DNA from: Planctomycetota bacterium
Lineage (GTDB): Bacteria > Planctomycetota > JAJSAM01 > JAJVHW01
Length of the DNA stretch: 64,000 bases
Reading direction: 5' to 3'
Assembly (NCBI GenBank): GCA_021414065.1
Contig: JAIOPE010000047.1
Location: 46,272 to 110,271, forward strand
The notes beneath the pieces are model-generated. The model saw only the letters and a program-made list of their open reading frames with translations, searched no databases and was not told the DNA's origin. This document shows, piece after piece, positions 1 to 64,000 of the stretch; position 1 is the stretch's first letter; each line of letters begins with the position of its first letter. The position numbers were made by a program, and so were the translations under genes.

Positions 1-236
1 TCACGTGACGGACCCCAAGTCGGATCCCCTAGCCAGGACAATTCGCGAGGGTTCGCGCCTGGCCGAGCCCGCGGGCCGTCCGCTGCGTTGGGACCCTTGC
101 CTGGCTTGACGAAGCCGACGCTGCGGGTCCCGCCTTGCGGCCGACTCCGCGGATCTCGGCCAGGACAGTGTGTGGTGGCTCGAAGGCGCTTCGAATCGGC
201 GCGAAGTACTTGCTCTTCCTACGATGCGTGCCGTTC

Positions 237-2966
237 TCACGCGAACCCTCGCGAACTGTCCGGGCTAACACTGGCCTCACGAACCCGGCCCTCTTCGAGA
301 CGCAGGCGTCGCCACGTCGGGTCGTCCCAGAACGCGCGGCGGACAGCTTCTTCGCCGTCGAGAAGCGCGCGGAACTTCGACCCCGCGCGCGCGGCGAGGT
401 CGGCAGGCAGACCGTCTTCGACAACGCGGCCCGCATCCAGCACGAGCACGCGCTCCATCGTCTGCGCCTCGGTCACGTCGTGCGTGATCCACAGGATCGT
501 GGCGCCCCGCCACTTCGCCCGGGCGCGATCGAGGAGCAGTCGCCGCTGGTCGCGCGGGAGACCGCGGAACGGTTCGTCGAGAATGACGAGTCGCGGCGCC
601 GCCCTGGCGAGCCCGCGGGCGAACCGCACGCGCTGCCCTTCGCCACCCGAGAGCAACCCGCCGCCCTCGCCGAGGTCAGTCTGGAGCCCCTGCGGCAAGC
701 GGTCCACGACGCGGTGAAGTTCCGCGGCCGCAAGGATCTCGGCGACAGGGAGCGGCTCGGCGTGATCGTTCCCGTAGGCGATGTTGTCGAGGAGCGAACG
801 GTTCCAGAGGCGCACCGCCGGATCGATCCACACGGTCTCGCGACGCAGTCGTTCGAGGCGCGCGCGGTCGAGCGTCTCGCCGTCCACGACGACGCGGCCC
901 TGCTCCGCCCGGTGCCATCCGAGCAGCAACGCCGCGAAGCTCGACTTGCCCGCACCGGACGCGCCGACGACCGCGACGTGACTCCCCGGCGGGATCTTCA
1001 GGTCCACGCCGTCGAGCACCGTGTGCCCCGCCGCAACGACGCGAACGCCCTCGAACGCGAGATCGGCGCCGGGCGGCAGCGCCGCGCGGGCGGCGTCGGA
1101 CCGAACCTGCGGGGCGGACTCCTCCTCGGGCGTGCGGAGCGGTTCGATCGCGCGCAGGAACAGGTTTCGATGGATCGGAAGCTGGCGCACGACGCGCGCG
1201 ATCTCGTCACCGAACATCGGCAGCGCGAGCGCCCAGAACGCGAGCAGGAGCACCGTCGTGGGGCTCTGCCCGCGTGCCGCGTAAGACTGCACCAGCAGGA
1301 ACGCGCCCCCGAAGCCAACGATCGCCTGGATTGCATCGACACGGACGGCCGTCCGCACGAACTCGGCCGTGGACCGCGACCACTCGACGAGCAGACTCTC
1401 GTGCTCACGCCGAACGGCACGCTCGGCGCCGTGCGCGCGCAGCGGCGCGAGGCCGAGGAGCGCGTCGAGGTAGAAGCGTCCGAGCGCGCCGGTGTGGGTC
1501 CGGGTGCGGAGGTCCGTCTCCGCGAGCTTCTTCGCGAAGAGCAGCGGGACGATCACCGCTGCCGCGGCGGCGGCCGCAGCGAGATACAGCGCATCGGGAT
1601 CGATCCACACGATCGCGACGGCCGTCAGCGCCAGCGACGCGACCGCGCGGACGAGTTCGCCGAGAACGCGCGGGAGCACGCGAAGCTGATGGAGCGAGTG
1701 CCCGCGCTCGGCCATGTCCGAGACCGGCCGCGTCTGGAAGTAACGGTCGGAGAGGCGCGGGATCTTCTCCGACAGCGCCACCCGCATCCGCACTTCGAGT
1801 TGTCGGCCGAGACGCGCGAGCCCGCCTGCGATCCCAAGTTCGAGGAGCAGCAGCGCGCCGAGGAAGAGCCCGAGCACGCCGAGCGCCGTGAGTCGTTGCG
1901 GAACGAGCGTGAGGTCCTGCCCCACTTCGAGGAGTGCGCGGAGAACGACGCCTTCGACGACCGTTCCCGCGGCGACGACGAGCGTGGCGAGCATCAGCAC
2001 GAGCGTCGAGATCAGCCCGCCGCGCAACGTCCAGCGGACGACTTCGAGCCACGGTCGCACGGGCTTCTCGTCGAGCGCGGCAGCGAGCGTGCGCGACGTC
2101 GGCGTCTCCGCGGCGGCCCCGGCCTTGCGCCCGCCGAGCGTGAGGAACACGGCGCCTCGGAGGATGACGTCCTCGGTGTGCCGTGCGCCATCTGTCGTGC
2201 CGACCGTCGCTCCCTCGACCGGCGGCGCCGCGCGCACGCTCCATGCGTCCGGCGGGATCTCGACACCGCCCTCGCCGCGGGCGAGCGTCGCCACGAGACG
2301 CGCCGCCGCACCGCCACGCGCAACGCCGCCGGCCTCGGCGACGTCTTCGACGAACCGCACCGCTGCGTCGAGGCGCGCCAGCGCAAGCCAGGCCGACGTC
2401 GCAGGCGTCGCACCGCCCGGTGGGACCGCCGCCTCGTACATCGCACGAGCGTCCGCGGCGGCGCCGAGTCGCGCGGCGCGCCGCAAGAGCCCGTCGCGCC
2501 AACTGTCGCTCGCCGCCCACGACATCCATGCATCGGCGGGAAGCCGCTGCTCGTGGATGTAGACGTCGTCCAGGAACCGCCGCTTCGACACCCAGCGCCG
2601 CCCCACGGCCGGGTCCATCAACTGCACGAGCGGCCCGTGAACGCGCCAGAGCACGACGAAGTGCGTCATGCCGCCTTCCAGCACGACGACCACGATCGAC
2701 GGCGTGGCCTCGGTCTCCGGAAGCAAGAGGTGATCGAGCGGCGCCATCGACTGCGTCGCCTCGAGTCCGATCGCCTTCGAGATGTCTTCGAGTGCGTTGA
2801 TCGACGTGCCGTCTACGTCGGTCTGGCACGCCTCGCGGAGGCGTGCGTAGCTGAGACGCACGCCAAGGCCCTGCGCGGCGGCGGCGAGCGCGGCCGGTCC
2901 GCAGTCCATCGCCGAGGTCTGCACGACCTCGGGAACGAGCAGGCGCCGACGCGAGGCGGCGCTCAC
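237..2966 (-). CDS. ABC transporter with N-terminal C39 (double-glycine) peptidase domain; peptide/bacteriocin-exporter type
   Basis: 909-aa ORF. N-terminus has a C39 Cys motif (QTSAMDCGPAALAAAA) and a downstream His motif (THFVVLW). Hydrophobic TM core in the middle. C-terminal ABC ATPase with Walker A GASGAGKSS, signature LSGGEGQR and Walker B ILDEP. 4-bp overlap with the upstream HlyD gene. Confidence 0.85.
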   Translation of the reverse strand: MSAASRRRLLVPEVVQTSAMDCGPAALAAAAQGLGVRLSYARLREACQTDVDGTSINALEDISKAIGLEATQSMAPLDHLLLPETEATPSIVVVVLEGGMTHFVVLWRVHGPLVQLMDPAVGRRWVSKRRFLDDVYIHEQRLPADAWMSWAASDSWRDGLLRRAARLGAAADARAMYEAAVPPGGATPATSAWLALARLDAAVRFVEDVAEAGGVARGGAAARLVATLARGEGGVEIPPDAWSVRAAPPVEGATVGTTDGARHTEDVILRGAVFLTLGGRKAGAAAETPTSRTLAAALDEKPVRPWLEVVRWTLRGGLISTLVLMLATLVVAAGTVVEGVVLRALLEVGQDLTLVPQRLTALGVLGLFLGALLLLELGIAGGLARLGRQLEVRMRVALSEKIPRLSDRYFQTRPVSDMAERGHSLHQLRVLPRVLGELVRAVASLALTAVAIVWIDPDALYLAAAAAAAAVIVPLLFAKKLAETDLRTRTHTGALGRFYLDALLGLAPLRAHGAERAVRREHESLLVEWSRSTAEFVRTAVRVDAIQAIVGFGGAFLLVQSYAARGQSPTTVLLLAFWALALPMFGDEIARVVRQLPIHRNLFLRAIEPLRTPEEESAPQVRSDAARAALPPGADLAFEGVRVVAAGHTVLDGVDLKIPPGSHVAVVGASGAGKSSFAALLLGWHRAEQGRVVVDGETLDRARLERLRRETVWIDPAVRLWNRSLLDNIAYGNDHAEPLPVAEILAAAELHRVVDRLPQGLQTDLGEGGGLLSGGEGQRVRFARGLARAAPRLVILDEPFRGLPRDQRRLLLDRARAKWRGATILWITHDVTEAQTMERVLVLDAGRVVEDGLPADLAARAGSKFRALLDGEEAVRRAFWDDPTWRRLRLEEGRVREASVSPDSSRGFA

Positions 2967-4144
2967 TCCGTCTTCGTCCCGCTCGGCTCGTCGCTCCCGC
3001 CGGCGAGGAGTCGCCCGGCCGACCGGAGCGCGAGGGCGAGCGGCGAGACGCGTTCGACGTCCACCTCCGCGGTGCAGCCGAGGCCGTGCTCGAGCGGGAT
3101 GAACGATGTCTGCGAGGTGTCGATCGTCAACTCCGCGCGGAACGTGCCGTCGGCCTCGGGCGTGCCGAGGGTGGTGACGGTCGCCGCGACGGTGCCGAAT
3201 CGCGTCCAGTCGAAACCGTCGAAGCGCAGACTCACCTTCTGCCCCGGACGCACGCGTCCGGCGGTGCGAAGCGGGAAGCTCGCGACGACGCGCGGCGTGC
3301 CGCGGGGCACGATCACGCAGAGCTTCTGCGCGAGTTCGACGACGGACCCGGCGCGGACGGCCGCCACTTCGCCGATGCGGCCCCCGATCGGCGCACGCAC
3401 CGTGAACTCGGTCACGTCGTGCTCCAAACGGCGGATCGTCGCGACTTCCACGGCAACCGTCGCGTCGAGGTCGGCGATCTCCCGTTCGAGTTTCGACACG
3501 CGCGTCGCGCGGTCGGCGCGGTCCACCGCGGCGCCTGCGGAGAGCGTGTCCGCCTCGATCTCGATGGTCCGCACGCGGGCACGAGCCGCATCCGCCTTCG
3601 ACCGGGCCTCGCGCGCTTGCTCCTTCGGCATCGCGTTCCGCGCGGCGAGGTCTTCGGCGAGCGTGGCCTGATGGTCGCTCAGGGCGACCTGCACGCGGGC
3701 TTCGTCGGCGCGGAGGCGCGCTGCCTCGATCAGCTTCGTCGTTGAAAGGTCCACCGATCCGTCGGCCTTGCTTTCGGCGTCGATCTCGCGGCGGATCGCG
3801 GCGATGCGCGGCGCGACCGACGCAATCCGCGAGTTCGCCGACTCAATGTCGATTCGCACCGCCTCGGCGTCGAGTTCGACGAGCACGTCCCCCGCCGCGA
3901 CCTGCGCGCCGAGCACCATGTACACCGACGACACGCGCCCGTCGCGCGGCGTGCCGACAGTCGTCGCGGCCTGATCCACCTCGACGCGCCCCGCCACCGA
4001 CACTTCGCGCAGCGTCACCTCGCTGGTCACGCCCCACACGGCCCACGGCACCAGCACGGCCGCCGCGGCGACGACGAGCGCCGAGCGCCCGATCGTGCGA
4101 TCGGTGCGGAGACTGCGGAGCGTCTGAGCGAAGGCGGCGGGCAT
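2963..4144 (-). CDS. HlyD-family membrane fusion/secretion protein
   Basis: N-terminal TM helix (IGRSALVVAAAAVLVPWAVWG) followed by long coiled-coil segments typical of HlyD. The track ORF (574 aa) is over-extended by an Arg-rich N-terminus; start re-set to ATG at 4144 (MPAAFAQTL...). Immediately upstream of, and overlapping, the ABC gene. Confidence 0.8.
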   Translation of the reverse strand: MPAAFAQTLRSLRTDRTIGRSALVVAAAAVLVPWAVWGVTSEVTLREVSVAGRVEVDQAATTVGTPRDGRVSSVYMVLGAQVAAGDVLVELDAEAVRIDIESANSRIASVAPRIAAIRREIDAESKADGSVDLSTTKLIEAARLRADEARVQVALSDHQATLAEDLAARNAMPKEQAREARSKADAARARVRTIEIEADTLSAGAAVDRADRATRVSKLEREIADLDATVAVEVATIRRLEHDVTEFTVRAPIGGRIGEVAAVRAGSVVELAQKLCVIVPRGTPRVVASFPLRTAGRVRPGQKVSLRFDGFDWTRFGTVAATVTTLGTPEADGTFRAELTIDTSQTSFIPLEHGLGCTAEVDVERVSPLALALRSAGRLLAGGSDEPSGTKTE

Positions 4145-4230
4145 CGGGGACGTGATGAGACCGGGGCGGAGCGCCGCGCGAAAGCGGAAACCCGCGCGAC
4201 GGCGCTCGCCGCCCGCTACCTTCCGCGCCC

Positions 4231-5361
4231 ATGACCGATTCCAACCATGCCGCGGATGCGGCCTCCGCCGACGCCGAGATCGACCGCGCCATCGAACTGC
4301 ACGCGCAGGCCCAGGCCCTCCACGCACAGGGAGACGCGCGCGCGGCGACCCAACTTGCAGCGGCAGCTTCCGCCACCCTGGATCGATGCCTCGGCGAGGG
4401 CCACCCCGACTCCGCGAACGTGCGAAACCTCGTCGCGCATCTCGCGGTCGAGAACGCCGACCACGCCGCGGCCATCGCGCTCTACGAGCGTTCCGTCGCG
4501 GCCCTGGAGAAGACGCGCGCCGAAGACGGCACGAGCGAGCCGATCGAGCGGATCTACGTGCAGTCACTTGAGGGACTCGGGAACTCGCTCCGCGCCGCCG
4601 CGCGGTACGCCGAGGCCGAACCCGTGCTGCTGAAGGCGCTCGCGGCCGCCGAGGCGGGCCTGCCCGCGGGCGACGCCGACATCGCAAACTGCCTGAACAA
4701 CCTCGGGATGTTCTGCAAGTACACAGCGCGTTTCGACGAGGGCCGCGCCTGGTACGCGCGGTCGCTTGCGATGGCCGTCGCGAACGTAGGCGAGGACCAC
4801 CTCGACGTGGCGTCGATCTACCACAACCTCGGCGGCATCGAGCACACGGCGGGCAACTTCGCGGCGGGCGAACCCTGGGCGCGCAAGTCGGTCGAAGTGC
4901 GGGAGAAGGCTCTCGGCCCAGACCATCCCCACGTCGCGGCGGACGTCGCTGCCTTGGCAGCGTTGCTCGACGGGCTCGGGAAGTGGGACGAGGCCGAGGC
5001 GTGCTACCGCCGCGCGCTCGCGACGTTCGAGAAGCTCTACGGGCCGAATCACTACGAGGTCGCGTTCAACCTCGGCAACCTCGCGACGCTCGAAGCGAAC
5101 CGCGGGCGACGCGAGGAGTCCCGCGCGCTGTACGTCCGCGCCGTCGACACGCTGCGCCGTGTGCTCGGCGAACGTCACCCCGAGGTCGGCCTCTTCCGGC
5201 AGAACCTGGGCGTGCTCCTCCACGAGATGGGCCTGCTCGCCGAGGCCGGGCGCGAGTTCGACGCGGCGCTGCCGATCCTGGAATCGTCGCTCGGCCCGGA
5301 CCACCCGACCACCGCCGCCTGCCGGAAGAACCGCGACGACCTCCACCGCGGCCCGAAGTAG
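4231..5361 (+). CDS. Stand-alone TPR-repeat protein (TPR_12/kinesin-light-chain type), same repeat type as the kinase C-termini
   Basis: 376 aa. Repeated 'LGPDHP..A....NLG' TPR signatures (LGPDHPHVAAD, YGPNHYEVAFNLGNLA, LGERHPEVGLFRQNLG, LGPDHPTTAA). No kinase domain. Confidence 0.75.
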   Translation: MTDSNHAADAASADAEIDRAIELHAQAQALHAQGDARAATQLAAAASATLDRCLGEGHPDSANVRNLVAHLAVENADHAAAIALYERSVAALEKTRAEDGTSEPIERIYVQSLEGLGNSLRAAARYAEAEPVLLKALAAAEAGLPAGDADIANCLNNLGMFCKYTARFDEGRAWYARSLAMAVANVGEDHLDVASIYHNLGGIEHTAGNFAAGEPWARKSVEVREKALGPDHPHVAADVAALAALLDGLGKWDEAEACYRRALATFEKLYGPNHYEVAFNLGNLATLEANRGRREESRALYVRAVDTLRRVLGERHPEVGLFRQNLGVLLHEMGLLAEAGREFDAALPILESSLGPDHPTTAACRKNRDDLHRGPK

Positions 5362-5391
5362 CCACGTCGCTTCCTTCCCAGGGTCGATTTC

Positions 5392-5425
5392 GAAATCTCC
5401 GGATTTCCATGAACAGATCCGTCGC
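5392..5425. promoter_or_regulatory. Conserved divergent-intergenic motif, copy 1 (gaaatcTCCGGATTTCC...)
   Basis: One of 10 similar elements, all 75-120 bp upstream of a small repeat-protein ATG. Coordinates approximate (+/-5). Confidence 0.4.
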
Positions 5426-5501
5426 CCGATTGCGCTCGGAGAGGTGTGGGACGCGCACGACGCGCGACCCGGACACGAACGAACGCAACGGAGACACGAC
5501 C

Positions 5502-6029
5502 ATGAAGATCAACACGACGGTGAAGGCGGGCGGGCTCGGTTTCAACCACGCGGCGAGCGTCCGCTCGGCCGTCAAAGCCGGCGGGATGAGCGCCAACCAC
5601 GCCGCTCCGGTCCGCTCCACGGTCAAAGCGGGAGGCACCGGCGGCAACCACGCGGCGGGTGTTCGCTCGACGGTCAAGGCCGGCGGCAGCGGCGTCAACC
5701 ATGCAGCAACCGTCCGCGCCACGGTCAAGGCCGGCAGCATCGGCTTCAACCACGCCGCTCCGGTCCGCTCGACGATCAAGGCGGGAGGCCGCTGCACCAA
5801 CCACGCGGCTGGCGTCCGCTCGACGATCAAGGCGGGCGGCAGCGGCGTCAACCACGCGGCAACCGTCCGCGCCACGGTCAAGGCCGGCGGGTTCAGCTAC
5901 AACCACGCGGCTCCAGTCCGCTCGACGATCAAGGCCGGCGGCATTCGCGGCAACCACGCGGCAACCGTCCGCTCGACGGTGAAGGCCGGCGGGATCAGCC
6001 AGAACCACGCCGCGTCCGTCCGCGCCTGA
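5502..6029 (+). CDS. Small tandem-repeat protein 1 (175 aa; ~10 x 17-aa repeats NHAAxVRSTVKAGGxxx)
   Basis: ATG at 5502 preceded by GGAGA (caacGGAGAcacgaccATG). Protein is MKINTTVKAGG followed by repeated NHAA.VR[ST].VKAGG units, ending NHAASVRA*. 51-bp DNA periodicity. The track ORF 4983..6029 is over-extended. Confidence 0.8.
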   Translation: MKINTTVKAGGLGFNHAASVRSAVKAGGMSANHAAPVRSTVKAGGTGGNHAAGVRSTVKAGGSGVNHAATVRATVKAGSIGFNHAAPVRSTIKAGGRCTNHAAGVRSTIKAGGSGVNHAATVRATVKAGGFSYNHAAPVRSTIKAGGIRGNHAATVRSTVKAGGISQNHAASVRA

Positions 6030-8471
6030 TCATCCCTCCCGGCGGGGCGACGTCACTTCGACCGCCGGGGAACCAACCTCCTCGCTCGTGCCTGCGCTCC
6101 GCAGGATCTCGGCGAGGAGGTCGTGCATCGATGTGGTGCGCGGCGAGTTCCCGGCCGCAGCCAGGATGTCGATGGCGCTTCGCACCTGACGCTCGGCCTC
6201 GTCTCGCCGTCCGAGATGGTGCAGGACGCGCGCGAGCTGCCCGCGGGACATCGCGAGCCGCGGGTCGGTCGGGACGACGATCCGCGCGATGTTGTCCACC
6301 ACTTTGCGGAGCAGCACCTCCGCTTCGTCCCACCGGCCCAGGTCCGCGAGAAGCGTCGCGAAGTTGTGCATCGCCGCGACGGTCCCGATGTGGCTCTCGC
6401 CCTGGATCTCGGTGAGCACGACGAGCGACTCTCCGAGCGCCGCCTCGGCCTCGGCGTGGTGCTCGGGCCGGAGCGCCAGGATCGACCCGAGGTTCGAGAG
6501 CGTGCGAGCGACCAGCGGGTGCTTCTCGCCCAGAGTGCGACGTCGCGACGCGAGGCACTCGCGCAGGAGCGCGACCGCTTCGTCGGACGTCCGATCCACC
6601 TCCTTGATCGCGAGCGCCAGGTTGTTGCAGGAGAGTTGCGTCACCTCGTGGTCGGGACCGACGACCCGCCGTGCGCGTTCCAGCGTGTCGCGGAGGATCG
6701 TGATCGCCTCCTCGTTCCGACGCGCACAGGTGAGGGCGTGCGCCAGGTTTGACTGGAACTGGAGCGTCTCCCGGTGGTCCGGGCCGAATCGCCGGGCGGC
6801 GAGGCGCGCCACGCGCTCGAGTTCGGTCGCCGACTCCGCGAAGTCGCCCATGTAGCCGAGCGTGACGCCCAGGGCGGACCGGATCTCGATCGCCATCGGC
6901 TCCGATTCGTCGCCGGCCCGCAGCGCCGCGGCGAGCGAGCGGCGGCCCGACACGAGCGCCTCCGGCGCCTGCCCGAGCCCGAGCCGGCACGTGGTGATCG
7001 TGTAGAGCACCGACGCGAGAATCTCGGGCCGGTCGGCGAACGACCGCTCGGCGTCGTCCGCGGCGCGATTCAGCAGGTCCGCCACGCGCACGTCGCGGCC
7101 GTCGCGGTCCGGGTCGGCGGAGGCGAGCATCGACTCGAGGAACTTGCGGATGCGGTCCGCCTTCTCGCGTTCGACCTCGGCGCGGGCGAGCGCCGCGCGC
7201 GTCTCGGCCTCGCGCTCGATCGCGAGGCGTTCGTTCGCCTCGGCGCGGAGCACGGCGGAGCGGAGTTCGGCGTTCCGCGTCTGCTGCTCGACGAGCAGGT
7301 CGGTCAGGGCGCGCCCGCGCTTCACGCTGCGGAGCCCACGCTCGAGGAGCCCCGCCCGCTTCGCCCGCACCTTCCGCCCGGTGATCGCCGCACGCAGGTC
7401 GTCGGCGAACGCCGCCGCGGAGGCGTACCGCCGCTCCCGGTCCTTCTCGAGCGCGGCGAGCACGACCGTCTCGAGGTCCTTCGGGATCGCGGCGTTCAGC
7501 GCAGTCGGCGGGTCCGGCTCCCACGTCTGGATGCGGCGGAGCACCTCGTGCGTCGTCGGCCCCGGGAACGGCAGGCGGAGCGTGAGCGCTTCGTAGAGCG
7601 TGGCGCCGAGCGAGAAGACGTCGGTCCTCGCGTCGAGCGAGTCGGTCGCGCCGGACGCCTGCTCGGGGCTCGCGTAGTGCGGCGTGCCGACGAACCCGTG
7701 CGTCAGCGTGAGCGTGGCTTCGTCCTCGACCGAGGCGAGGCCGAAGTCGAAGAGCAGCGCGAACCCGTCGCGCCGCAGCAGCACGTTCGACGGCTTCACG
7801 TCGCGGTGTACGACGCCCGCGCCGTGGGCGTACGTCAGCGCGTCGGCCACGTCGATCACGGACTGCACGACCGCGCGCCACCACGGCCCGGACCACCGTT
7901 CCGGCGTCGGCGAGACTCCCGCCGCGCGTGCGAAGTCCTCGCCCGTCAGCGAAGCTGCGTCCCGCCCGCGGACCGACTGGATCGCCGCCGCGAGCGTTCC
8001 GCCTTCGACGTACGCCATCGTGAAGTACGGCTGCCCGTCGTCTTCGCCCATGTCGTAGATGGGAACGACGAGCGGGTGCGAGAGCCGCGCCACGGCTCGG
8101 GCCTCGCGCAGGAACCGTTCGCGGGCCTTCCCGGCGGCGAGTCGCCGCGGGAGCACCTTCAGGGCGACGGTGCGGCCGAGCTTCGTGTGCCGGGCGAGGT
8201 GGACCTGCCCCATCCCGCCGCGTCCGAGTTCCCGCAGGATCTCGTAGCCCGCGAACGTGGGCGCCGCGGCCGGCCGCCGCGTGACGGCCTTCGACGCGAG
8301 GTCGATCACCTCACGGAGCCGCGCGTGCAGGTCCGGCCGGTCCGGGAGCAGCGCCGCCGGGTCCGCGGCGCGTCCTTCTGCGAGGTCGGACATCACCTGT
8401 CCGAACAGCGCGTCGAGGATCGCTTCGTCGGCGTCTCCGTGGTCGTCGGCGCCGAGGTCGGGAGCCGTCAC
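6030..8471 (-). CDS. Ser/Thr protein kinase (Hanks type) with C-terminal TPR repeats, STK1
   Basis: 813 aa. Motifs GRGGMGQVHLA, VALKVL, HRDVKPSNVLL, DFGLA, GTPHYASPEQ. C-terminal ~450 aa of TPR repeats. ATGA overlap with the upstream ECF gene. Confidence 0.85.
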   Translation of the reverse strand: MTAPDLGADDHGDADEAILDALFGQVMSDLAEGRAADPAALLPDRPDLHARLREVIDLASKAVTRRPAAAPTFAGYEILRELGRGGMGQVHLARHTKLGRTVALKVLPRRLAAGKARERFLREARAVARLSHPLVVPIYDMGEDDGQPYFTMAYVEGGTLAAAIQSVRGRDAASLTGEDFARAAGVSPTPERWSGPWWRAVVQSVIDVADALTYAHGAGVVHRDVKPSNVLLRRDGFALLFDFGLASVEDEATLTLTHGFVGTPHYASPEQASGATDSLDARTDVFSLGATLYEALTLRLPFPGPTTHEVLRRIQTWEPDPPTALNAAIPKDLETVVLAALEKDRERRYASAAAFADDLRAAITGRKVRAKRAGLLERGLRSVKRGRALTDLLVEQQTRNAELRSAVLRAEANERLAIEREAETRAALARAEVEREKADRIRKFLESMLASADPDRDGRDVRVADLLNRAADDAERSFADRPEILASVLYTITTCRLGLGQAPEALVSGRRSLAAALRAGDESEPMAIEIRSALGVTLGYMGDFAESATELERVARLAARRFGPDHRETLQFQSNLAHALTCARRNEEAITILRDTLERARRVVGPDHEVTQLSCNNLALAIKEVDRTSDEAVALLRECLASRRRTLGEKHPLVARTLSNLGSILALRPEHHAEAEAALGESLVVLTEIQGESHIGTVAAMHNFATLLADLGRWDEAEVLLRKVVDNIARIVVPTDPRLAMSRGQLARVLHHLGRRDEAERQVRSAIDILAAAGNSPRTTSMHDLLAEILRSAGTSEEVGSPAVEVTSPRREG

Positions 8472-9088
8472 GCGCCCGCCGAGCCCGAGCGCAGGGCCTC
8501 CAGCGCCGCCACGTACAGGGCCGTCCCGCGCCGAAGGCGGTACCAGCCCGCGGAGAGGCCGATCCCGAGTTCCGCCACGACGTTCTCCATCGGCCTCTCT
8601 TCGAAGAGGTGAAGGCGCAGCACGGCCTCGAACTCCTCCGGGAGGCTCTCGAGCGCCTGCTGCATCAGCACCGCGCGTTCACGGTGGCTCGCGATACGAC
8701 TCGGCGTCACGGACCCCGCCGGGAACAGGTCGGTGACGGACCCGTCGGCCGGCGGGGCGAGGTCGCCGAAGCCGACGGCGGGCGTCTCGCCGCCGCGCTT
8801 TTCGGCCGACGCACGTCGCGCGATGTCGGTGACGCGGTTCCGCGCGATCGTGAGGAGCCACGAGCGGTAGTCCTTCACGCCCGTCCAGCGGTGCTGCTCG
8901 CGGTCGCGCCACGCGGCGATGAGCGTCTCCTGCCAGACGTCCTCCGCCTGGCAGCGCGCGCGGACGACCGGCCCCATCATCCGGCCGATCGCGACGAGCA
9001 CGCCGTCGGGTCCGACGCTCTCGATGAGCCGGTCCCACTGCGCGGGGTCTGCGTGCGGCGCGCCGGCGAACGTCGCGTCGTCGGTCAC
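8468..9088 (-). CDS. ECF sigma factor (ECF-a), STK-associated type
   Basis: Sigma-2 (AEDVWQETLIAAWRDREQHRW...LLTIARNRVTDIAR) and sigma-4 (LPEEFEAVLRLHLFEERPMENVVAELGIGLSAGWYRLRRG). Inferred GTG start (VTDDATF...) overlaps the TGA stop of upstream ECF-b (GTGA). Stop overlaps the STK1 start (ATGA). The track ORF (364 aa) is over-extended. Confidence 0.75.
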   Translation of the reverse strand: MTDDATFAGAPHADPAQWDRLIESVGPDGVLVAIGRMMGPVVRARCQAEDVWQETLIAAWRDREQHRWTGVKDYRSWLLTIARNRVTDIARRASAEKRGGETPAVGFGDLAPPADGSVTDLFPAGSVTPSRIASHRERAVLMQQALESLPEEFEAVLRLHLFEERPMENVVAELGIGLSAGWYRLRRGTALYVAALEALRSGSAGA

Positions 9089-9708
9089 GGCGTCCCCCGG
9101 GGCGGCTCGGACCGCGAGTCGAACCCCGCGAGCGCCGCCGCGTACGTTTCCGACGCCTTGCGGAATCGCCTCCACGCGGCCGAGAGCGAGATCGAGCGCT
9201 CCGCGGCGATCGACTCCATCGTGCGTTCCTCGAAGAGGTGCGCGGTGAGGAACTCGCGGTCGTCGTCGCCGAGCGTCGCGAGCGCGTCGGACATGCGCCG
9301 GGCCCGTTCGGAGTGATGGGCGACGCGGGACGGCGTGGTCGAACCCGCGGGGAGATACGCCTCGAACGGGGCGCTCTTCCCGCCGTCGATGTCGCCGAAC
9401 AGCCCGGTCCGCTTGGCGCCCCGCTTCACGGTCCCGAGGCTGCGGGCGATGTCGCGGATGCGGTTGCGGGCGATCGTCACGAGCCAGGTGCGGTAGGCCT
9501 CCGGCGTCTCCCAGCGGTGCTGCGCCCGGTCCCGCCACGCGAGGGCGAGGGTCTCCTGCCACACGTCCTCCGGATCACACCAAGCGCGGACGTGCGCCCC
9601 CATCGACGACGCGATCACGACGAGGAGCGAATCCGGTCCGACGGAGTCGATGAGGGCATCGAACCGGGCGGCGTCCATGTGGGGCGGAAGGGGCGTGTCG
9701 GCGGTCAT
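9085..9708 (-). CDS. ECF sigma factor (ECF-b), in tandem with ECF-a
   Basis: MTADTPLPPHMDAARFDALIDSVGPD...PEDVWQETLALAWRDRAQHRW...; sigma-4 REFLTAHLFEERTMESIAAERSISLSAAWRRFRK. ATG at 9708. 207 aa. Confidence 0.8.
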   Translation of the reverse strand: MTADTPLPPHMDAARFDALIDSVGPDSLLVVIASSMGAHVRAWCDPEDVWQETLALAWRDRAQHRWETPEAYRTWLVTIARNRIRDIARSLGTVKRGAKRTGLFGDIDGGKSAPFEAYLPAGSTTPSRVAHHSERARRMSDALATLGDDDREFLTAHLFEERTMESIAAERSISLSAAWRRFRKASETYAAALAGFDSRSEPPRGTP

Positions 9709-9758
9709 CGGTGGAGGGCGGGAGTCTACCGACGCGGACGCCCAGATCCGCCCACCGG

Positions 9759-9786
9759 AACAATCCGGAGAATTCCCCGACACTTC
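9759..9786. promoter_or_regulatory. Conserved intergenic motif, copy 2 (aacaaTCCGGAGAATTCCCCGACAC)
   Basis: Between the ECF-b start and small gene 2. Confidence 0.45.
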
Positions 9787-9861
9787 CCGTCGCAACCACG
9801 CTCCCTGGATTGTGAGGACCGCACGACGCGGTCCGACGGAACGACGAACGGAGAGATGAAC

Positions 9862-10263
9862 ATGACGAACACCACGAAGACGGTTTCCTCGGCGACGGTT
9901 CGGACTGCGGTGACGGCGGGCGGCATCCGCGCGAACCACGCGGTGCCGGTCCGCTCGGTGCTCACGGCCGGCGGCTGCAAGCCGAACCACGTCGCCCCGG
10001 TGCGCACCACGGTCGTCGCCGGCGGCGTGCGGAAGAACCACGCTCCCGTCATCCGCACGGCGGTCACCGCCGGAGGCGTGAAGAAGAACCACGCCGCCCC
10101 GGTCCGCACGGCGGTCGTCGCCGGTGGCGTGAAGATTAACCACGCTCCGGCCGTCCGCACGGCACTCACCGCCGGCGGCATCAAGGTCAACCACACCCCG
10201 GCCGTCCGCACCGCGGTCGTCGCCGGCGGCGTGAAGGCCAACCACGCCGCCTCGGTGCGGTAG
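9862..10263 (+). CDS. Small tandem-repeat protein 2 (133 aa)
   Basis: GGAGAGatgaacATG; MTNTTKTVSSATVRTAVTAGG then 17-aa NHA(A/V)PVR[ST].V.AGG repeats; ends NHAASVR*. Confidence 0.8.
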   Translation: MTNTTKTVSSATVRTAVTAGGIRANHAVPVRSVLTAGGCKPNHVAPVRTTVVAGGVRKNHAPVIRTAVTAGGVKKNHAAPVRTAVVAGGVKINHAPAVRTALTAGGIKVNHTPAVRTAVVAGGVKANHAASVR

Positions 10264-10280
10264 CCGAGAGCGGATGAACC

Positions 10281-12776
10281 TCACTCCCGCTTCGTGCCGC
10301 GAACCGCGGCGGCGGAGCGGGAGTCGCCCGCGGCTTCCAACGCCGCCGCGAGCCGGTCGCGGATCGGGGCCAGCTCCGGCTCGTCCTCGACCATCCCGGG
10401 GCTCGCCTCGACGGCGCGCGTCCACATCGCCAGCGCTTCCGCAGTACGAGACGCCGACAGCATGCGCGGAACCGCGAGCAGCACCGCGCCCTCGACGAAC
10501 TGGTCCCGCCCTTCCACCGGCAGCGCCTCGTCGAGCGCCTGCAGGCCGCGGCGGATGGCCTCGTCGTCGTGCCCGAGCGCCGCCTCGATCTCGCCGAGTT
10601 GTCTCACGGTGAGCGTCCGCATGTCCCAGCCGACGGGGCCGCGCGCGAGCGTCACTTCGACCAGGTCCGCCTGCTTCGCCCTGGCTTCGTCGAGTCGCCC
10701 CGCGCGCTGCAACGCCCCGCAGAGGTTGTGGACCGCGACGACCGTGCGCATTCCGGAGGCGCCGCACTGCGCCTCGGTGGCCGCCGCGACGCGCGAGAGC
10801 ATCGCGACGGCCTCGTCGGTCTTCGACTCTTCCGACAGCAACTGCCCGAGCAACGCCGCAGTCGCTACGGCGTTGATGCTCGACGCCCCCTCCACGGCCT
10901 CCCGGCGGGCGAGCACGTCGCGGAGCAGCGGGATCGCATCGCCGTTCCGGCCGAGGAACGAGAGCGCCAGCCCCATCTCGTGGCCGGCGCGCAAGGCCAG
11001 CGGGTCGTCGGCGCCCCGCGCAGCCGTGGCCGCGTCACGGACGCCCCCGAGCAATCGCGTCGCCTCGTCGTACCCGTCGCCCGAGACGAGCACGGACGCA
11101 AGGTCCACCGACGCCTCCAGCCGGACCGAGTCCGAGGGCGGCAGCGCCGCGGCGGCGCGTTCGACGCACGTGCGGAGCAGCGCCGTCGCCTCCGCGAGGC
11201 GTCCGACGTTGCTGAGCGCCATGCCCTCCGCCGACCGCGCCCGCAGCTCGCCCCGGACGTCGCCCGTCGCGGCGTGGGCTGCGGCCGCAGCCCGGCACGG
11301 GGCCACCGACTCCTCGACGAGGCCCATGTTGTAGAGGGTGTCGGAGATGGCATCGAGCACGGCCGCGCGCGTCGCGGCGTCGCCCGCGAAGCGCGTCTCC
11401 GCCGTCTTCGCCGCGCGCTGGAGCACGTCCACGACGCGGGCCTCGCGCCCGTCCGCATCGGGGTCCGCCGACCGGAACGCCTCGAGGAGGAACTGCGTCA
11501 CGCCGTCGGCCCGATTGCGCTCCGAAGTGACGCGCGCCGTGGCCGCCATCTGCTGGACGAGGAGCGCCGTCGGCGTGCCGACGACGAGCAGGAGTCCGAG
11601 CAGGATCGCCGCGGCCGCCGCGCGGTTGCGTCGCGCCCAGCGGACCGCCCGGCCCGCAGCGCCAACCCGACGCGCCGCGATCTCGCGCCCCTCGACGGCG
11701 GCGCGCAGGTCCGCCGCGAAGTCGGCGGCGGTCCGGTACCGCCGCGAGACGTCCTTCTCGAGCGCCCGGTGGACGACGGTCGCGAGGTCGGCGCGAATCC
11801 CGCCGTTCAGGCTCCGCGCAGCCGACGGCTCACGCGTGCGGACTGCCGTCAGGATCTCGTGGGTGCTCGGGCCGGAGAACGGGCGCGCGAGGGTGAGAAG
11901 TTCGAACAGCGTCGCGCCGAGCGACCAGACGTCGGTCCGCGCGTCGAGGTCCTTCGCCGCACCGGCCGCCTGCTCGGGGCTTGCGTAGTGCGGCGTCCCC
12001 AGGAAGTCGCCGCTGATCGTGAGGGTCGCCTCGCTCGCGTCGTCGGCGAGTCCGAAGTCGAAGAGCAGGGGCCGCGCGTCCGACGTCCGGACGATCACGT
12101 TCGACGGCTTGACGTCGCGGTGGACGACCCCGTGCGTATGGGCGAAGTGGAGCGCGTCGGCGACGTCCGCGACGAGGAGCGCCGCCGCGTCGGCGTACGA
12201 CGCCGGCCAGGTGCGCGGAGGGGCCGCACCCGTGCAGGCGAGCGCGAGATCCGTCGCGGCGAGATCGCGCACCGGGCGCGCGCCCGCGCGGAGCCCGTCG
12301 ATGACCTGGGCGAGCGTGCGGCCCGCCACGAGTTCCATCGCGAACCACGCCTGGTCGTCGCTGTCGCCCGACTCGTACACGCGGACGATCCCCGGATGCT
12401 CGAGCCTGGCGACCGCGCGCGACTCCCGCTCGAACCGCTCCCGCGTGCGGGACGACGCGAGGCGCCCGGGCAGGAGCTTCAGGGCCACCACGCGTCCGAG
12501 CCGCGCGTGCCGCGCCCGCCAGACGTGCCCCATCCCGCCGCGTCCGATCTCCTCCTCGATCTCGTATCCGCCGATCTCCGGCCGTCGCACGGGGCGCCTC
12601 GGCGCGATCCGCTGCGCGAGTTCCCACGTCTCGGCCACGCGGCCGCGCAAATCCGGGCGCCCCGGGAGCGCCGCGTCGAGGTCCGGCGTCCTCCCGGCCG
12701 TCACGTCGCCCACGAATCGGCCGAGGAGTTCGTCGAGGAGAGCGTCGTCGGCACCCGATTCCGTGTCTCCCGGCAT
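10281..12776 (-). CDS. Ser/Thr protein kinase with C-terminal TPR repeats, STK2 (no adjacent ECF)
   Basis: Start re-set to ATG 12776 (MPGDTESGADDALLDELL...). Kinase motifs GRGGMGHVW, HRDVKPSNVIV, DFGLA, followed by a TPR-rich C-terminus. The upstream intergenic region leads directly to divergent small gene 3. Confidence 0.8.
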   Translation of the reverse strand: MPGDTESGADDALLDELLGRFVGDVTAGRTPDLDAALPGRPDLRGRVAETWELAQRIAPRRPVRRPEIGGYEIEEEIGRGGMGHVWRARHARLGRVVALKLLPGRLASSRTRERFERESRAVARLEHPGIVRVYESGDSDDQAWFAMELVAGRTLAQVIDGLRAGARPVRDLAATDLALACTGAAPPRTWPASYADAAALLVADVADALHFAHTHGVVHRDVKPSNVIVRTSDARPLLFDFGLADDASEATLTISGDFLGTPHYASPEQAAGAAKDLDARTDVWSLGATLFELLTLARPFSGPSTHEILTAVRTREPSAARSLNGGIRADLATVVHRALEKDVSRRYRTAADFAADLRAAVEGREIAARRVGAAGRAVRWARRNRAAAAAILLGLLLVVGTPTALLVQQMAATARVTSERNRADGVTQFLLEAFRSADPDADGREARVVDVLQRAAKTAETRFAGDAATRAAVLDAISDTLYNMGLVEESVAPCRAAAAAHAATGDVRGELRARSAEGMALSNVGRLAEATALLRTCVERAAAALPPSDSVRLEASVDLASVLVSGDGYDEATRLLGGVRDAATAARGADDPLALRAGHEMGLALSFLGRNGDAIPLLRDVLARREAVEGASSINAVATAALLGQLLSEESKTDEAVAMLSRVAAATEAQCGASGMRTVVAVHNLCGALQRAGRLDEARAKQADLVEVTLARGPVGWDMRTLTVRQLGEIEAALGHDDEAIRRGLQALDEALPVEGRDQFVEGAVLLAVPRMLSASRTAEALAMWTRAVEASPGMVEDEPELAPIRDRLAAALEAAGDSRSAAAVRGTKRE

Positions 12777-12817
12777 GGGCGGAGAGTCTGTCCGCCCGAC
12801 GCGCGCCGCGCCCGCGG

Positions 12818-12848
12818 AAAACAATCTTCCGGATTCCCCGACACGTCG
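12818..12848. promoter_or_regulatory. Conserved intergenic motif, copy 3 (aacaatctTCCGGATTCCCCGACAC)
   Basis: Between the STK2 start and small gene 3. Present although no ECF gene is adjacent. Confidence 0.45.
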
Positions 12849-12937
12849 CCGCGCGGACCGGACTCCGGGGGGTGTCCTGAGCACGGTGCGACGGACGCGA
12901 GACGAAGAAGACCAACGTACGAGGCGGAGAGTCGAAC

Positions 12938-13489
12938 ATGACGAAGACGATGAAGACGGTCGCGACGACGGTGCGGACGGGCCTGAACGCAGGCGGGAAG
13001 TCGCTGAACCACGCGATCGCGGTGCGCTCGACCGTTGCCGCGGGCGGCAAACTGTTCAACCACGCCGCGACCGTTCGCAGTGCGGTAGCTTCCGGCGGGC
13101 GCACCCTGAACCACGCGGCCGCAGTGCGCTCGGCGGTTGCCGCGGGCGGCAGGCTGTTCAACCACGCGGCCGGGGTTCGCTCGACGGTTGCCGCCGGCGG
13201 CAAGATGTTCAACCACGCGATCCCGATGCGCTCGACAGTCGTCGCAGGCGGGCGGTCCCTGAACCACGCGGCGAGCGTCCGGACGGCGGTGGCCGCCGGA
13301 ACGAAGAACTTCAACCACGCCGCGAGCGTGCGAACCGCCGTGGCCGCGGGCGGGAAGAACTTCAATCACGCCGCTTCGGTTCGCACTGCGGTGGCGTCCG
13401 GCGGGCGGAACCTGAACCACGCCGCAGTCGTTCGCTCGACCGTGGCCGCGGGCAGCAGGATGTTCAACCACGCGGCGGCCGTCCGGTAG
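12938..13489 (+). CDS. Small tandem-repeat protein 3 (183 aa)
   Basis: GGCGGAGAgtcgaacATG; MTKTMKTVATTVRTGLNAGG then NHA.AVRS.VA.GG repeats. Confidence 0.8.
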   Translation: MTKTMKTVATTVRTGLNAGGKSLNHAIAVRSTVAAGGKLFNHAATVRSAVASGGRTLNHAAAVRSAVAAGGRLFNHAAGVRSTVAAGGKMFNHAIPMRSTVVAGGRSLNHAASVRTAVAAGTKNFNHAASVRTAVAAGGKNFNHAASVRTAVASGGRNLNHAAVVRSTVAAGSRMFNHAAAVR

Positions 13490-13532
13490 CCGGTCGTTTC
13501 CCCGCCGGTCGCTCGACGCGATGCCGGAGGGG

Positions 13533-16103
13533 CTACTTCGGGATCACCACTTCCAAGGCGGCCGCAGCATCCACGCTGCCGGCCGCCCGCAGCTTCGCAG
13601 CGATGTCCTTCGCGAGACCCACCAGCTCTCCCGAGTACTCGAAGCCGCCTTCCTTCGCCGCGACGAGCGCGTCGCGCACGCACGTCGCAGCGTCGTCGAG
13701 GCGGCCGAGCTTGATGCGCACCGACGCGACGAGGAACGCCGAGTTCTCTGCCGGCGCGGCCTGCCCGCACTGCCATGCCACGGCGATCGCGCTCGTCCCC
13801 GCACGCTCGGCCGCATCGAGCTCGCCGCGTTGGACGCGCAGCAACGCGAGCTGAGCGAGCACCGCCGCTTGCACCGGGAGCGCGGTCATGTTGCCGGCCG
13901 GGATCTGGTCCGCGAGCTCCTGCTGGAGCGCGACGGCGACATCCAACCGGTTCGCGTCCATGTGGAGCCCGGCCAGATTGTGGATCGCGGCGACGGTCGT
14001 GGAGTTGCCGAGACCAAGCGTCCGGCGCGAGCCGTCGGCCGCGGCCGTCAGGATGGGCTCGGCGTCCGCGAGGCGGCCGAGCATCTTCAACGCCTGGCCG
14101 TAGTTCAGCGCCGCGTCGAGCGTGTTCCCGTTCGTCGGACCGAGCGCGCGCGTCCACCCCTCGTACGCCGTGCGCAGGAGGCTGAGTGCCTCACCGTCGG
14201 GCTGCGTCGCGTCGAGCAGGAGCCCGAGGTTCATCTGCGCCCGCAGCGTGTACGTACCGCCCGCGCCGAACACGCGCACGAGTCGCGGGATGAGCTCCCG
14301 CAGCACGGCGACGGACTCGTCCGCTCGGTTCGCCGCCGAGAGCGCGAATGCCCACGCGATCCCGGCGTTGAGGGTCCGCTGGTCGTCGTCTCCCAGTGCC
14401 TTCCTCGCAGTTCGCCAGAGGTCTCCGGACTCGCGCAGCCCGCCTTCCACGTCGCCCGCCTCCGTGAGCGCGCCGACGAGTGCCGCGCGGAGATCCAGCA
14501 CCTGCGGTGAGTCGGAACCGAGCGCGGGCTCCACCGCCGCCAACGTCGTCGTGGCGAGTGCCTGCGCCTGCTCGAAGAGCGAGAGGCTCGTGTACGTGGA
14601 AGCGATCACAGCGCAGACTTCGGCGCGCTGCCTCGGACGGTCGGCGAACTGCGACCCGGCGTCGGTGGCCGCCCCGGCGAGCGCATCTGCGATCTTCGCG
14701 TCGGGCCCGGCGAGCCCTGCGTCGGCCTCGCGAAACACACCGGTCATGAAGTCGCGCACCGCCCGCGCACTGTCGCGCTCCTCCTCGGCCGTCCGCAGCG
14801 CCGCGGCCACCTTGTCGCGTTCGTCGCGGATCGACTCGTTCGCCGCCCTCTGCTGCAGATACAAGGCGGTCGGCGTCCCGACGAAGAGGCCCGCCGCGAG
14901 CACGGCAGCCGCAGCGCGCGCCGGGTGCCGCTTCGTCCAGCGCCACACGCGTTCGGCTGGCCCCGCTCGACGCGCCGCAACCGGGCGCCCGTCGAGGAAC
15001 GCCGCGAGATCGGCCGCGAAGTCCCCCGCCGATCGGTAGCGCTTCGTGCGGTCTTTCTCGAGCGCCGCGAGACACACGGTCTCGAGATCGCGCGGGATCG
15101 ACGCGCACTCGCTCCGCGGCCGCGTCGGCTCGCGGCTCGCGATGTCGCTCAGGATCACCTGCGTGGTCGGGCCGTCGAACGGCGGGCGCAGCGTGAGTGC
15201 CTCGTACAACGTCGCGCCGAGCGACCACACGTCGGTCCGGCCGTCGAGATCGCGGACGGCGCCCGCCGCCTGTTCCGGCGACGCGTAGTGCGGCGTGCCG
15301 AGGAAGTCGCCCGACAGCGTGAGCGAGCGCTCCTCCTCGACGTCGGCCAGGCCGAAGTCGAAGAGCAGCGCGCGGCCGTCGCTGCGGAGCATGACGTTAC
15401 TCGGCTTCACGTCGCGGTGGATCACCCCGCGGTCGTGAGCGAACGCAAGCGCCTCCGCGACCTGGCGGACGACGTCCGCGACGATCCCGGCGTACGACTT
15501 CCCGGTGGTCCCCTCGACCCGCGCCGCGCGGGCGAAGTCCGCCGCGGTGAGCGACGCCGCCGGTTTCGACAGCGCGCGTAGGTCGTGGAGCACCGCCGCG
15601 AGCGTCGTGCCCGTGACGAGCTCCATCGCGAACCAGGGCTGCCCCGCGTCGTCGCCCGATTCGTAGACCCGCACGATGCCGGGGTGCTCGAGCCGTGCGA
15701 CCGCGCGCGCCTCGCGCTCGAACCGCTCGCGCGCCGTCTTCGTGACCATCCGCTGCGGCAGCACCTTCAGCGCCACGCGCCTTCGCAGTCCCTTCTGCTG
15801 CGCCAGATAGACGTGTCCCATGCCACCGCGGCCGAGTTCGCCGAGGATTTCGTATCCGCCGATCAGCGGACGAGACTCCTTCGCGCGAGGTGCCGCCTGC
15901 TTCGCCATCGCGGCGAGTTCGCGGATCTGCGCGACGAGGTCCGAGCGACCTGCGGCGGCCCCGGCGACATCGGGCTCGCGGCCTTCCGCGACGTCGTCGA
16001 GAAAGCGCGCGAGCGCGGCGTCGAGGATCGAATCGTCGTCACCGGTGGTGCCGCCGGATGTGTCGCGCTGCGATGGGTCCGGCTGCGAGCTCGCGTCAGG
16101 CAT
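13533..16103 (-). CDS. Ser/Thr protein kinase with C-terminal TPR repeats, STK3 (no adjacent ECF)
   Basis: 856 aa. GRGGMGHVYLA, HRDVKPSNVML, DFGLA. N-terminal ~90 aa nearly identical to STK4. Confidence 0.85.
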   Translation of the reverse strand: MPDASSQPDPSQRDTSGGTTGDDDSILDAALARFLDDVAEGREPDVAGAAAGRSDLVAQIRELAAMAKQAAPRAKESRPLIGGYEILGELGRGGMGHVYLAQQKGLRRRVALKVLPQRMVTKTARERFEREARAVARLEHPGIVRVYESGDDAGQPWFAMELVTGTTLAAVLHDLRALSKPAASLTAADFARAARVEGTTGKSYAGIVADVVRQVAEALAFAHDRGVIHRDVKPSNVMLRSDGRALLFDFGLADVEEERSLTLSGDFLGTPHYASPEQAAGAVRDLDGRTDVWSLGATLYEALTLRPPFDGPTTQVILSDIASREPTRPRSECASIPRDLETVCLAALEKDRTKRYRSAGDFAADLAAFLDGRPVAARRAGPAERVWRWTKRHPARAAAAVLAAGLFVGTPTALYLQQRAANESIRDERDKVAAALRTAEEERDSARAVRDFMTGVFREADAGLAGPDAKIADALAGAATDAGSQFADRPRQRAEVCAVIASTYTSLSLFEQAQALATTTLAAVEPALGSDSPQVLDLRAALVGALTEAGDVEGGLRESGDLWRTARKALGDDDQRTLNAGIAWAFALSAANRADESVAVLRELIPRLVRVFGAGGTYTLRAQMNLGLLLDATQPDGEALSLLRTAYEGWTRALGPTNGNTLDAALNYGQALKMLGRLADAEPILTAAADGSRRTLGLGNSTTVAAIHNLAGLHMDANRLDVAVALQQELADQIPAGNMTALPVQAAVLAQLALLRVQRGELDAAERAGTSAIAVAWQCGQAAPAENSAFLVASVRIKLGRLDDAATCVRDALVAAKEGGFEYSGELVGLAKDIAAKLRAAGSVDAAAALEVVIPK

Positions 16104-16254
16104 GCGCCGAGTGTGCCGACCCGACCGCCGCGAATTCGCCGGTTTTCTGCGACATGACGATCAAGGAACCGGACTCCGGGGGCGACACACGACGCCGCAG
16201 GACGCAGCCGGCTTCCCGACGAAGCGGTCCGAGCCGGGACGCCGCCGCGATTCG

Positions 16255-16300
16255 GCGAATTGCGGATTCCCCCGACATCGCCCGCGGGATTCCGGACTCA
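16255..16300. promoter_or_regulatory. Conserved intergenic motif, copy 4 (GGATTCCCCCGACAtcg...GGGATTCCGGA)
   Basis: Between the STK3 start and small gene 4. Two half-site-like elements. Confidence 0.4.
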
Positions 16301-16361
16301 TCAGGGTGTGCGACGCACGACGCGTCGCGGAGAACCCAGGACAGAACGAGGAGAGACGACC

Positions 16362-16808
16362 ATGGCGAACACGACGAACGCGAAGATCACCGTGCGGACT
16401 GCGATGACGGCGGGCGGGCTGAAAGCGAACCACGCTGCCGTGGTGCGAACAGCCGTGGCGTCCGGCGGATTGAAGACGAACCACGCTGCACCGGTCCGTG
16501 CCACAGTGCGCGCCGGCGGACTCAAGAGCAACCACGCCGCCGTCGTGCGTACGAACGTCCCGGCCGGCGGACTCAAGCAGAACCACGCTGCCGCGGTCCG
16601 TTCCACCGTGCGCGCCGGCGGACTAAAGAACAACCACGCGAGCCCCGTGCGCACGAACGTCCTGGCCGGTGGCATCCAGCAGAACCACGCTGCCGCGGTC
16701 CGTTCCACCGTGCGCGCCGGCGGGCTGAAGAACAACCACGCCAGCGCCGTGCGCACGAGCGTTCTGGCCGGCGGAGTCAAGCAGAACCACGCGCTCTCGG
16801 CGCGCTGA
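16362..16808 (+). CDS. Small tandem-repeat protein 4 (148 aa)
   Basis: aacGAGGAGAgacgaccATG; MANTTNAKITVRTAMTAGG then NHAA.VR[ST].V.AGGLK repeats; ends NHALSAR*. Confidence 0.8.
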   Translation: MANTTNAKITVRTAMTAGGLKANHAAVVRTAVASGGLKTNHAAPVRATVRAGGLKSNHAAVVRTNVPAGGLKQNHAAAVRSTVRAGGLKNNHASPVRTNVLAGGIQQNHAAAVRSTVRAGGLKNNHASAVRTSVLAGGVKQNHALSAR

Positions 16809-16865
16809 AGCGACCTCGGCGGGCCGTCGCACGACGGCCCGCCGCCGGACGTTGCCGAGCCGCGG

Positions 16866-19445
16866 TCAGCGAGCCGCGGCGGCTTCGAGTGCCGCTGCGC
16901 CGACCGGGTCGCCGACGCGCCGGAGAGCGGCGACCACTTCGCGAATGATCCCGACGAGTTCCTCCGATGGCGGCACCGCAGCCGCGCGCGTGCGGGTCAA
17001 TGCGTCGCGCGCGGCCTCCGCTGCGTCGGTGACGCGCCCGAGCTTCAGCCGCGCGGCGATCAGGATCGCGGCCGACGCATGCCCGCGCGGAGCCTCGTCG
17101 GCCGCCCAAGCGGCAGGGATTGCCTCGATCGCAGCGCGCTCGGCGTCGGCCGCCGCGCCCTGGGCCCACCGGACACGCGCGAGTTGCGAGTACACCATCG
17201 ACCGCACCGGAACGCCCTCGATCGCCCCTGCCGCGAGCCCATCCGCGAGTTCCTGCTGGAGCGAACCCGCCTCGTCGAGACGTCCCTGGTCGAGTCGCAA
17301 CCCCGCGAGGTTGTGAATGAGGAACACTGTGATGTCGGCGCGCAGTCCGGGTCCTCGACGCGCCGTGCCCGCGGCGGCGACCATCACCTCTCCGGCCTCG
17401 TCGAGACGCCCCGCTTCCTTGAGCGCCTGTCCGTAGTTGCAGGCCGCGTAGAGGGTGTTGCCGTTGTCCGCGCCGAGCAGTTCACGCCAGCCAACGTGCG
17501 CGCGCCTCAGGAACTCAACGCCTTCGGGCAACGGAGCGTCCTCGGTGAGCGCGATCCCGAGGTTCATCTGCGCGCTGAGAAGGGCTGAGTCCGGCGGCCC
17601 GGCGCGCCGCTCCAGCACTGCGACCGCGGCGCGCAACACCTCGATGGCCTCGGCGGTGCGACCGGCATCGCGCAGGACGAGGCCTCGCCCCGTCTGCACT
17701 GCGGCGGTGCGCGGATCATCGGTTCCGTAGGCGTCCACGGCCGCGGCGCACGCAAGCGTGATTTCCGCGAGCGCCGTCGCGTCGTCTGCGTTGCAGCGTG
17801 CCGCGTGGGCGACGCACAGATGCAGGTCGATGATCGACGGGTCCGTCCTGCCGACGATCGGCTCCAGCTCAGCGATGGCACGCGACGCCATCGCGCCCGA
17901 CTCCTCGTGGAGCGACAGCCCGGCGTACGTCGAGGCAACGGCGCTCATGACCGCGGCGCGGAGCTTCGGCTTGGTTGCGAGCTTCTTCGCCGCGTTCGCC
18001 TCGGCCTTGGCGAGTGCGTCCACGACCTTCGTGTCGCGCCCGCTCTCCCCGTCGTCGGCCGCCGTGAAGATCTCGGTCATGAAGTCGCGCACTGCGTTCG
18101 CGTTGTCGCGTTCGGACTCGGCGGTTCTCTGGGACGCCTCGGCCTCGATCCGCGCGTCGTCGGCACGGCGTTTCTCTGCGCGAACGTCGTCGTTCGCCGC
18201 GCGTTGCTGGACGTACAGCGCGGTCGGCGTGCCGACGCAGAGCACGAACGCGAGCACAGCGGCCGTGGCGCTCGCCGGGTGCCGCCGTATCCATCGCCGC
18301 AGCCGCCCGGGGACGCCGACGCGTCGCGCTCCGACCGGTCGCCCGTCGAGGAACGCGCCGAGGTCCGCGGCGAAGTCGGCAGCGGTCGCGTAGCGTTTGG
18401 CGCGGTCCTTCTCGAGCGCCGCAAGGCACACCGTCTCGAGGTCCCGCGACACGTAAGGAGCCGACGAACGGATGGACTCCGGCTCGCGCGTCCCGATCGC
18501 CGAGAGCACCGCCTGCGTGGTGTGCCCGGCGAACGGCACGCGCAACGTCAGCATCTCGTAGAGCGTTGCGCCGAGCGACCAGACGTCGGTCCGGCCATCG
18601 AGATCGGCCACGGCACCGGACGCCTGCTCGGGCGAGGCGTAGTGCGGCGTACCGAGAAAGTCGCCCGCAATCGTCAGCGTGCGCTCCTCCTCCACGTCGG
18701 CCAGGCCGAAGTCGAGGAGGAGAGCGCGACCGTCGCTGCGCAGGATCACGTTCTGCGGCTTGACGTCGCGATGGACGACGCCCTGCGCGTGCGCGCACGC
18801 GAGCGCCTGCGCGACCTGGCGCACGACTCCGGCCGCGGCCATCGCGTAGGTTCCGGGAGGCACAGAGGAGAGCCCCGCGGCGGTCGCGAAGTCCTTCGTC
18901 GTGATGTCGCCCGCCGTCTTGCCGAGGGATCGCAGATGCGCAACCACCGCGGCGAGTGAGCGCCCCCGCACGAACTCCATCGCAATCCACGCATGCCCGC
19001 CGTCGTCGCCGGACTCATAGACCCGCACGATGCCGGGGTGCTCCAGTCGTGCCACGGCCCGGGCCTCGCGCTCGAAGCGCAGTCGCGACGGCTCCGACGC
19101 GAGGCGCTGCGGAAGCACCTTCAGCGCCACGCGGCGGCGGAGCTTCACGTCTTCGGCGAGGTAGACCTGGCCCATCCCGCCGCGGCCGATCTCGCCGAGG
19201 ATCTCGTAGCCGCCAATGACCGGACGGGACTCCTTCGCGCGCGGTGCCGCCTGCTTCGCCATCGCGGCGAGTTCGCGGATCTGCGCGACGAGGTCCGCGC
19301 GACCTGCGGCGGCCCCGGCGACATCGGGCTCGCGGCCTTCGGCGACGTCGTCGAGGAAGCGCGCGAGCGCGGCGTCCAGGATGGACTCGTCGTCGGGCAC
19401 GGAACCCCCCGGATGCGATGGACCGAGACGATCAGAGTCGGTCAC
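16866..19445 (-). CDS. Ser/Thr protein kinase with C-terminal TPR repeats, STK4
   Basis: Inferred GTG start (VTDSDRLGPS...) overlapping the ECF-c TGA stop (GTGA at 19442-19445). GRGGMGQVYLA, HRDVKPQNVIL, DFGLA. The track ORF (1024 aa) runs on through the ECF gene in another frame. Confidence 0.8.
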   Translation of the reverse strand: MTDSDRLGPSHPGGSVPDDESILDAALARFLDDVAEGREPDVAGAAAGRADLVAQIRELAAMAKQAAPRAKESRPVIGGYEILGEIGRGGMGQVYLAEDVKLRRRVALKVLPQRLASEPSRLRFEREARAVARLEHPGIVRVYESGDDGGHAWIAMEFVRGRSLAAVVAHLRSLGKTAGDITTKDFATAAGLSSVPPGTYAMAAAGVVRQVAQALACAHAQGVVHRDVKPQNVILRSDGRALLLDFGLADVEEERTLTIAGDFLGTPHYASPEQASGAVADLDGRTDVWSLGATLYEMLTLRVPFAGHTTQAVLSAIGTREPESIRSSAPYVSRDLETVCLAALEKDRAKRYATAADFAADLGAFLDGRPVGARRVGVPGRLRRWIRRHPASATAAVLAFVLCVGTPTALYVQQRAANDDVRAEKRRADDARIEAEASQRTAESERDNANAVRDFMTEIFTAADDGESGRDTKVVDALAKAEANAAKKLATKPKLRAAVMSAVASTYAGLSLHEESGAMASRAIAELEPIVGRTDPSIIDLHLCVAHAARCNADDATALAEITLACAAAVDAYGTDDPRTAAVQTGRGLVLRDAGRTAEAIEVLRAAVAVLERRAGPPDSALLSAQMNLGIALTEDAPLPEGVEFLRRAHVGWRELLGADNGNTLYAACNYGQALKEAGRLDEAGEVMVAAAGTARRGPGLRADITVFLIHNLAGLRLDQGRLDEAGSLQQELADGLAAGAIEGVPVRSMVYSQLARVRWAQGAAADAERAAIEAIPAAWAADEAPRGHASAAILIAARLKLGRVTDAAEAARDALTRTRAAAVPPSEELVGIIREVVAALRRVGDPVGAAALEAAAAR

Positions 19446-20068
19446 GGCTGCGGTGGCGAGACGGACCGACTGCGAAGCACTTCGAGCCGCTTCGTATACG
19501 CCTCGAGCGCCTTGCGGAACCTGCGCCACGCGGCGGAGAGATGGATGCCCATCTCGCCCGCGACATCTTCCATCGGCCGCTCCTCGAAGAGTCGCGCCTG
19601 CAGGAGCGCCTGGTCCTCTTCCGGAAGCTCCGCGAGCGCCGCGAGCATCACGCGGGACCGCTCTCGCGACGACGCAACGCGACTCGGCGTCTCCGACCCC
19701 GCGGGCAGGAGGTTCCCGAGCGACGACACGCCTTCGGCCTGCTCGAAGTCGGAGAACAGCGCTCGCGTGCCCTTGCCGCCTCGCTTCTCGGTGGTGGCGT
19801 CGCGTGCGATCTTGCGGATGCGGTTTTTCGCGATCGTGATGAGCCACGATCGATAGGCCCGGACGTCGGTCCATGTGTGTTGCGCCCGGTCCCGCCAGGC
19901 GAGGGCGAGCGTCTCCTGCCAGACGTCCTCCGCCTGACACACGCCGCGCACCACGGGCCCCATCGACCGGTCGATGATCACCAGGATCGAGTCCGGACCT
20001 GCCTCGTCGATGATCGCGTCGAAACGCGACGGATCGAGATGGTCCCCGGGTTGCGTCGGCTCGCTCAC
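19442..20068 (-). CDS. ECF sigma factor (ECF-c)
   Basis: ...DPSRFDAIIDEAGPD...AEDVWQETLALAWRDRAQHTW...LPEEDQALLQARLFEERPMEDVAGEMGIHLSAAWRRFRK. Start uncertain: the only in-frame candidate after the upstream gene's stop is GTG at 20068 (VSEPTQPGDHL...). Confidence 0.7.
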   Translation of the reverse strand: MSEPTQPGDHLDPSRFDAIIDEAGPDSILVIIDRSMGPVVRGVCQAEDVWQETLALAWRDRAQHTWTDVRAYRSWLITIAKNRIRKIARDATTEKRGGKGTRALFSDFEQAEGVSSLGNLLPAGSETPSRVASSRERSRVMLAALAELPEEDQALLQARLFEERPMEDVAGEMGIHLSAAWRRFRKALEAYTKRLEVLRSRSVSPPQP

Positions 20069-20099
20069 GCGGCCATCGTCGCTTCCGTTTGCGCCCGCG

Positions 20100-21071
20100 T
20101 CACTTCGAATCGTCGATGCGCCGGAAGACGTCGGCCAGCTTGGCGGCGACCTCGGCCGGCGGCGCGTACTTCGGGTCGATGGCGCGGGCGTCGCGGATCG
20201 ACCGGACGGCGAGATCCACCTCGTTGCGAGCAACTTCCACGACGGCGAGTTCGTGGAGAAGCGCCGGCCGCTGCGCGTCTGCCGACAACTCGATCGCGCG
20301 CCGGAATGAAGCCTCGGCCGTCACGAGATCGTTCTTCGCCACGGCTGCCCGGGCGGCGTCGGCGGCGGAACCCGCGCGCACCAGATCGGAGATGCCCCAT
20401 CCGCAGAGCAACGCGACGAGCACGATCACCGCTCCCACGCCCCAGAGGAGCGCTCGCTTGCAGCCGCGGCGCCCCGGAGCGGAGCCAGCGACGGCCGGCG
20501 TCGCGACCACCGCGTGCGACGCCCCTGCGGGTCGGCCGGCGAGCGCCGCGTGCATGGTCAGGACCTGCGCGGCGTTGTCCGGCACGCCCATCGGCGCCGG
20601 GAAGAACAGGAACCTCGCGTCCGTCGGCGACGCGGAGACGCGCAACTCGTGGTAGACGGAACCCTTCTCGTGCTCGGCCGCGCGCACTGCGCCGAGCGGG
20701 ATCGAGATCCGTTCGAGGACGCCCGCGTACCGTTCGGTGAGCACGAGGATGATGAGGCGGCGGTCGGTCAGTCCGACGAACACCTTGTCGCGCTGGAAGT
20801 AGAGGACGATCGCCCCGAACACGTAGAGCCCCCGCCGGAGCGTCTTCTCCACGCTCTCCTTCGACGGCACGCGCAAGCCGAACGCGCAGGCGACGAGCGA
20901 CTCGCCCGGTTCGAGTTCCTTCGCAAACGCTTCACGGATGCTGGCAGATGTGACGGAGAGGATCATTCGCACGATGTACCGACGCCTGCGTCGCATCGCC
21001 AGACTTCCGCGCGAACCCACGTCGGCAGTCGCCTCGTTCCAAGAAACTGCGAGTCGTTCGGTCTTCCACAA
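20100..21071 (-). CDS. Hypothetical membrane protein (cytoplasmic PH/GRAM-like N-domain, one TM helix, short TPR-like tail); first gene of the ECF-c/STK4 operon
   Basis: 323-aa ORF. Start at 21071 or internal ATG ~20996 (MRRRRRYIV...). TM segment ALLWGVGAVIVLVALLCGWGI. No recognisable catalytic motifs. Confidence 0.5.
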   Translation of the reverse strand: MWKTERLAVSWNEATADVGSRGSLAMRRRRRYIVRMILSVTSASIREAFAKELEPGESLVACAFGLRVPSKESVEKTLRRGLYVFGAIVLYFQRDKVFVGLTDRRLIILVLTERYAGVLERISIPLGAVRAAEHEKGSVYHELRVSASPTDARFLFFPAPMGVPDNAAQVLTMHAALAGRPAGASHAVVATPAVAGSAPGRRGCKRALLWGVGAVIVLVALLCGWGISDLVRAGSAADAARAAVAKNDLVTAEASFRRAIELSADAQRPALLHELAVVEVARNEVDLAVRSIRDARAIDPKYAPPAEVAAKLADVFRRIDDSK

Positions 21072-21118
21072 GACGTTCTCCAGGAACGCGTTGCGTCGCG
21101 CCCAACGCGTCCGTCGTC

Positions 21119-21146
21119 GAGATTCTCGAATTCACCCGACACATTC
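21119..21146. promoter_or_regulatory. Conserved intergenic motif, copy 5 (gagattctcGAATTCACCCGACAC)
   Basis: Between the hypothetical gene upstream of ECF-c and small gene 5. Confidence 0.4.
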
Positions 21147-21221
21147 GCCCACGGGATGCGCTTGGACTCTCCGTGCGACGCAGAACGCGACGCGAGGAAC
21201 CCCACGAACGGAGAGACGACC

Positions 21222-21551
21222 ATGACGAAGCTCACGACGAAGACGAACCTGACGGCCGGCGGCGCGAAGTTGAACCACGCCGCGGCGATCCGCACGGCGG
21301 CGGTCGCGGGTAGCGCGAAGTTGAACCATGCGGCCGCGGTTCGCACCACGATCGCTGCGGGCAGCGCACGGCTGAACCACGCCGCTCCGGTGCGCACGGC
21401 GGTCGCCGCCGGGGGGATGAAGCTGAACCACGCGCCGACCGTCCGCGCCGCGGTCGTCGCCGGGGGAGTGAAGCTCAACCACGCCGCGTCGGTGAAGACG
21501 AACGTCGTCGCTGCGGGATCCAAGCTGAACCACTCCGCTCTCGCGCGCTGA
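21222..21551 (+). CDS. Small tandem-repeat protein 5 (109 aa)
   Basis: gaacGGAGAgacgaccATG; MTKLTTKTNLTAGG then NHAA.VRT.[VI]AAGS.KL repeats; ends NHSALAR*. Confidence 0.8.
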   Translation: MTKLTTKTNLTAGGAKLNHAAAIRTAAVAGSAKLNHAAAVRTTIAAGSARLNHAAPVRTAVAAGGMKLNHAPTVRAAVVAGGVKLNHAASVKTNVVAAGSKLNHSALAR

Positions 21552-21595
21552 GCCGAAGCAACCCGCCCGGACACGGTTGAGCCGTGCCGGGCGGG

Positions 21596-24124
21596 TCACA
21601 GCATTCGCAGGCGTTCCAGCAGCGTCGATGCAGCGGCTGCCATCGGAGCGGCTTCCTCGCTCATCGGCTGCCCCAGCGTCGCCTCGAGTTCCGCCATCGC
21701 CTCCGCGGCCGCGCCGCGCCGCACCATCAGTTCCGCCAGATCGACGCTGAGGTGGACGGCCCGACGGTCGCCCGGCGCCATGCGGCCCTTCCACGCAGAG
21801 CGCAGCGTCCGCAGGATCTCCTCCGCCTCGCCGAAACGACCCTGGAGAGCTCGGATGCGAGCCAACTGCCCGGCTACGCCGACACGCGTCGCAGACGTCG
21901 CGTCCAAGGTCGCGGTGGCGCCCTCGAACACCTCCTCCTGCAACGCCGCGGCAGCGTCCACCTCGCCCAGGTCGATTCGGAGACCGGCCAGGTTGTGAAT
22001 GGCCCCAAACGTGGCCAGGATGTTCGACCCGTACACCTCGCGTGCAAGACGGCACACGTCTTCCAGGTGGGCCGCCGCAGCCGCGGGTCCGTCGTTCTCT
22101 TTGACGAACTGAGCGTACGACGCCAGCGCGTCGATCGTCTCGGGATCGCGCTCGCCATAGGTCTCCCGGCGTGCGTCCCACACGACGCGCATCTCGTCCT
22201 GACCGTCGCGGTCGCGTCCGAAGAGATCGAGAAGGATCGCCCGCGTCTGACGAACGCGAAGCGTCACCCGGTGGCTCGCTCCGAGCGCATCGACGGCCCG
22301 GGGCAGCAGCGCGTCCGCGAACGTCAGCGCTTCGGCGCCGTGACCGTCCATCCACATGGCGTGGACGAAGTCGTGCTCGATGTCGAGTCGGCGTGGGTCG
22401 TCGCTGCGTAACGTGCGCACAGCCGCCGCGGCCACGTCGCGGAGCATCCGGTGCGCTGTCTCGGCGTCGCCCTGCTGCAGGAGGAGCACCGCGAGCAGGT
22501 CCTGCGCGACGAGCGTATCGGGATGATCCGGTCCGAGGCGGCGGTCGAACGTCGCGACGGCCGCGCGGAGGAGTTCGTCGGCCGCGGCGTGCTCCGCGAG
22601 ACCGGTGTAGGCCCGGCCGAGCGTCGTCTGGAGCGCGGCGCGCGTCTCCTCGTTGCCTTGGAACGCGGTGGAGAGCTCGCGGCGCGCCCGTTCGAGGACG
22701 TCGAACACGCGCGCGTCGCGGCCGCGTTGCTCCAGGTCCACCGACTCGAACATCCCCTGGAGGAACCGGTGAACCTGCGCGAACTTGTCGCGCTCGATCT
22801 CCGCGCGGGCGAGGGCAGCCTCGGTCTCGGCCTTCGCAGCGCGCGCGGCGGCCTCGCTCTCGCGAGCGAGCTTCTCGTTGCGTTCCGCGCGGAGCACCGC
22901 AGACCGGAGCTCGGCGTTGCGCGACTGCTGTTCGACGAGCAACTCCGTGAGAGCGCGGTTGCGCTTCACCATGCGGAGCCCGCGCTCAAGAACGCCTGCG
23001 CGCCGCGCTCGGACCGACTTTCCGGCAAGCACCGAGCGCAGGTCGTCCGCGAAAGCGCGCGCAGTCGGCGTGCGGCGCGATCGGGCCTTCTCCAGAGCGG
23101 CGAGGACGACCGTCTCGAGGTCGCGCGGCACGACCGGGTTCAGCTTGGACGGCGCCTCGGGCTCCCACGTCTGGATGCGACGCAGCACCTCGTGCGCGAC
23201 GGGTCCGGGGAACGGCACCTGCAACGTGAGCGCCTCGTAAAGCGTCGCGCCGAGCGACCACACGTCGCTCCGCTCGTCGAGGGACGACGTCTCGCCGGCC
23301 GCCTGCTCGGGACTCGCGTAGTGCGGCGTGCCGAGGAACCCATGCGCCTGCGTGAGCGTCGCTTCGTCCTCGACGTCGGCCAGACCGAAGTCGAAGAGCA
23401 GCGCGAAGCCGTCGCCTCGCAGCATCACGTTCGACGGCTTGACGTCGCGGTGGACCACGCCCTGCGAGTGCGCGTGTGCCAGGGCTTCGGCAATGTCGAT
23501 CGCTGCGCGCGTCGCGGCCTGCCACCACGCGCCGCGCCACGGATCCGGCGGGGCACCGGCGACACCGGCGGCGAACGCGAAGTCCGCACCGGAAAGCCCC
23601 CCGGGCTCGCGACCTCGCAGCGACTCGACCGCGGCTGCGAGCGTGCGCCCATCGACGTACTGGAGTGTGAAGTACGGCTGCCCGTCGGCGTCGCCCATCT
23701 CGTAGACCGGCACGATGAGCGGGTGCGCCAGACGCGCCACGGCCCGGGCCTCGCGCTCGAACCGCTCACGCGCTCGGCCCGACGCCAGCCGCCGGGGCAG
23801 CACCTTCAGCGCGACGAGGCGCCCGAGTCGCTTGTCCTTCGCGAGGAGCACCTGCCCCATCCCGCCGCGGCCGAGTTCACGGATGATCTCGTATCCAGGA
23901 AACTCAGCGGCGGCCGCGTGGATGCGCGGCGGCGAGATCTCCCGCGCGAGCGCCCATGCCGCTTCGATCCGCGGACGCAGATCGGGACGCTCCAGAGCAA
24001 CGGCGTCGACGTCCGGCGTGCGCCCCGCCGCGAGGTCGCGGAGGAACGCCTCCATGGCGGCATCGACGATGCGATCGTCCGGCGTCTCGCTCGAAGATCC
24101 GCGGTCCGCGCCTGCGCGCGTCAC
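21596..24124 (-). CDS. Ser/Thr protein kinase with C-terminal TPR repeats, STK5
   Basis: GTG start (VTRAGADRG...) overlapping the ECF-d stop (GTGA at 24121-24124). GRGGMGQVLLA, HRDVKPSNVML, DFGLA. TPR C-terminus. Confidence 0.8.
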   Translation of the reverse strand: MTRAGADRGSSSETPDDRIVDAAMEAFLRDLAAGRTPDVDAVALERPDLRPRIEAAWALAREISPPRIHAAAAEFPGYEIIRELGRGGMGQVLLAKDKRLGRLVALKVLPRRLASGRARERFEREARAVARLAHPLIVPVYEMGDADGQPYFTLQYVDGRTLAAAVESLRGREPGGLSGADFAFAAGVAGAPPDPWRGAWWQAATRAAIDIAEALAHAHSQGVVHRDVKPSNVMLRGDGFALLFDFGLADVEDEATLTQAHGFLGTPHYASPEQAAGETSSLDERSDVWSLGATLYEALTLQVPFPGPVAHEVLRRIQTWEPEAPSKLNPVVPRDLETVVLAALEKARSRRTPTARAFADDLRSVLAGKSVRARRAGVLERGLRMVKRNRALTELLVEQQSRNAELRSAVLRAERNEKLARESEAAARAAKAETEAALARAEIERDKFAQVHRFLQGMFESVDLEQRGRDARVFDVLERARRELSTAFQGNEETRAALQTTLGRAYTGLAEHAAADELLRAAVATFDRRLGPDHPDTLVAQDLLAVLLLQQGDAETAHRMLRDVAAAAVRTLRSDDPRRLDIEHDFVHAMWMDGHGAEALTFADALLPRAVDALGASHRVTLRVRQTRAILLDLFGRDRDGQDEMRVVWDARRETYGERDPETIDALASYAQFVKENDGPAAAAAHLEDVCRLAREVYGSNILATFGAIHNLAGLRIDLGEVDAAAALQEEVFEGATATLDATSATRVGVAGQLARIRALQGRFGEAEEILRTLRSAWKGRMAPGDRRAVHLSVDLAELMVRRGAAAEAMAELEATLGQPMSEEAAPMAAAASTLLERLRML

Positions 24125-24765
24125 GGGTCGGCCGCCGCCGACACGTCGCCCGCCGCATCGAGACCGCGCAACGCGTCTCGATACAGCACCGCGCCGCGCC
24201 GGAACCGTCGCCACGCGGCCGAGAGGTGGATGTCGAGTTCCGCCGCCACCGACTCCATCGGACGCTCCTCGAGCACGTGGAGCCTCACCACCGCCTCGAC
24301 ATCTTCGGGAAGCGCGTCGAGCGCTCGCAGGATGAGTCGCGCGCGCTCGTGGTGCGACGCGATGCGACTCGGAGTGACGGAGTCGGCGGGGAGAACGTCG
24401 GCGAGCGATCCGCTGTCCGACGCGCGCAGGTCCTCGATCCGGTCGGCAGCGTGCCCCGCGCCGCGCTTCTCCGCGGAGAGGCGGCGACTCGCGTCGCGGA
24501 TGCGGTTCCGGGCGATCTCGAGCACCCACGCGCGGTAGGCGTCCCGCGAAGTCCACGTGTGCTGGGCCCGGTCCCGCCAGGCCGCGGCGAGGGTCTCCTG
24601 CCAGATGTCCTCCGGCTCGCACGCCGCGCGGAGTCTCGGACCCATCGACCGCGCGATGATCGCGACGATCGCGGCCGGCGAGAGGCTCTCGACGAGGGCA
24701 TCGAATCGCACCGGGTCTGCGTGCGAGGGCAGGTCGTTCGCGGGGCGGGACGGGGAGTCGGTCAT
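24121..24765 (-). CDS. ECF sigma factor (ECF-d)
   Basis: ATG 24765 (MTDSPSRPANDLPSHADPVRFDALVESL...). PEDIWQETLAAAWRDRAQHTW; sigma-4 LPEDVEAVVRLHVLEERPMESVAAELDIHLSAAWRRFRRG. Confidence 0.8.
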   Translation of the reverse strand: MTDSPSRPANDLPSHADPVRFDALVESLSPAAIVAIIARSMGPRLRAACEPEDIWQETLAAAWRDRAQHTWTSRDAYRAWVLEIARNRIRDASRRLSAEKRGAGHAADRIEDLRASDSGSLADVLPADSVTPSRIASHHERARLILRALDALPEDVEAVVRLHVLEERPMESVAAELDIHLSAAWRRFRRGAVLYRDALRGLDAAGDVSAAADP

Positions 24766-24821
24766 GGCACTGGGTCCGGTCGGGACGGGGAGGATCCCGT
24801 GCGTCGCGGAGCGATCGTCAC

Positions 24822-24846
24822 GAAATCTCCGGATTTCCCCGACAGG
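24822..24846. promoter_or_regulatory. Conserved intergenic motif, copy 6 (GAAATCTCCGGATTTCCCCGACAgg)
   Basis: Between ECF-d and small gene 6. Palindromic GAAATC-n4-GATTTC. Confidence 0.45.
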
Positions 24847-24922
24847 TTCGCCCGCGCCTTCCGCTCCCTCCCCATGTGGCGCGAGGAACGAGCCACAGGA
24901 ACCGAAACGAGGAGAGACGACC

Positions 24923-25468
24923 ATGACGAAGACCACGAAGATGACGGTGAAGACGACGATCCTGGCGGGCGGCACGCGCCTGAACCACGCCGCTGCGGTC
25001 CGCTCGACCGTCGTCGCCGGTGGCGTGCGCACCAATCACGCGGCGCCCGTCCGGACGGCTGTCACGGCGGCCGGAATGCGTCTGAACCACGCGGCGGCCG
25101 TTCGCTCGACCGTCGTCGCCGGTGGTCTGCGCTGGAATCACGCGGCGCCGGTGCGGACGTCGGTGATCGCCGGCGGCCTACGCCTGAACCACGCCGCGGC
25201 CGTTCGCTCGACCGTCGCCGCCGGTGGAACGCGCAACAACCACGCGGCGCCGATCAGGACCTCGGTGATCGCCGGGGGCCTCCGGCAGAACCACGCGGCG
25301 CCGATCCGCTCCACGATCGCCGCCGGCGGCCTCCGCTGCAACCACGCCGCGACCGTTCGCTCGACCGTCGTTGCGGGCGGCGTCCGCCAGAATCATGCGG
25401 CCCCGGTCAGGACGTCGGTCGTCGCCGGCGGCTTCCGACGGAACCACGCCGCGGCTGTCCGGGCCTGA
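24923..25468 (+). CDS. Small tandem-repeat protein 6 (181 aa)
   Basis: aacGAGGAGAgacgaccATG; MTKTTKMTVKTTILAGG then NHAA.[VI]R[ST].V.AGG repeats; ends NHAAAVRA*. Confidence 0.8.
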   Translation: MTKTTKMTVKTTILAGGTRLNHAAAVRSTVVAGGVRTNHAAPVRTAVTAAGMRLNHAAAVRSTVVAGGLRWNHAAPVRTSVIAGGLRLNHAAAVRSTVAAGGTRNNHAAPIRTSVIAGGLRQNHAAPIRSTIAAGGLRCNHAATVRSTVVAGGVRQNHAAPVRTSVVAGGFRRNHAAAVRA

Positions 25469-25479
25469 GCCGCACTTGA

Positions 25480-27897
25480 CTACGACTGCGCGGCGCGGGC
25501 GGCCCAGTCCCTCGCGTCGCGGAGCGCCACCTCGGCCTCGTCGTGCCGACCAAGGTCCGCGAGGCAGCGAGCGTGGACCTGCGCCGCCTGTTCGCGCCAC
25601 CGGAACGAACCGTTCAGTTCCGCCGCGCGTGCGGCATCGGTGACAGCGTCGATCGCGCCGGCGTGGTCGCCCTTGAGATGGAGCAGGCGAGCCAGTTGCA
25701 CGAGCGGGAACGCACGCAGCGGCGAGTCGGGCGGCGACGTCGCCAGCGCACGGTCCACGACCGATCGCTGAAGTGCAGCGGCTTCCTCGATCCGCCCGGC
25801 GTCGAGGAGCACGCCGGCCAGGTTGTGGTCTGCCGAGATGCTCGCGAGATGGCCGGGTCCGAACACTTCAGACGACAACGCGGACGCGCGGCGGATGAGC
25901 GGGACCGCCTCGTCGATGCGCCCAACCTCCTTCAGCATCTGACCGAGGTTCGCCAGCCCGAACAGCGTCTCCGGGTGTCGCTCGCCGAGCGTCCGCTCAC
26001 GTGCCGCGCAGGAGGACCGGAGCAGTCCGATGCCCTCGTCCGCGCTTTCCGCACGAAGCGACAGGATGAGGCCCAGGTTCTGCTCCGCGCGAAGTGAAAC
26101 CTCGTGATCGGGACCGAGCACGCGGCGGGCACGTTCGAGCGCAGAACGGATCGTCGCCTCCGCCTCGTCTCGCCGCCCGGCCCACTCGAGCATCTGCCCG
26201 ACCTCTGCGTCGTAACGGATCGTGCGAGCGTCGTCGGGCCCGAACACGCGGCGAGCCCGCTGCGCAATCTCGACCGCGTCTCGCGCGGGTCCGAGCGGAG
26301 CGCCGAGTTGGGCCGCAGAGGAGCTCCACACGAACTCGAGATCGATCCGTGCGGCGTTCGAAGCGTCGAGTCGCGCGCACGCCGCGTCCACGGCCGGCCG
26401 ACCGAGGGCCACAGCCTCGGCGTGGCGTCCGAGTTCGCCGAGCACAGCGACGATCACCGTCTGGATCTCGGCTGCGGCTTCCGGGTCTCCGGCGAACGAT
26501 GCGCCGGTGCGCGCAAGGCCCCGCTCCAGCACATCGGCGACGCGCACGTCGCGCCCTTCCTGCGCCGGGTCCGCGGAACTGAGAGTCTCCTTGAGGAACG
26601 TGAGCGCCGACTCGGCGCGGCGCCGCGCGGCGAGGGCCTCCGCCTCGTTCCGCTCTGCGCGCAGCACGGCGGCGCGGAGCTCTGCGTTGCGCGACTGCTG
26701 CTCGACGAGAAGCTCCGTCAGCGCGCGGTTGCGTTTCACGACGCGCAGCCCGCGTTCGAGCATCCCGGCGCGACGTGCGCGGATCTTCCGCCCCGCAAGG
26801 AACGCGCGCAGATCGTCGGCGAACTCGGCGGCGGTCGCGTATCGCTTCGCCGGGTCCTTCTCGAGCGCGTGGAGGACGATCGTCTCCAAGTCCGGCGGCA
26901 GCCCCGGAACGAGTTTCGACGGCGGCTCCGGTTCCCATGTCTGCACGCGGCGCAGGATCTCCTGCGTCGTCGGCCCGGGGAACGGGAGCTGCAACGTGAG
27001 CGCCTCGTAGAGCGTCGCGCCAAGCGAGAAGACGTCGGACCGGGCGTCGAGCGCGTCGTTCGTGCCCGCGGCCTGCTCGGGACTCGCGTAGTGCGGCGTG
27101 CCGAGGAACCCGTGCGTCAGCGTGAGCGACGCTTCGTCTTCGACGTCGGCTAGCCCGAAGTCGAAGAGCAGGGCGAAGCCGTCGTCGCGCAGCAGCACGT
27201 TCGACGGCTTCACGTCGCGGTGCACGACGCCGCTCGCGTGCGCGTGCGACAACGCATCGGCGACGTCCATCGCGGCGCGCGCCGCCGCCCTGGCCCACGT
27301 GGACGTCCAGGGCTCCGGCGGGGCCTTCGTGCATCCGGCGGACCGCGCGAAGTCGGCGCCCGTGAGCAAAGCGACCCCGGTGCGCGACTCGCGCGTCGCT
27401 CCGATGGCCTGCGCGAGCGTGCGGCCCGGTACGTAGCGCATCGAGAACCACGGCTGGCCGTCGTCCTCTCCCGTCTCGTAAACCGGCACGACGAGCGGAT
27501 GGTCGAGCTTCGCGACGGCCCTGGCTTCGCGCAGGAAGCGGTCCTTCGCCCGCGGCGACGTGATCCGTCGCGGAAGCACCTTCAGCGCGACCACGCGCCC
27601 GAGGCGGAGGTCGCGGGCCAGATACACCTGCGCCATTCCGCCGCGGCCCAGCTCGCGGAGGACTTCGTGCCCGGCGATCGTCGGCCGCGCAACCGCGCCC
27701 CGGCGCGTCGCGACGTCGTGCGCGAGCGCCGCGAGCTCGCGGACGCGATCGGCGAGGTCCGGTCGGCTCGGAAGTGCCGTCTCGACCACGATCGCCCGCC
27801 CGGCGGCGACGTCTGCGACGAACTGTCCGAAGACGCCGTCGAGGAGCGCGCCGTCCGGATCGCCCTGGGCGGACGAGCTCGAATCTCGCTCCGTCAC
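25480..27897 (-). CDS. Ser/Thr protein kinase with C-terminal TPR repeats, STK6
   Basis: GTG start (VTERDSSSS...) overlapping the ECF-e stop. GRGGMAQVYLA, HRDVKPSNVLL, DFGLA. Confidence 0.8.
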   Translation of the reverse strand: MTERDSSSSAQGDPDGALLDGVFGQFVADVAAGRAIVVETALPSRPDLADRVRELAALAHDVATRRGAVARPTIAGHEVLRELGRGGMAQVYLARDLRLGRVVALKVLPRRITSPRAKDRFLREARAVAKLDHPLVVPVYETGEDDGQPWFSMRYVPGRTLAQAIGATRESRTGVALLTGADFARSAGCTKAPPEPWTSTWARAAARAAMDVADALSHAHASGVVHRDVKPSNVLLRDDGFALLFDFGLADVEDEASLTLTHGFLGTPHYASPEQAAGTNDALDARSDVFSLGATLYEALTLQLPFPGPTTQEILRRVQTWEPEPPSKLVPGLPPDLETIVLHALEKDPAKRYATAAEFADDLRAFLAGRKIRARRAGMLERGLRVVKRNRALTELLVEQQSRNAELRAAVLRAERNEAEALAARRRAESALTFLKETLSSADPAQEGRDVRVADVLERGLARTGASFAGDPEAAAEIQTVIVAVLGELGRHAEAVALGRPAVDAACARLDASNAARIDLEFVWSSSAAQLGAPLGPARDAVEIAQRARRVFGPDDARTIRYDAEVGQMLEWAGRRDEAEATIRSALERARRVLGPDHEVSLRAEQNLGLILSLRAESADEGIGLLRSSCAARERTLGERHPETLFGLANLGQMLKEVGRIDEAVPLIRRASALSSEVFGPGHLASISADHNLAGVLLDAGRIEEAAALQRSVVDRALATSPPDSPLRAFPLVQLARLLHLKGDHAGAIDAVTDAARAAELNGSFRWREQAAQVHARCLADLGRHDEAEVALRDARDWAARAAQS

Positions 27898-28529
27898 GAG
27901 CCGGGCCCACCCGGCGGCATCGACCGCGACTCCAGCGATTTCACGAGGTCCCGGAACAACTGCGAGCCCCTGCGGAAACGCCGCCACGCGGCCGAGACGT
28001 GCGCGTTGAGCTCTGCGGCGATCGTCTCCATCGGCTTGTCTTCGAAGAGGTGCATGCGCACGTACGGCTCGACGTCGGGAGGCAGCTTCTCGAGGGCTTC
28101 GGTCAGGATGCGCGACCGCTCGCGGTGCGACGCCACGCGACTCGGCGTGACCGACCCGGCGGGCAGGACGTCGGCGAGGGAGACGCTGTCCGAGGGGTTC
28201 CGCTCCGAGAAGAGCCCGGTGCCGCCCGTCCCACCGCGCTTCGCCGCGCCGTCGGCTCGAGCGAAGTCGCGGATGCGGTTCCGCGCGATCGAGATGAGCC
28301 ACGTGCGATACGAGTGGAGCCCCTCCCACCGGTGCGTCGTGCGATCCCGCCAGGCCGACGCGAGCGTTTCCTGCCAGACGTCTTCCGGCTCATAGCGCCC
28401 GCGGAGCGTGGCTCCCATCGAACGGGCGATCACGACGAGGACTTCGTCCGGGGCGACGCTCTCGATCACGCGGTCGAACTGCGCAGGGTCCGCGTGGGGT
28501 GCGTCGCCGGTGAAGTCGTCGTCGGCCAT
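27894..28529 (-). CDS. ECF sigma factor (ECF-e)
   Basis: ATG 28529 (MADDDFTGDAPHADPAQFDRVIESVAPD...). PEDVWQETLASAWRDRTTHRW; sigma-4 LPPDVEPYVRMHLFEDKPMETIAAELNAHVSAAWRRFRRG. Confidence 0.8.
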   Translation of the reverse strand: MADDDFTGDAPHADPAQFDRVIESVAPDEVLVVIARSMGATLRGRYEPEDVWQETLASAWRDRTTHRWEGLHSYRTWLISIARNRIRDFARADGAAKRGGTGGTGLFSERNPSDSVSLADVLPAGSVTPSRVASHRERSRILTEALEKLPPDVEPYVRMHLFEDKPMETIAAELNAHVSAAWRRFRRGSQLFRDLVKSLESRSMPPGGPGS

Positions 28530-28595
28530 GGGCGGGCGAGGATACCCCGGCGAACGTCGTGAAGTGGCGTCCGGCGCGGCGAGGAATCCGCGCTC

Positions 28596-28626
28596 CGGGA
28601 GAATTCCGCGGAATCCCCCGACACGC
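28596..28626. promoter_or_regulatory. Conserved intergenic motif, copy 7 (gagaATTCCGCGGAATCCCCCGACAC)
   Basis: Between ECF-e and small gene 7. Confidence 0.45.
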
Positions 28627-28702
28627 CCGCCGAGATCCGTCGCTTCGATCCCCATGCAGCGCAGGACGCGCCGCAAGGAACGAACGAAACGGAGCGACGA
28701 CG

Positions 28703-29149
28703 ATGCAGACGAAGACGACGGTGAAGGCGGGCGGCGCGAAGTTCAACCACGCGGCGACGGTCCGCACGGCGGTGCAGGCTGGTGGCATCCGCTACAACCA
28801 CGTGGCGGCCACGCGCACGGCGCTGACGGCAGGCGGGATCAAGTTCAACCACGCGACGCAAGTCCGCACGGCGGTGCAGGCTGGCGGCACCAAGTTCAAT
28901 CACGCGGCGATCGTGCGCAACGCAGTCGTGCGCACCGCGATCGTCGCAGGCGGGGTCAAGTACAACCACGCGCCTGCCGTTCGCACGGGCTTCGCCGCCG
29001 GCGGCGTGAAGTTCAACCACACCCCTGCCGTCCGCACGGACGTCGCGTCGGGTGGCATCAGGTTCAACCACGTCGCCCAGGTCCGCACCGGCGTCGCCGC
29101 CGGCGGGAACCGCTTCAACCACTCGGTGGCGATGCCCCGCGCTCGCTGA
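28703..29149 (+). CDS. Small tandem-repeat protein 7 (148 aa; variant C-terminus)
   Basis: aacGGAGcgacgacgATG; MQTKTTVKAGG then NHA..VRT.[VL].AGG[IT]K[FY] repeats. C-terminus ...NHSVAMPRAR* differs from the usual NHAASVR* and overlaps the STK7 stop by ~35 nt. Confidence 0.75.
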   Translation: MQTKTTVKAGGAKFNHAATVRTAVQAGGIRYNHVAATRTALTAGGIKFNHATQVRTAVQAGGTKFNHAAIVRNAVVRTAIVAGGVKYNHAPAVRTGFAAGGVKFNHTPAVRTDVASGGIRFNHVAQVRTGVAAGGNRFNHSVAMPRAR

Positions 29150-31490
29150 GCGCCGCCGCAGCGTCGTCCGCAACGCGCGACGCGCGCTCCGCCGCCTCCG
29201 TCAGCCCGAGCCCCGCGAGGATCGCCCGGGCCCGGAGCGCGGCCTCCGCGGCCCCGCCGTGGTCCAACAACCCGGCCCGGATGCGGGCGAGTTGGAGGAT
29301 CACGGCGGCCATCGGCCCGGAGTCCGCCGCGAGGGCACCGGGCGCGGCGCGCAGCGCCCGTTCCTGGCATCGGAGCGCCTCGGGGAAGTCGCCGGCGTCC
29401 ATCGCCGCCCCGGCGAGGTTGTGCAGGTTCATCACGGTCGTCGGATGGCGTTCGCCGAACACGTCCATCGACAGTTCGACGGCGCGCTCGAACATCGGCC
29501 GCGACTCCGCCACGCGCCCCGCCTCCTTGCGAAGCTGCGCCGCGAGTCCGAGCGAGTTCAGCGTGTCCGGATGTCGCTCGCCGACCGTGTCGCGCCGGCC
29601 CACCCACGTCGCGTGCATCAGGACGTCCGCCTCGTCCGACCGGCCGGAGTTCGCGAGCGCCAGCGCGAGGTTGTTCTGGGCGTGGAGCGTGGACTCTGCC
29701 GAAGGTCCGAGCGCGCGGACCGCGTCGGCGAGCGCCGGCCGCAGCACCGCCTCGGCCTCGATCGGCCGGTCCGCCGCCGTCAGGATGCCGCCCAGATTCG
29801 CGCTCGCTTCGACGGTCACCGGGTGCTCGTGGCCGAAGGCGCGCGCGGCGGAGTCGGCCGCCTCTTGCGCGAACGCGAGCGCCCGGTCGAACTCCCCGAA
29901 CTGACCGGCTGCGGACGCCGCGACGCCGAGCAGGTGGATCGTCTCGATGCGATCCGGGCCGAGGTCCGCACGCGCGCGGACGAGCGCCTCCTCCGCAACC
30001 TGCACAGCCTCTTCGCTCGCACCGAGTCCCGTGAACGTCTTCGAGACGACGAGCAGCACCGCTGCGCGGAGTTCCGGATGGTCCGCGAAGTCCCGACGGG
30101 CTCGCTCCGCAGCCTTTCGCAGCACGTCGGCCACGCGCACGTCGCGCCCGCCCATCTCGGGGTCGGCGGAACCGAGCGTGTCCACGAGGAGCGACGTCAC
30201 CGCGGCCGCCTTGTCGCGTTCGGCCTCCGCCCGTGCTCGCGCCTCGCGCGCCTCGGCCTCGTTCCGCTCGGCGCGCAGCACCGCCGAACGCAACTCGGCG
30301 TTGTGCGCCTGCTGTTCGACGAGCAGGTCCGTCAGGGCCCGGCCGCGTTTCACGCTGCGAAGGCCGCGCTCGATGAAGCCCGCACGCTTCGCGCGCACCT
30401 TCCGGCCGTCGAGGACCGCGCGCAAGTCTTCGGCGAACGCAGCGGCGCTCGCGTACCGCTTCGCCGGGTCCTTCTCGAGGGCGGCGAGCACGACCGTCTC
30501 CAGATCCTTCGGGATGCTCGCGTTCAGCTTCGACGGCGACTCCGGCTCCCAGGTCTGGATGCGACGCAGCACCTCGTGTGTGGTCGGCCCGGGGAACGGG
30601 AGCGCCAGCGTGATCGCCTCATAGAGAGTCGCGCCGAGCGAGAAGACGTCGGTCCGCACGTCGATCGAGTCCGTCGCGCCGGCCGCCTGCTCGGGACTCG
30701 CGTAGTGCGGCGTGCCGACGAAACTGTGCGTCAGCGTGAGCGTCGCTTCGTCGTCCACGGACGCGAGACCGAAGTCGAACAGCAACGCGAACCCGTCGCG
30801 CCGGAGCATCACGTTCGACGGCTTCACGTCGCGGTGCGTCACTCCCTGCGAGTGCGCGTACGAAAGCGCATCGGCGACGTCGGCTGCGGACTGCGCCGCC
30901 GCGCGCCACCACGGGCCGGCCCAACGCTGCGGCGGCGGCGCGACTCCCGCGCATTGCCCGAAGTCAGCGCCTGTCAGAGCCTGCGGATCCCTCGATCTCA
31001 CCGACTGGATCGCCGTCGCGAGCGTCGCGCCTTCGACGAACGCCATCGTGAAGTACGGCTGCCCTTCGGCCTCTCCGAGATCGTAGACCGGCACGACGAG
31101 CGGGTGCTGGAGCCGCGCCACCGCGCGGGCTTCGCGATCGAATCGCTCCCGCGCCCGGCCCGCGGCCATGCGCCGCGGGAGCACCTTCAGCGCGACCGTC
31201 CGGCCGAGCCGGGTGTGGCGGGCGAGGAGCACCTGACCCATGCCCCCGCGTCCGAGTTCACGGAGGATCTCGTAGCCGGCGAACGTCGGCCGCAGCGCCG
31301 GCCGACGGGGCGCGATGTCGATCGCGAGTGCCCACGCGGCCCGGACACGGTCCCTGAGATCCGGGCGGCCCGGCACGGCGGCGTCGAGGTCCACCGCGCG
31401 GCCTTCGGACACGGCGTCGATGAAGTCGGTCAGGAGACGATCGAGGAGATCGTCGTCGGGCGACCCGGCGTCGCTGTCGGCCCCGCTCAC
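29115..31490 (-). CDS. Ser/Thr protein kinase with C-terminal TPR repeats, STK7
   Basis: GTG start (VSGADSDAGSPDDDLLDRLL...) overlapping the ECF-f TGA stop. GRGGMGQVLLA, HRDVKPSNVML, DFGLA. Confidence 0.8.
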   Translation of the reverse strand: MSGADSDAGSPDDDLLDRLLTDFIDAVSEGRAVDLDAAVPGRPDLRDRVRAAWALAIDIAPRRPALRPTFAGYEILRELGRGGMGQVLLARHTRLGRTVALKVLPRRMAAGRARERFDREARAVARLQHPLVVPVYDLGEAEGQPYFTMAFVEGATLATAIQSVRSRDPQALTGADFGQCAGVAPPPQRWAGPWWRAAAQSAADVADALSYAHSQGVTHRDVKPSNVMLRRDGFALLFDFGLASVDDEATLTLTHSFVGTPHYASPEQAAGATDSIDVRTDVFSLGATLYEAITLALPFPGPTTHEVLRRIQTWEPESPSKLNASIPKDLETVVLAALEKDPAKRYASAAAFAEDLRAVLDGRKVRAKRAGFIERGLRSVKRGRALTDLLVEQQAHNAELRSAVLRAERNEAEAREARARAEAERDKAAAVTSLLVDTLGSADPEMGGRDVRVADVLRKAAERARRDFADHPELRAAVLLVVSKTFTGLGASEEAVQVAEEALVRARADLGPDRIETIHLLGVAASAAGQFGEFDRALAFAQEAADSAARAFGHEHPVTVEASANLGGILTAADRPIEAEAVLRPALADAVRALGPSAESTLHAQNNLALALANSGRSDEADVLMHATWVGRRDTVGERHPDTLNSLGLAAQLRKEAGRVAESRPMFERAVELSMDVFGERHPTTVMNLHNLAGAAMDAGDFPEALRCQERALRAAPGALAADSGPMAAVILQLARIRAGLLDHGGAAEAALRARAILAGLGLTEAAERASRVADDAAAALSERGASPPSG

Positions 31491-32116
31491 GTCGCGCGAC
31501 TCTTCGATTCGAACGACTGCAACGCTTCGCGGTAGATCTCCGCGCCGCGACGGAACCGCCGCCACGACTGTGAGAGTCCGAGCCCGAGCGCCGCGGCGAC
31601 GTCCGGCATCGGCGTCTCCTCGAGCAGGTGCATCCGCACGATCGGCTCGATGTCGTGCGGGAGTGCCGCGAGCGCCGCGAGAACCGCCTTCGCACGCTCG
31701 TTGTGGGACGCCACGCGGCTCGGGGTGACCGACCCCGCAGGGAGCACCGCCGAGAGCGACACGCTCCCCGCGCCGCGCAGCGCGCCGAACGTCGCCGCCC
31801 CCGCCCCACCGCCCCGCTTCTCGGCGTGGGCCACGCGGATCATGTCCTTGATCCGGTTCTTCGCGATCGTGAGGAGCCAGTTCCGGTAGCCGCGGTTCCC
31901 CGCCCAGACGTGCTGCTCGCGATCGCGCCAGGCCTGCGCGAGCGTCTCCTGCCAGACGTCGTCGGCTTCGCAGATCGCGCGCGCCGCGGGCCCCATCGCG
32001 CGGTCGATGAGCGCCAGCAGCGACTCCGGGCCGATGTCGTCGATGAGCGCGTCGAACCGAATCGGGTCGAGGTGCGGGGCCGCTCGCTGGTCGGAAACCG
32101 GGAGATTCTCGGTCAA
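31487..32116 (-). CDS. ECF sigma factor (ECF-f)
   Basis: Likely TTG start at 32116 preceded by AAGGAG (caAGGAGtttgcgcTTG). ...HLDPIRFDALIDDIGPE...ADDVWQETLAQAWRDREQHVW; sigma-4 IVRMHLLEETPMPDVAAALGLGLSQSWRRFRRG. The start codon choice is uncertain. Confidence 0.7.
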   Translation of the reverse strand: MTENLPVSDQRAAPHLDPIRFDALIDDIGPESLLALIDRAMGPAARAICEADDVWQETLAQAWRDREQHVWAGNRGYRNWLLTIAKNRIKDMIRVAHAEKRGGGAGAATFGALRGAGSVSLSAVLPAGSVTPSRVASHNERAKAVLAALAALPHDIEPIVRMHLLEETPMPDVAAALGLGLSQSWRRFRRGAEIYREALQSFESKSRAT

Positions 32117-32169
32117 GCGCAAACTCCTTGCTGTGCATGGGTTGTCGCCGACACGCCGACCCGGGCCGC

Positions 32170-32200
32170 GGGATTTTTGAATCTGGGCCGACACTTCCGG
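32170..32200. promoter_or_regulatory. Conserved intergenic motif, copy 8 (ggatttttGAATCTGGGCCGACAC)
   Basis: Between ECF-f and small gene 8. More diverged. Confidence 0.35.
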
Positions 32201-32269
32201 TCGCGTCTTCCGCTCTCTGGTCCCGCGACGCACTGGACGCGGCGCAGAAAACCAACAGGAGATGCAACG

Positions 32270-32653
32270 ATGAGCAAGCACATGGAGACGAAGACGACGG
32301 TGAAGGCGGGCGGCGGCGGCAGCAACCACGCGGCGGGTGTCCGGACGACGGTCAAGGCCGGCGGCATCGAACCCAACCACGCGGCCACTGTCCGGTCCAC
32401 GGTCAAGGCGGGCGGCATGGACCCCAACCACGCGGCCGTGGTCCGGTCCTCCGTGATGGCGGGCGGCGTCCACCTGAACCACACCCCGGCGGTCCGCTCG
32501 ACGGTCAAGGCCGGCGGCGGTGGCGCGAACCACGCGGCGTGTGTCCGTACGACGGTCAAGGCCGGCGGCGTCGACCCCAACCACGCGGCCACTGTCCGTT
32601 CCACGGTGAAGGCGGGCGGCACGGATCCCAACCACGCCGCTTCCGTGCGCTGA
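32270..32653 (+). CDS. Small tandem-repeat protein 8 (127 aa)
   Basis: caacAGGAGAtgcaacgATG; MSKHMETKTTVKAGGGG then NHAA.VR[ST][ST]VKAGG repeats; ends NHAASVR*. Confidence 0.8.
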   Translation: MSKHMETKTTVKAGGGGSNHAAGVRTTVKAGGIEPNHAATVRSTVKAGGMDPNHAAVVRSSVMAGGVHLNHTPAVRSTVKAGGGGANHAACVRTTVKAGGVDPNHAATVRSTVKAGGTDPNHAASVR

Positions 32654-32671
32654 GGACCGGCGCGAACGACG

Positions 32672-35305
32672 TCACACCGAGAGGCGTTCTCGCACGACCG
32701 CCGCATCCTCGATCCGCCCCGCGGACGAGAGGATCGCGGCGGTCCGTTGCAATCCCTGGCGCCACGCGGGCCGGCCCAACCACCCGCGGGACGTCATCGT
32801 GTCCAAGGCACCGCCGGCGAACGCGACGGCCTCGTCGAGGCGCCCCGCCGCCGCCCGGATCGCAGACAGACGAACCAGCGCGGCGCAGCGGTCGTCGTCA
32901 CCCGCGGCCCCGAACGCCTCCGCGATCCGGATGACGTCGGCATACGCATCCGCGGCCGCGACGTCGTCGCCGCAGCCGACGAGCGCGTTCCCGAGGCGGC
33001 ATCCGAGCGCGCAGACCGTGCTATCGGACTCCCCGTAGACGCGCTTCCACGTCGCCATGCAGTCGCGCGCGAGCGACGCCGCCTCCGCGAAGCACCGGCA
33101 CGCCGTGAGGGCCGTGACCCGGTGCGCCGCGGTGATCAGCGTGGACTTGTGCTCCGGCCCGAGGACCTCTTGCGAGATCGCGAGCGCTTCGGCGAGCAGC
33201 GCCTCCGCGGCGCGCGGATCGCCGCGGTCGGTCAGGCTCGTCGCGAGGTTCACGCGGGCGACGTTCGTCCGAGGATGACGTGCGCCGAGCGTGCGGCAAC
33301 GGACGTCGAACACCTGCTGCAGGAGCGCGAGGGCCTCGGGCGACGAGCGATCGCGGTTGCGAATCGCCTGCGCGAGGTTCGCGAGGGTCGTGACCGTGTC
33401 CGCGTGATCCGGCCCGAGCTTCGTCGTGGCGCGTTCGAGGAGATCGCGGCTGAGCGCCTCCGATTCCTCGAAGCGACCGGCCGCGTTGGCGATTCGGGAC
33501 ATCACGGACGTGAAGGAGAACCACAGCTCGCCGCCGGGCTCCGCCGTGCGTTCGATCGTCGCGGCGAGCGCGCGCGCCCGGCGCTCCGCTTCCGCGCGGT
33601 CGCCGCCGTCGAAGAGCACCGTGAGCTGGTAGACCTGCGCCTCCAGCGCGGCGCGCGCATCCGGCCCGTGCGCTCGCGCCGACGCCTCGATGCACGCCTC
33701 GCCCGTGCGACGACTGTCCGCGAACCGGCCGAGCCCGTAGTGGACGGCCGAGATCTTCCCGAGGATCTCCGCGACGACGGCCGGCCGCCCGGCGAAGTCG
33801 CGTAGCACGTCGGTCTCGGCCCGGGCGAGCACGTCGGCGACGCGCACGTTGCGATCGCCGGTCGAAGGGTCGGCCGTGCCGAGGAGTTGCGTGAGGAACG
33901 AGACCACGTCGTTCGCGGTGTCGCGCTCGGCCTCGGCGCGCGCCCGTTGCGCATCCGCTTCGCGACGGGACCGCTCCGACTCCTCGCGGGCGGCCTGCGC
34001 CTCGGCCTCGTTCCGTTCCGCGCGCAGCACCGCGGATCTGAGCTCCTCGTTCCGCGCCTGCTGCTCGACGAGAATCTCGGTGAGCGCACGGTTCCTCTTC
34101 ACCAGCCGCAGGCCGCGCTCGAGCACGCCCGCCCGGCGCGCCTTCACCTTCCGGCCGCCGAGGAACGCGCGCAGGTCCGCCGCGAGTGCGGCGGCCGACG
34201 CGTATCGCTTCGTGCGGTCCTTCTCGAGCGCGCAGAGGACGATCGTCTCCAAATCCGCCGGGACATCCGCCGCGATCTTCGACGGCGGCACCGGCTCCCA
34301 CGTCTGCACGCGGCGGAGGACTTCGTGCGGTGTCGGCCCGGGGAACGGGAACTGCAGCGTGAGCGCCTCGTAGAGCGTGGCACCGAGCGAGAAGACGTCG
34401 CTCCGGCCGTCGAGCGAGTCCGTGCCGCCGGCCGCCTGCTCGGGGCTCGCGTAGTGCGGCGTGCCGAGGAAGCCCCGCGAGAGCGTGAGCGAGCCTTCGT
34501 CTTCGACCGCGGCGAGACCGAAGTCGAGGAGCAACGCGAACCCGTCGGGGCGCAGCATCACATTCGAGGGCTTCACGTCGCGGTGGACCACGCCGTTCGC
34601 ATGAGCGTGCGCGAGCGCCTCGGCGACATCGAGAGCGACGTGAGCGACCGCGCGGGCCCACGACTTCCGCCAGCGTTCCGGCACCTCGCCGGCCACGCGA
34701 GCGGAGCGCGCGAACGTCGATCCGTCGCGCGCCGCGATCTCACCGGACGTCCGCGCCGACGCGATCGCCTGTCCGAGCGTGCAACCATCGACGTACGCCA
34801 TGGAGAACCACGGCTGCCCGTCGTCGCCGTCGAGCCCGTCGCCGATTCCGTGGATCGGAACGATGAGCGGATGCGACAGCCGGGCGATCGCCCGCGCCTC
34901 GCGGAGGAACCGGTCCTTCGACCTCGGCCCCGTGAGCCGCTGCGGGAGCACCTTGAGCGCGACAGTGCGCCCGAGCCGCCGGTCCCGTGCGAGGTAGACG
35001 TGCCCCATCCCGCCGCGTCCGATCTCGCGCAAGATGTCGTGCCCGGCGATCTGCAAGGGCGCCGCCGCGGGCAGGGCGCGGCCCGGCGACACCTCGCGCG
35101 CGATCGCCAGCATCTCGGCGACGCGATCGTTCAGGTCCGGGCGGCCGGGTGCGGCGGCGGCGACGTCGGGCTCGCGCCCCGCCGCGAGGTCCGCGATGAA
35201 GCCCGCGAGAACTCCGTCGAGCAGGGCTTCGTCCGGCCCGGCGTCTCCCCCGTCGTCATCGTCGGGCGACGGACCGGGCCGGCCCACCGCAGACACGCCC
35301 GTCAC
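32672..35305 (-). CDS. Ser/Thr protein kinase with C-terminal TPR repeats, STK8
   Basis: GTG start (VTGVSAVGRPGPSPDDDDGG...) overlapping the ECF-g stop (GTGA 35302-35305). GRGGMGHVYLA, HRDVKPSNVML, DFGLA. Confidence 0.8.
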   Translation of the reverse strand: MTGVSAVGRPGPSPDDDDGGDAGPDEALLDGVLAGFIADLAAGREPDVAAAAPGRPDLNDRVAEMLAIAREVSPGRALPAAAPLQIAGHDILREIGRGGMGHVYLARDRRLGRTVALKVLPQRLTGPRSKDRFLREARAIARLSHPLIVPIHGIGDGLDGDDGQPWFSMAYVDGCTLGQAIASARTSGEIAARDGSTFARSARVAGEVPERWRKSWARAVAHVALDVAEALAHAHANGVVHRDVKPSNVMLRPDGFALLLDFGLAAVEDEGSLTLSRGFLGTPHYASPEQAAGGTDSLDGRSDVFSLGATLYEALTLQFPFPGPTPHEVLRRVQTWEPVPPSKIAADVPADLETIVLCALEKDRTKRYASAAALAADLRAFLGGRKVKARRAGVLERGLRLVKRNRALTEILVEQQARNEELRSAVLRAERNEAEAQAAREESERSRREADAQRARAEAERDTANDVVSFLTQLLGTADPSTGDRNVRVADVLARAETDVLRDFAGRPAVVAEILGKISAVHYGLGRFADSRRTGEACIEASARAHGPDARAALEAQVYQLTVLFDGGDRAEAERRARALAATIERTAEPGGELWFSFTSVMSRIANAAGRFEESEALSRDLLERATTKLGPDHADTVTTLANLAQAIRNRDRSSPEALALLQQVFDVRCRTLGARHPRTNVARVNLATSLTDRGDPRAAEALLAEALAISQEVLGPEHKSTLITAAHRVTALTACRCFAEAASLARDCMATWKRVYGESDSTVCALGCRLGNALVGCGDDVAAADAYADVIRIAEAFGAAGDDDRCAALVRLSAIRAAAGRLDEAVAFAGGALDTMTSRGWLGRPAWRQGLQRTAAILSSAGRIEDAAVVRERLSV

Positions 35306-35973
35306 GCACCGCCCCCGCGCGACGCAGCCGAGTCGAGAGCGCGGAGCCGGTCGCGGTAGAGCGTCACGCCGCGCCGGAACCTGCGCCACGCCGCGGCGAG
35401 GTGGATTCCGAGGTCCGCTGCGATGCTCTCCATCGTGCGCCCCTCGAAGAGGTGCAGGCGGACGACCGGTTCGACGTCCGCCGGCAGTTCGTCGAGCGCA
35501 GCCAGCATGAGCCGCGACCGCTCGTTGTGCACCGCGATGCGCGACGGCGTCACGGAGCCGGCGGGCAGGATGTCGGCGAGCGACAGGCTCTCGGCCGGCT
35601 TGCGCTCGGAGAAGAGCGCCGCGCCGCGCTCCCCGCCGCGCTTCTCGGCGGACGCGGCGCGCGCCATGTCGCGCACGCGGTTCAGCGCGAGCGTCACGAT
35701 CCAGCGTCGGTACGCGGCGAGGTCCTCCCACGTGTGCGACTCACGGTCCCTCCACGCCGACGCGAGCGCCTCCTGCCAGACGTCTTCGGGCTCCATCCGC
35801 CCCCGCAACGCGGGCCCCATCGCCCGGGCGATCACGACGAGCATCGCATCCGGGCCGACGCTCTCGATGAGCGCGTCGAACCGGGCTGGGTCGCAGTGCG
35901 GGGCAGGGCCCACTTCACGCGCGGGCACGCCTGGCTCCGGCGGGTTTCCGGAGGATTGCGGCCGAATCTCCAT
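35302..35973 (-). CDS. ECF sigma factor (ECF-g)
   Basis: ATG 35973 preceded by AAGGAG (MEIRPQSSGNPPEP...HCDPARFDALIESVGPD...). PEDVWQEALASAWRDRESHTW; sigma-4 VVRLHLFEGRTMESIAADLGIHLAAAWRRFRRG. Confidence 0.8.
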   Translation of the reverse strand: MEIRPQSSGNPPEPGVPAREVGPAPHCDPARFDALIESVGPDAMLVVIARAMGPALRGRMEPEDVWQEALASAWRDRESHTWEDLAAYRRWIVTLALNRVRDMARAASAEKRGGERGAALFSERKPAESLSLADILPAGSVTPSRIAVHNERSRLMLAALDELPADVEPVVRLHLFEGRTMESIAADLGIHLAAAWRRFRRGVTLYRDRLRALDSAASRGGGA

Positions 35974-36029
35974 CAATCGTAAACTCCTTGCGGGATGGAC
36001 TTTACCGCTCGGTGTCGCGCCGCGCCGGA

Positions 36030-36060
36030 CGAAATCCGGAACTTCGACCGACACATCCGT
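36030..36060. promoter_or_regulatory. Conserved intergenic motif, copy 9 (GAAATCCGGAACTTCGACCGACAC)
   Basis: Between ECF-g and small gene 9. Confidence 0.4.
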
Positions 36061-36129
36061 ACCAGTCCGGCGCTGTTCAGTCCAGCGACGCAACGAGTGC
36101 GACGCAGAACACCAACAGGAGACGAGACG

Positions 36130-36768
36130 ATGAGCAAGCTCATGGCGACGAAGACGACGGTGAAGGCGGGCGGAAGCAGCCTCAACCACGCGGCGGCGGT
36201 CCGGTCGGCGGTCAAGGCCGGCGGACTCAGCACGATCAACCACGCGGCGGGTATCCGGTCCACGGTCAAGGCCGGCGGGCTCAGCAGCATCAATCACGCC
36301 GCGGGTGTCCGGTCCACGGTCAAGGCCGGTGGACTCAGCACCATCAACCACGCCGCGGCCGTGCGCTCGACCATCCGCAGCGGCGGCTGGGGCAACCACG
36401 CCGCGGTCGTGCGGTCCACGGTCAAGGCCGGCGGCGGCGGCAACAACCACGCGGCTGTCGTTCGCACCGAGATCCAGTCCGGCGGCTGGGCGAACCACGC
36501 CGCGGGCGTGCGTTCCTCGGTCAAGGCCGGCGGCCTCAACAGCGTCAACCACGCCGCGGGCGTGCGTTCGACCATCCGTAGCGGCGGCTGGAACAACCAC
36601 GCGGCCATCGTCCGCACGGCTGTCCAGTCCGGCGGATGGACGAACCACGCCGCGGGCGTGCGTTCCTCGGTGAAGGCGGGCGGGCTCAGCAGCATCAACC
36701 ACGCCGCGGGCGTGCGCTCGACCATCCGCAGCGGCGGATGGAGCAATCACGCGGCTCAGGTCCGCTGA
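36130..36768 (+). CDS. Small tandem-repeat protein 9 (212 aa; 17-18-aa repeat variant with GGL(S/N)xxI/GGW)
   Basis: caacAGGAGAcgagacgATG; MSKLMATKTTVKAGGSSL then NHAA.[VI]RS.[VI].[AS]GG repeats; ends NHAAQVR*. Confidence 0.8.
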   Translation: MSKLMATKTTVKAGGSSLNHAAAVRSAVKAGGLSTINHAAGIRSTVKAGGLSSINHAAGVRSTVKAGGLSTINHAAAVRSTIRSGGWGNHAAVVRSTVKAGGGGNNHAAVVRTEIQSGGWANHAAGVRSSVKAGGLNSVNHAAGVRSTIRSGGWNNHAAIVRTAVQSGGWTNHAAGVRSSVKAGGLSSINHAAGVRSTIRSGGWSNHAAQVR

Positions 36769-36775
36769 ACGCTGG

Positions 36776-39325
36776 TCACGCGAGGCGGGCGCGCAACAAC
36801 GGCGCCCGCCCGCCGCGCTCCTCGATGCGTCGCGCGACGCCCTCGACTTCGCTCCGGACCCGCGGGTCCGAGCAGAGGGCGAGGGCGTCGATCGCTGACG
36901 CCTCGGCCGCTGCGACGTCTCCCGCGAGGACTCGGGCGAACGCGAGCATCGCCGCCGACAGGCCGCGTTCGATCGCGTCGCCTGCGTCGATCCTTGCCGC
37001 CGACGCCACGGCTTCTTCGGCGACGGCGACGGCTCCCGCGATGTCGCCCGACTCGGCGCGCATCCGGCAGAGGTAGCGCAACACGACGCCGATCCGCACG
37101 TCGGTGGACGCATACACGCAGCGCCACGCGGCGACGGTCGCCTCCTCGATCGCCAGCGCTTCGGGGAGCCGCCCGAGCGCTCGCAGCATCCGCGCGTGGT
37201 TGTGCCGCGCGAGCAGCGTCACTTTGTGCTCCGGACCGAGCAGGTCGCATGCGATGGCGCACACCTCCGCCTGCAACGCCTCGGCCTCGACGATTCGTCC
37301 GGCGTCGAGGAGGTAGCCGGCGAGTGCGCCCGCCGTCCGGAACGTCTCCGGGTGGCGATCGCCGAGCACGCGGCGGCGCCCCTCGTAGCAGTGCGTGTAG
37401 AGCGCGCCGGTCTCCGGCGCGTCGTGGTGTCGCACCGAGATCGCGAAGCCGAGCATGTTCTCGCACGAGAGCGTGGTGAGGTGGTCCGGTCCGAGACCCG
37501 CGCGGCAACGCGCGAGGACGTCGCGGAGTTCCGGCTCCGATTCGTCGCGCCGATTCAGGAGCGTCAGCGCGAACCCGCGGGCGCTGCGCCACGCGAGCGT
37601 TCGTGCGTCGCCGGGACCGAACACGCGGCCGCCGATCGCAGCGAGCGCCGAGAACTCGGCCTCGGCGGCAGCTATCCGGCCCGTCTCGGCGAGGCACTCG
37701 GCGTAGATCTCGCGGACGTCGCAGGTGCGGCCGTGGTCGTCGCCGAAGGCACTCCGCGCTGCGACGAGCGCCCGTTCGGCGACGCGGCGGGCATCGGCGT
37801 ACCGGCCGAGACCGACGAGCGTGCGCGCGATCGTCACGTACAGATCCACCGCCACTTCCGGCCGCGCCGCGAACTTCGCCGCGGCGTCCGTCTCCGCACG
37901 CCCCAGGAGATCGGCCACACGCACGTCGCGCGCGCCCTGCGTCGGGTCGGCCGAAGCGAGCAGGTTCTGGAGGAACTGCACGACGTCCTTCGCGTTGTCG
38001 CGTTCGACGATCGCGCCGCGCCGCTCCCGGTCCGCCTCTTCCCGCGCCGCGCGCGCATCGGCTTCGTTTCGCTCGGCGCGCAACACCGCGGAGCGCAACT
38101 CCTCGTTGCGCGTCTGCTGCTCGACGAGCAGTTCCGTGAGTGCCCGGTGGCGCTTCACCATCCGGAGCCCGCGTTCGAAGACGCCCGCCCGGCGCGCGCG
38201 GACCGGCCCGCCGTCGAGGAACGCGCGCAGATCGTCGGCGAACGCCGCAGCCGACGCGTACCGCTTCGCGCGGTCCTTCTCGAGAGCGCAGAGGACGACC
38301 GTCTCCAGATCCTCCGGCACGTCGGCGGCGAGTTTCGACGGTGCCCGCGGGTCCCAGGTCTGGACGCGTCGCAGGATCTCCTGCGGCGTGGGCCCGGGGA
38401 ACGGGACGTCGAGCGTGAGCGCCTCGTAGAGCGTCGCGCCGAGTGAGAACACGTCGCTCTGCGCGTCGAGCGAGTCGGTCCCGCCCGCCGCCTGTTCGGG
38501 GCTCGCGTACTGCGGCGTTCCGAGGAACCCGTTCGTGAGCGTGAGCGGGCTCTCGTCTTCCACGTCGGCCAGCCCAAAGTCGAGCAGGAGCGCGAATCCG
38601 TCGGGGCGGAGCATCACGTTCGACGGCTTCACGTCGCGGTGGACGACGCCGTGCGCGTGAGCGTGCGCCAGCGCATCGGCGACGTCGATCGCCGCCTGCA
38701 CCACCGCTCGCACCCACGACTCCCGCCAGCGCTCCGGGGCGATCCCCGCGATGCCTGCGGCGCGTGCGAACGCGCTGCCGTCTCTCGAACCCCCGCCGCT
38801 CGCGCCGCGGACCGCCGAGAGCGCCTGCGAGAGCGTCCGGCCCTCGACGTACGCCATGGAGAACCAGGGCTGACCGTCGTCGCCGTCGAGTCCGTCGCCG
38901 ATGCCGTGGATCGGGACGATGAGCGGGTGCGAGAGTCGCGCGATCGCGCGCGCCTCGCGGAGGAACCGGTCCTTCGACTTCGGCCCCGTGAGACGCCGTG
39001 GCAGCACCTTCAGGGCGACCGTCCGCCCGAGGCGCAGATCCACGGCCAGGTAGACGTGCGCCATCCCGCCGCGTCCGAGTTCACGCACGACCCGGTGCCC
39101 CGCCACGATCGGTTGCGCCGCCGCGCCGCGCTTCGGAGCCACGTCTCGCGCGATCGCGAGCACCTCGCGGACCCGATCGCGCAGGTCGGGGCGTCCGGGG
39201 ACCGCCGCGTCGGGGTCGATGTCGCGACCGGCGGCGAGATCCGCCAGGAACCGGACCATGAGGCCGTCGAGCAGGGCGTCGTCGGGGTCGTCGCTCGCGT
39301 CGTCGGCGGCGCCTGCAGGAGTCAC
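36776..39325 (-). CDS. Ser/Thr protein kinase with C-terminal TPR repeats, STK9
   Basis: GTG start (VTPAGAADDASDDPDDALLDGL...) overlapping the ECF-h stop. GRGGMAHVYLA, HRDVKPSNVML, DFGLA. Confidence 0.8.
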   Translation of the reverse strand: MTPAGAADDASDDPDDALLDGLMVRFLADLAAGRDIDPDAAVPGRPDLRDRVREVLAIARDVAPKRGAAAQPIVAGHRVVRELGRGGMAHVYLAVDLRLGRTVALKVLPRRLTGPKSKDRFLREARAIARLSHPLIVPIHGIGDGLDGDDGQPWFSMAYVEGRTLSQALSAVRGASGGGSRDGSAFARAAGIAGIAPERWRESWVRAVVQAAIDVADALAHAHAHGVVHRDVKPSNVMLRPDGFALLLDFGLADVEDESPLTLTNGFLGTPQYASPEQAAGGTDSLDAQSDVFSLGATLYEALTLDVPFPGPTPQEILRRVQTWDPRAPSKLAADVPEDLETVVLCALEKDRAKRYASAAAFADDLRAFLDGGPVRARRAGVFERGLRMVKRHRALTELLVEQQTRNEELRSAVLRAERNEADARAAREEADRERRGAIVERDNAKDVVQFLQNLLASADPTQGARDVRVADLLGRAETDAAAKFAARPEVAVDLYVTIARTLVGLGRYADARRVAERALVAARSAFGDDHGRTCDVREIYAECLAETGRIAAAEAEFSALAAIGGRVFGPGDARTLAWRSARGFALTLLNRRDESEPELRDVLARCRAGLGPDHLTTLSCENMLGFAISVRHHDAPETGALYTHCYEGRRRVLGDRHPETFRTAGALAGYLLDAGRIVEAEALQAEVCAIACDLLGPEHKVTLLARHNHARMLRALGRLPEALAIEEATVAAWRCVYASTDVRIGVVLRYLCRMRAESGDIAGAVAVAEEAVASAARIDAGDAIERGLSAAMLAFARVLAGDVAAAEASAIDALALCSDPRVRSEVEGVARRIEERGGRAPLLRARLA

Positions 39326-39954
39326 GCGCCTCCTCCTAGAGGCAGGCGCGAAGCGGCTTCGAGCGCCACGAGGCGCTCGCGGTAGATCGTCACGCCCTTG
39401 CGCAGCCGCCGCCAGGCCGCCGCGAGGTGGATGCCGAGTTCCTCGGCGATCGACTCCATCGTGCGGTCCTCGAACAGATGGAGGCGCACGACCGGTTCGA
39501 CGTCGGCCGGCAGCTCGTCGAGCGCCGCGAGCATCAGGCGCGACCGCTCGTTGTGCTGCGCCACGCGCGACGGCGTGACCGACCCGGCCGGCAGGACGTC
39601 GGCGAGCGACACGCTCTCGGCCGGCTTCCGCTCGGAGAAGAGCCCGGTCGCGTTCTCGCCGCCGCGCTTCAGTCGCGACCCGGCCCGCGCCAGATCGTGG
39701 ATGCGGTTCTTCGCGATCACCACGAGCCAGCGCCGGTAGGCCGTCGGGCTCTCCCACGTGTGCGTCGCGCGGTCCTTCCACGCCGACGCCAGCGTCTCCT
39801 GCCAGACGTCCTCCGGCTCGAAGCGCCCGCGCAGCGCAGGACCCATCGCTCGCGCGATGATCACGAGGATCTCCTCCGGGCCGACGCTCTCGAGGAGCGC
39901 GTCGAACCGCGCGGGGTCCATGTGCGGCGGAAGGTCTGGGGAGGGTTCGGTCAT
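39322..39954 (-). CDS. ECF sigma factor (ECF-h)
   Basis: ATG 39954 (MTEPSPDLPPHMDPARFDALLESVGPE...). PEDVWQETLASAWKDRATHTW; sigma-4 VVRLHLFEDRTMESIAEELGIHLAAAWRRLRKG. Confidence 0.8.
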   Translation of the reverse strand: MTEPSPDLPPHMDPARFDALLESVGPEEILVIIARAMGPALRGRFEPEDVWQETLASAWKDRATHTWESPTAYRRWLVVIAKNRIHDLARAGSRLKRGGENATGLFSERKPAESVSLADVLPAGSVTPSRVAQHNERSRLMLAALDELPADVEPVVRLHLFEDRTMESIAEELGIHLAAAWRRLRKGVTIYRERLVALEAASRLPLGGGA

Positions 39955-40007
39955 GCGTAACCGTCGTAGGTACAGGAGGTTGACGCGGTGATCGCAGAGC
40001 GGCGGAA

Positions 40008-40042
40008 GAAATCTCCGGGAATCCGCGACGGATCCGGCGGCA
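40008..40042. promoter_or_regulatory. Conserved intergenic motif, copy 10 (GAAATCTCCGGGAATCCGCGACGG)
   Basis: Between ECF-h and small gene 10. Confidence 0.4.
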
Positions 40043-40110
40043 CACGTCGCTGGAACGGGTGTGGAGCGAGGAACGCTCCGCAGGAAACGAACCAACACGG
40101 AGAGATGACC

Positions 40111-40500
40111 ATGACGAGCACGAACAAGATGATGGTGAAGACAACGATCACGGCGGGCGGCGTGAAGATGAACCACGCGCCGGTGATCCGGTCCGGCGTC
40201 GCCGCAGGCGGCTACCGCATGAACCATGCGGCGCAGGTCCGCGCCACCGTGCGCGCCGGGGGCATCTCGATGAACCACGCCCCCGTGATCCGGTCCGGCG
40301 TCACGGCCGGCGGCCGGACGATGAACCACGCTGCGGCCGTGCGGTCCGGCGTCGCCGCGGGAGGCGCCCGGATGAACCACGCGGCTCAGGTCCGCGTGGC
40401 CATCCGAGCCGGCGGGCTCAAGATGAACCACGCCCCCGTGATCCGGTCCGGCGTCGCCGCGGGCGGCTTCCGCATGAACCACGCGACGTCGGCGCGCTGA
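40111..40500 (+). CDS. Small tandem-repeat protein 10 (129 aa)
   Basis: cacGGAGAGatgaccATG; MTSTNKMMVKTTITAGG then NHA..[VI]RSGV.AGG..M repeats; ends NHATSAR*. Confidence 0.8.
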   Translation: MTSTNKMMVKTTITAGGVKMNHAPVIRSGVAAGGYRMNHAAQVRATVRAGGISMNHAPVIRSGVTAGGRTMNHAAAVRSGVAAGGARMNHAAQVRVAIRAGGLKMNHAPVIRSGVAAGGFRMNHATSAR

Positions 40501-40504
40501 ACCG

Positions 40505-42916
40505 TCACGCGCCTCCACGCAGCGCGGCGGCGAGGAGTTCCTCCGCCGCGCTGCGGCTTCGTCCGCCCGACGGCTCCGCCTTGATCCACGCCGCGACGGC
40601 GCGGCGCGCGACGGACAACGTCTCCTCAGTCGGACCTTCCGCCGCCATGAGCACGCGCCCGAGTTGCGCGAGCGCGAAGCGCGCGTGATACGAGTCTTCG
40701 CCGAGCGTGCGCACCGAGGCCTCCGCGACGTGCCGCTGCGCGGAGACCGCTTCGGCGGCGCGGCCCAAGTCGAGGAGCACGCCGCAGAGGTTGTGCTCCG
40801 CGATGAGCGCCGACGGGTGATCCGGGCCGAGTCGCTCGCGCCCGCCATCGTACGCAGCGCGCAGTACGGGCTCCGCTTCCGCGAGCCGCCCGGCCTCCTT
40901 CAACGTCTGTCCGTACATCATGCACGACATCAGAGTGTCCGGGTGTGCGACGCCGAGGGCGCGCCGCCGCGACTCCCACGCCGCGCGCAGCACGTCGAGG
41001 GCTTCGTCGCGCCGAGCGCCGCGCGACAGCAGAAAACCGAGGTTGTGCGTCACGAGGAGCGTCGCCGGGTCGTCCGCGCCGAGCACGCGCGTGGACACGT
41101 CGAGGGCCCGCCGGAGGACGCCCTCCGCCTCCGGCATGCGCCCGGCGTCGCTCAGTCCCTGACCGTAGTCGCCGAGACACCGCGCCGTGGCCGGATGCTC
41201 CGGACCGAACACGCGCTCCGACGACTCCAGCGCCCGGCCGAGCGGCCCGAGCGCCGCCTCGATGTCGCCGCTCTCCCACAGCGTCTGCCCGTACGTCGTC
41301 TCCCACTCGATGCGAAGCGGATCGTCCGCGTCCAGCGCGCTCGTCGCCCGGGTGTGCGCATCGCGTGCCAGTTCAAGCCCCTCGCTGTACAGCCCGAGCC
41401 CGACGAGCGTCGAGACGATCGCCCGTTCGACCGAGAGCCGCAGTGCGGGGTCGGCGTCGAGCGACTGTCGGGCGCGCAGGGCGGCGCTGGTCAAGACGTC
41501 GGCCACACGGACGTCGCGTCCGGAGATCGAGGGGTCGGCAGACGACAGAGCATCTTCGAGGAATGAAAGCACCGTGCGGACCCGTGCGCTCTCCTCGCGC
41601 GACTTCCTCGCCTCGTCGTCGGCGCGGCGGCGCTCTTCCTCGGCCCGCTCCTGCGCCGCGCGCGCCGCGGCCTCCTCGCGTTCGGCACGGAGCACGAGCG
41701 CGCGCAACTCCGCGTTCCGGGCCTGCTGCTCGACGAGCAGGTCCGTCAGCGCGCGTCCGCGCTTCACGCTCCGCAGACCGCGTTCGAGGAGCCCGGCCCG
41801 CTTCGCCCGCACTCGTTTCCCGTCGAGCGCAGCACGGAGGTCGTCCGCGAACGCCGCCGCGGTCGCGTAGCGCTTCGCGCGGTCCTTCTCGAGAGCGGCG
41901 AGGATGACCGTCTCCAGGTCCTTCGAAACGCCGGCGTTCCGGGCCGACGGCGGTTCCGGCTCCCACGTCTGGATGCGACGCAGCACCTCGTGCGTGGTGG
42001 GCCCGGGGAACGGGAGCTCCAGCGTCAACGCCTCGTACAGCGTCGCGCCGAGCGAGAACACGTCCGACTGCGCGTCGAGGCTCGACGTCTCGCCCGCCGC
42101 CTGCTCGGGACTCGCGTAGTGCGGCGTGCCGACGAACCCGTGCGTCAGCGTGAGCGTGGCTTCGTCGTCCACCGACGCGAGTCCGAAGTCGAAGAGCAAC
42201 GCGAACCCGTCGCGGCGGAGCAACACGTTCGACGGCTTCACGTCGCGATGGACCACGCCGAGCCCGTGGGCGTAGGAGAGCGCATCGGCCACGTCGATCA
42301 CCGCCTGCACCGCGGCCCGCGTCCACGCGCCGGCCCACCGCTCCGGCGGTGTACCGGCAAAGCCCGCGCCCCGGGCGAAGTCCGCCCCGGTGAGCGCCGC
42401 CGGGTCGCGCCCGCGCACCGCGTGGATCGCGGAGGCGAGCGTCCCGCCCTCGACGTACGCCATCGTGAAGAACGGCTGCCCGTCGTCTTCGCCGAGGTCG
42501 TAGATGGGCACGATCAGCGGGTGCTGGAGACGCGCGACGGCCCGCGCCTCGCGCTGGAACCGATCGCGCGCCTTCCCCGCCGCGAGGCGCCGCGGGAGCA
42601 CCTTCAGCGCGACGGTGCGCCCGAGCTTCCGGTGGCGCGCGAGCAGCACCTGCCCCATCCCGCCGCGCCCGAGTTCACGGACGATCTCGTACCCGGCGAA
42701 CGTGGGCCGCTCCGGAGGCCGCCGCGGCGCGATCTCGCGCGCGATTTCGACGATTTCCACAACGCGAAAACGAAGGTCCGGGCGCTCCGGGAGGAGCAGC
42801 GCCGGATCGACGGCACGGCCATCCGAGAAGTCGCGCACGACGCGGTCGAGGAGCGCGTCCAGGAGCGCCTCGTCGTCGGATGTGCCAGGGTCGGAGGCTG
42901 CTCGGTCGTCCGTCAT
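40505..42916 (-). CDS. Ser/Thr protein kinase with C-terminal TPR repeats, STK10
   Basis: ATG start (MTDDRAASDPGTSDDEALLDALL...) overlapping the ECF-i stop (ATGA 42913-42916). GRGGMGQVLLA, HRDVKPSNVLL, DFGLA. Confidence 0.8.
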   Translation of the reverse strand: MTDDRAASDPGTSDDEALLDALLDRVVRDFSDGRAVDPALLLPERPDLRFRVVEIVEIAREIAPRRPPERPTFAGYEIVRELGRGGMGQVLLARHRKLGRTVALKVLPRRLAAGKARDRFQREARAVARLQHPLIVPIYDLGEDDGQPFFTMAYVEGGTLASAIHAVRGRDPAALTGADFARGAGFAGTPPERWAGAWTRAAVQAVIDVADALSYAHGLGVVHRDVKPSNVLLRRDGFALLFDFGLASVDDEATLTLTHGFVGTPHYASPEQAAGETSSLDAQSDVFSLGATLYEALTLELPFPGPTTHEVLRRIQTWEPEPPSARNAGVSKDLETVILAALEKDRAKRYATAAAFADDLRAALDGKRVRAKRAGLLERGLRSVKRGRALTDLLVEQQARNAELRALVLRAEREEAAARAAQERAEEERRRADDEARKSREESARVRTVLSFLEDALSSADPSISGRDVRVADVLTSAALRARQSLDADPALRLSVERAIVSTLVGLGLYSEGLELARDAHTRATSALDADDPLRIEWETTYGQTLWESGDIEAALGPLGRALESSERVFGPEHPATARCLGDYGQGLSDAGRMPEAEGVLRRALDVSTRVLGADDPATLLVTHNLGFLLSRGARRDEALDVLRAAWESRRRALGVAHPDTLMSCMMYGQTLKEAGRLAEAEPVLRAAYDGGRERLGPDHPSALIAEHNLCGVLLDLGRAAEAVSAQRHVAEASVRTLGEDSYHARFALAQLGRVLMAAEGPTEETLSVARRAVAAWIKAEPSGGRSRSAAEELLAAALRGGA

Positions 42917-43542
42917 TCGGGCCGCGGTGCCGACGAAACCGAGCGAAGCGCCCGCAACCGTTGCGCGTACAAGGCCGCGCCGCGGCGGTAGCGGTGCCAA
43001 GCGGCCGACACGCCGATGCTCAGCTCGGCGGCGACCTCCTCCATCGGCTTCTCTTCGAGCAGGTGCAGGCGCAGCACGGGTTCGACGTCGTCCGGCAGTG
43101 CGGCCAGCGCGTCGAGCACGATCCGCGACCGCTCCCGCGCCCCCGCCACGCGGCTCGGCGTGACGGACCCCGGCGGCAGCATCTGCGACAGCGACGTGCC
43201 GGACGGCGAACCCATCTCGGAGAACAGCTCGTGCTTCGCGCCGCCGCCGCGCTTCTCCCGCGAGATCGACCGGGCGATGTCGCGCACGCGGTTCCGGGCG
43301 ATCGCGAGGAGCCACCGGCGGTAGTTCGAGACGTCGATCCACGCGTGCTGTTCGCGGTCGCGCCACGCCAGAGCGAGCGCTTCCTGCCAGACGTCTTCCG
43401 GCGCGCAGTACGCGAGCACCGACGCTCCCATCATGCGGTGGACGACCGCGATCGCGGTGTCGGGCCCGGCGGCTTCGATCACGAGGTCGAACTGCGACGG
43501 ATCAGCGTGCGGCGCGGCGCCCTCGAACGCGGTATCGGTCAT
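42913..43542 (-). CDS. ECF sigma factor (ECF-i)
   Basis: 209-aa ORF as in the track (MTDTAFEGAAPHADPSQFDLVIEAAGPD...PEDVWQEALALAWRDREQHAW...; sigma-4 VLRLHLLEEKPMEEVAAELSIGVSAAWHRYRRG). Confidence 0.8.
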   Translation of the reverse strand: MTDTAFEGAAPHADPSQFDLVIEAAGPDTAIAVVHRMMGASVLAYCAPEDVWQEALALAWRDREQHAWIDVSNYRRWLLAIARNRVRDIARSISREKRGGGAKHELFSEMGSPSGTSLSQMLPPGSVTPSRVAGARERSRIVLDALAALPDDVEPVLRLHLLEEKPMEEVAAELSIGVSAAWHRYRRGAALYAQRLRALRSVSSAPRPE

Positions 43543-43602
43543 GTACGGAGGATCATCGCAGGCGACGTCCTCGGCGTCACGCTCGTAGGTCGTGTGCCCG
43601 CA

Positions 43603-45321
43603 TCAGCGGGGCGGCGGCGAGAACGGCCCGATCAGAAGCGCCGTCTTCTCCCCCGCGCGGATGAGCACCGCCAGCCGTTGCCAGCGGACGCGGCCGACGA
43701 AGACGTCGAACACGACCTCGCCCGGCTCGAACGGCCCGAGGATCGTCCCTGCGTCCGCGTCGGCCCGCGCCGACGTGAACGACTCGTCGGTCGATGTGCG
43801 TATGAGCAGCGGCGCACCGTCGGCCCGCGCGATCTCGATCGCACCTGAGCCGCGCGGCGGCGGCGTGCGCGGCACGACGACCGCGTACCCTCCGACGACC
43901 TCGCGCATCGTGTAGAGGACTCCGCCGGAGAGGCGCACCGGGCCCGCGACGTGGTCGTCGAGATCTCCGTTGTCGGGGTCGAGCTCGGAGGGCACGACGA
44001 CCCAGCTCCCCGGCGAAGGAAGGGCCACCTCCTTCCCTGGCCACAGCCGAGCTTCTCGGATCTCGTCGCCGCGGCGCAACGGGTTCCAGAGCACGCCCTC
44101 TACCCGACTGTCCGGCGCTCGCCACGGAGAGGGCTCAAGCACGACTCGGGGTGCGGCGAGACCAGGCGCCGGCCGATGGCGGACGTCGATCGCGAGTCTG
44201 TCGGAGCTCGACAGGTCGTACGCCGCCGAGCCGGGTTCGACTTCCGGCCCCCACCAGCGGAGCACGCCCTTCTCCGATTTCGTCGGCACGGTCCACTCTG
44301 CGCAGTCGCCGTCGATGGACTCCCCGTCCAAGTAGAACGCCCATCCGTCGAGCGGGCCGGACCCGGTGTCGAAGACGAGGTCGATCTGACGCTCACACGC
44401 GGCGGGACCCTCTGCCGTGCGGATCGTCGCGGCGACGGGGACAATGAGCGGCGGCGCGCGCACGACGTGCACGACCGCCGGCGTTCGAACGACGTCCGAT
44501 TCGACTGCCCATCCCGGCGGCGCCGTCAGACGGAAGGGCAACCCCGGCGGGCTCGAGATCGTCGCGGAACGCTGGCCCTGATTGAGCGTCACGTTCCATC
44601 CGCTCCCGGCGAGTCCGACGACGCTCGTTCCGTCGGTCAGCGCGATCGTCTCCGCAAGTGCGGTCGCCGTCACCACGACGTTCTCGGCCCCTGGGTCGTC
44701 ACTGAGTGTCAGGCTGACGTTCTCCTCGGTCGGCTCACTCAGGACGACGCGCCCGGAGGACGGCGCGACAATCCCGTGCCGCGCGACGGCGTACATGCCG
44801 AGATCGACCTGCACGGTGTAGCGCCCGGGGGACGGCACCCGGATGCGGGCGATGCCGCCCTCGCCGGTCTCGCCGCCGGCGAACGCGTCCGTCTCGTCGT
44901 GCTGCCGGTCGAACCCTCCGTCGGCGGGCACCACGAGGATGTGCTCGCCGCGGTTCGGCTCGCCGTCGCCGCCGATCACCTGCACCTCGAGTTCCGCGAA
45001 CCCGGTCGGCGCGTCGGGCAGGACGAACTCGCGCACGTCCGGGTCGCCGGGCTCGCGCGGCGGGAGCACGAGCACCGTCTGCGACGTGTTCGCCGCGGAC
45101 GACCGCGCGTCATGGTTCGAGTCGGCGACGGCGGCTCTCGCCCGAGGCGGCGCGTCCCGTCGCGCCATCGTCTCGGACCGTGGATCGGAACGCGACGGAG
45201 CCGTCCCGAGGACCACCGTCGGCCCGTCGGCCGTCACGCCGAGCACGAACAGGGCGACGATCAGCCCGGTCGCGACGCCCACGGCGAAGCCGAGCACTCC
45301 GGTTACGGTCGCGCGTCCCAC
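43603..45321 (-). CDS. Hypothetical signal-anchored/secreted protein (572 aa), co-oriented just upstream of ECF-i
   Basis: N-terminal TM/signal anchor (VLGFAVGVATGLIVALFVLGV). Long beta-rich extracytoplasmic region with no recognised catalytic motif. Stop is 60 bp from the ECF-i start. Confidence 0.55.
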   Translation of the reverse strand: MGRATVTGVLGFAVGVATGLIVALFVLGVTADGPTVVLGTAPSRSDPRSETMARRDAPPRARAAVADSNHDARSSAANTSQTVLVLPPREPGDPDVREFVLPDAPTGFAELEVQVIGGDGEPNRGEHILVVPADGGFDRQHDETDAFAGGETGEGGIARIRVPSPGRYTVQVDLGMYAVARHGIVAPSSGRVVLSEPTEENVSLTLSDDPGAENVVVTATALAETIALTDGTSVVGLAGSGWNVTLNQGQRSATISSPPGLPFRLTAPPGWAVESDVVRTPAVVHVVRAPPLIVPVAATIRTAEGPAACERQIDLVFDTGSGPLDGWAFYLDGESIDGDCAEWTVPTKSEKGVLRWWGPEVEPGSAAYDLSSSDRLAIDVRHRPAPGLAAPRVVLEPSPWRAPDSRVEGVLWNPLRRGDEIREARLWPGKEVALPSPGSWVVVPSELDPDNGDLDDHVAGPVRLSGGVLYTMREVVGGYAVVVPRTPPPRGSGAIEIARADGAPLLIRTSTDESFTSARADADAGTILGPFEPGEVVFDVFVGRVRWQRLAVLIRAGEKTALLIGPFSPPPR

Positions 45322-45354
45322 GCAGGGCAGGATACGCGCTGGTGGCTGCTCACG

Positions 45355-46545
45355 TCACCCGCCGATGCGTGCCGCCTCGTTCGCCGCGTAGACCGACGTG
45401 TCGGGACTGCGGTGCGTGTGCGCGGCGCGTTGGAGCCACGGGATCGCCGCCGCACGATCGTTCAGCCCGCGCGAATAGAGCAGCCCGATGCGGAACGCCG
45501 CCTCGGGGGCTTCGTCGTCGGTCGGGTGGGTGTCGAGGAATCGCTTGTACGCTGCGATGCCGTCGCGGGCGAGTCCCTGACGGTAGAACTCATGTGCAAT
45601 CTCGAGTTGGACCTCCGGCGGCAGCGGGCGCTCGCGACGCATCGCCACGTAGCCGGGGTAGACGTCGATCGCCTCGCGAAGGCGCCCCGCGCGGACGAGT
45701 TCGACAAGCGCGTCCTCGACCTCGCGCGAGCTGTCCTCCATCGGCTCGTGCGGCGTGAACCACTCGGTCGCCGCGCGCCCGCTGCCCGTGCGAGGCGTGT
45801 GCTCCGTCCCGTCGCGGGTCGTCTTCGCGAAGCCGGTGTGGACCTCCCATGCGTCGCCGTCGCCGCCGCCGCCGAGTGACTTCTTCATCGCGAGGGCCGT
45901 GAGAATGCCGAACACGCCGCCGCCGACGTGCGCCGCCGTCGCGACGCCGCCGGCCGCGGGGCCCTTCGCCATGAGCGTCTGCACGAAGTCCAGCGCGATC
46001 GTCAGCCCGATGAACCACTTCGCCGGCACGCGGAACACCTGCACGAAGACGAAGAGCCACGCGAGCAGACGAATGCGCGCTTCCGGGAAGAGCACCACGT
46101 AGGCGCCCATCACCGCGTAGACCGCACCCGACGCCCCGACGAGCGGCGGATGCTCGCGGCCCAGTTCCTCGTAGACCCCGGCCGGCGGGTCCGCGACGTT
46201 CGCGATCGCCGAGTACGCCCACGCGGCCACGAACCCGCCGACGAGGTAGAAGAGGAGGAACCGCACCTTCCCGAACTTGTCCTCGACGTTGTCACCGACG
46301 ATCCAGAGCACCCACATGTTCCCGGCGATGTGCAGGAGCCCCGCGTGCAGGAACATCGACGTGAACGCCTGCACCGAGACCGGGTTCGCGCTGTCGTACC
46401 CCCACCGCAGGAAGAGCTGGTGGATGTCCCCTTCGCTCGTGCCGAGATTGCACGCGAAGTAGACCAGCGCGTTCGCCGCGATCAGGAGGATCGTGACGAC
46501 CGGCGTCGAGCGGCGTGGGTTGTCGTCTCCGAGCGGGAAGAACAT
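45355..46545 (-). CDS. Rhomboid-family intramembrane serine protease with C-terminal TPR-like domain
   Basis: Six TM rhomboid core with GASGAVYAVMGAY (catalytic Ser) and AAHVGGGVFG (catalytic His). C-terminal soluble helical repeat region (AAFRIGLLYSRGL...). Confidence 0.8.
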   Translation of the reverse strand: MFFPLGDDNPRRSTPVVTILLIAANALVYFACNLGTSEGDIHQLFLRWGYDSANPVSVQAFTSMFLHAGLLHIAGNMWVLWIVGDNVEDKFGKVRFLLFYLVGGFVAAWAYSAIANVADPPAGVYEELGREHPPLVGASGAVYAVMGAYVVLFPEARIRLLAWLFVFVQVFRVPAKWFIGLTIALDFVQTLMAKGPAAGGVATAAHVGGGVFGILTALAMKKSLGGGGDGDAWEVHTGFAKTTRDGTEHTPRTGSGRAATEWFTPHEPMEDSSREVEDALVELVRAGRLREAIDVYPGYVAMRRERPLPPEVQLEIAHEFYRQGLARDGIAAYKRFLDTHPTDDEAPEAAFRIGLLYSRGLNDRAAAIPWLQRAAHTHRSPDTSVYAANEAARIGG

Positions 46546-46637
46546 GTGCCGCTCAGTATCGACGACCGCTGGAGGAGATCGTCAGGAACGCGCCGGAGCG
46601 GCCCGCGGGCGCGGCCGGACGCGCGCGCCGGCCGGGG

Positions 46638-47114
46638 CTATTGAACGGCGCGAATCGCGGGCACCGGTCCCACGACGACGACGTGCCCCGAAGCGTCGCG
46701 CACCTGCACCCGCCGGGCGGCGAGGTCGGCGAGCGTCGCCCCGAACGGCAGCGACTGCGGGCTCGTTCCCCCGAACCGCAGCACGGCGGTCCGGTTGCCC
46801 TTCGGCACGAAGTCGTACGGCGGGATTCTCACGAGCGACTCGGACCCGTCGGTCGGATCGTCGGCCCAGAGGGAGTACGTCCCGCCCTTCACGAGCCGGC
46901 TGAGCGAGACCTCGAGCGTCTCCCGTTCGGGCAGCTTCTTCGTGGCTTCCTGCCGCTGCACCTTGATCCGGCCCTTCACGCGGAACTCGGGATCGCTCGC
47001 CAGCGTCGTCTGCGCGGTCCTGGTGCGGCGCGCTGCGTCGGCGCGCTCCGTCGCGGCGGCGACGCCCAGCGTGCACATCAGAACGGCCCAGGCGAGTCTC
47101 GATCGGCTACTCAT
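46638..47114 (-). CDS. Hypothetical secreted protein with signal peptide
   Basis: Start re-set to ATG 47114 (MSSRSRLAWAVLMCTLGVAAATERADA...). ~160 aa. No homology motifs recognised. Confidence 0.45.
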   Translation of the reverse strand: MSSRSRLAWAVLMCTLGVAAATERADAARRTRTAQTTLASDPEFRVKGRIKVQRQEATKKLPERETLEVSLSRLVKGGTYSLWADDPTDGSESLVRIPPYDFVPKGNRTAVLRFGGTSPQSLPFGATLADLAARRVQVRDASGHVVVVGPVPAIRAVQ

Positions 47115-47507
47115 GCGGCACCTCCGCGACCGGCGGGGACTCCGCGATCGTGGGGGCATCGTCACGGAACGCGAGCCGTCCGCGGCGCGAGTGTCTCAAC
47201 TTGGACGATTCGAGTGCCCGGAAACATGACGGCGGCAACTGTCGTCACGGGGCGGCGCAGGCGCCGGAGCGGCGTCGCCGATCGATGGATGACGGCGTCA
47301 TGCATCGGTCCGCGGCGCGGACGGCCTGGCGGCGCGGCCGGGGGTACGGGCTTTGCTGGCGTCCGGCATGGACACGGAAGTCCCGTTTCCACGGTCCCCC
47401 AGCCGGCCGCCTCGACCGCGGCGTCGTCCGTGGGTTCCCGGCACGCGCGGCGGCGCGTCCGGCGTTTCCTTTCCCGCACGGAGCGCGTCACTGCGCGGTA
47501 ACTCCCC

Positions 47508-48248
47508 ATGACCCCCACGACGACCGACACGCGAACGCAAACCGCCGCGCAACCCGATCGGTGGCTGCGTGAGCAGTACGCCGCAGAGCACTTCGAGCGC
47601 GGCGCAATCGTCATTGAAAACACGTTCATGCAGACAGACGCCGGCGGCCGCACGCCGCTCGTCGCCTACGTCCACGAAGGCCTCGTCCGCGGCGTCTGGC
47701 ACCGCGACAAGATTGCACCGACGAGTCGCGCGACGGCGCTGGTCGCGGGCGACGGCTGCTGGATCGGCGTCGATGCGTTCAAGCACGGCGAGAACCTGTT
47801 CCGCTACCAGGCGCTCGCGCCGACCGTCGCGACGATCCTCCCCATGTCGAGTCTGAAGATCGAGGCGCCGCGCGCGGTGGTCGTCCACGCGATGGAGAAC
47901 CTCGCGCGCGACTGGTGCACCGCCGTGTCGCTCCTGTCGCTCGGGAACCAGACCCTCACCTGCCGCGCGATGGTGCTCCTGCACCACATGAGCCGCGTCC
48001 ACCCGCGGCCGGAGATCGAGGTGCGGCAGCAGGATCTGGCCGACATGCTCGGCGTCGCGCGGCAGTCGCTCCAGCCCGTGCTGAAGCGCCTCGCGTCCGG
48101 CGGTCTGATCGATCTCGGCTACGGCGAGATCGTGGTCGCAGACTCCGGACGCCTGTTCGACGAGCTGCGCCGCGGCCGTCGCCCGGTGCCGCCGACGACC
48201 GCGGCCGCCCGAGACGCAGGCGCGACTGCGCCGCCCGCGCGCGGATGA
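47508..48248 (+). CDS. Crp/Fnr-family transcriptional regulator (cNMP-binding-like domain + C-terminal HTH)
   Basis: 246 aa. Beta-roll-like N-domain. HTH: DLADMLGVARQSLQPVLKRLASGGLI. Confidence 0.6.
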   Translation: MTPTTTDTRTQTAAQPDRWLREQYAAEHFERGAIVIENTFMQTDAGGRTPLVAYVHEGLVRGVWHRDKIAPTSRATALVAGDGCWIGVDAFKHGENLFRYQALAPTVATILPMSSLKIEAPRAVVVHAMENLARDWCTAVSLLSLGNQTLTCRAMVLLHHMSRVHPRPEIEVRQQDLADMLGVARQSLQPVLKRLASGGLIDLGYGEIVVADSGRLFDELRRGRRPVPPTTAAARDAGATAPPARG

Positions 48249-48249
48249 C

Positions 48250-49155
48250 TCAAAGCGCGAGTTCCCAGGTCTGGCTCACGAACGCGCCGCCGTATCGCCG
48301 CTCGCTCTTCTCGCTGCGCAGGCGAAACCCGGCGCGCTCGTACAGCCGCCGCGCGTCCTCCAGACCGGCCTCCGTCCACAGCGCGATCTTCCGGTAGCCG
48401 CCGCTCCGCGCGAACGCGATGCAGGCGTCGAGCAGGCTCCGCCCGACGCCGCGCCCGCGGAATCCCGGCTCGACCAGGAGGAGCCTGAGTTGGGCGACCG
48501 ATTTCGTGCGGGCCACGAGAAGCACGGAACCGATCCGTTCGCCGCCCGACTCGGCGATCCAGAGTCGCTCGCGTGCGCTTTCGCCCCGCTCGGCGAAGTC
48601 CGCGACGACGCGCGCGACGAGCGCCTCGAACCCGACGTTCCACCCGCGGAGTTCCGCGTAGAGCGCGCCGTGGCGCTCGACGATCCACCCGAGGTCGCCC
48701 GGTCGGGGCGACCGGAGCACGCACTCGCCGGCTTCCGGCTTCCGCCCTGCAAGGACGCTTTCGATCTCCCGCATGTCGCCCAGCAGGCGCTTCCGCGCGC
48801 CCGGCGCGAGCGGCCCGAGCATCGCTGCGACCTGCGCGCACGCGGCGCGGTCGAGGCGTGACAGCGCCGTGCGCCCGGCGCGAGTGAGCGAGAGATGGCG
48901 CTTGCGCGCGTCGGCCGCGGAACGCGCGCGGCGGACGAGACCCCGCTTCTCGAACCCGCTGAGGATGCGGCTCAGATACCCCTGGTCCAGGGCGAGCCCG
49001 CGTCCGAGGTCCGTGGCGGTCGGGAGACGGTGGTGGGCGAGCTCGTAGAGCACACGCCCCTCGGCGAGCGTGAAGTCGCTGCCGAGGAGCGACGGCCCGA
49101 GGACACCGATCTGCTGCGTGTAGAAGCGGTTGAAGCGGCGCACCGCGCGGACCAT
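48250..49155 (-). CDS. MarR-family HTH regulator fused to GNAT N-acetyltransferase
   Basis: Start re-set to ATG 49155 (MVRAVRRFNRFYTQQ...). MarR winged-HTH (LTLAEGRVLYELAHH...TATDLGRGLALDQGYLSRILSGFEKRGLV). C-terminal GNAT core (VARTKSVAQLRLLLVEPGFRGRGVGRSLLDACIAFAR). Confidence 0.7.
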   Translation of the reverse strand: MVRAVRRFNRFYTQQIGVLGPSLLGSDFTLAEGRVLYELAHHRLPTATDLGRGLALDQGYLSRILSGFEKRGLVRRARSAADARKRHLSLTRAGRTALSRLDRAACAQVAAMLGPLAPGARKRLLGDMREIESVLAGRKPEAGECVLRSPRPGDLGWIVERHGALYAELRGWNVGFEALVARVVADFAERGESARERLWIAESGGERIGSVLLVARTKSVAQLRLLLVEPGFRGRGVGRSLLDACIAFARSGGYRKIALWTEAGLEDARRLYERAGFRLRSEKSERRYGGAFVSQTWELAL

Positions 49156-49310
49156 CGGGTCCTGCGCACCGTCGCGCGCGCGTCCGCGTTGCCGGGGGAC
49201 GTTCGTCACGCGGCCACTCTCTCCGAATCTGCCGCGCAGTTCAACAGGCGCCGGGCGCCCTCCCGCGCGCGAAACCGACGCCCCGCAAGGGGGACCGTCA
49301 GGAGCCCGCA

Positions 49311-49372
49311 CTCGGTACCGTTCACGCCTCGGGCCTACCTCGTCGGGGACGTCGCCACGAGCGCCCGGTCAC
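49311..49372. repeat. Intergenic palindromic repeat unit (inverted copy of the 63.6-64.0 kb element family)
   Basis: The reverse complement ggtgaccgggcgctcgtggcgacgtccccgacgaggtagg... closely matches 63770-63830. It contains the internal inverted repeat CTCGTGG...CCGACGAG. Confidence 0.55.
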
Positions 49373-49504
49373 CTGCTCCTCGGTCCGGCCCGGCCGCTCT
49401 GCTCCGCGGATGCGCGTCGCGAGACGCACCGATCGCGAATCGAAGCCGCCGAGGCGGGCGTGGCCCGACTCGGCGGCGGTGCTGCGTCTTGGAGAGCGTG
49501 CGCG

Positions 49505-50566
49505 CTACTTGCCCTTCTGGACCTCTTCGACCATCCAGTCGCCGATCTGGCTGCACGGGTGGGTGCCGGCGGAGAGGCTCTTCACCTTGCCGGACGTGAG
49601 GAGCGAGCGGACGCCATCGTCGATCGCCTTGCCGGCCTTCTTCTCACCGAGGTACTCGAGCATCATGCCGACAGCAGCGGCGGTGGCGAGGGGGTTGGCG
49701 ACGTTCTTGCCGGCGTACTTCGGCGCCGACCCATGGATCGGCTCGAACATCGAGACCTGGCCCGGGTGGATGTTGCCGGAAGCAGCGATGCCCATGCCGC
49801 CCTGAATCTGGGCGCCGAGGTCCGTGATGATGTCGCCGAACAGGTTCGTCGTGACGATCGTGTCGTAGAACTCGGGCGACTTGACGAACCACGCGCAGGT
49901 GGCATCGACGTAGCCGTGGTCCTGCGTGATCGTCGGGTACTCCTTGCCGACCTCCGCGAAGACGCGGGTCCAGATGTCCTGGGCGCGACAGGCGTTCGCC
50001 TTGTCCACCATCGTGAGCTTGTTCAGGTCGTTGCGGCTCTTGCAGAGCTCGTACGCGTAGCGGATCACCCGCTCGGTGCCCTTGCGCGTGTAGATCATCT
50101 CCTGGATCGCGATCTCGTCGGGCGTGCCCTTCTTCATGAAGCCGAAGGGGCCGGCGTACGCGTCTTCCGTGTTCTCGCGGACGACGACGAAGTCGATGTC
50201 CTCCGGCGTCTTGTCCTTCAACGGGCAGAAGCGCGCGTCGTAGAGCTTGATCGGGCGCAGGTTGACGTAGAGGTCGAGGCCCCAGCGCATGCCCGCGATG
50301 ATCGCCCGCTCGAGGCGGCCGACCTCGATGCGCGGGTCGCCGATGGCGCCGAGCAGGATGGCGCTCTGCTGCTTCATCTCGGCGAGCGCGCTCGCCGGGA
50401 ACTCCTCGCCCGTCTTCAGGAAGTGGTCGGCGCCGTAGGGGTACGTGACGAGCTCCGTCTGGAACCCGTAGACCTCCGACGCGGCGTGGAGGACCTTCAG
50501 GCCCTCGCGAACCACCTCGGGCCCGATGCCGTCACCCGCGACGATTCCGATCGTGTACTTGGCCAT
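49505..50566 (-). CDS. Isocitrate/isopropylmalate dehydrogenase-family enzyme (3-isopropylmalate or tartrate dehydrogenase-like)
   Basis: ATG 50566 (MAKYTIGIVAGDGIGPEVV...). NLFGDIITDLGAQIQGGMGIAASGNI signature. 353 aa. Confidence 0.8.
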   Translation of the reverse strand: MAKYTIGIVAGDGIGPEVVREGLKVLHAASEVYGFQTELVTYPYGADHFLKTGEEFPASALAEMKQQSAILLGAIGDPRIEVGRLERAIIAGMRWGLDLYVNLRPIKLYDARFCPLKDKTPEDIDFVVVRENTEDAYAGPFGFMKKGTPDEIAIQEMIYTRKGTERVIRYAYELCKSRNDLNKLTMVDKANACRAQDIWTRVFAEVGKEYPTITQDHGYVDATCAWFVKSPEFYDTIVTTNLFGDIITDLGAQIQGGMGIAASGNIHPGQVSMFEPIHGSAPKYAGKNVANPLATAAAVGMMLEYLGEKKAGKAIDDGVRSLLTSGKVKSLSAGTHPCSQIGDWMVEEVQKGK

Positions 50567-50636
50567 GGTCTTCCTCTGCTTCCTCTTCTCGCTGCCTGCT
50601 CGGGGGGATGCTGACGTCTGCGATACGCACCCAGGT

Positions 50637-51851
50637 CTACTTCGCTTCCGGGTTCTCCACCAGAATCGCGATGCCCTGGCCGCCGCCGATGCACGCCGAG
50701 GCGACGCCGAAACGGCCGCCGCGCTCGCGCAGTTCACGGGCGATGGTCAGGACGAGCCGCGTGCCCGAAGCGCCGAGCGGGTGGCCGAGGGCCACCGCGC
50801 CGCCGTTCACGTTGCACTTGGTCCGGTCGAGTCCAAGGGCCTTCTCGCACGCGAGGTACTGCGCCGCAAAGGCTTCGTTGATCTCGATCAGATCGAGTTG
50901 GTCCCGGCGGACGCCCGTCTTCTCGCACACCTTCTGGATCGCCGGGACGGGCCCGATGCCCATGATGCGCGGTTCGACGCCCGAGATCGCCCATCCGCGG
51001 ATGATCGCGAGCGGCTTCCGGCCGGCCGCTTGCGCACGATCGGCGGTGGTGACGATGACCGCGGCGCCGCCGTCCACGATGCCCGACGCGTTGCCGGCCG
51101 TGACGGTGCCGTCCTTGCCGAACGCGGCTCGCAGCTTCGACAGCCCTTCGATCGTGGTCTCGGGCTTGATGTGATCGTCCTGGTCGATCGTGATCTCGTC
51201 CTTGCCGCGCTTGACCTTCACGGGGTGGATCTCGGCCGCGAACTTGCCGGCCTTGACGGCCTTCGAGCCCTCGGCGTGCGAGCGGTACGCGAACTCGTCC
51301 TGCGCCTCGCGGGTGATGCCGTACTCCTTCGCGAGGTTCTCGGCCGTCTGCGCCATGAAGAAGTTGCAGTAGGGGTCCATCAGCGAGTCGAAGAGGAGGT
51401 CCTGGAGTTCCGCGCCGGGGCCGAAGCGGAGGCCCTCACGCGCGCCGCGGAGAACGTGCGGCGACTGCGACATCGACTCGAACCCACCGGCCGCGACGCA
51501 CGTGGCCTCGTCGAGGAGCAGCATCTGCCCGGCCGTGATGATGCTCTGGAGGCCCGAGCCGCAGATTCGGTTGACGGTGAGCGCCGGGACGGTGTGCGAG
51601 AGGCCCGCGTAGAGCGACGAGTGCCGCGCGCCGTAGATCGAGTACCGGCTCGACTGCGAGGCGTTGCCCATCACGACGTGGTCGATCTCTTCCTTCGCGA
51701 TGCCGCTCTTCAGGATCGCGCCCTCGATGGCACGGGCCCCAAGCTCCATCGCAGAGACGTCCTTGAACTTGCCGAAGCCGGGCGTGCCGACGTACTCCGC
51801 CATCGCGGTCCGTGCGCCTCCGAGGATCACCAGTCCCTTCGTCATGTCCAA
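50637..51851 (-). CDS. Acetyl-CoA C-acetyltransferase (thiolase)
   Basis: 404 aa. Thiolase motifs NRICGSGLQ (active-site Cys), NVNGGAVALGHPLGASG and ACIGGGQG. Confidence 0.85.
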   Translation of the reverse strand: MDMTKGLVILGGARTAMAEYVGTPGFGKFKDVSAMELGARAIEGAILKSGIAKEEIDHVVMGNASQSSRYSIYGARHSSLYAGLSHTVPALTVNRICGSGLQSIITAGQMLLLDEATCVAAGGFESMSQSPHVLRGAREGLRFGPGAELQDLLFDSLMDPYCNFFMAQTAENLAKEYGITREAQDEFAYRSHAEGSKAVKAGKFAAEIHPVKVKRGKDEITIDQDDHIKPETTIEGLSKLRAAFGKDGTVTAGNASGIVDGGAAVIVTTADRAQAAGRKPLAIIRGWAISGVEPRIMGIGPVPAIQKVCEKTGVRRDQLDLIEINEAFAAQYLACEKALGLDRTKCNVNGGAVALGHPLGASGTRLVLTIARELRERGGRFGVASACIGGGQGIAILVENPEAK

Positions 51852-51909
51852 GTTCCTTGGCCGTCGTTCGTCGATCGCTGTTCGTCGCCGTAGATCCGTG
51901 CCGCCGCGA

Positions 51910-52704
51910 TCAGCGCCCCGTGAACTGCGCCTTCCGCTTCGCGAGGAACGCCGCGGTTCCCTCGCGCATGTCGTCCGTCCCGAAGCACGCGCCGAAGAGA
52001 GCCTGCTCGCGGAGGTAGCCCTGCTCCACCGAGCGGTCGGTCCCGGTCAGCACGCAGTCGATCGCGTTGCGCACGGCCACCGGGCCGCGCGACGCCACCT
52101 TACGCACCCATGCGATCGCTTCGGCGACGAGTTGGTCGCGCGGCACGATGCGGTTGACGATGCCGAACCGCTCGGCTGTCGCGGCGTCGATCATGTCGCC
52201 CGTGAGCATCATCTCGAACGCGCGCCCTGCGCCGATGAGCCGCGCGAGCCGCTGCGTGCCGCCGTAGCCGGGGATGAGCGCCAGCGTCACTTCGGGCAGC
52301 CCGAGCTTCGCCTCGGGGCACGCGAACCGCACATGGCAGGCGAGTGCGATCTCGAGCCCGCCGCCGAGCGAGAACCCGTTGATCGCAGCAGCGACCGGCT
52401 TCCCGCACGTCTCGATGGAGCCGAAAACGCGCTGCCCGAACGCCGAGTGCGCCTCGGCCTCAGCCGGGCCCATGTTCGCGAGTTCCGCGATGTCCGCGCC
52501 CGCGACGAACGCCTTCTCGCCGTCCCCCGTGAGGACCGCGCCGCGGATCTCGGGGTTCGTCCGCACCTCGGTGAACGCGCGCTCGACTTCCTCGTGGGTT
52601 TTCGTGTTGAGCGCGTTCAGCGCCTTCGGGCGGCAGACCGTGACGACGGCGATGCCCTCGCGGAGCTCGAACCGCAGGTTGTCGAAGCTCGGGAGTTCGG
52701 CCAT
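51910..52704 (-). CDS. Enoyl-CoA hydratase/isomerase (crotonase family)
   Basis: 264 aa. Crotonase fold motifs (AAINGFSLGGGLEIALACH..., TGDMIDAATAERFGIVNRIV). Confidence 0.8.
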   Translation of the reverse strand: MAELPSFDNLRFELREGIAVVTVCRPKALNALNTKTHEEVERAFTEVRTNPEIRGAVLTGDGEKAFVAGADIAELANMGPAEAEAHSAFGQRVFGSIETCGKPVAAAINGFSLGGGLEIALACHVRFACPEAKLGLPEVTLALIPGYGGTQRLARLIGAGRAFEMMLTGDMIDAATAERFGIVNRIVPRDQLVAEAIAWVRKVASRGPVAVRNAIDCVLTGTDRSVEQGYLREQALFGACFGTDDMREGTAAFLAKRKAQFTGR

Positions 52705-53112
52705 CGGGAGGGTCTCCGGAGGACTTTCCGGCGCAGGGCACGCCGGAAAGAGGCGAGGTTAGGATCGCCCCGCCGCCGCAGGCCAGAGAAACGCAGACGG
52801 ACGCCGCGGGAGGGCGGTATCCGCGTGACTTAGGACGGCAGTCAGCCGCCGGCGCCCGGCGTTTCCTTGCGCGAGGGGCCGCTCCGCAGATTCGGTTTCA
52901 GCACGATTCCGCGACGCTCGGAAGTCCGTCGATCGCGGATGTCGATCCCGGCTCGGCGCGCCCGCCACCGGGCACCGCAGTCAGAACGCCGCAGGCACGG
53001 TGCCGTTCATTGGGACTTCGTCCCGCTCGCAAGCTGGTACATCCTCGTCCACCTCCCGCCGCGACCGGATCCCCGCGGCACAGGGCGGCGGAAACGCGCA
53101 AGGACTCGTCCA

Positions 53113-54567
53113 GTGACCTTCAACGCCTACCCGTTCTTCATCTTCCTCGCGATCGTCTTCCCGCTGTATTGGCTCCTGCCGCGCCGGGGTCAGAACCTCC
53201 TCGTCACGATCTCAAGCTTCGTCTTCTACGGGTGGTGGGACTGGCACTTCCTCCCGCTGCTCTGGTTCTCGACGGTCATCGACTACGCCGCCGGACTCGG
53301 GATCGAGCGCTCCACCTCCGAGCGGAAGCGCAAGGCCTGGCTGGCCGTCTCGTTGGTGACGCAGCTCGGCATGCTCTTCGTCTTCAAGTACCTCGACTTC
53401 GGCATCACGTCGATGCAGTCGCTCTTGGAGTCGCTCGGGTTCCGCCCGAACCTGGCCACGCTCGGCCTCATCCTTCCGGTCGGGATCAGCTTCTACACGT
53501 TCCAGACGCTCTCCTACACGATCGACGTCTACCGGCGGCAGCTCCGCGCCACGCACGACCTCGTGGAGTTCAGCGCGTTCGTCACGTTCTTCCCGCAGCT
53601 CGTCGCCGGGCCGATCGAACGCGCCGCGAACCTGCTCGGACAGTTCCAACGGAAGCGGACGTTCGACTCGGCGCTCGCGGCGGACGGCTGCCGGCAGATG
53701 CTCTACGGTCTGTTCCTGAAGACCGTCGTGGGCGACAACTGCGCTCGTGTCGTGGAGCGGGCGTTCGACATGTCGCAGTTCGAGCACGTTTCGGGCTGGA
53801 CGCTGCTCTTCGCCGCGTACCTGTTCGCCTTCCAGATCTACGGCGACTTCGCCGGCTACTCGCACATCGCCATCGGCTGCGCACGGCTGTTCGGGTTCGA
53901 CCTGATGCGCAACTTCGCATACCCGTACCTTTCCCGGAGTCCGGCTGAGTTCTGGCACCGTTGGCACATCTCGCTCTCCACCTGGTTCCGCGACTACGTG
54001 TACATCCCACTCGGCGGCGGTCGCGTGTCGCCCGTCCGCAGGAGATGGAACGTGTTCGTCACGTTCGTGCTCTCCGGGATCTGGCACGGTGCGGGGTTCG
54101 GCTTTCTCTTCTGGGGAGTGATCCACGGCGCGTGCGTTGCGCTGCAGTGGTGGCCGGCCGGCACGAAGATCGACGCACCCTGCGGTCGCGGCCTCGTGCC
54201 GAAGGCGAAGGACCTGCTGCAAGTGGCACTGACCTTCCATCTCGTGTGCGCCGCGTGGGTCTTCTTCCGGTCCCCCACCGCGACGGTCGCCGTCGAAGTG
54301 CTCGGGAGGATCGGCGGGTCCATCGGCGACGCCTCGTGGGCGCAGTTCACGACGGCGCTTCTGCGCTACCCCGAGCCGGTCGTCTCGATCTTCGCACTCG
54401 TCGCCGTTCTGATGGCGATCGAGTGGGTCCAGCGCAACCGTCCGCACGGGCTGGTGATGGAACGGATGCCACGCGCGGCGCGGTGGTGCATCTACTTCAC
54501 CACGGCGTTCGCGATCATGACGTTCGGGCGCGTCGAGCAGGTGCCGTTCATCTACTTCCAGTTCTGA
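53113..54567 (+). CDS. MBOAT-family membrane-bound O-acyltransferase (AlgI/DltB/PatA-like)
   Basis: Multi-TM protein. Conserved MBOAT His region (FRDYVYIPLGGGR...SGIWHGAGFGFLFWGVIHG). Start taken as GTG 53113 (VTFNAYPFFIFL...), uncertain. The track ORF starts at 52867. Confidence 0.7.
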   Translation: MTFNAYPFFIFLAIVFPLYWLLPRRGQNLLVTISSFVFYGWWDWHFLPLLWFSTVIDYAAGLGIERSTSERKRKAWLAVSLVTQLGMLFVFKYLDFGITSMQSLLESLGFRPNLATLGLILPVGISFYTFQTLSYTIDVYRRQLRATHDLVEFSAFVTFFPQLVAGPIERAANLLGQFQRKRTFDSALAADGCRQMLYGLFLKTVVGDNCARVVERAFDMSQFEHVSGWTLLFAAYLFAFQIYGDFAGYSHIAIGCARLFGFDLMRNFAYPYLSRSPAEFWHRWHISLSTWFRDYVYIPLGGGRVSPVRRRWNVFVTFVLSGIWHGAGFGFLFWGVIHGACVALQWWPAGTKIDAPCGRGLVPKAKDLLQVALTFHLVCAAWVFFRSPTATVAVEVLGRIGGSIGDASWAQFTTALLRYPEPVVSIFALVAVLMAIEWVQRNRPHGLVMERMPRAARWCIYFTTAFAIMTFGRVEQVPFIYFQF

Positions 54568-54580
54568 GGTGCGCGCAACG

Positions 54581-55588
54581 ATGCCTGCAACTCCCCGTCA
54601 GTTCGCGATCCGGGTCGCAACCTTCGTCCTCGTCTTGGGCGTGGCCACGTTCGTCGCGGACGCGGCGCTGACCCGACTCGCGATCCGTGGCATCCGAATC
54701 GTGCCGAAGATCCCGGCGCCGGAGTACTTGCGTCTGCTCGACGCCGAGGACCGTGTCCTCGTACTGGGGGATTCCGTGATGCTCTACGCCCCCGAGGGCG
54801 AGTCGAACCGGCGGTCGCTCGTCGCGCGACTGGGAGACGAGTTCGCGGTCGCGATCGAGAACGCCACGCGCGCCGGTCGCGGCACGGAGATGGCCCGGGC
54901 GCAGATCGCCGCACTCGTCCGACTCGGCGTCCGGCCCCGCGCCGTCGTTGTCGAGGTCAGCCTGCGCCAGTTCTCGCCGCTGTGGGAGGGGAACCCCAAT
55001 CTGGAAGATCCCTCGCTCGAGCGCATGCTCCTGACCGGGTCGTTCCTTCCGCTCCGCGCCGCCGGGGTGTTCAAGTACGAGTTCGGACGCATCACGCCGC
55101 GCGAGTATCGCGCCAAACCGGTCTTCGTCGCAGGCACGCCGGTCGGAACCGTCGGCGACCTCGAACACAAGGGCGCGGGCATCGGCCGAGCGGGTCCGCT
55201 GGATTCAGGCATCGTCGGCGACCGGTGCCGCCTCGCGTACGCATTCGACCTCGATCGCAGCACGCGCCTGTCCATGCTGCGCGAGCTGTTCGCAACGCTG
55301 CGAGCGGCCGACATCCCGTGCGTCGCGTTCGTGACTCCGCTCGACATGGAGTTCATCGCCTCGCACTGTGCGCCCGCCGACGTGGAACGGGTCCGACAGA
55401 ACCTCGCGGCACTTGGCGGCGAGATCACGCAGCCCGGTGTCTTCGCGGCGGACCTCTCCCAGACGCTTTCGCTCGCCGACTTCGACCACCCCGCTGACTG
55501 GCCCGACGAGCACCTCCGGTTCGCCGGGCGGGAGTTCGTCGCGAAGCAGGTCGGCGCGCTCGTGCGTCAGGCGCTCGGCGAACGCTGA
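54581..55588 (+). CDS. SGNH/GDSL-like partner protein of the MBOAT (DltD/AlgJ/PatB-like)
   Basis: N-terminal TM anchor. VLVLGDSVM (GDS motif). Directly follows the MBOAT gene. Start ATG 54581 (alternative GTG 54569). Confidence 0.6.
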   Translation: MPATPRQFAIRVATFVLVLGVATFVADAALTRLAIRGIRIVPKIPAPEYLRLLDAEDRVLVLGDSVMLYAPEGESNRRSLVARLGDEFAVAIENATRAGRGTEMARAQIAALVRLGVRPRAVVVEVSLRQFSPLWEGNPNLEDPSLERMLLTGSFLPLRAAGVFKYEFGRITPREYRAKPVFVAGTPVGTVGDLEHKGAGIGRAGPLDSGIVGDRCRLAYAFDLDRSTRLSMLRELFATLRAADIPCVAFVTPLDMEFIASHCAPADVERVRQNLAALGGEITQPGVFAADLSQTLSLADFDHPADWPDEHLRFAGREFVAKQVGALVRQALGER

Positions 55589-55613
55589 TCGGCTGCGCCG
55601 CCGGAACGCGTCA

Positions 55614-57227
55614 CTACTTCGTCGAGCCGATCGCCGTGTAGGTGCCGTGGTTCTCGGCGGCGAGGACCTTCATGAAGCGGACGAATGCGCCCTTGCCGAC
55701 GCTCGGGTCGATGGCGATGGTGTGGATGGTCAGGTGGGCGAGGCGGTTCCACTCGCGGACGGCCTTCAGGATCTCCTCGGGGGGCATGGGCTTCGCCGCG
55801 TCGAGGGAGTCGTCGGTCGGGGCGCCGTCGGAGAGGAAGAAGATGGTGTCCACGAGCGGGTCGAACTTGCCGGTGACAGGCGTGCCGTTGACGCCCGCGA
55901 ACTCGAATGCCTGGCGGAGCGCGCCGAGCGCGTACGTCGATCCGGCGGCCTGGAGGTCGAAGATGGCTGCGTCGGCCTTGGCCTTGATCTCGGCGGTCGC
56001 GGGGACGAGCTTGTCCTGGAACGTCGTGACCTGGTGGTTGAAGAACACGATGTTGAACGTGGTCTTCGCCTCGAGCTTCGCGATCGCCTCGCCGAGGATG
56101 CGCTTCGCGACCTCGATCTTCGGGCCGGTGTACGGCTGGTCCTTCTTGCTCACGCCGGTCGTCTCGACGGGGTCGTTGCCGATCGGGTCCTTCATCGAGC
56201 CCGAGATGTCGATGACGAACAGGACGCGACGGGAGACCGTCTCGACGCCGTAGTAGTTCACCGGCGCCGGGGCCTTCGCGCCGGGCTTCACGACCTGGGG
56301 CTTCGCGCCCTGGCCCGAGAGTTCGTCCTTGTGCTCCTCGTACCACCGGCGCCAGACGTCGGCGAAGTGGCCGAGCGTCTGACCAGTGAGCGCGGTGAGC
56401 GCCTTTCCGAACGCCTCGAGGAGCACGCCCTCCTCGGTCTGCATCGCGGCGACCAGCGCGGGCACGGCCTTGACGTCGCCGAGCGCCTGGAGGACCGCGA
56501 TCGCCGCCCGCCGCACGGGCCAACCGGTGTCGGTGAGCGCCTTCGTGGCGTACTCGGCGAACGCAGGGTCCTTGCGTGCGGCCATCGCCTCGAGGGCCAT
56601 GATCTTGATCGCCGGCGAGTCTTCCTTCTGGAGGCGCTTCACGAGATCGGCAGGCTTCGACGCCGGGTTGGCGACCAGGCCGCCGAGGAACACCGACCGC
56701 GCGCGCCCGTCGGCTTCGCCCGCGGCCGCGCGATCCACAGCGGCGACGGCGTCGGGGCTCTTCATGCGGGCGATCGCGGTGACCGACGCCTGGGCAACGA
56801 CCGAGAGGCCCTCCAGGCGCTCCTCTTCCTGCTCGATCTGATCGCCCAGCTTCTTCTTCATCGCCCAGTCCTTCTGCTCCTTCATGGTGAAGCCGCGGAA
56901 GGGCTCGTAGGCGAGCAGTGTCTGGCGGTGCGTGGTCTCGATCTGCGTCCATCGGAAGCCGAGCGCGGTGATCACCTCGGCGAGCGCCTTGCCCGCATCG
57001 GCGTCGTCCAGGGCACCAAGGTCGGCCACGGCCTTCGCGCGTACGAGCGCATCGCCGTCCACCTGCACGGCCTCCATGGCGCGGTCGCGGCGCTCCTTGA
57101 GCGCGGCGGCGTCGGCTGCGAAGACGGGGGCAGGGTTGCCCACGACGGCGCCCGCCGACGCCATCGCGCCGAGCGCAACTGCGAGCACGGCGGCGCGGAC
57201 GAGCCTGGGGACACGGGGGGCGTTCAT
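55614..57227 (-). CDS. Secreted HEAT-repeat / von Willebrand factor A (VWA) domain protein
   Basis: Start re-set to ATG 57227 with signal peptide (MNAPRVPRLVRAAVLAVALGAMASAGA). HEAT-like repeats, then a VWA MIDAS motif (LFVIDISGSM...). Confidence 0.65.
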   Translation of the reverse strand: MNAPRVPRLVRAAVLAVALGAMASAGAVVGNPAPVFAADAAALKERRDRAMEAVQVDGDALVRAKAVADLGALDDADAGKALAEVITALGFRWTQIETTHRQTLLAYEPFRGFTMKEQKDWAMKKKLGDQIEQEEERLEGLSVVAQASVTAIARMKSPDAVAAVDRAAAGEADGRARSVFLGGLVANPASKPADLVKRLQKEDSPAIKIMALEAMAARKDPAFAEYATKALTDTGWPVRRAAIAVLQALGDVKAVPALVAAMQTEEGVLLEAFGKALTALTGQTLGHFADVWRRWYEEHKDELSGQGAKPQVVKPGAKAPAPVNYYGVETVSRRVLFVIDISGSMKDPIGNDPVETTGVSKKDQPYTGPKIEVAKRILGEAIAKLEAKTTFNIVFFNHQVTTFQDKLVPATAEIKAKADAAIFDLQAAGSTYALGALRQAFEFAGVNGTPVTGKFDPLVDTIFFLSDGAPTDDSLDAAKPMPPEEILKAVREWNRLAHLTIHTIAIDPSVGKGAFVRFMKVLAAENHGTYTAIGSTK

Positions 57228-57249
57228 TCGGTTCTCCGGGCTCCGTACT

Positions 57250-58191
57250 TCATCCGACGTGCCAAGGCAGCGGCTTGTCGAGCAGGTCGTCGCCGTCGCT
57301 CTCGGGATGGACCGGCCGCACGGGTGCCGGGCGCTCCTCAGCCTCGCGGATGGTCCATGCGCCCGCCAGATGGAAGAGTCGGGTGGCCTCGCGGAGAGCG
57401 ACGAGCAACTGTCCCAGGACGAGGACAACGAGCGAGGTCGCAACGTACGCACCGTCGGCCATCCGGATGAGCACGACGAACACCGCCACGACTCCCACCT
57501 CGAGCGCGAGGCCGATCAGGTAGAAGCCGGACGTGCGGAACGGATGCTGGAAGACGAACATCGCCGACCGCCCGAACTCGGCGAGCACGCCCGGGCGGCG
57601 CCGCATCCGCACACCGACGCGCGCGTAGTCGGCGATCATCGCGGGCAGGCACATCGCGAGGAATACGATGACCTGCGCCACGGTGCGAGCGTTGGTCGCC
57701 GAGACCTCGGTGGGTTCGGTCTGGGCGAACCGCTCCACGGTGTCGAGGAGGGGTTTCAGGCCGACGGAGACCGCGCCGACGAGCAAGGCGCACACGGCGG
57801 AGATCCGGAGGAACTTCCAGTACGTGTTGCCGCCCTCGCGCACGAACTTCGCGAACGTGAGGCGCTTCTTCGTCGCGGAGATCCCGGCGTAGCCGCCCCA
57901 GAGGAGCGGACGCAGCGCGAACGCGAGGACCAGCGACACGACCACGAGCGCGATCGCGTCGGCGTCGAACGACGGGGTGGTCGATCGCACGTCGGCGAAG
58001 AAGTCGGGGTCGAGGTACCGGGCGACCTCGGTGGCGTCCGGACGTCGCGCGCCCTGGGCGTCCACTTGGCGCGCGACGTAGACGGCAAGGGGCAGACTGG
58101 CGAGCCCCGTGCTCAGCGCGCAGCACGCGAGCAGGCGCTTCGAGCGCCTCACGGCCCCGAATCCGGCGCGGCAGGCGTCGGCGAGCAGCAT
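57250..58191 (-). CDS. Hypothetical polytopic membrane protein
   Basis: Hydrophobic ~310-aa ORF. Start near 58190 (MLLADACRAGF...), abutting the stop of the upstream M1 peptidase gene. Start is approximate. Confidence 0.45.
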   Translation of the reverse strand: MLLADACRAGFGAVRRSKRLLACCALSTGLASLPLAVYVARQVDAQGARRPDATEVARYLDPDFFADVRSTTPSFDADAIALVVVSLVLAFALRPLLWGGYAGISATKKRLTFAKFVREGGNTYWKFLRISAVCALLVGAVSVGLKPLLDTVERFAQTEPTEVSATNARTVAQVIVFLAMCLPAMIADYARVGVRMRRRPGVLAEFGRSAMFVFQHPFRTSGFYLIGLALEVGVVAVFVVLIRMADGAYVATSLVVLVLGQLLVALREATRLFHLAGAWTIREAEERPAPVRPVHPESDGDDLLDKPLPWHVG

Positions 58192-60521
58192 CAGAAGAAC
58201 CGTCCCCACGAGGCGAGGGCGTGCTCGAGCCACACCAGCGCGTGCGTGCCCCACTTCACGCCGGGACGCGCGCTCCGGCGGTCGGTCCAGACGTTGTCGG
58301 AGAGGCGGGCGTCCTGCGGGAAGAACTGCTGCGGGTCCACCATCACCGTCGTGACGCGGCCCTCGACGGCGAACCGCTTCCAGCGTTCTGCGGCATCCCA
58401 TCGGAGGAGGACCGGCTCCTTCGCGCCGTGTACGCCGCAGCGGATCGTGACGGGCACGACCACTTCGCCGCGTCGGCGGACGAGGATCTCGCTCCACGTG
58501 CGAGCGGGCGCGTCGGCGGTGGCGTGCTCCTCGACCACCCGGACCGGCTCGACCGAGAAGTCGAGCAGACCGGTCGTCTTCGCGAGTGCCTCGAAGAGCT
58601 GCGGCAACTCGACGAGATCGGTCTCGCGACGCAGCACGCGGAGCAGGTCGGCGGTCGTCGGGTGGCCGAACCGGAACTGGCGGGCGTACTCGCGGAACGC
58701 GCGCAGCACGCGGCGCTCGCCGTCGCGGTCGTCGGGCCGGTCGAAACGGTCGCGCACGTGGCGGGCGATGGTCTCCATCAGCAGGATGCCGCGCGGGTAC
58801 GCATTGCCGCGGTAGCTGTCGGACGTCATGTACTCCCAGCCGGTCTTCACGAGTTCGTCGGTGCCTGCGGATCGCAGATAGCTGCGCCGCGCGGGGAGCG
58901 TCGGGTCCTGGTCGGGGCGGTAGCGCCACGCAGTCGTCGAGAGCAGGAGCGGCGCGTCGCGCCAGAGGCGGAAGATCTCAAGGTCCGGCGGCCGCACCCA
59001 CCCGGGCAGGTCGAGAGCGTCCGGCCACCCGGCTGTGAGCCCGGGGAACGAGATCGGTGGTTCCGTGGAGAAGTGGTTCCCGAGGATCGTCGTCAACTGC
59101 GTGTTCGGTCCCCAGGCGCGATGCATGGCTCGCGCGGTGAACCACGAGTTGAGCCCCTCGTCGAGCCACGCCTCCTCGGCCTCGTTGCTCGCGAGCAGGT
59201 TCATGAACCACTGGTGGCCGATCTCGTGCACGACCACGTGCTCCGGGCGCCGCGCGTCGAGCGGCGTGCCCGCGGACGTGCCCGCCGTGACGAGCATCGG
59301 GTACTCCATCCCGCCGACCGGCGCGTCGTGGGCCGGGTCCACGATCGTGAGCCGCGCGTAGGGGTACGGCCCGAGCCACGTGCCGAACAGCGAGAGCGCC
59401 ACGCGGGCGGCCTCGAAGTGGCGCTCTTCCTGGTCCAGGTGCTCCGGCTGGAGCAGCAGGTGGACTTCGACCGGCGGCAGCGCGGTGTCTTCGTCGCCCG
59501 CACCGAGCAGCGAGCGGTCGCCGCTCACCTGGTTCGCCACGGCGTCGCCGGCCGAGAGGTCGTCCGGGCGGATCGTCCGCACGCGCTCGACGTAGCGCAG
59601 GCCCGCGGTCCACGCGAAGTCCACGACGCTCTTCGCCTGCCAGGTGACGGTCCTCGTCCCGGGGATCTCGTCGCGGGGCGCGTCCTTCGACGGCGGGATC
59701 GGAATGCCCGTCGCTCCCACGGTCCAGGTGTCGGGCGTGTGCAGCGTGACGTCGTAGTCGGCGAAGTCGGCCGCGAACTCCGGACCCGCGTGGTAGTGGT
59801 GGCAGTACCAGCCGTCGTGGACGTTCCTCGCCCACGGCAGTTCCACGCCCGTGCCGGTGCCGGCGTCGATGCGCTGCCCGAGCTTCGGGTACCACTGCGC
59901 CGCCATCACGAAGTCTCTCGTGGCCCCCATCCGGGCGATCGGCCGCGGCAGCTTGGTCGTGAAGTCCACCCGCAGGACGACGCTCGCGCCCTTCTCGACG
60001 GGCTGCGGGAGCTTCGCGCGCATCACGGTGCGGTCGCCCGGCGCGCCTTCGCACGGCACGAACTCCATCACCGGCTGGCGGCCGTTCGTCGAGTTCACGA
60101 CCGTGAGTTGCTGGATGTCGGTGCCGCCCCACGTCATCGGGTCGGGCACGGGGCGCCCCTCGCGCTTCATCTCCCGGACGAACGCCGACTCCTCGTCGCG
60201 CCAGGCATTGGCGTAGAGGTGGAACCACAGGGACTCGACGGGCTCGTGACCGTAGTTCGTGAAGACGATCGTCTCGCGCCCCTGGATCTGGCGCGGCGAG
60301 TCCTCGCCGTCGATCGAGCGCAGGGTGGCGTCGATCGTGTAGCGGGCGGGGACGCGGTCGGCCTGCGTGCGCCACGCGGGCTGCGCGACCAGGGGAGCGT
60401 CGCCCGACGACCCGACGAACACGCCCGCCGCGAGCGCGGCGGCACAGACGAGCCGACGGAGGGAGGTCCGGGACACGAGCAGGATCGTAACGCGGAGGCG
60501 GGCGTCAGCCGCCGAACGCAT
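58191..60521 (-). CDS. M1-family zinc aminopeptidase (aminopeptidase N-like), secreted
   Basis: 776 aa. N-terminal signal peptide. HEXXH (VVHEIGHQWF) plus downstream Glu (NEAEEAWLDEGLNSWF). Confidence 0.8.
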   Translation of the reverse strand: MRSAADARLRVTILLVSRTSLRRLVCAAALAAGVFVGSSGDAPLVAQPAWRTQADRVPARYTIDATLRSIDGEDSPRQIQGRETIVFTNYGHEPVESLWFHLYANAWRDEESAFVREMKREGRPVPDPMTWGGTDIQQLTVVNSTNGRQPVMEFVPCEGAPGDRTVMRAKLPQPVEKGASVVLRVDFTTKLPRPIARMGATRDFVMAAQWYPKLGQRIDAGTGTGVELPWARNVHDGWYCHHYHAGPEFAADFADYDVTLHTPDTWTVGATGIPIPPSKDAPRDEIPGTRTVTWQAKSVVDFAWTAGLRYVERVRTIRPDDLSAGDAVANQVSGDRSLLGAGDEDTALPPVEVHLLLQPEHLDQEERHFEAARVALSLFGTWLGPYPYARLTIVDPAHDAPVGGMEYPMLVTAGTSAGTPLDARRPEHVVVHEIGHQWFMNLLASNEAEEAWLDEGLNSWFTARAMHRAWGPNTQLTTILGNHFSTEPPISFPGLTAGWPDALDLPGWVRPPDLEIFRLWRDAPLLLSTTAWRYRPDQDPTLPARRSYLRSAGTDELVKTGWEYMTSDSYRGNAYPRGILLMETIARHVRDRFDRPDDRDGERRVLRAFREYARQFRFGHPTTADLLRVLRRETDLVELPQLFEALAKTTGLLDFSVEPVRVVEEHATADAPARTWSEILVRRRGEVVVPVTIRCGVHGAKEPVLLRWDAAERWKRFAVEGRVTTVMVDPQQFFPQDARLSDNVWTDRRSARPGVKWGTHALVWLEHALASWGRFF

Positions 60522-61386
60522 CCGCAGCGTCGCCGCCGAAACGCTCCGCGACGTACCGTTTGCCGTCGCGCCGCACGCGGGCCGGACGCGGGTCGGGGTC
60601 GTGGTAGAAGAAGCACGCGGCTGCGCGGGCGGCGCACTCCTCCAACATCTCGCGCTTCTTCGTGATGACCTGCTGCGGGTGCAGATCGTACGCCATCGTG
60701 TAGGCCGGAGGCAGGTGCCAGGCCGTCGGCAGCAGGTCGCCGAAGAAGACGCCGCGGTCGGTCCCGCCGTCGAGTTCGATCACCTGGTGGCCGTCGGTGT
60801 GGCCGCCCGTGAATCGGAGCTTCACACCGGGGAGGACCGCTTCGTCGCCCCGGACCTCGCGGAGCCGCCCGCGCGCGGCGATGCGTTCGAATGGCCCGCG
60901 GTAGCTCGCCTTCTGCAGTTCCGGCGGCCGCATCGCCGCGCGCCACTCGATCCCCTGGAGCAGGTGGACGGCGTTCGCAAATCGCACGTCGCTCTCCGCA
61001 GTCGGCGCATCCGGCGCTTCGCCCGTGAAGAGCCCGCCGCTGTGATCGAAGTGAAGGTGCGACGCGGTGACGTGGGTGACGTCTTCCGGCCGCACGCCGC
61101 AGGCGGCGAGTCCGCGAACGAGTGCGTCCGGGTCCTGGATGCCGAAGAAGGCGCGTTCGTCGGCCGTCCAGCGGGCGCCGCAACCGGACTCGATCAGCAG
61201 CACGAACTGTGCGCCGCGGACCAGGAGGGCGTTCGTTCCCATCACGATGCGGTGGCGGTCGTCGGGGCGGGCGAACGTCTCCCAGCGGGGGCGCGGCACT
61301 TGGCCGAACATCGCACCGCCGTCGAGGCGGAACTCACCGCAGGGGATCACGTCCACGCGCAGGCTTCCGAAGTCGAGGGTGCTCAT
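60505..61386 (-). CDS. MBL-fold metallo-hydrolase
   Basis: Start re-set to ATG 61386 (MSTLDFGSLRVDV...). HxHxDH motif HLHFDHSGG. Overlaps the downstream gene start. The track ORF is over-extended. Confidence 0.75.
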   Translation of the reverse strand: MSTLDFGSLRVDVIPCGEFRLDGGAMFGQVPRPRWETFARPDDRHRIVMGTNALLVRGAQFVLLIESGCGARWTADERAFFGIQDPDALVRGLAACGVRPEDVTHVTASHLHFDHSGGLFTGEAPDAPTAESDVRFANAVHLLQGIEWRAAMRPPELQKASYRGPFERIAARGRLREVRGDEAVLPGVKLRFTGGHTDGHQVIELDGGTDRGVFFGDLLPTAWHLPPAYTMAYDLHPQQVITKKREMLEECAARAAACFFYHDPDPRPARVRRDGKRYVAERFGGDAADAFGG

Positions 61387-63401
61387 CCGGCGGAGCCTAC
61401 ACGGCCCGCCCGCACGAGCAGGAACAGGGTCAGGCCGAGCGCCAGCAGCGAGACGCTCGCGCCGATGCGCCACGACGCCGGGGCGTACTCGGCGGTCACG
61501 CGGTGTCTTCCCGCCGTCGCCACGCGGACCACCGGGAACGCGAGGTTGCCGCGGCGCGTCTCGGCGGGTTCGCCGTCCACGGAGTACGTCCAACCGGGGT
61601 ACAGCCGCGTCGAGACGACGAGCCACCCCGGGCCCGACGACTCCACGTCGAACTCAAGGCGTCCCGGCGGCGCGGCGACGAGCCTCGCGGTCCCGCGTGC
61701 GCCGGCGTCGGCCGGAACCGCGGGGCCGTCGAGGAAGAGCGTGCGCTCCCCCGCCTGGAGACGACGCAGAGCGGCGTCGTCCGTCACGCCGGTCACGGCG
61801 GCGCCGAAGAAACCGGCGGGGCCCATCGTTGGGTAGGGCTTCGCGAGAAGTGACGTGAGCGTGAATGCGTCGGGGCCGCCGCCCGGCTCGACCTCGCACG
61901 CGAGATCCACCCACCAGGCCACGGCGGGCGACGGCGCGTCGACGAGCGGGCCCCATCCCTTCGTTCGGACGAAGCACGGCATCCGCAGCGTCCACTGCGG
62001 ATCGCCGCCGGGCACCGCGCGTTCGAGGTTCGTCATCTGGTAGAGCGCTCGGGCGTGGACGCGGTGACCACGAGCGGCGGGCGGCAGCAGCGCGGCGACG
62101 TCCTGACGAAAGAGCGAGTCCGGCACGGACGCCACGCCCGGCACGCCGAACGCGATCGCCGCGGGAACGACGAGGAACCGCACCGCGCGGCACAGCCAGT
62201 GCGTCGCGGCGAACCGCGCGCCCACCGCATCCACGCCGTGGGCGGCGAGCACGGGGACGGCGGTCAGCGGCAGGAGGAGGAACCGCCCCGGCGACCGGGC
62301 GGAAGAGAACGGAGGGACGTCCTGGATCCACGCAGTGAAAGGCGTGCGCGTGCCCATCGAAGCCACGAGCCCCGCGACGGCCGCCCCGCCCCAGAGCCAG
62401 CGCCGCGGCGCGCCGCGCACGAACCCGAACGCTGCCAGCGCGAACGCCCAGACGCCGGCGATCCCGCGGAACTCGTGTCGGAAGTCCAGGTCGGCCGCCG
62501 CCGGCGCCGGCCCGGGGAACGCGGCGATCGCCTTCAGCGCGAGCGTTCCGGGCGGCACCGAGACGCCGAGCACCACCTGGGGGGTCTCGACCGCCGGAAG
62601 GGCCTGCGAGAGGAACTCGGCGGTGAGGGCGATCTGCGCCGCCGCGATGGCGACCGCGAGCGCAGCCCCGCCGGCGATGCGGCGGAACGCGGCGCCGCGG
62701 TCGCGGGCGCCCATCGATTCGACGAGCGCGAACGCGGCGGCGAGCGGTCCGAGGTAGAACCAGACCTGCACGTGGCCGGCGAGCAGTCCCGCCGCGGCGC
62801 AGATCGCGAGGGCCGGCACGGCGCGCCGTTCGCCCTTCACGCAGGCGTCGATCCAGCGCAGCACCCACGGCATCCACGCGACCGGCAGCACCAGATTGAG
62901 GTGGCCGCACGCAGTCCGGCCGACGAACCACTCGGAGACCGCGAACAGCACCGCGCCCGTCACCGCCGCCTGCAACGAGCAGTTCCGCCGCCCGAGAAAC
63001 GAGGCCATCCCCGCGGCGCCGAGTCCGGCGTGAACCGCTGCGGTCCACGCCCAAGCTGCGCCGAACGGCAGCACGAGAAACAGCGCGAGCCCCGGCGAGA
63101 GCAGGCCGTACATCCACGACGCCGCGAGCGGCGACCCGCCGTCGAACTCGTGGAACCAGAGGGGGAAGTGCCCGCTGCGCACCTTTGCCGCGGCCTGCTC
63201 GAAGACTGTCCCGACGAACGCCACGTCGTCGGTGTCCACGACGTCGCGCGGGAGCGAACCCCCGAACGCGGGGGCGCGGAAGATGACGAGGAAGACGAGC
63301 GCGACGGCGGCGCCGACGATCCACGGGGCGAGCGGCCCGGCGGCGCTCACGACGAGCGGTGCGCCGCGCGGTGACGGCTCGCGTGTCGTCGAGGCTCCCA
63401 T
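61383..63401 (-). CDS. Large polytopic membrane protein (YfhO-like / putative glycosyltransferase-type), 672 aa
   Basis: More than 10 predicted TM segments N-terminally, with a C-terminal extracytoplasmic domain. ATGA overlap with the MBL gene. Family assignment is tentative. Confidence 0.5.
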   Translation of the reverse strand: MGASTTREPSPRGAPLVVSAAGPLAPWIVGAAVALVFLVIFRAPAFGGSLPRDVVDTDDVAFVGTVFEQAAAKVRSGHFPLWFHEFDGGSPLAASWMYGLLSPGLALFLVLPFGAAWAWTAAVHAGLGAAGMASFLGRRNCSLQAAVTGAVLFAVSEWFVGRTACGHLNLVLPVAWMPWVLRWIDACVKGERRAVPALAICAAAGLLAGHVQVWFYLGPLAAAFALVESMGARDRGAAFRRIAGGAALAVAIAAAQIALTAEFLSQALPAVETPQVVLGVSVPPGTLALKAIAAFPGPAPAAADLDFRHEFRGIAGVWAFALAAFGFVRGAPRRWLWGGAAVAGLVASMGTRTPFTAWIQDVPPFSSARSPGRFLLLPLTAVPVLAAHGVDAVGARFAATHWLCRAVRFLVVPAAIAFGVPGVASVPDSLFRQDVAALLPPAARGHRVHARALYQMTNLERAVPGGDPQWTLRMPCFVRTKGWGPLVDAPSPAVAWWVDLACEVEPGGGPDAFTLTSLLAKPYPTMGPAGFFGAAVTGVTDDAALRRLQAGERTLFLDGPAVPADAGARGTARLVAAPPGRLEFDVESSGPGWLVVSTRLYPGWTYSVDGEPAETRRGNLAFPVVRVATAGRHRVTAEYAPASWRIGASVSLLALGLTLFLLVRAGRVGSAG

Positions 63402-63559
63402 CGCGGATCACCCAGCCGGGGACAGGGTCAGCTAGAACAGCCGCACGCCATCGTGCGGCGGACGGCGGCACCCAGGAACACCCAGGCGACCGTCGGCCCG
63501 TTGAAGCTAACCGAGCCAAGGCACGCGCGGCGACGACCGACTCGGGACTGCGTGGGGGG

Positions 63560-63965
63560 AGGCTTGACCTGTCGGGCGTGAGGTCCAAGCGCGCGTCCGA
63601 CTCCGCAACGGAACCGGCCCGGACCGAGGAGTCGATGACCCCTCGCTCGTGGTGGTGCACCCGACGAGGTAGGGACGAGTTCCGACGGTACAGGAGAGGC
63701 TCGACACACGTTCGCCCTCCGCGTCGAGCATCAGCGCCCATCGCGGCCGGGCCGGATCGAGGAGCTGGTGACCCGGCGCTCGTGGCGACGTCCCCGACGA
63801 GGTAGGCACGAGTCGCGAACGGTACAGGAGTCTTGACCTGTCGGGCGTGAGGTCCAAGCGCGCGTCCGACTCCGCAACGGAACCGGCCCGGACCGAGGAG
63901 TCGATGGCCCCTCGCTCGTGGTGGTGCATCCGACGAGGTAGGCACGAGTCGCGAACCGTACAGGC
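63560..63965. repeat. Three tandem copies (~135 bp each, middle copy diverged) of a palindromic intergenic repeat; conserved 3' core ...CTCGTGG(Y)G(R)YG(T)CCCCGACGAGGTAGGCACGAGTCGCGAACGGTACAGG
   Basis: Direct repeats at 63560-63695, 63696-63830 and 63831-63965. The same core occurs inverted at 49311-49372. Each unit carries a short stem-loop (CTCGTGG/CCGACGAG). Confidence 0.6.
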
Positions 63966-64000
63966 GCGAGACGCGCTATGCGCTGATCGCGGCCAGGATG

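Follow-up and report, generated by a model that had tools for sequence, protein, structure and literature searches.

The repeated element that precedes ten small NH-repeat genes (sg1 to sg10) in the 64,000-nt stretch of DNA analysed here (the window) is likely to be the upstream half of an alternative-sigma promoter of the ECF type, one in front of each small gene. The element is a sound and fairly ordinary kind of regulatory element, i.e. a promoter, and to our knowledge no such promoter element has been described for this sigma family. In the proposed arrangement, CCGACA(C/G) would be the -35 element, and C(G/T)CT(C/T), exactly 16 bp 3′ of the box (15 bp in sg2), would be its -10 partner. 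Transcription is predicted to start 6–8 bp past the -10 element, at an often-conserved (G)TGTG, which would leave a leader of ~47–65 nt, with an A-rich tract and GGAG as ribosome-binding site at its end. The acting sigma factors would be the co-located paralogous ECFs, which the neighbouring TPR Ser/Thr kinases probably activate, and the A/T blocks upstream of the box most likely increase promoter strength, either through a UP-like contact with the alpha subunit of RNA polymerase or by binding an accessory protein.

A gapless alignment of the ten copies, anchored at the box, confirmed the claim of the initial annotation that a CCGACAC-like box with an A/T-rich segment 5′ of it is present upstream of 10 of the 10 small genes (Table 1). 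The box is followed by CGCT(C/T), by GACTC in sg3 and sg4, or by CGCTG in sg9 and sg10. The spacer between the box and the -10-like element is 16 nt in nine of the ten copies and 15 nt in sg2, and GTGTG is often present 6 nt past the -10-like element. For sg1 to sg10, in this order, the predicted transcription starts are at about 5444–5449, 9810–9815, 12872–12877, 16306–16311, 21170–21175, 24873–24878, 28652–28657, 32222–32227, 36082–36087, and 40059–40064. The distance to the small-gene ATG is fixed as well, with the motif starting 97–120 nt and the box lying 82–100 nt upstream. The four motif variants that had been quoted are correct, while the copy quoted as the best one (24822–24845) actually reads GAAATCTCCGGATTTCCCCGACAG, its last base being G rather than C. 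CCGACAC had been described as invariant, but is exact in just six of the ten copies; the others are CCGACAG (sg6), CCGACAT (sg4), TGAACAG (sg1), and GCGACGG (sg10). It does not belong to a palindrome, and is better explained as the putative -35-like half of a bipartite promoter. The second element, CGCT(C/T) 16 nt downstream of the box, had been missed. The element had been placed in ten divergent regions between a small gene and an ECF or kinase gene; it does occur at all ten, but this arrangement does not apply to sg1, which lies downstream of a co-directional TPR gene, or to sg5, which faces an uncharacterised 323-aa ORF.

Table 1. Features of the sg6 region and putative promoters of the other small genes (positions within the window)
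Feature	Position	Strand	Remarks
sg6 upstream A/T-rich segment	24821..24838	+	CGAAATCTCCGGATTTCC; predicted at about -53 to -36; two A/T blocks ~10 bp apart; 6+6 inverted repeat GAAATC-TCCG-GATTTC
sg6 -35-like box	24839..24845	+	CCGACAG
sg6 -10-like element	24862..24866	+	CGCTC, 16 nt past the box
sg6 predicted start region and 5′ leader	24873..24922	+	CATGTG, start position predicted; leader of ~50 nt: GCGCGAGGAACG-type block (conserved), A-rich tract, ribosome-binding site GGAGAG
Small gene sg6	24923..25468	+	181 aa; 17-aa repeats NHAAxVRSTVxAGGxxx; would be served by the above promoter
sg1 promoter	5392..5437	+	A/T block; variant box TGAACAG (5410–5416); CGCTC (5433–5437)
sg2 promoter	9759..9803	+	CCGACAC (9777–9783); 15-nt spacer; CGCTC (9799–9803)
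sg3 promoter	12820..12865	+	CCGACAC (12838–12844); GACTC (12861–12865)
sg4 promoter	16254..16299	+	CCGACAT (16272–16278); GACTC (16295–16299)
sg5 promoter	21118..21163	+	CCGACAC (21136–21142); CGCTT (21159–21163)
sg7 promoter	28600..28645	+	CCGACAC (28618–28624); CGCTT (28641–28645)
sg8 promoter	32170..32215	+	CCGACAC (32188–32194); CGCTC (32211–32215)
sg9 promoter	36030..36075	+	CCGACAC (36048–36054); CGCTG (36071–36075)
sg10 promoter	40007..40052	+	variant box GCGACGG (40025–40031); CGCTG (40048–40052)
ECF sigma gene	24151..24765	-	one of nine paralogues; Sigma70_r2 + r4_2; candidate trans-acting factor; start codon 57 bp from the A/T block
Ser/Thr kinase gene with TPR repeats	21599..24172	-	3′ of the ECF gene 24151..24765

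The exact pattern CCGACAC-N16-CGCT has four matches in the window versus 0.22 expected, all four of them small-gene sites, and none of 100 shuffles reached four matches. When both strands were scanned with a PWM, the small-gene sites made up eight of the top nine matches and all ten were inside the top 19. The paralogous sites are not statistically independent of each other. For comparison, CCGACAC by itself is not enriched in the window (21 matches, 21.7 expected), and patterns allowing two to three mismatches were uninformative in DNA with 72% G+C.

The suggestion that the promoter is ECF-dependent, which was part of the initial annotation, is supported, and other promoter types were searched for as well. 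Sigma-70-like sites (TTGACA-N16-18-TATAAT-like hexamers) were absent from positions 20000–33000, and sigma-54-like sites were absent upstream of every small gene in the window; the sole sigma-54 match in the window (TGGCAC-N5-TTGCW; GG-N10-GC) is at 47343, away from the small genes. Several other assignments of the promoter elements were discarded. GGATTT or GAAATC as -35 together with CGAC or CGTC as -10 would leave spacers of merely 12–13 bp, and CGTC-like bases in the -10 role are not kept in external sites. GGAAC near the ribosome-binding site, considered as the -35 of a leaderless transcript, is ~8–10 bp too near the ATG and not invariant.

In other genomes, at least 14 loci of Planctomycetota MAGs have the same architecture beside homologs of the ECF sigma and Ser/Thr-kinase genes, and it is kept over 25 aligned sites. 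The element was found upstream of eight of eight ECF-adjacent NH-repeat small genes (L002, L008, L009, L011, L013, L019, L020, and L022), and also in front of an unrelated secreted-protein gene that is divergent from ECF homologs (L003, L004, L005, L006, L023, and L065); ECF–kinase gene pairs are present in L005, L009, and L019. Within 350 bp on the divergent-upstream side of 75 ECF homologs, a total of 25.7 kb, the pattern has 11 matches versus 1.8 expected, compared with 71 in 991 kb elsewhere (Poisson p ~4e-6). Fourteen external sites share the register if the -10 element is read as C(G/T)CT; one external subgroup has CGCTC 14 nt past the box rather than 16 nt, and is in register only with this reading. 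Small-gene relatives without ECF or kinase neighbours (L082–L090) do not have the motif and carry GG[CT]A[CT]-N5-TTGCT sigma-54 promoters instead. Since the motif stands in front of an unrelated gene near ECFs and is absent from the ECF-less relatives, it follows the sigma factor and not the small-gene family. The initial annotation had considered a tie to the small genes, or shared bidirectional use, more likely than one to the ECF genes alone; its underlying observation holds within the window, where the element is present at small genes with or without an adjacent ECF, but the conclusion is reversed by the comparison of genomes. Two further searches had little resolving power: an nhmmer search with a promoter profile of 51 nt lacked sensitivity (best E-value 0.45), and when bipartite k-mers were counted de novo upstream of the ECF genes, G/C-rich noise prevailed.

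The A/T content upstream of the box peaks at box positions -15 to -12 and -5 to -3, in the window set and in the external set alike. The two blocks are thus ~10 bp apart and, counted from the predicted start, would lie at about -50 and -40 (region -55 to -37). In a UP element of the rrnB P1 type, the alpha-CTD subsites span about -57 to -47 and about -46 to -38. The A/T tracts found here are likewise in helix phase between about -60 and -38 if the predicted start site is correct, and they are one helical turn apart just upstream of the -35 element, in a genome with 72% G+C. Unlike a UP element, the blocks have only 3–5 bp, often surround a CCGG, and form an inverted repeat in some copies. Judged by its sequence, the pair of blocks fits a UP-like element or a protein site. 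The CCGG core between the blocks is present in 10 of the 25 aligned sites, a value that none of 2000 shuffles equalled.

Alternatively, the A/T inverted repeat and its TCCGGA/CCGG core might bind a dimeric transcription factor, a repressor or a class-I-type activator, and thus serve as an operator in addition to the sigma factor that reads the promoter, whichever that is. We regard this as unlikely, although several observations speak for it. The repeat GAAATC-N4-GATTTC is perfect in sg1 and sg6, an inverted repeat of 5–6 bp is present in seven of the ten copies (shuffle p <0.12), and in sg7 one two-sided change, from A-T to T-A, preserves the symmetry. The CCGG core is more frequent than in any shuffled set, as stated above. 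Furthermore, L081, the closest external relative of the window promoters and the only locus retrieved when metagenomes were scanned with the repeat unit NHAAxVR[ST], has retained the dyad GGATTTCTCCGGAATCC as well as the leader, its ribosome-binding site, and the -10 element, while GGGGAAT stands where the box would be. Either the box is replaceable, then, or the A/T element acts independently, and this locus also counts against the promoter reading as proposed above. However, a palindromic operator, as proposed in the initial annotation, would be expected in one register, whereas the repeat registers differ from copy to copy, without covariation, and the perfect repeat is confined to sg1 and sg6. 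With up to three mismatches allowed, it has 11 matches versus 8.6 expected. Over the ten copies, pairing in the sg6 register amounts to 65%, compared with 64.9% on average after shuffling (the observed value was reached in 295 of 500 shuffles), and to 61.7% when the partner is slid by one column (-1). In addition, most external sites retain the A/T blocks without a dyad, and no candidate regulator gene is conserved beside the cassettes.

In a more elaborate and distinctly improbable reading, the A/T dyad with its CCGG would be a separate control site, bound by some further factor or contacted a second time by the ECF holoenzyme after activation by the kinase, and the ten cassettes would then be a parallel sensor array. 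Each pair of a TPR kinase and an ECF would then report a different signal onto near-identical promoters, and the signal might possibly be the matured repeat peptides themselves. If true, this would be a kinase-gated, cross-talking autoinduction circuit for RiPP-like peptides that are run by sigma-54 in other bacteria.

Shared bidirectional control, in which the divergent ECF–kinase operon would use the A/T dyad as its own -35 or UP region and thereby be autoregulated, is very unlikely. ECFs commonly autoregulate (PMC7826278), and the start codons of the adjacent ECF genes are only 46–69 bp from the A/T block, so that an ECF promoter must overlap this region. Nevertheless, the element is kept at sg1, with its co-directional upstream gene, and at sg3–sg5, which have no adjacent ECF gene, and the ECF gene starting at 43542 has neither the motif upstream nor a divergent small gene. 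No minus-strand box-N16-CGCT was found in any intergenic region, and from the A/T block to the ECF start the sequences are no more alike than random ones. The ECF/kinase operons have no promoter copy of their own, and they therefore show no sign of the autoregulation that is typical of ECFs.

The conservation is confined to particular segments. Mean pairwise identity is highest in the box (0.78), lower in the -10 element (0.60), the A/T block (0.51), and the spacer (0.41), and drops to 0.30–0.31 in the flanks (1–8 nt and 60 nt upstream), close to the random value of 0.27. The cassettes are clearly paralogous (their ECF proteins are 51–78% identical), and the motif might therefore be functionless similarity left over from a recent tandem duplication. 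The initial annotation had named the divergence of the motif relative to its flanks as a test of this explanation; in that comparison the flanks are nearly random while box, -10 element, and A/T block are conserved, and the test fails to refute the promoter. This local conservation, together with the occurrence of the architecture in other genomes before two unrelated gene families, argues against a duplication residue, which we consider extremely improbable. A conserved block (identity 0.56) is also present in the leader, 3′ of the -10 element and 5′ of the ribosome-binding site, and would suit a reading in which the sequence acts as RNA in a structured 5′ leader, with transcription starting upstream of the motif. 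Against this, RNAalifold predicts no consensus pairs across the ten aligned regions, Rfam has no match in the window, and no conserved promoter-like element lies upstream of the A/T block, so that this reading has next to no probability either.

ECF promoters in general have an AAC-containing -35 element, a spacing of 16–17 bp, and a CGT-type -10 element (E. coli sigma-E, B. subtilis sigma-W), and group-specific motifs vary. The window element resembles them in being bipartite and G/C-rich, with a rigid spacing of 16 (±1) bp and without a TATAAT, as well as in its position beside ECF genes and its conservation together with the sigma family across genomes. It differs from the consensus by having CGACA(C/G) instead of GGAAC and C(G/T)CT instead of CGTC. 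A -35 variant with AACA occurs in sg1 and L011, and the -10 element is CGCT or CTCT, so that the style is similar and the consensus is not the textbook one. In ECFs with the helix SAAW(R/H/Y)R(F/Y)R, W-Y-R may go with AACA and W-R-R with GACA, as suggested by 2–3 cases. Unlike in typical ECF systems, the ECF genes themselves lack the promoter and autoregulation is not visible. The promoters are comparable to the sigma-54 promoters of the small-gene relatives in that every small repeat-peptide gene has an alternative-sigma promoter of its own; unlike in those relatives, GG-N10-GC is absent upstream of the small genes of the window, and the sigma family is a different one.

The window contains ten TPR Ser/Thr kinase genes, each convergent with a small gene. 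In ECF43-type sigma factors the acidic DAED of sigma2.2 is lost and replaced by a phosphorylatable Thr. Known Ser/Thr-kinase-regulated examples of ECF43 are EcfP/PknT of Vibrio parahaemolyticus and EcfK/PknS of Xanthomonas citri, and the kinase-linked groups of planctomycetes are ECF59, ECF61, ECF62, and ECF217 (PMC7826278, PMC8999054, PMC13147305). Similar to kinase-regulated ECFs, the ECF genes of the window are located beside a Hanks-type kinase gene, without an anti-sigma gene and in a planctomycete-like host, and the linker between sigma2 and sigma4 has invariant Ser and Thr residues (LPAGSVTPSR), reminiscent of the reported linker phosphosites of EcfK. In contrast to ECF43, all nine ECFs have retained the acidic sigma2.2 motif (E/D)xxDVWQE (e.g. 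EPEDVWQE), and thus the resemblance to ECF43 is one of gene context only. A further difference from the known systems concerns the kinases, which have TPR repeats in the window and FGE-sulfatase domains in the relatives.

We know of no member of the kinase-linked planctomycetal ECF groups with a mapped regulon. The proposed promoter would provide a concrete consensus for an uncharacterised kinase-linked ECF family of Planctomycetota, i.e. A/T blocks, CGACA(C/G), N16, and C(G/T)CT, and it points to a large, unannotated family of NH-repeat peptides and to a secreted protein as their likely direct targets. The same peptide family would thus be under the control of two alternative sigmas in different lineages, ECF and sigma-54. 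For the window, ten near-identical promoters read by nine paralogous sigmas are implied. Cross-talk among the nine sigmas, which had been suggested, is plausible, given that the cassettes hardly differ in their -35 and -10 elements, and any signal specificity would then have to reside in the kinases and not in the DNA. With regard to the small-gene product, a word-indexed small-protein search with sg6 gave no matches, and its AlphaFold model is of low confidence (pLDDT 49.7).

The window has a G+C content of 71.6% and contains ten small plus-strand genes (sg1 to sg10), whose products consist of 17-aa repeats (NHAAxVRSTVxAGGxxx). Each is convergent with one of ten minus-strand genes for Ser/Thr kinases with TPR repeats, and nine further minus-strand genes encode ECF sigma factors (Sigma70_r2 and r4_2 domains, mutual identity 51-78%). 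The two ends of the array are unlike each other, i.e. sg1 is preceded by a co-directional TPR gene (4231-5361), and the region upstream of the last ECF gene (start 43542) has neither a small gene nor the motif described below. Therefore, the repeated unit is more than a divergent pair, namely a small gene followed by a convergent kinase gene and an ECF gene. One cassette has a tandem ECF gene pair (8477-9088 and 9115-9708, minus strand), and the sg2 and sg3 cassettes (kinases 10557-12860 and 13914-16103) are devoid of ECF genes. Only the sg5-side cassette carries an additional gene, a 323-aa ORF (20100-21071, minus strand; coding-like GC3 of 0.85; no Pfam match) between an ECF gene (start 20068) and the sg5 promoter. 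GGTTCCGTTGCGGAGTCGGACGCGCGCTTGGACCTCACGCCCGACAGGTCAAG, about 50 nt in length, occurs twice, with the copies about 270 bp apart (63549-63600 and 63818-63870, minus strand).

Coordinates of the ten small NH-repeat genes in the window
Gene	Position	Strand
sg1	5502-6029	+
sg2	9862-10263	+
sg3	12938-13489	+
sg4	16362-16808	+
sg5	21222-21551	+
sg6	24923-25468	+
sg7	28703-29149	+
sg8	32270-32653	+
sg9	36130-36768	+
sg10	40111-40500	+

The initial annotation had located a related element before all ten small genes, and it is present in 10 of 10 cases, where the annotation had placed it. Its location of every copy between a small gene and a divergent ECF or kinase gene does not hold for sg1, with the co-directional gene upstream, or for sg5, which faces the 323-aa ORF. 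The observation is real, though imprecisely described: the sequence quoted for the copy at 24822-24845 was one base off (correct reading ...CCCCGACAG), and the allegedly invariant CCGACAC is exact in only six of the ten copies. CCGACAC by itself occurs no more often in the window than expected (21 matches versus 21.7); the significant signal is the composite CCGACAC-N16-CGCT, with four occurrences versus 0.22 expected, all four at small-gene sites. When both strands were scanned with a PWM, eight of the nine top matches were these sites, and all ten ranked within the top 19.

In a gapless alignment anchored on the −35-like box, an A/T-rich segment of 18 nt comes first and leads directly into the box CCGACA(C/G). 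A spacer of 16 nt (15 nt in sg2), itself only weakly conserved, separates the box from the −10-like element CGCT(C/T), for which sg3 and sg4 have GACTC. After six variable bases, GTGTG is often present. In the leaders, a block of the GCGACGCA(C/G)GACGC type is conserved and is followed by an A-rich tract and GGAGAG N6-7 ATG. The mean pairwise identities are 0.30-0.31 for the upstream flanks (random 0.27), 0.51 for the A/T block, 0.78 for the box, 0.41 for the spacer, 0.60 for the −10 element, 0.24 for the next 16 nt, 0.56 for the mid-leader, and 0.79 from the ribosome-binding site to the ATG. Conservation is punctate against saturated flanks, and therefore the question whether the motif is a by-product of duplication, which the initial annotation had named as its own refutation test, is answered in the negative. 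The leader block, in the form G(C/T)GCGACGCA(C/G)GACGCG, is found in all ten predicted 5′ leaders (e.g. 24879-24905; alignment columns 71-99) and in L081, a locus from another genome; RNAalifold found no consensus structure for it. A degenerate extra promoter copy, GAATTCGCCGGTTTTCTGCGACAT-N16-GACTC (16132-16190, plus strand), precedes the sg4 promoter by about 120 bp, adjoins the kinase gene start, and may be left over from a cassette part that was lost.

For comparison with other genomes, 80 loci encoding ECF homologs were fetched; the closest homologs are all from Planctomycetota MAGs (identity ≤55%), and the ECF/kinase gene pairing recurs in them (e.g. L005, L009, and L019). In eight loci (L002, L008, L009, L011, L013, L019, L020, L022), NH-repeat small genes with repeat periods of 17-25 aa lie beside the ECF gene, and each of these shows a box-like heptamer, C(G/T)CT 16 nt on, and usually GTGT six nt further. 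In six others (L003, L004, L005, L006, L023, L065), this architecture recurs on the divergent side of the ECF gene, before an unrelated secreted-protein gene; the L005 site, GGAATCCGCGGAATGTCCGACAG-N16-CGCTC, is nearly identical to that of sg7. The pattern is about six-fold enriched in the 350 bp divergent-upstream of ECF homologs (11 in 25.7 kb versus 71 in 991 kb). The reading as an ECF-dependent promoter is supported and extended. In L008, L013, L019 (363-3434, plus strand), L020, and L022, the TPR repeats of the kinase are replaced by a C-terminal FGE-sulfatase domain, and the kinase gene precedes the ECF gene in an operon, with the small gene and promoter divergent from it. In L025, L029, and L036, a conserved hairpin-like sequence, GAGACTCTCCACCGAGGAAAC...GGTGGAGAGTCTTCC, lies about 150-250 nt before the ECF homolog, preceded by a T7 tract and a box similar to GGACAC; it may represent a structured RNA.

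The wider small-gene family comprises 229 cluster representatives and at least 893 proteins, all unannotated and without a Pfam match. In L082-L090, members lie in tandem beside Peptidase_C39/ABC exporter genes and conserved genes of unknown function (490 and 380 aa), an arrangement resembling a RiPP gene cluster. These small genes have neither ECF nor kinase genes beside them; each is preceded by a sigma-54 −24/−12 element and none by the CGACA motif. The motif is thus kept before an unrelated target beside ECF genes and missing before small genes lacking them, a two-way dissociation that ties it to the ECF family and reverses the earlier assignment to the small genes. In the window, no sigma-54-like promoter was found upstream of the small genes and no sigma-70-like promoter in 20000-33000. 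No minus-strand promoter copy was found upstream of the ECF operons, so autoregulation via this motif was not seen.

The A/T content peaks at box −15 to −12 and box −5 to −3 in the window and external sets alike, i.e. at about −50/−47 and −40/−38 relative to the inferred start site, and given this start site the geometry equals that of UP element subsites. A protein-binding role of the A/T element separate from the promoter is kept alive by L081, the sole metagenome match of a repeat-unit scan, which retains the dyad GGATTTCTCCGGAATCC, the −10 element TTCCGCTC, the leader, and the ribosome-binding site although its box is replaced by GGGGAAT. L081 is the main observation that the promoter model does not cleanly explain. 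In the external sites, the dyad is mostly missing.

The proposed palindromic operator is unsupported as stated, as the dyad register is not conserved. Only sg1 and sg6 have a perfect GAAATC-N4-GATTTC, and allowing up to three mismatches gives no enrichment in the window (11 matches versus 8.6 expected). Pairing of the ten copies in the sg6-type register is 65%, equal to the shuffle mean of 64.9%, and 61.7% with the dyad partner slid by one column. Individual copies tend to hold some inverted repeat of 5-6 bp (p 0.009-0.39) in differing registers, and a CCGG core between the A/T blocks is present in 10 of 25 aligned sites, a value reached by none of 2000 shuffles. Local symmetry around TCCGGA is thus a tendency, and a conserved dyad is absent. 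RNAalifold found no consensus RNA structure over the element region, and an Rfam search of the window gave no match.

For the promoter reading, the paralogous ECFs, probably switched on by their TPR kinases, would guide RNA polymerase to CGACA(C/G)-N16-C(G/T)CT, the A/T blocks would contribute upstream contacts, and the transcripts would bear leaders of about 50 nt. ECF43 uses a sigma2.2 phospho-switch (PMC8999054, PMC13147305), whereas the window ECFs retain an acidic sigma2.2 motif (EPEDVWQE), and this mode is therefore not expected here. Their S/T-rich linker LPAGSVTPSR is invariant, and its phosphorylation, as reported for the EcfK linker (PMC13147305), is a possibility by analogy. The −35 and −10 elements are near-identical across all ten promoters; therefore, cross-talk among the sigma factors is expected unless the kinases upstream provide specificity. 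The predicted −35-reading sigma4 helix is SAAW(R/H/Y)R(F/Y)R (window ECFs, e.g. 8477-9088 and 42931-43542; L002, L011). W-Y-R in place of W-R-R occurs in the window ECF 8477-9088, L011, and L002, and goes with A for G in the box (sg1 TGAACAG, L011 GCAACAC), a weak lead from sequence comparison of only two to three cases, which could reflect an Arg-guanine contact.
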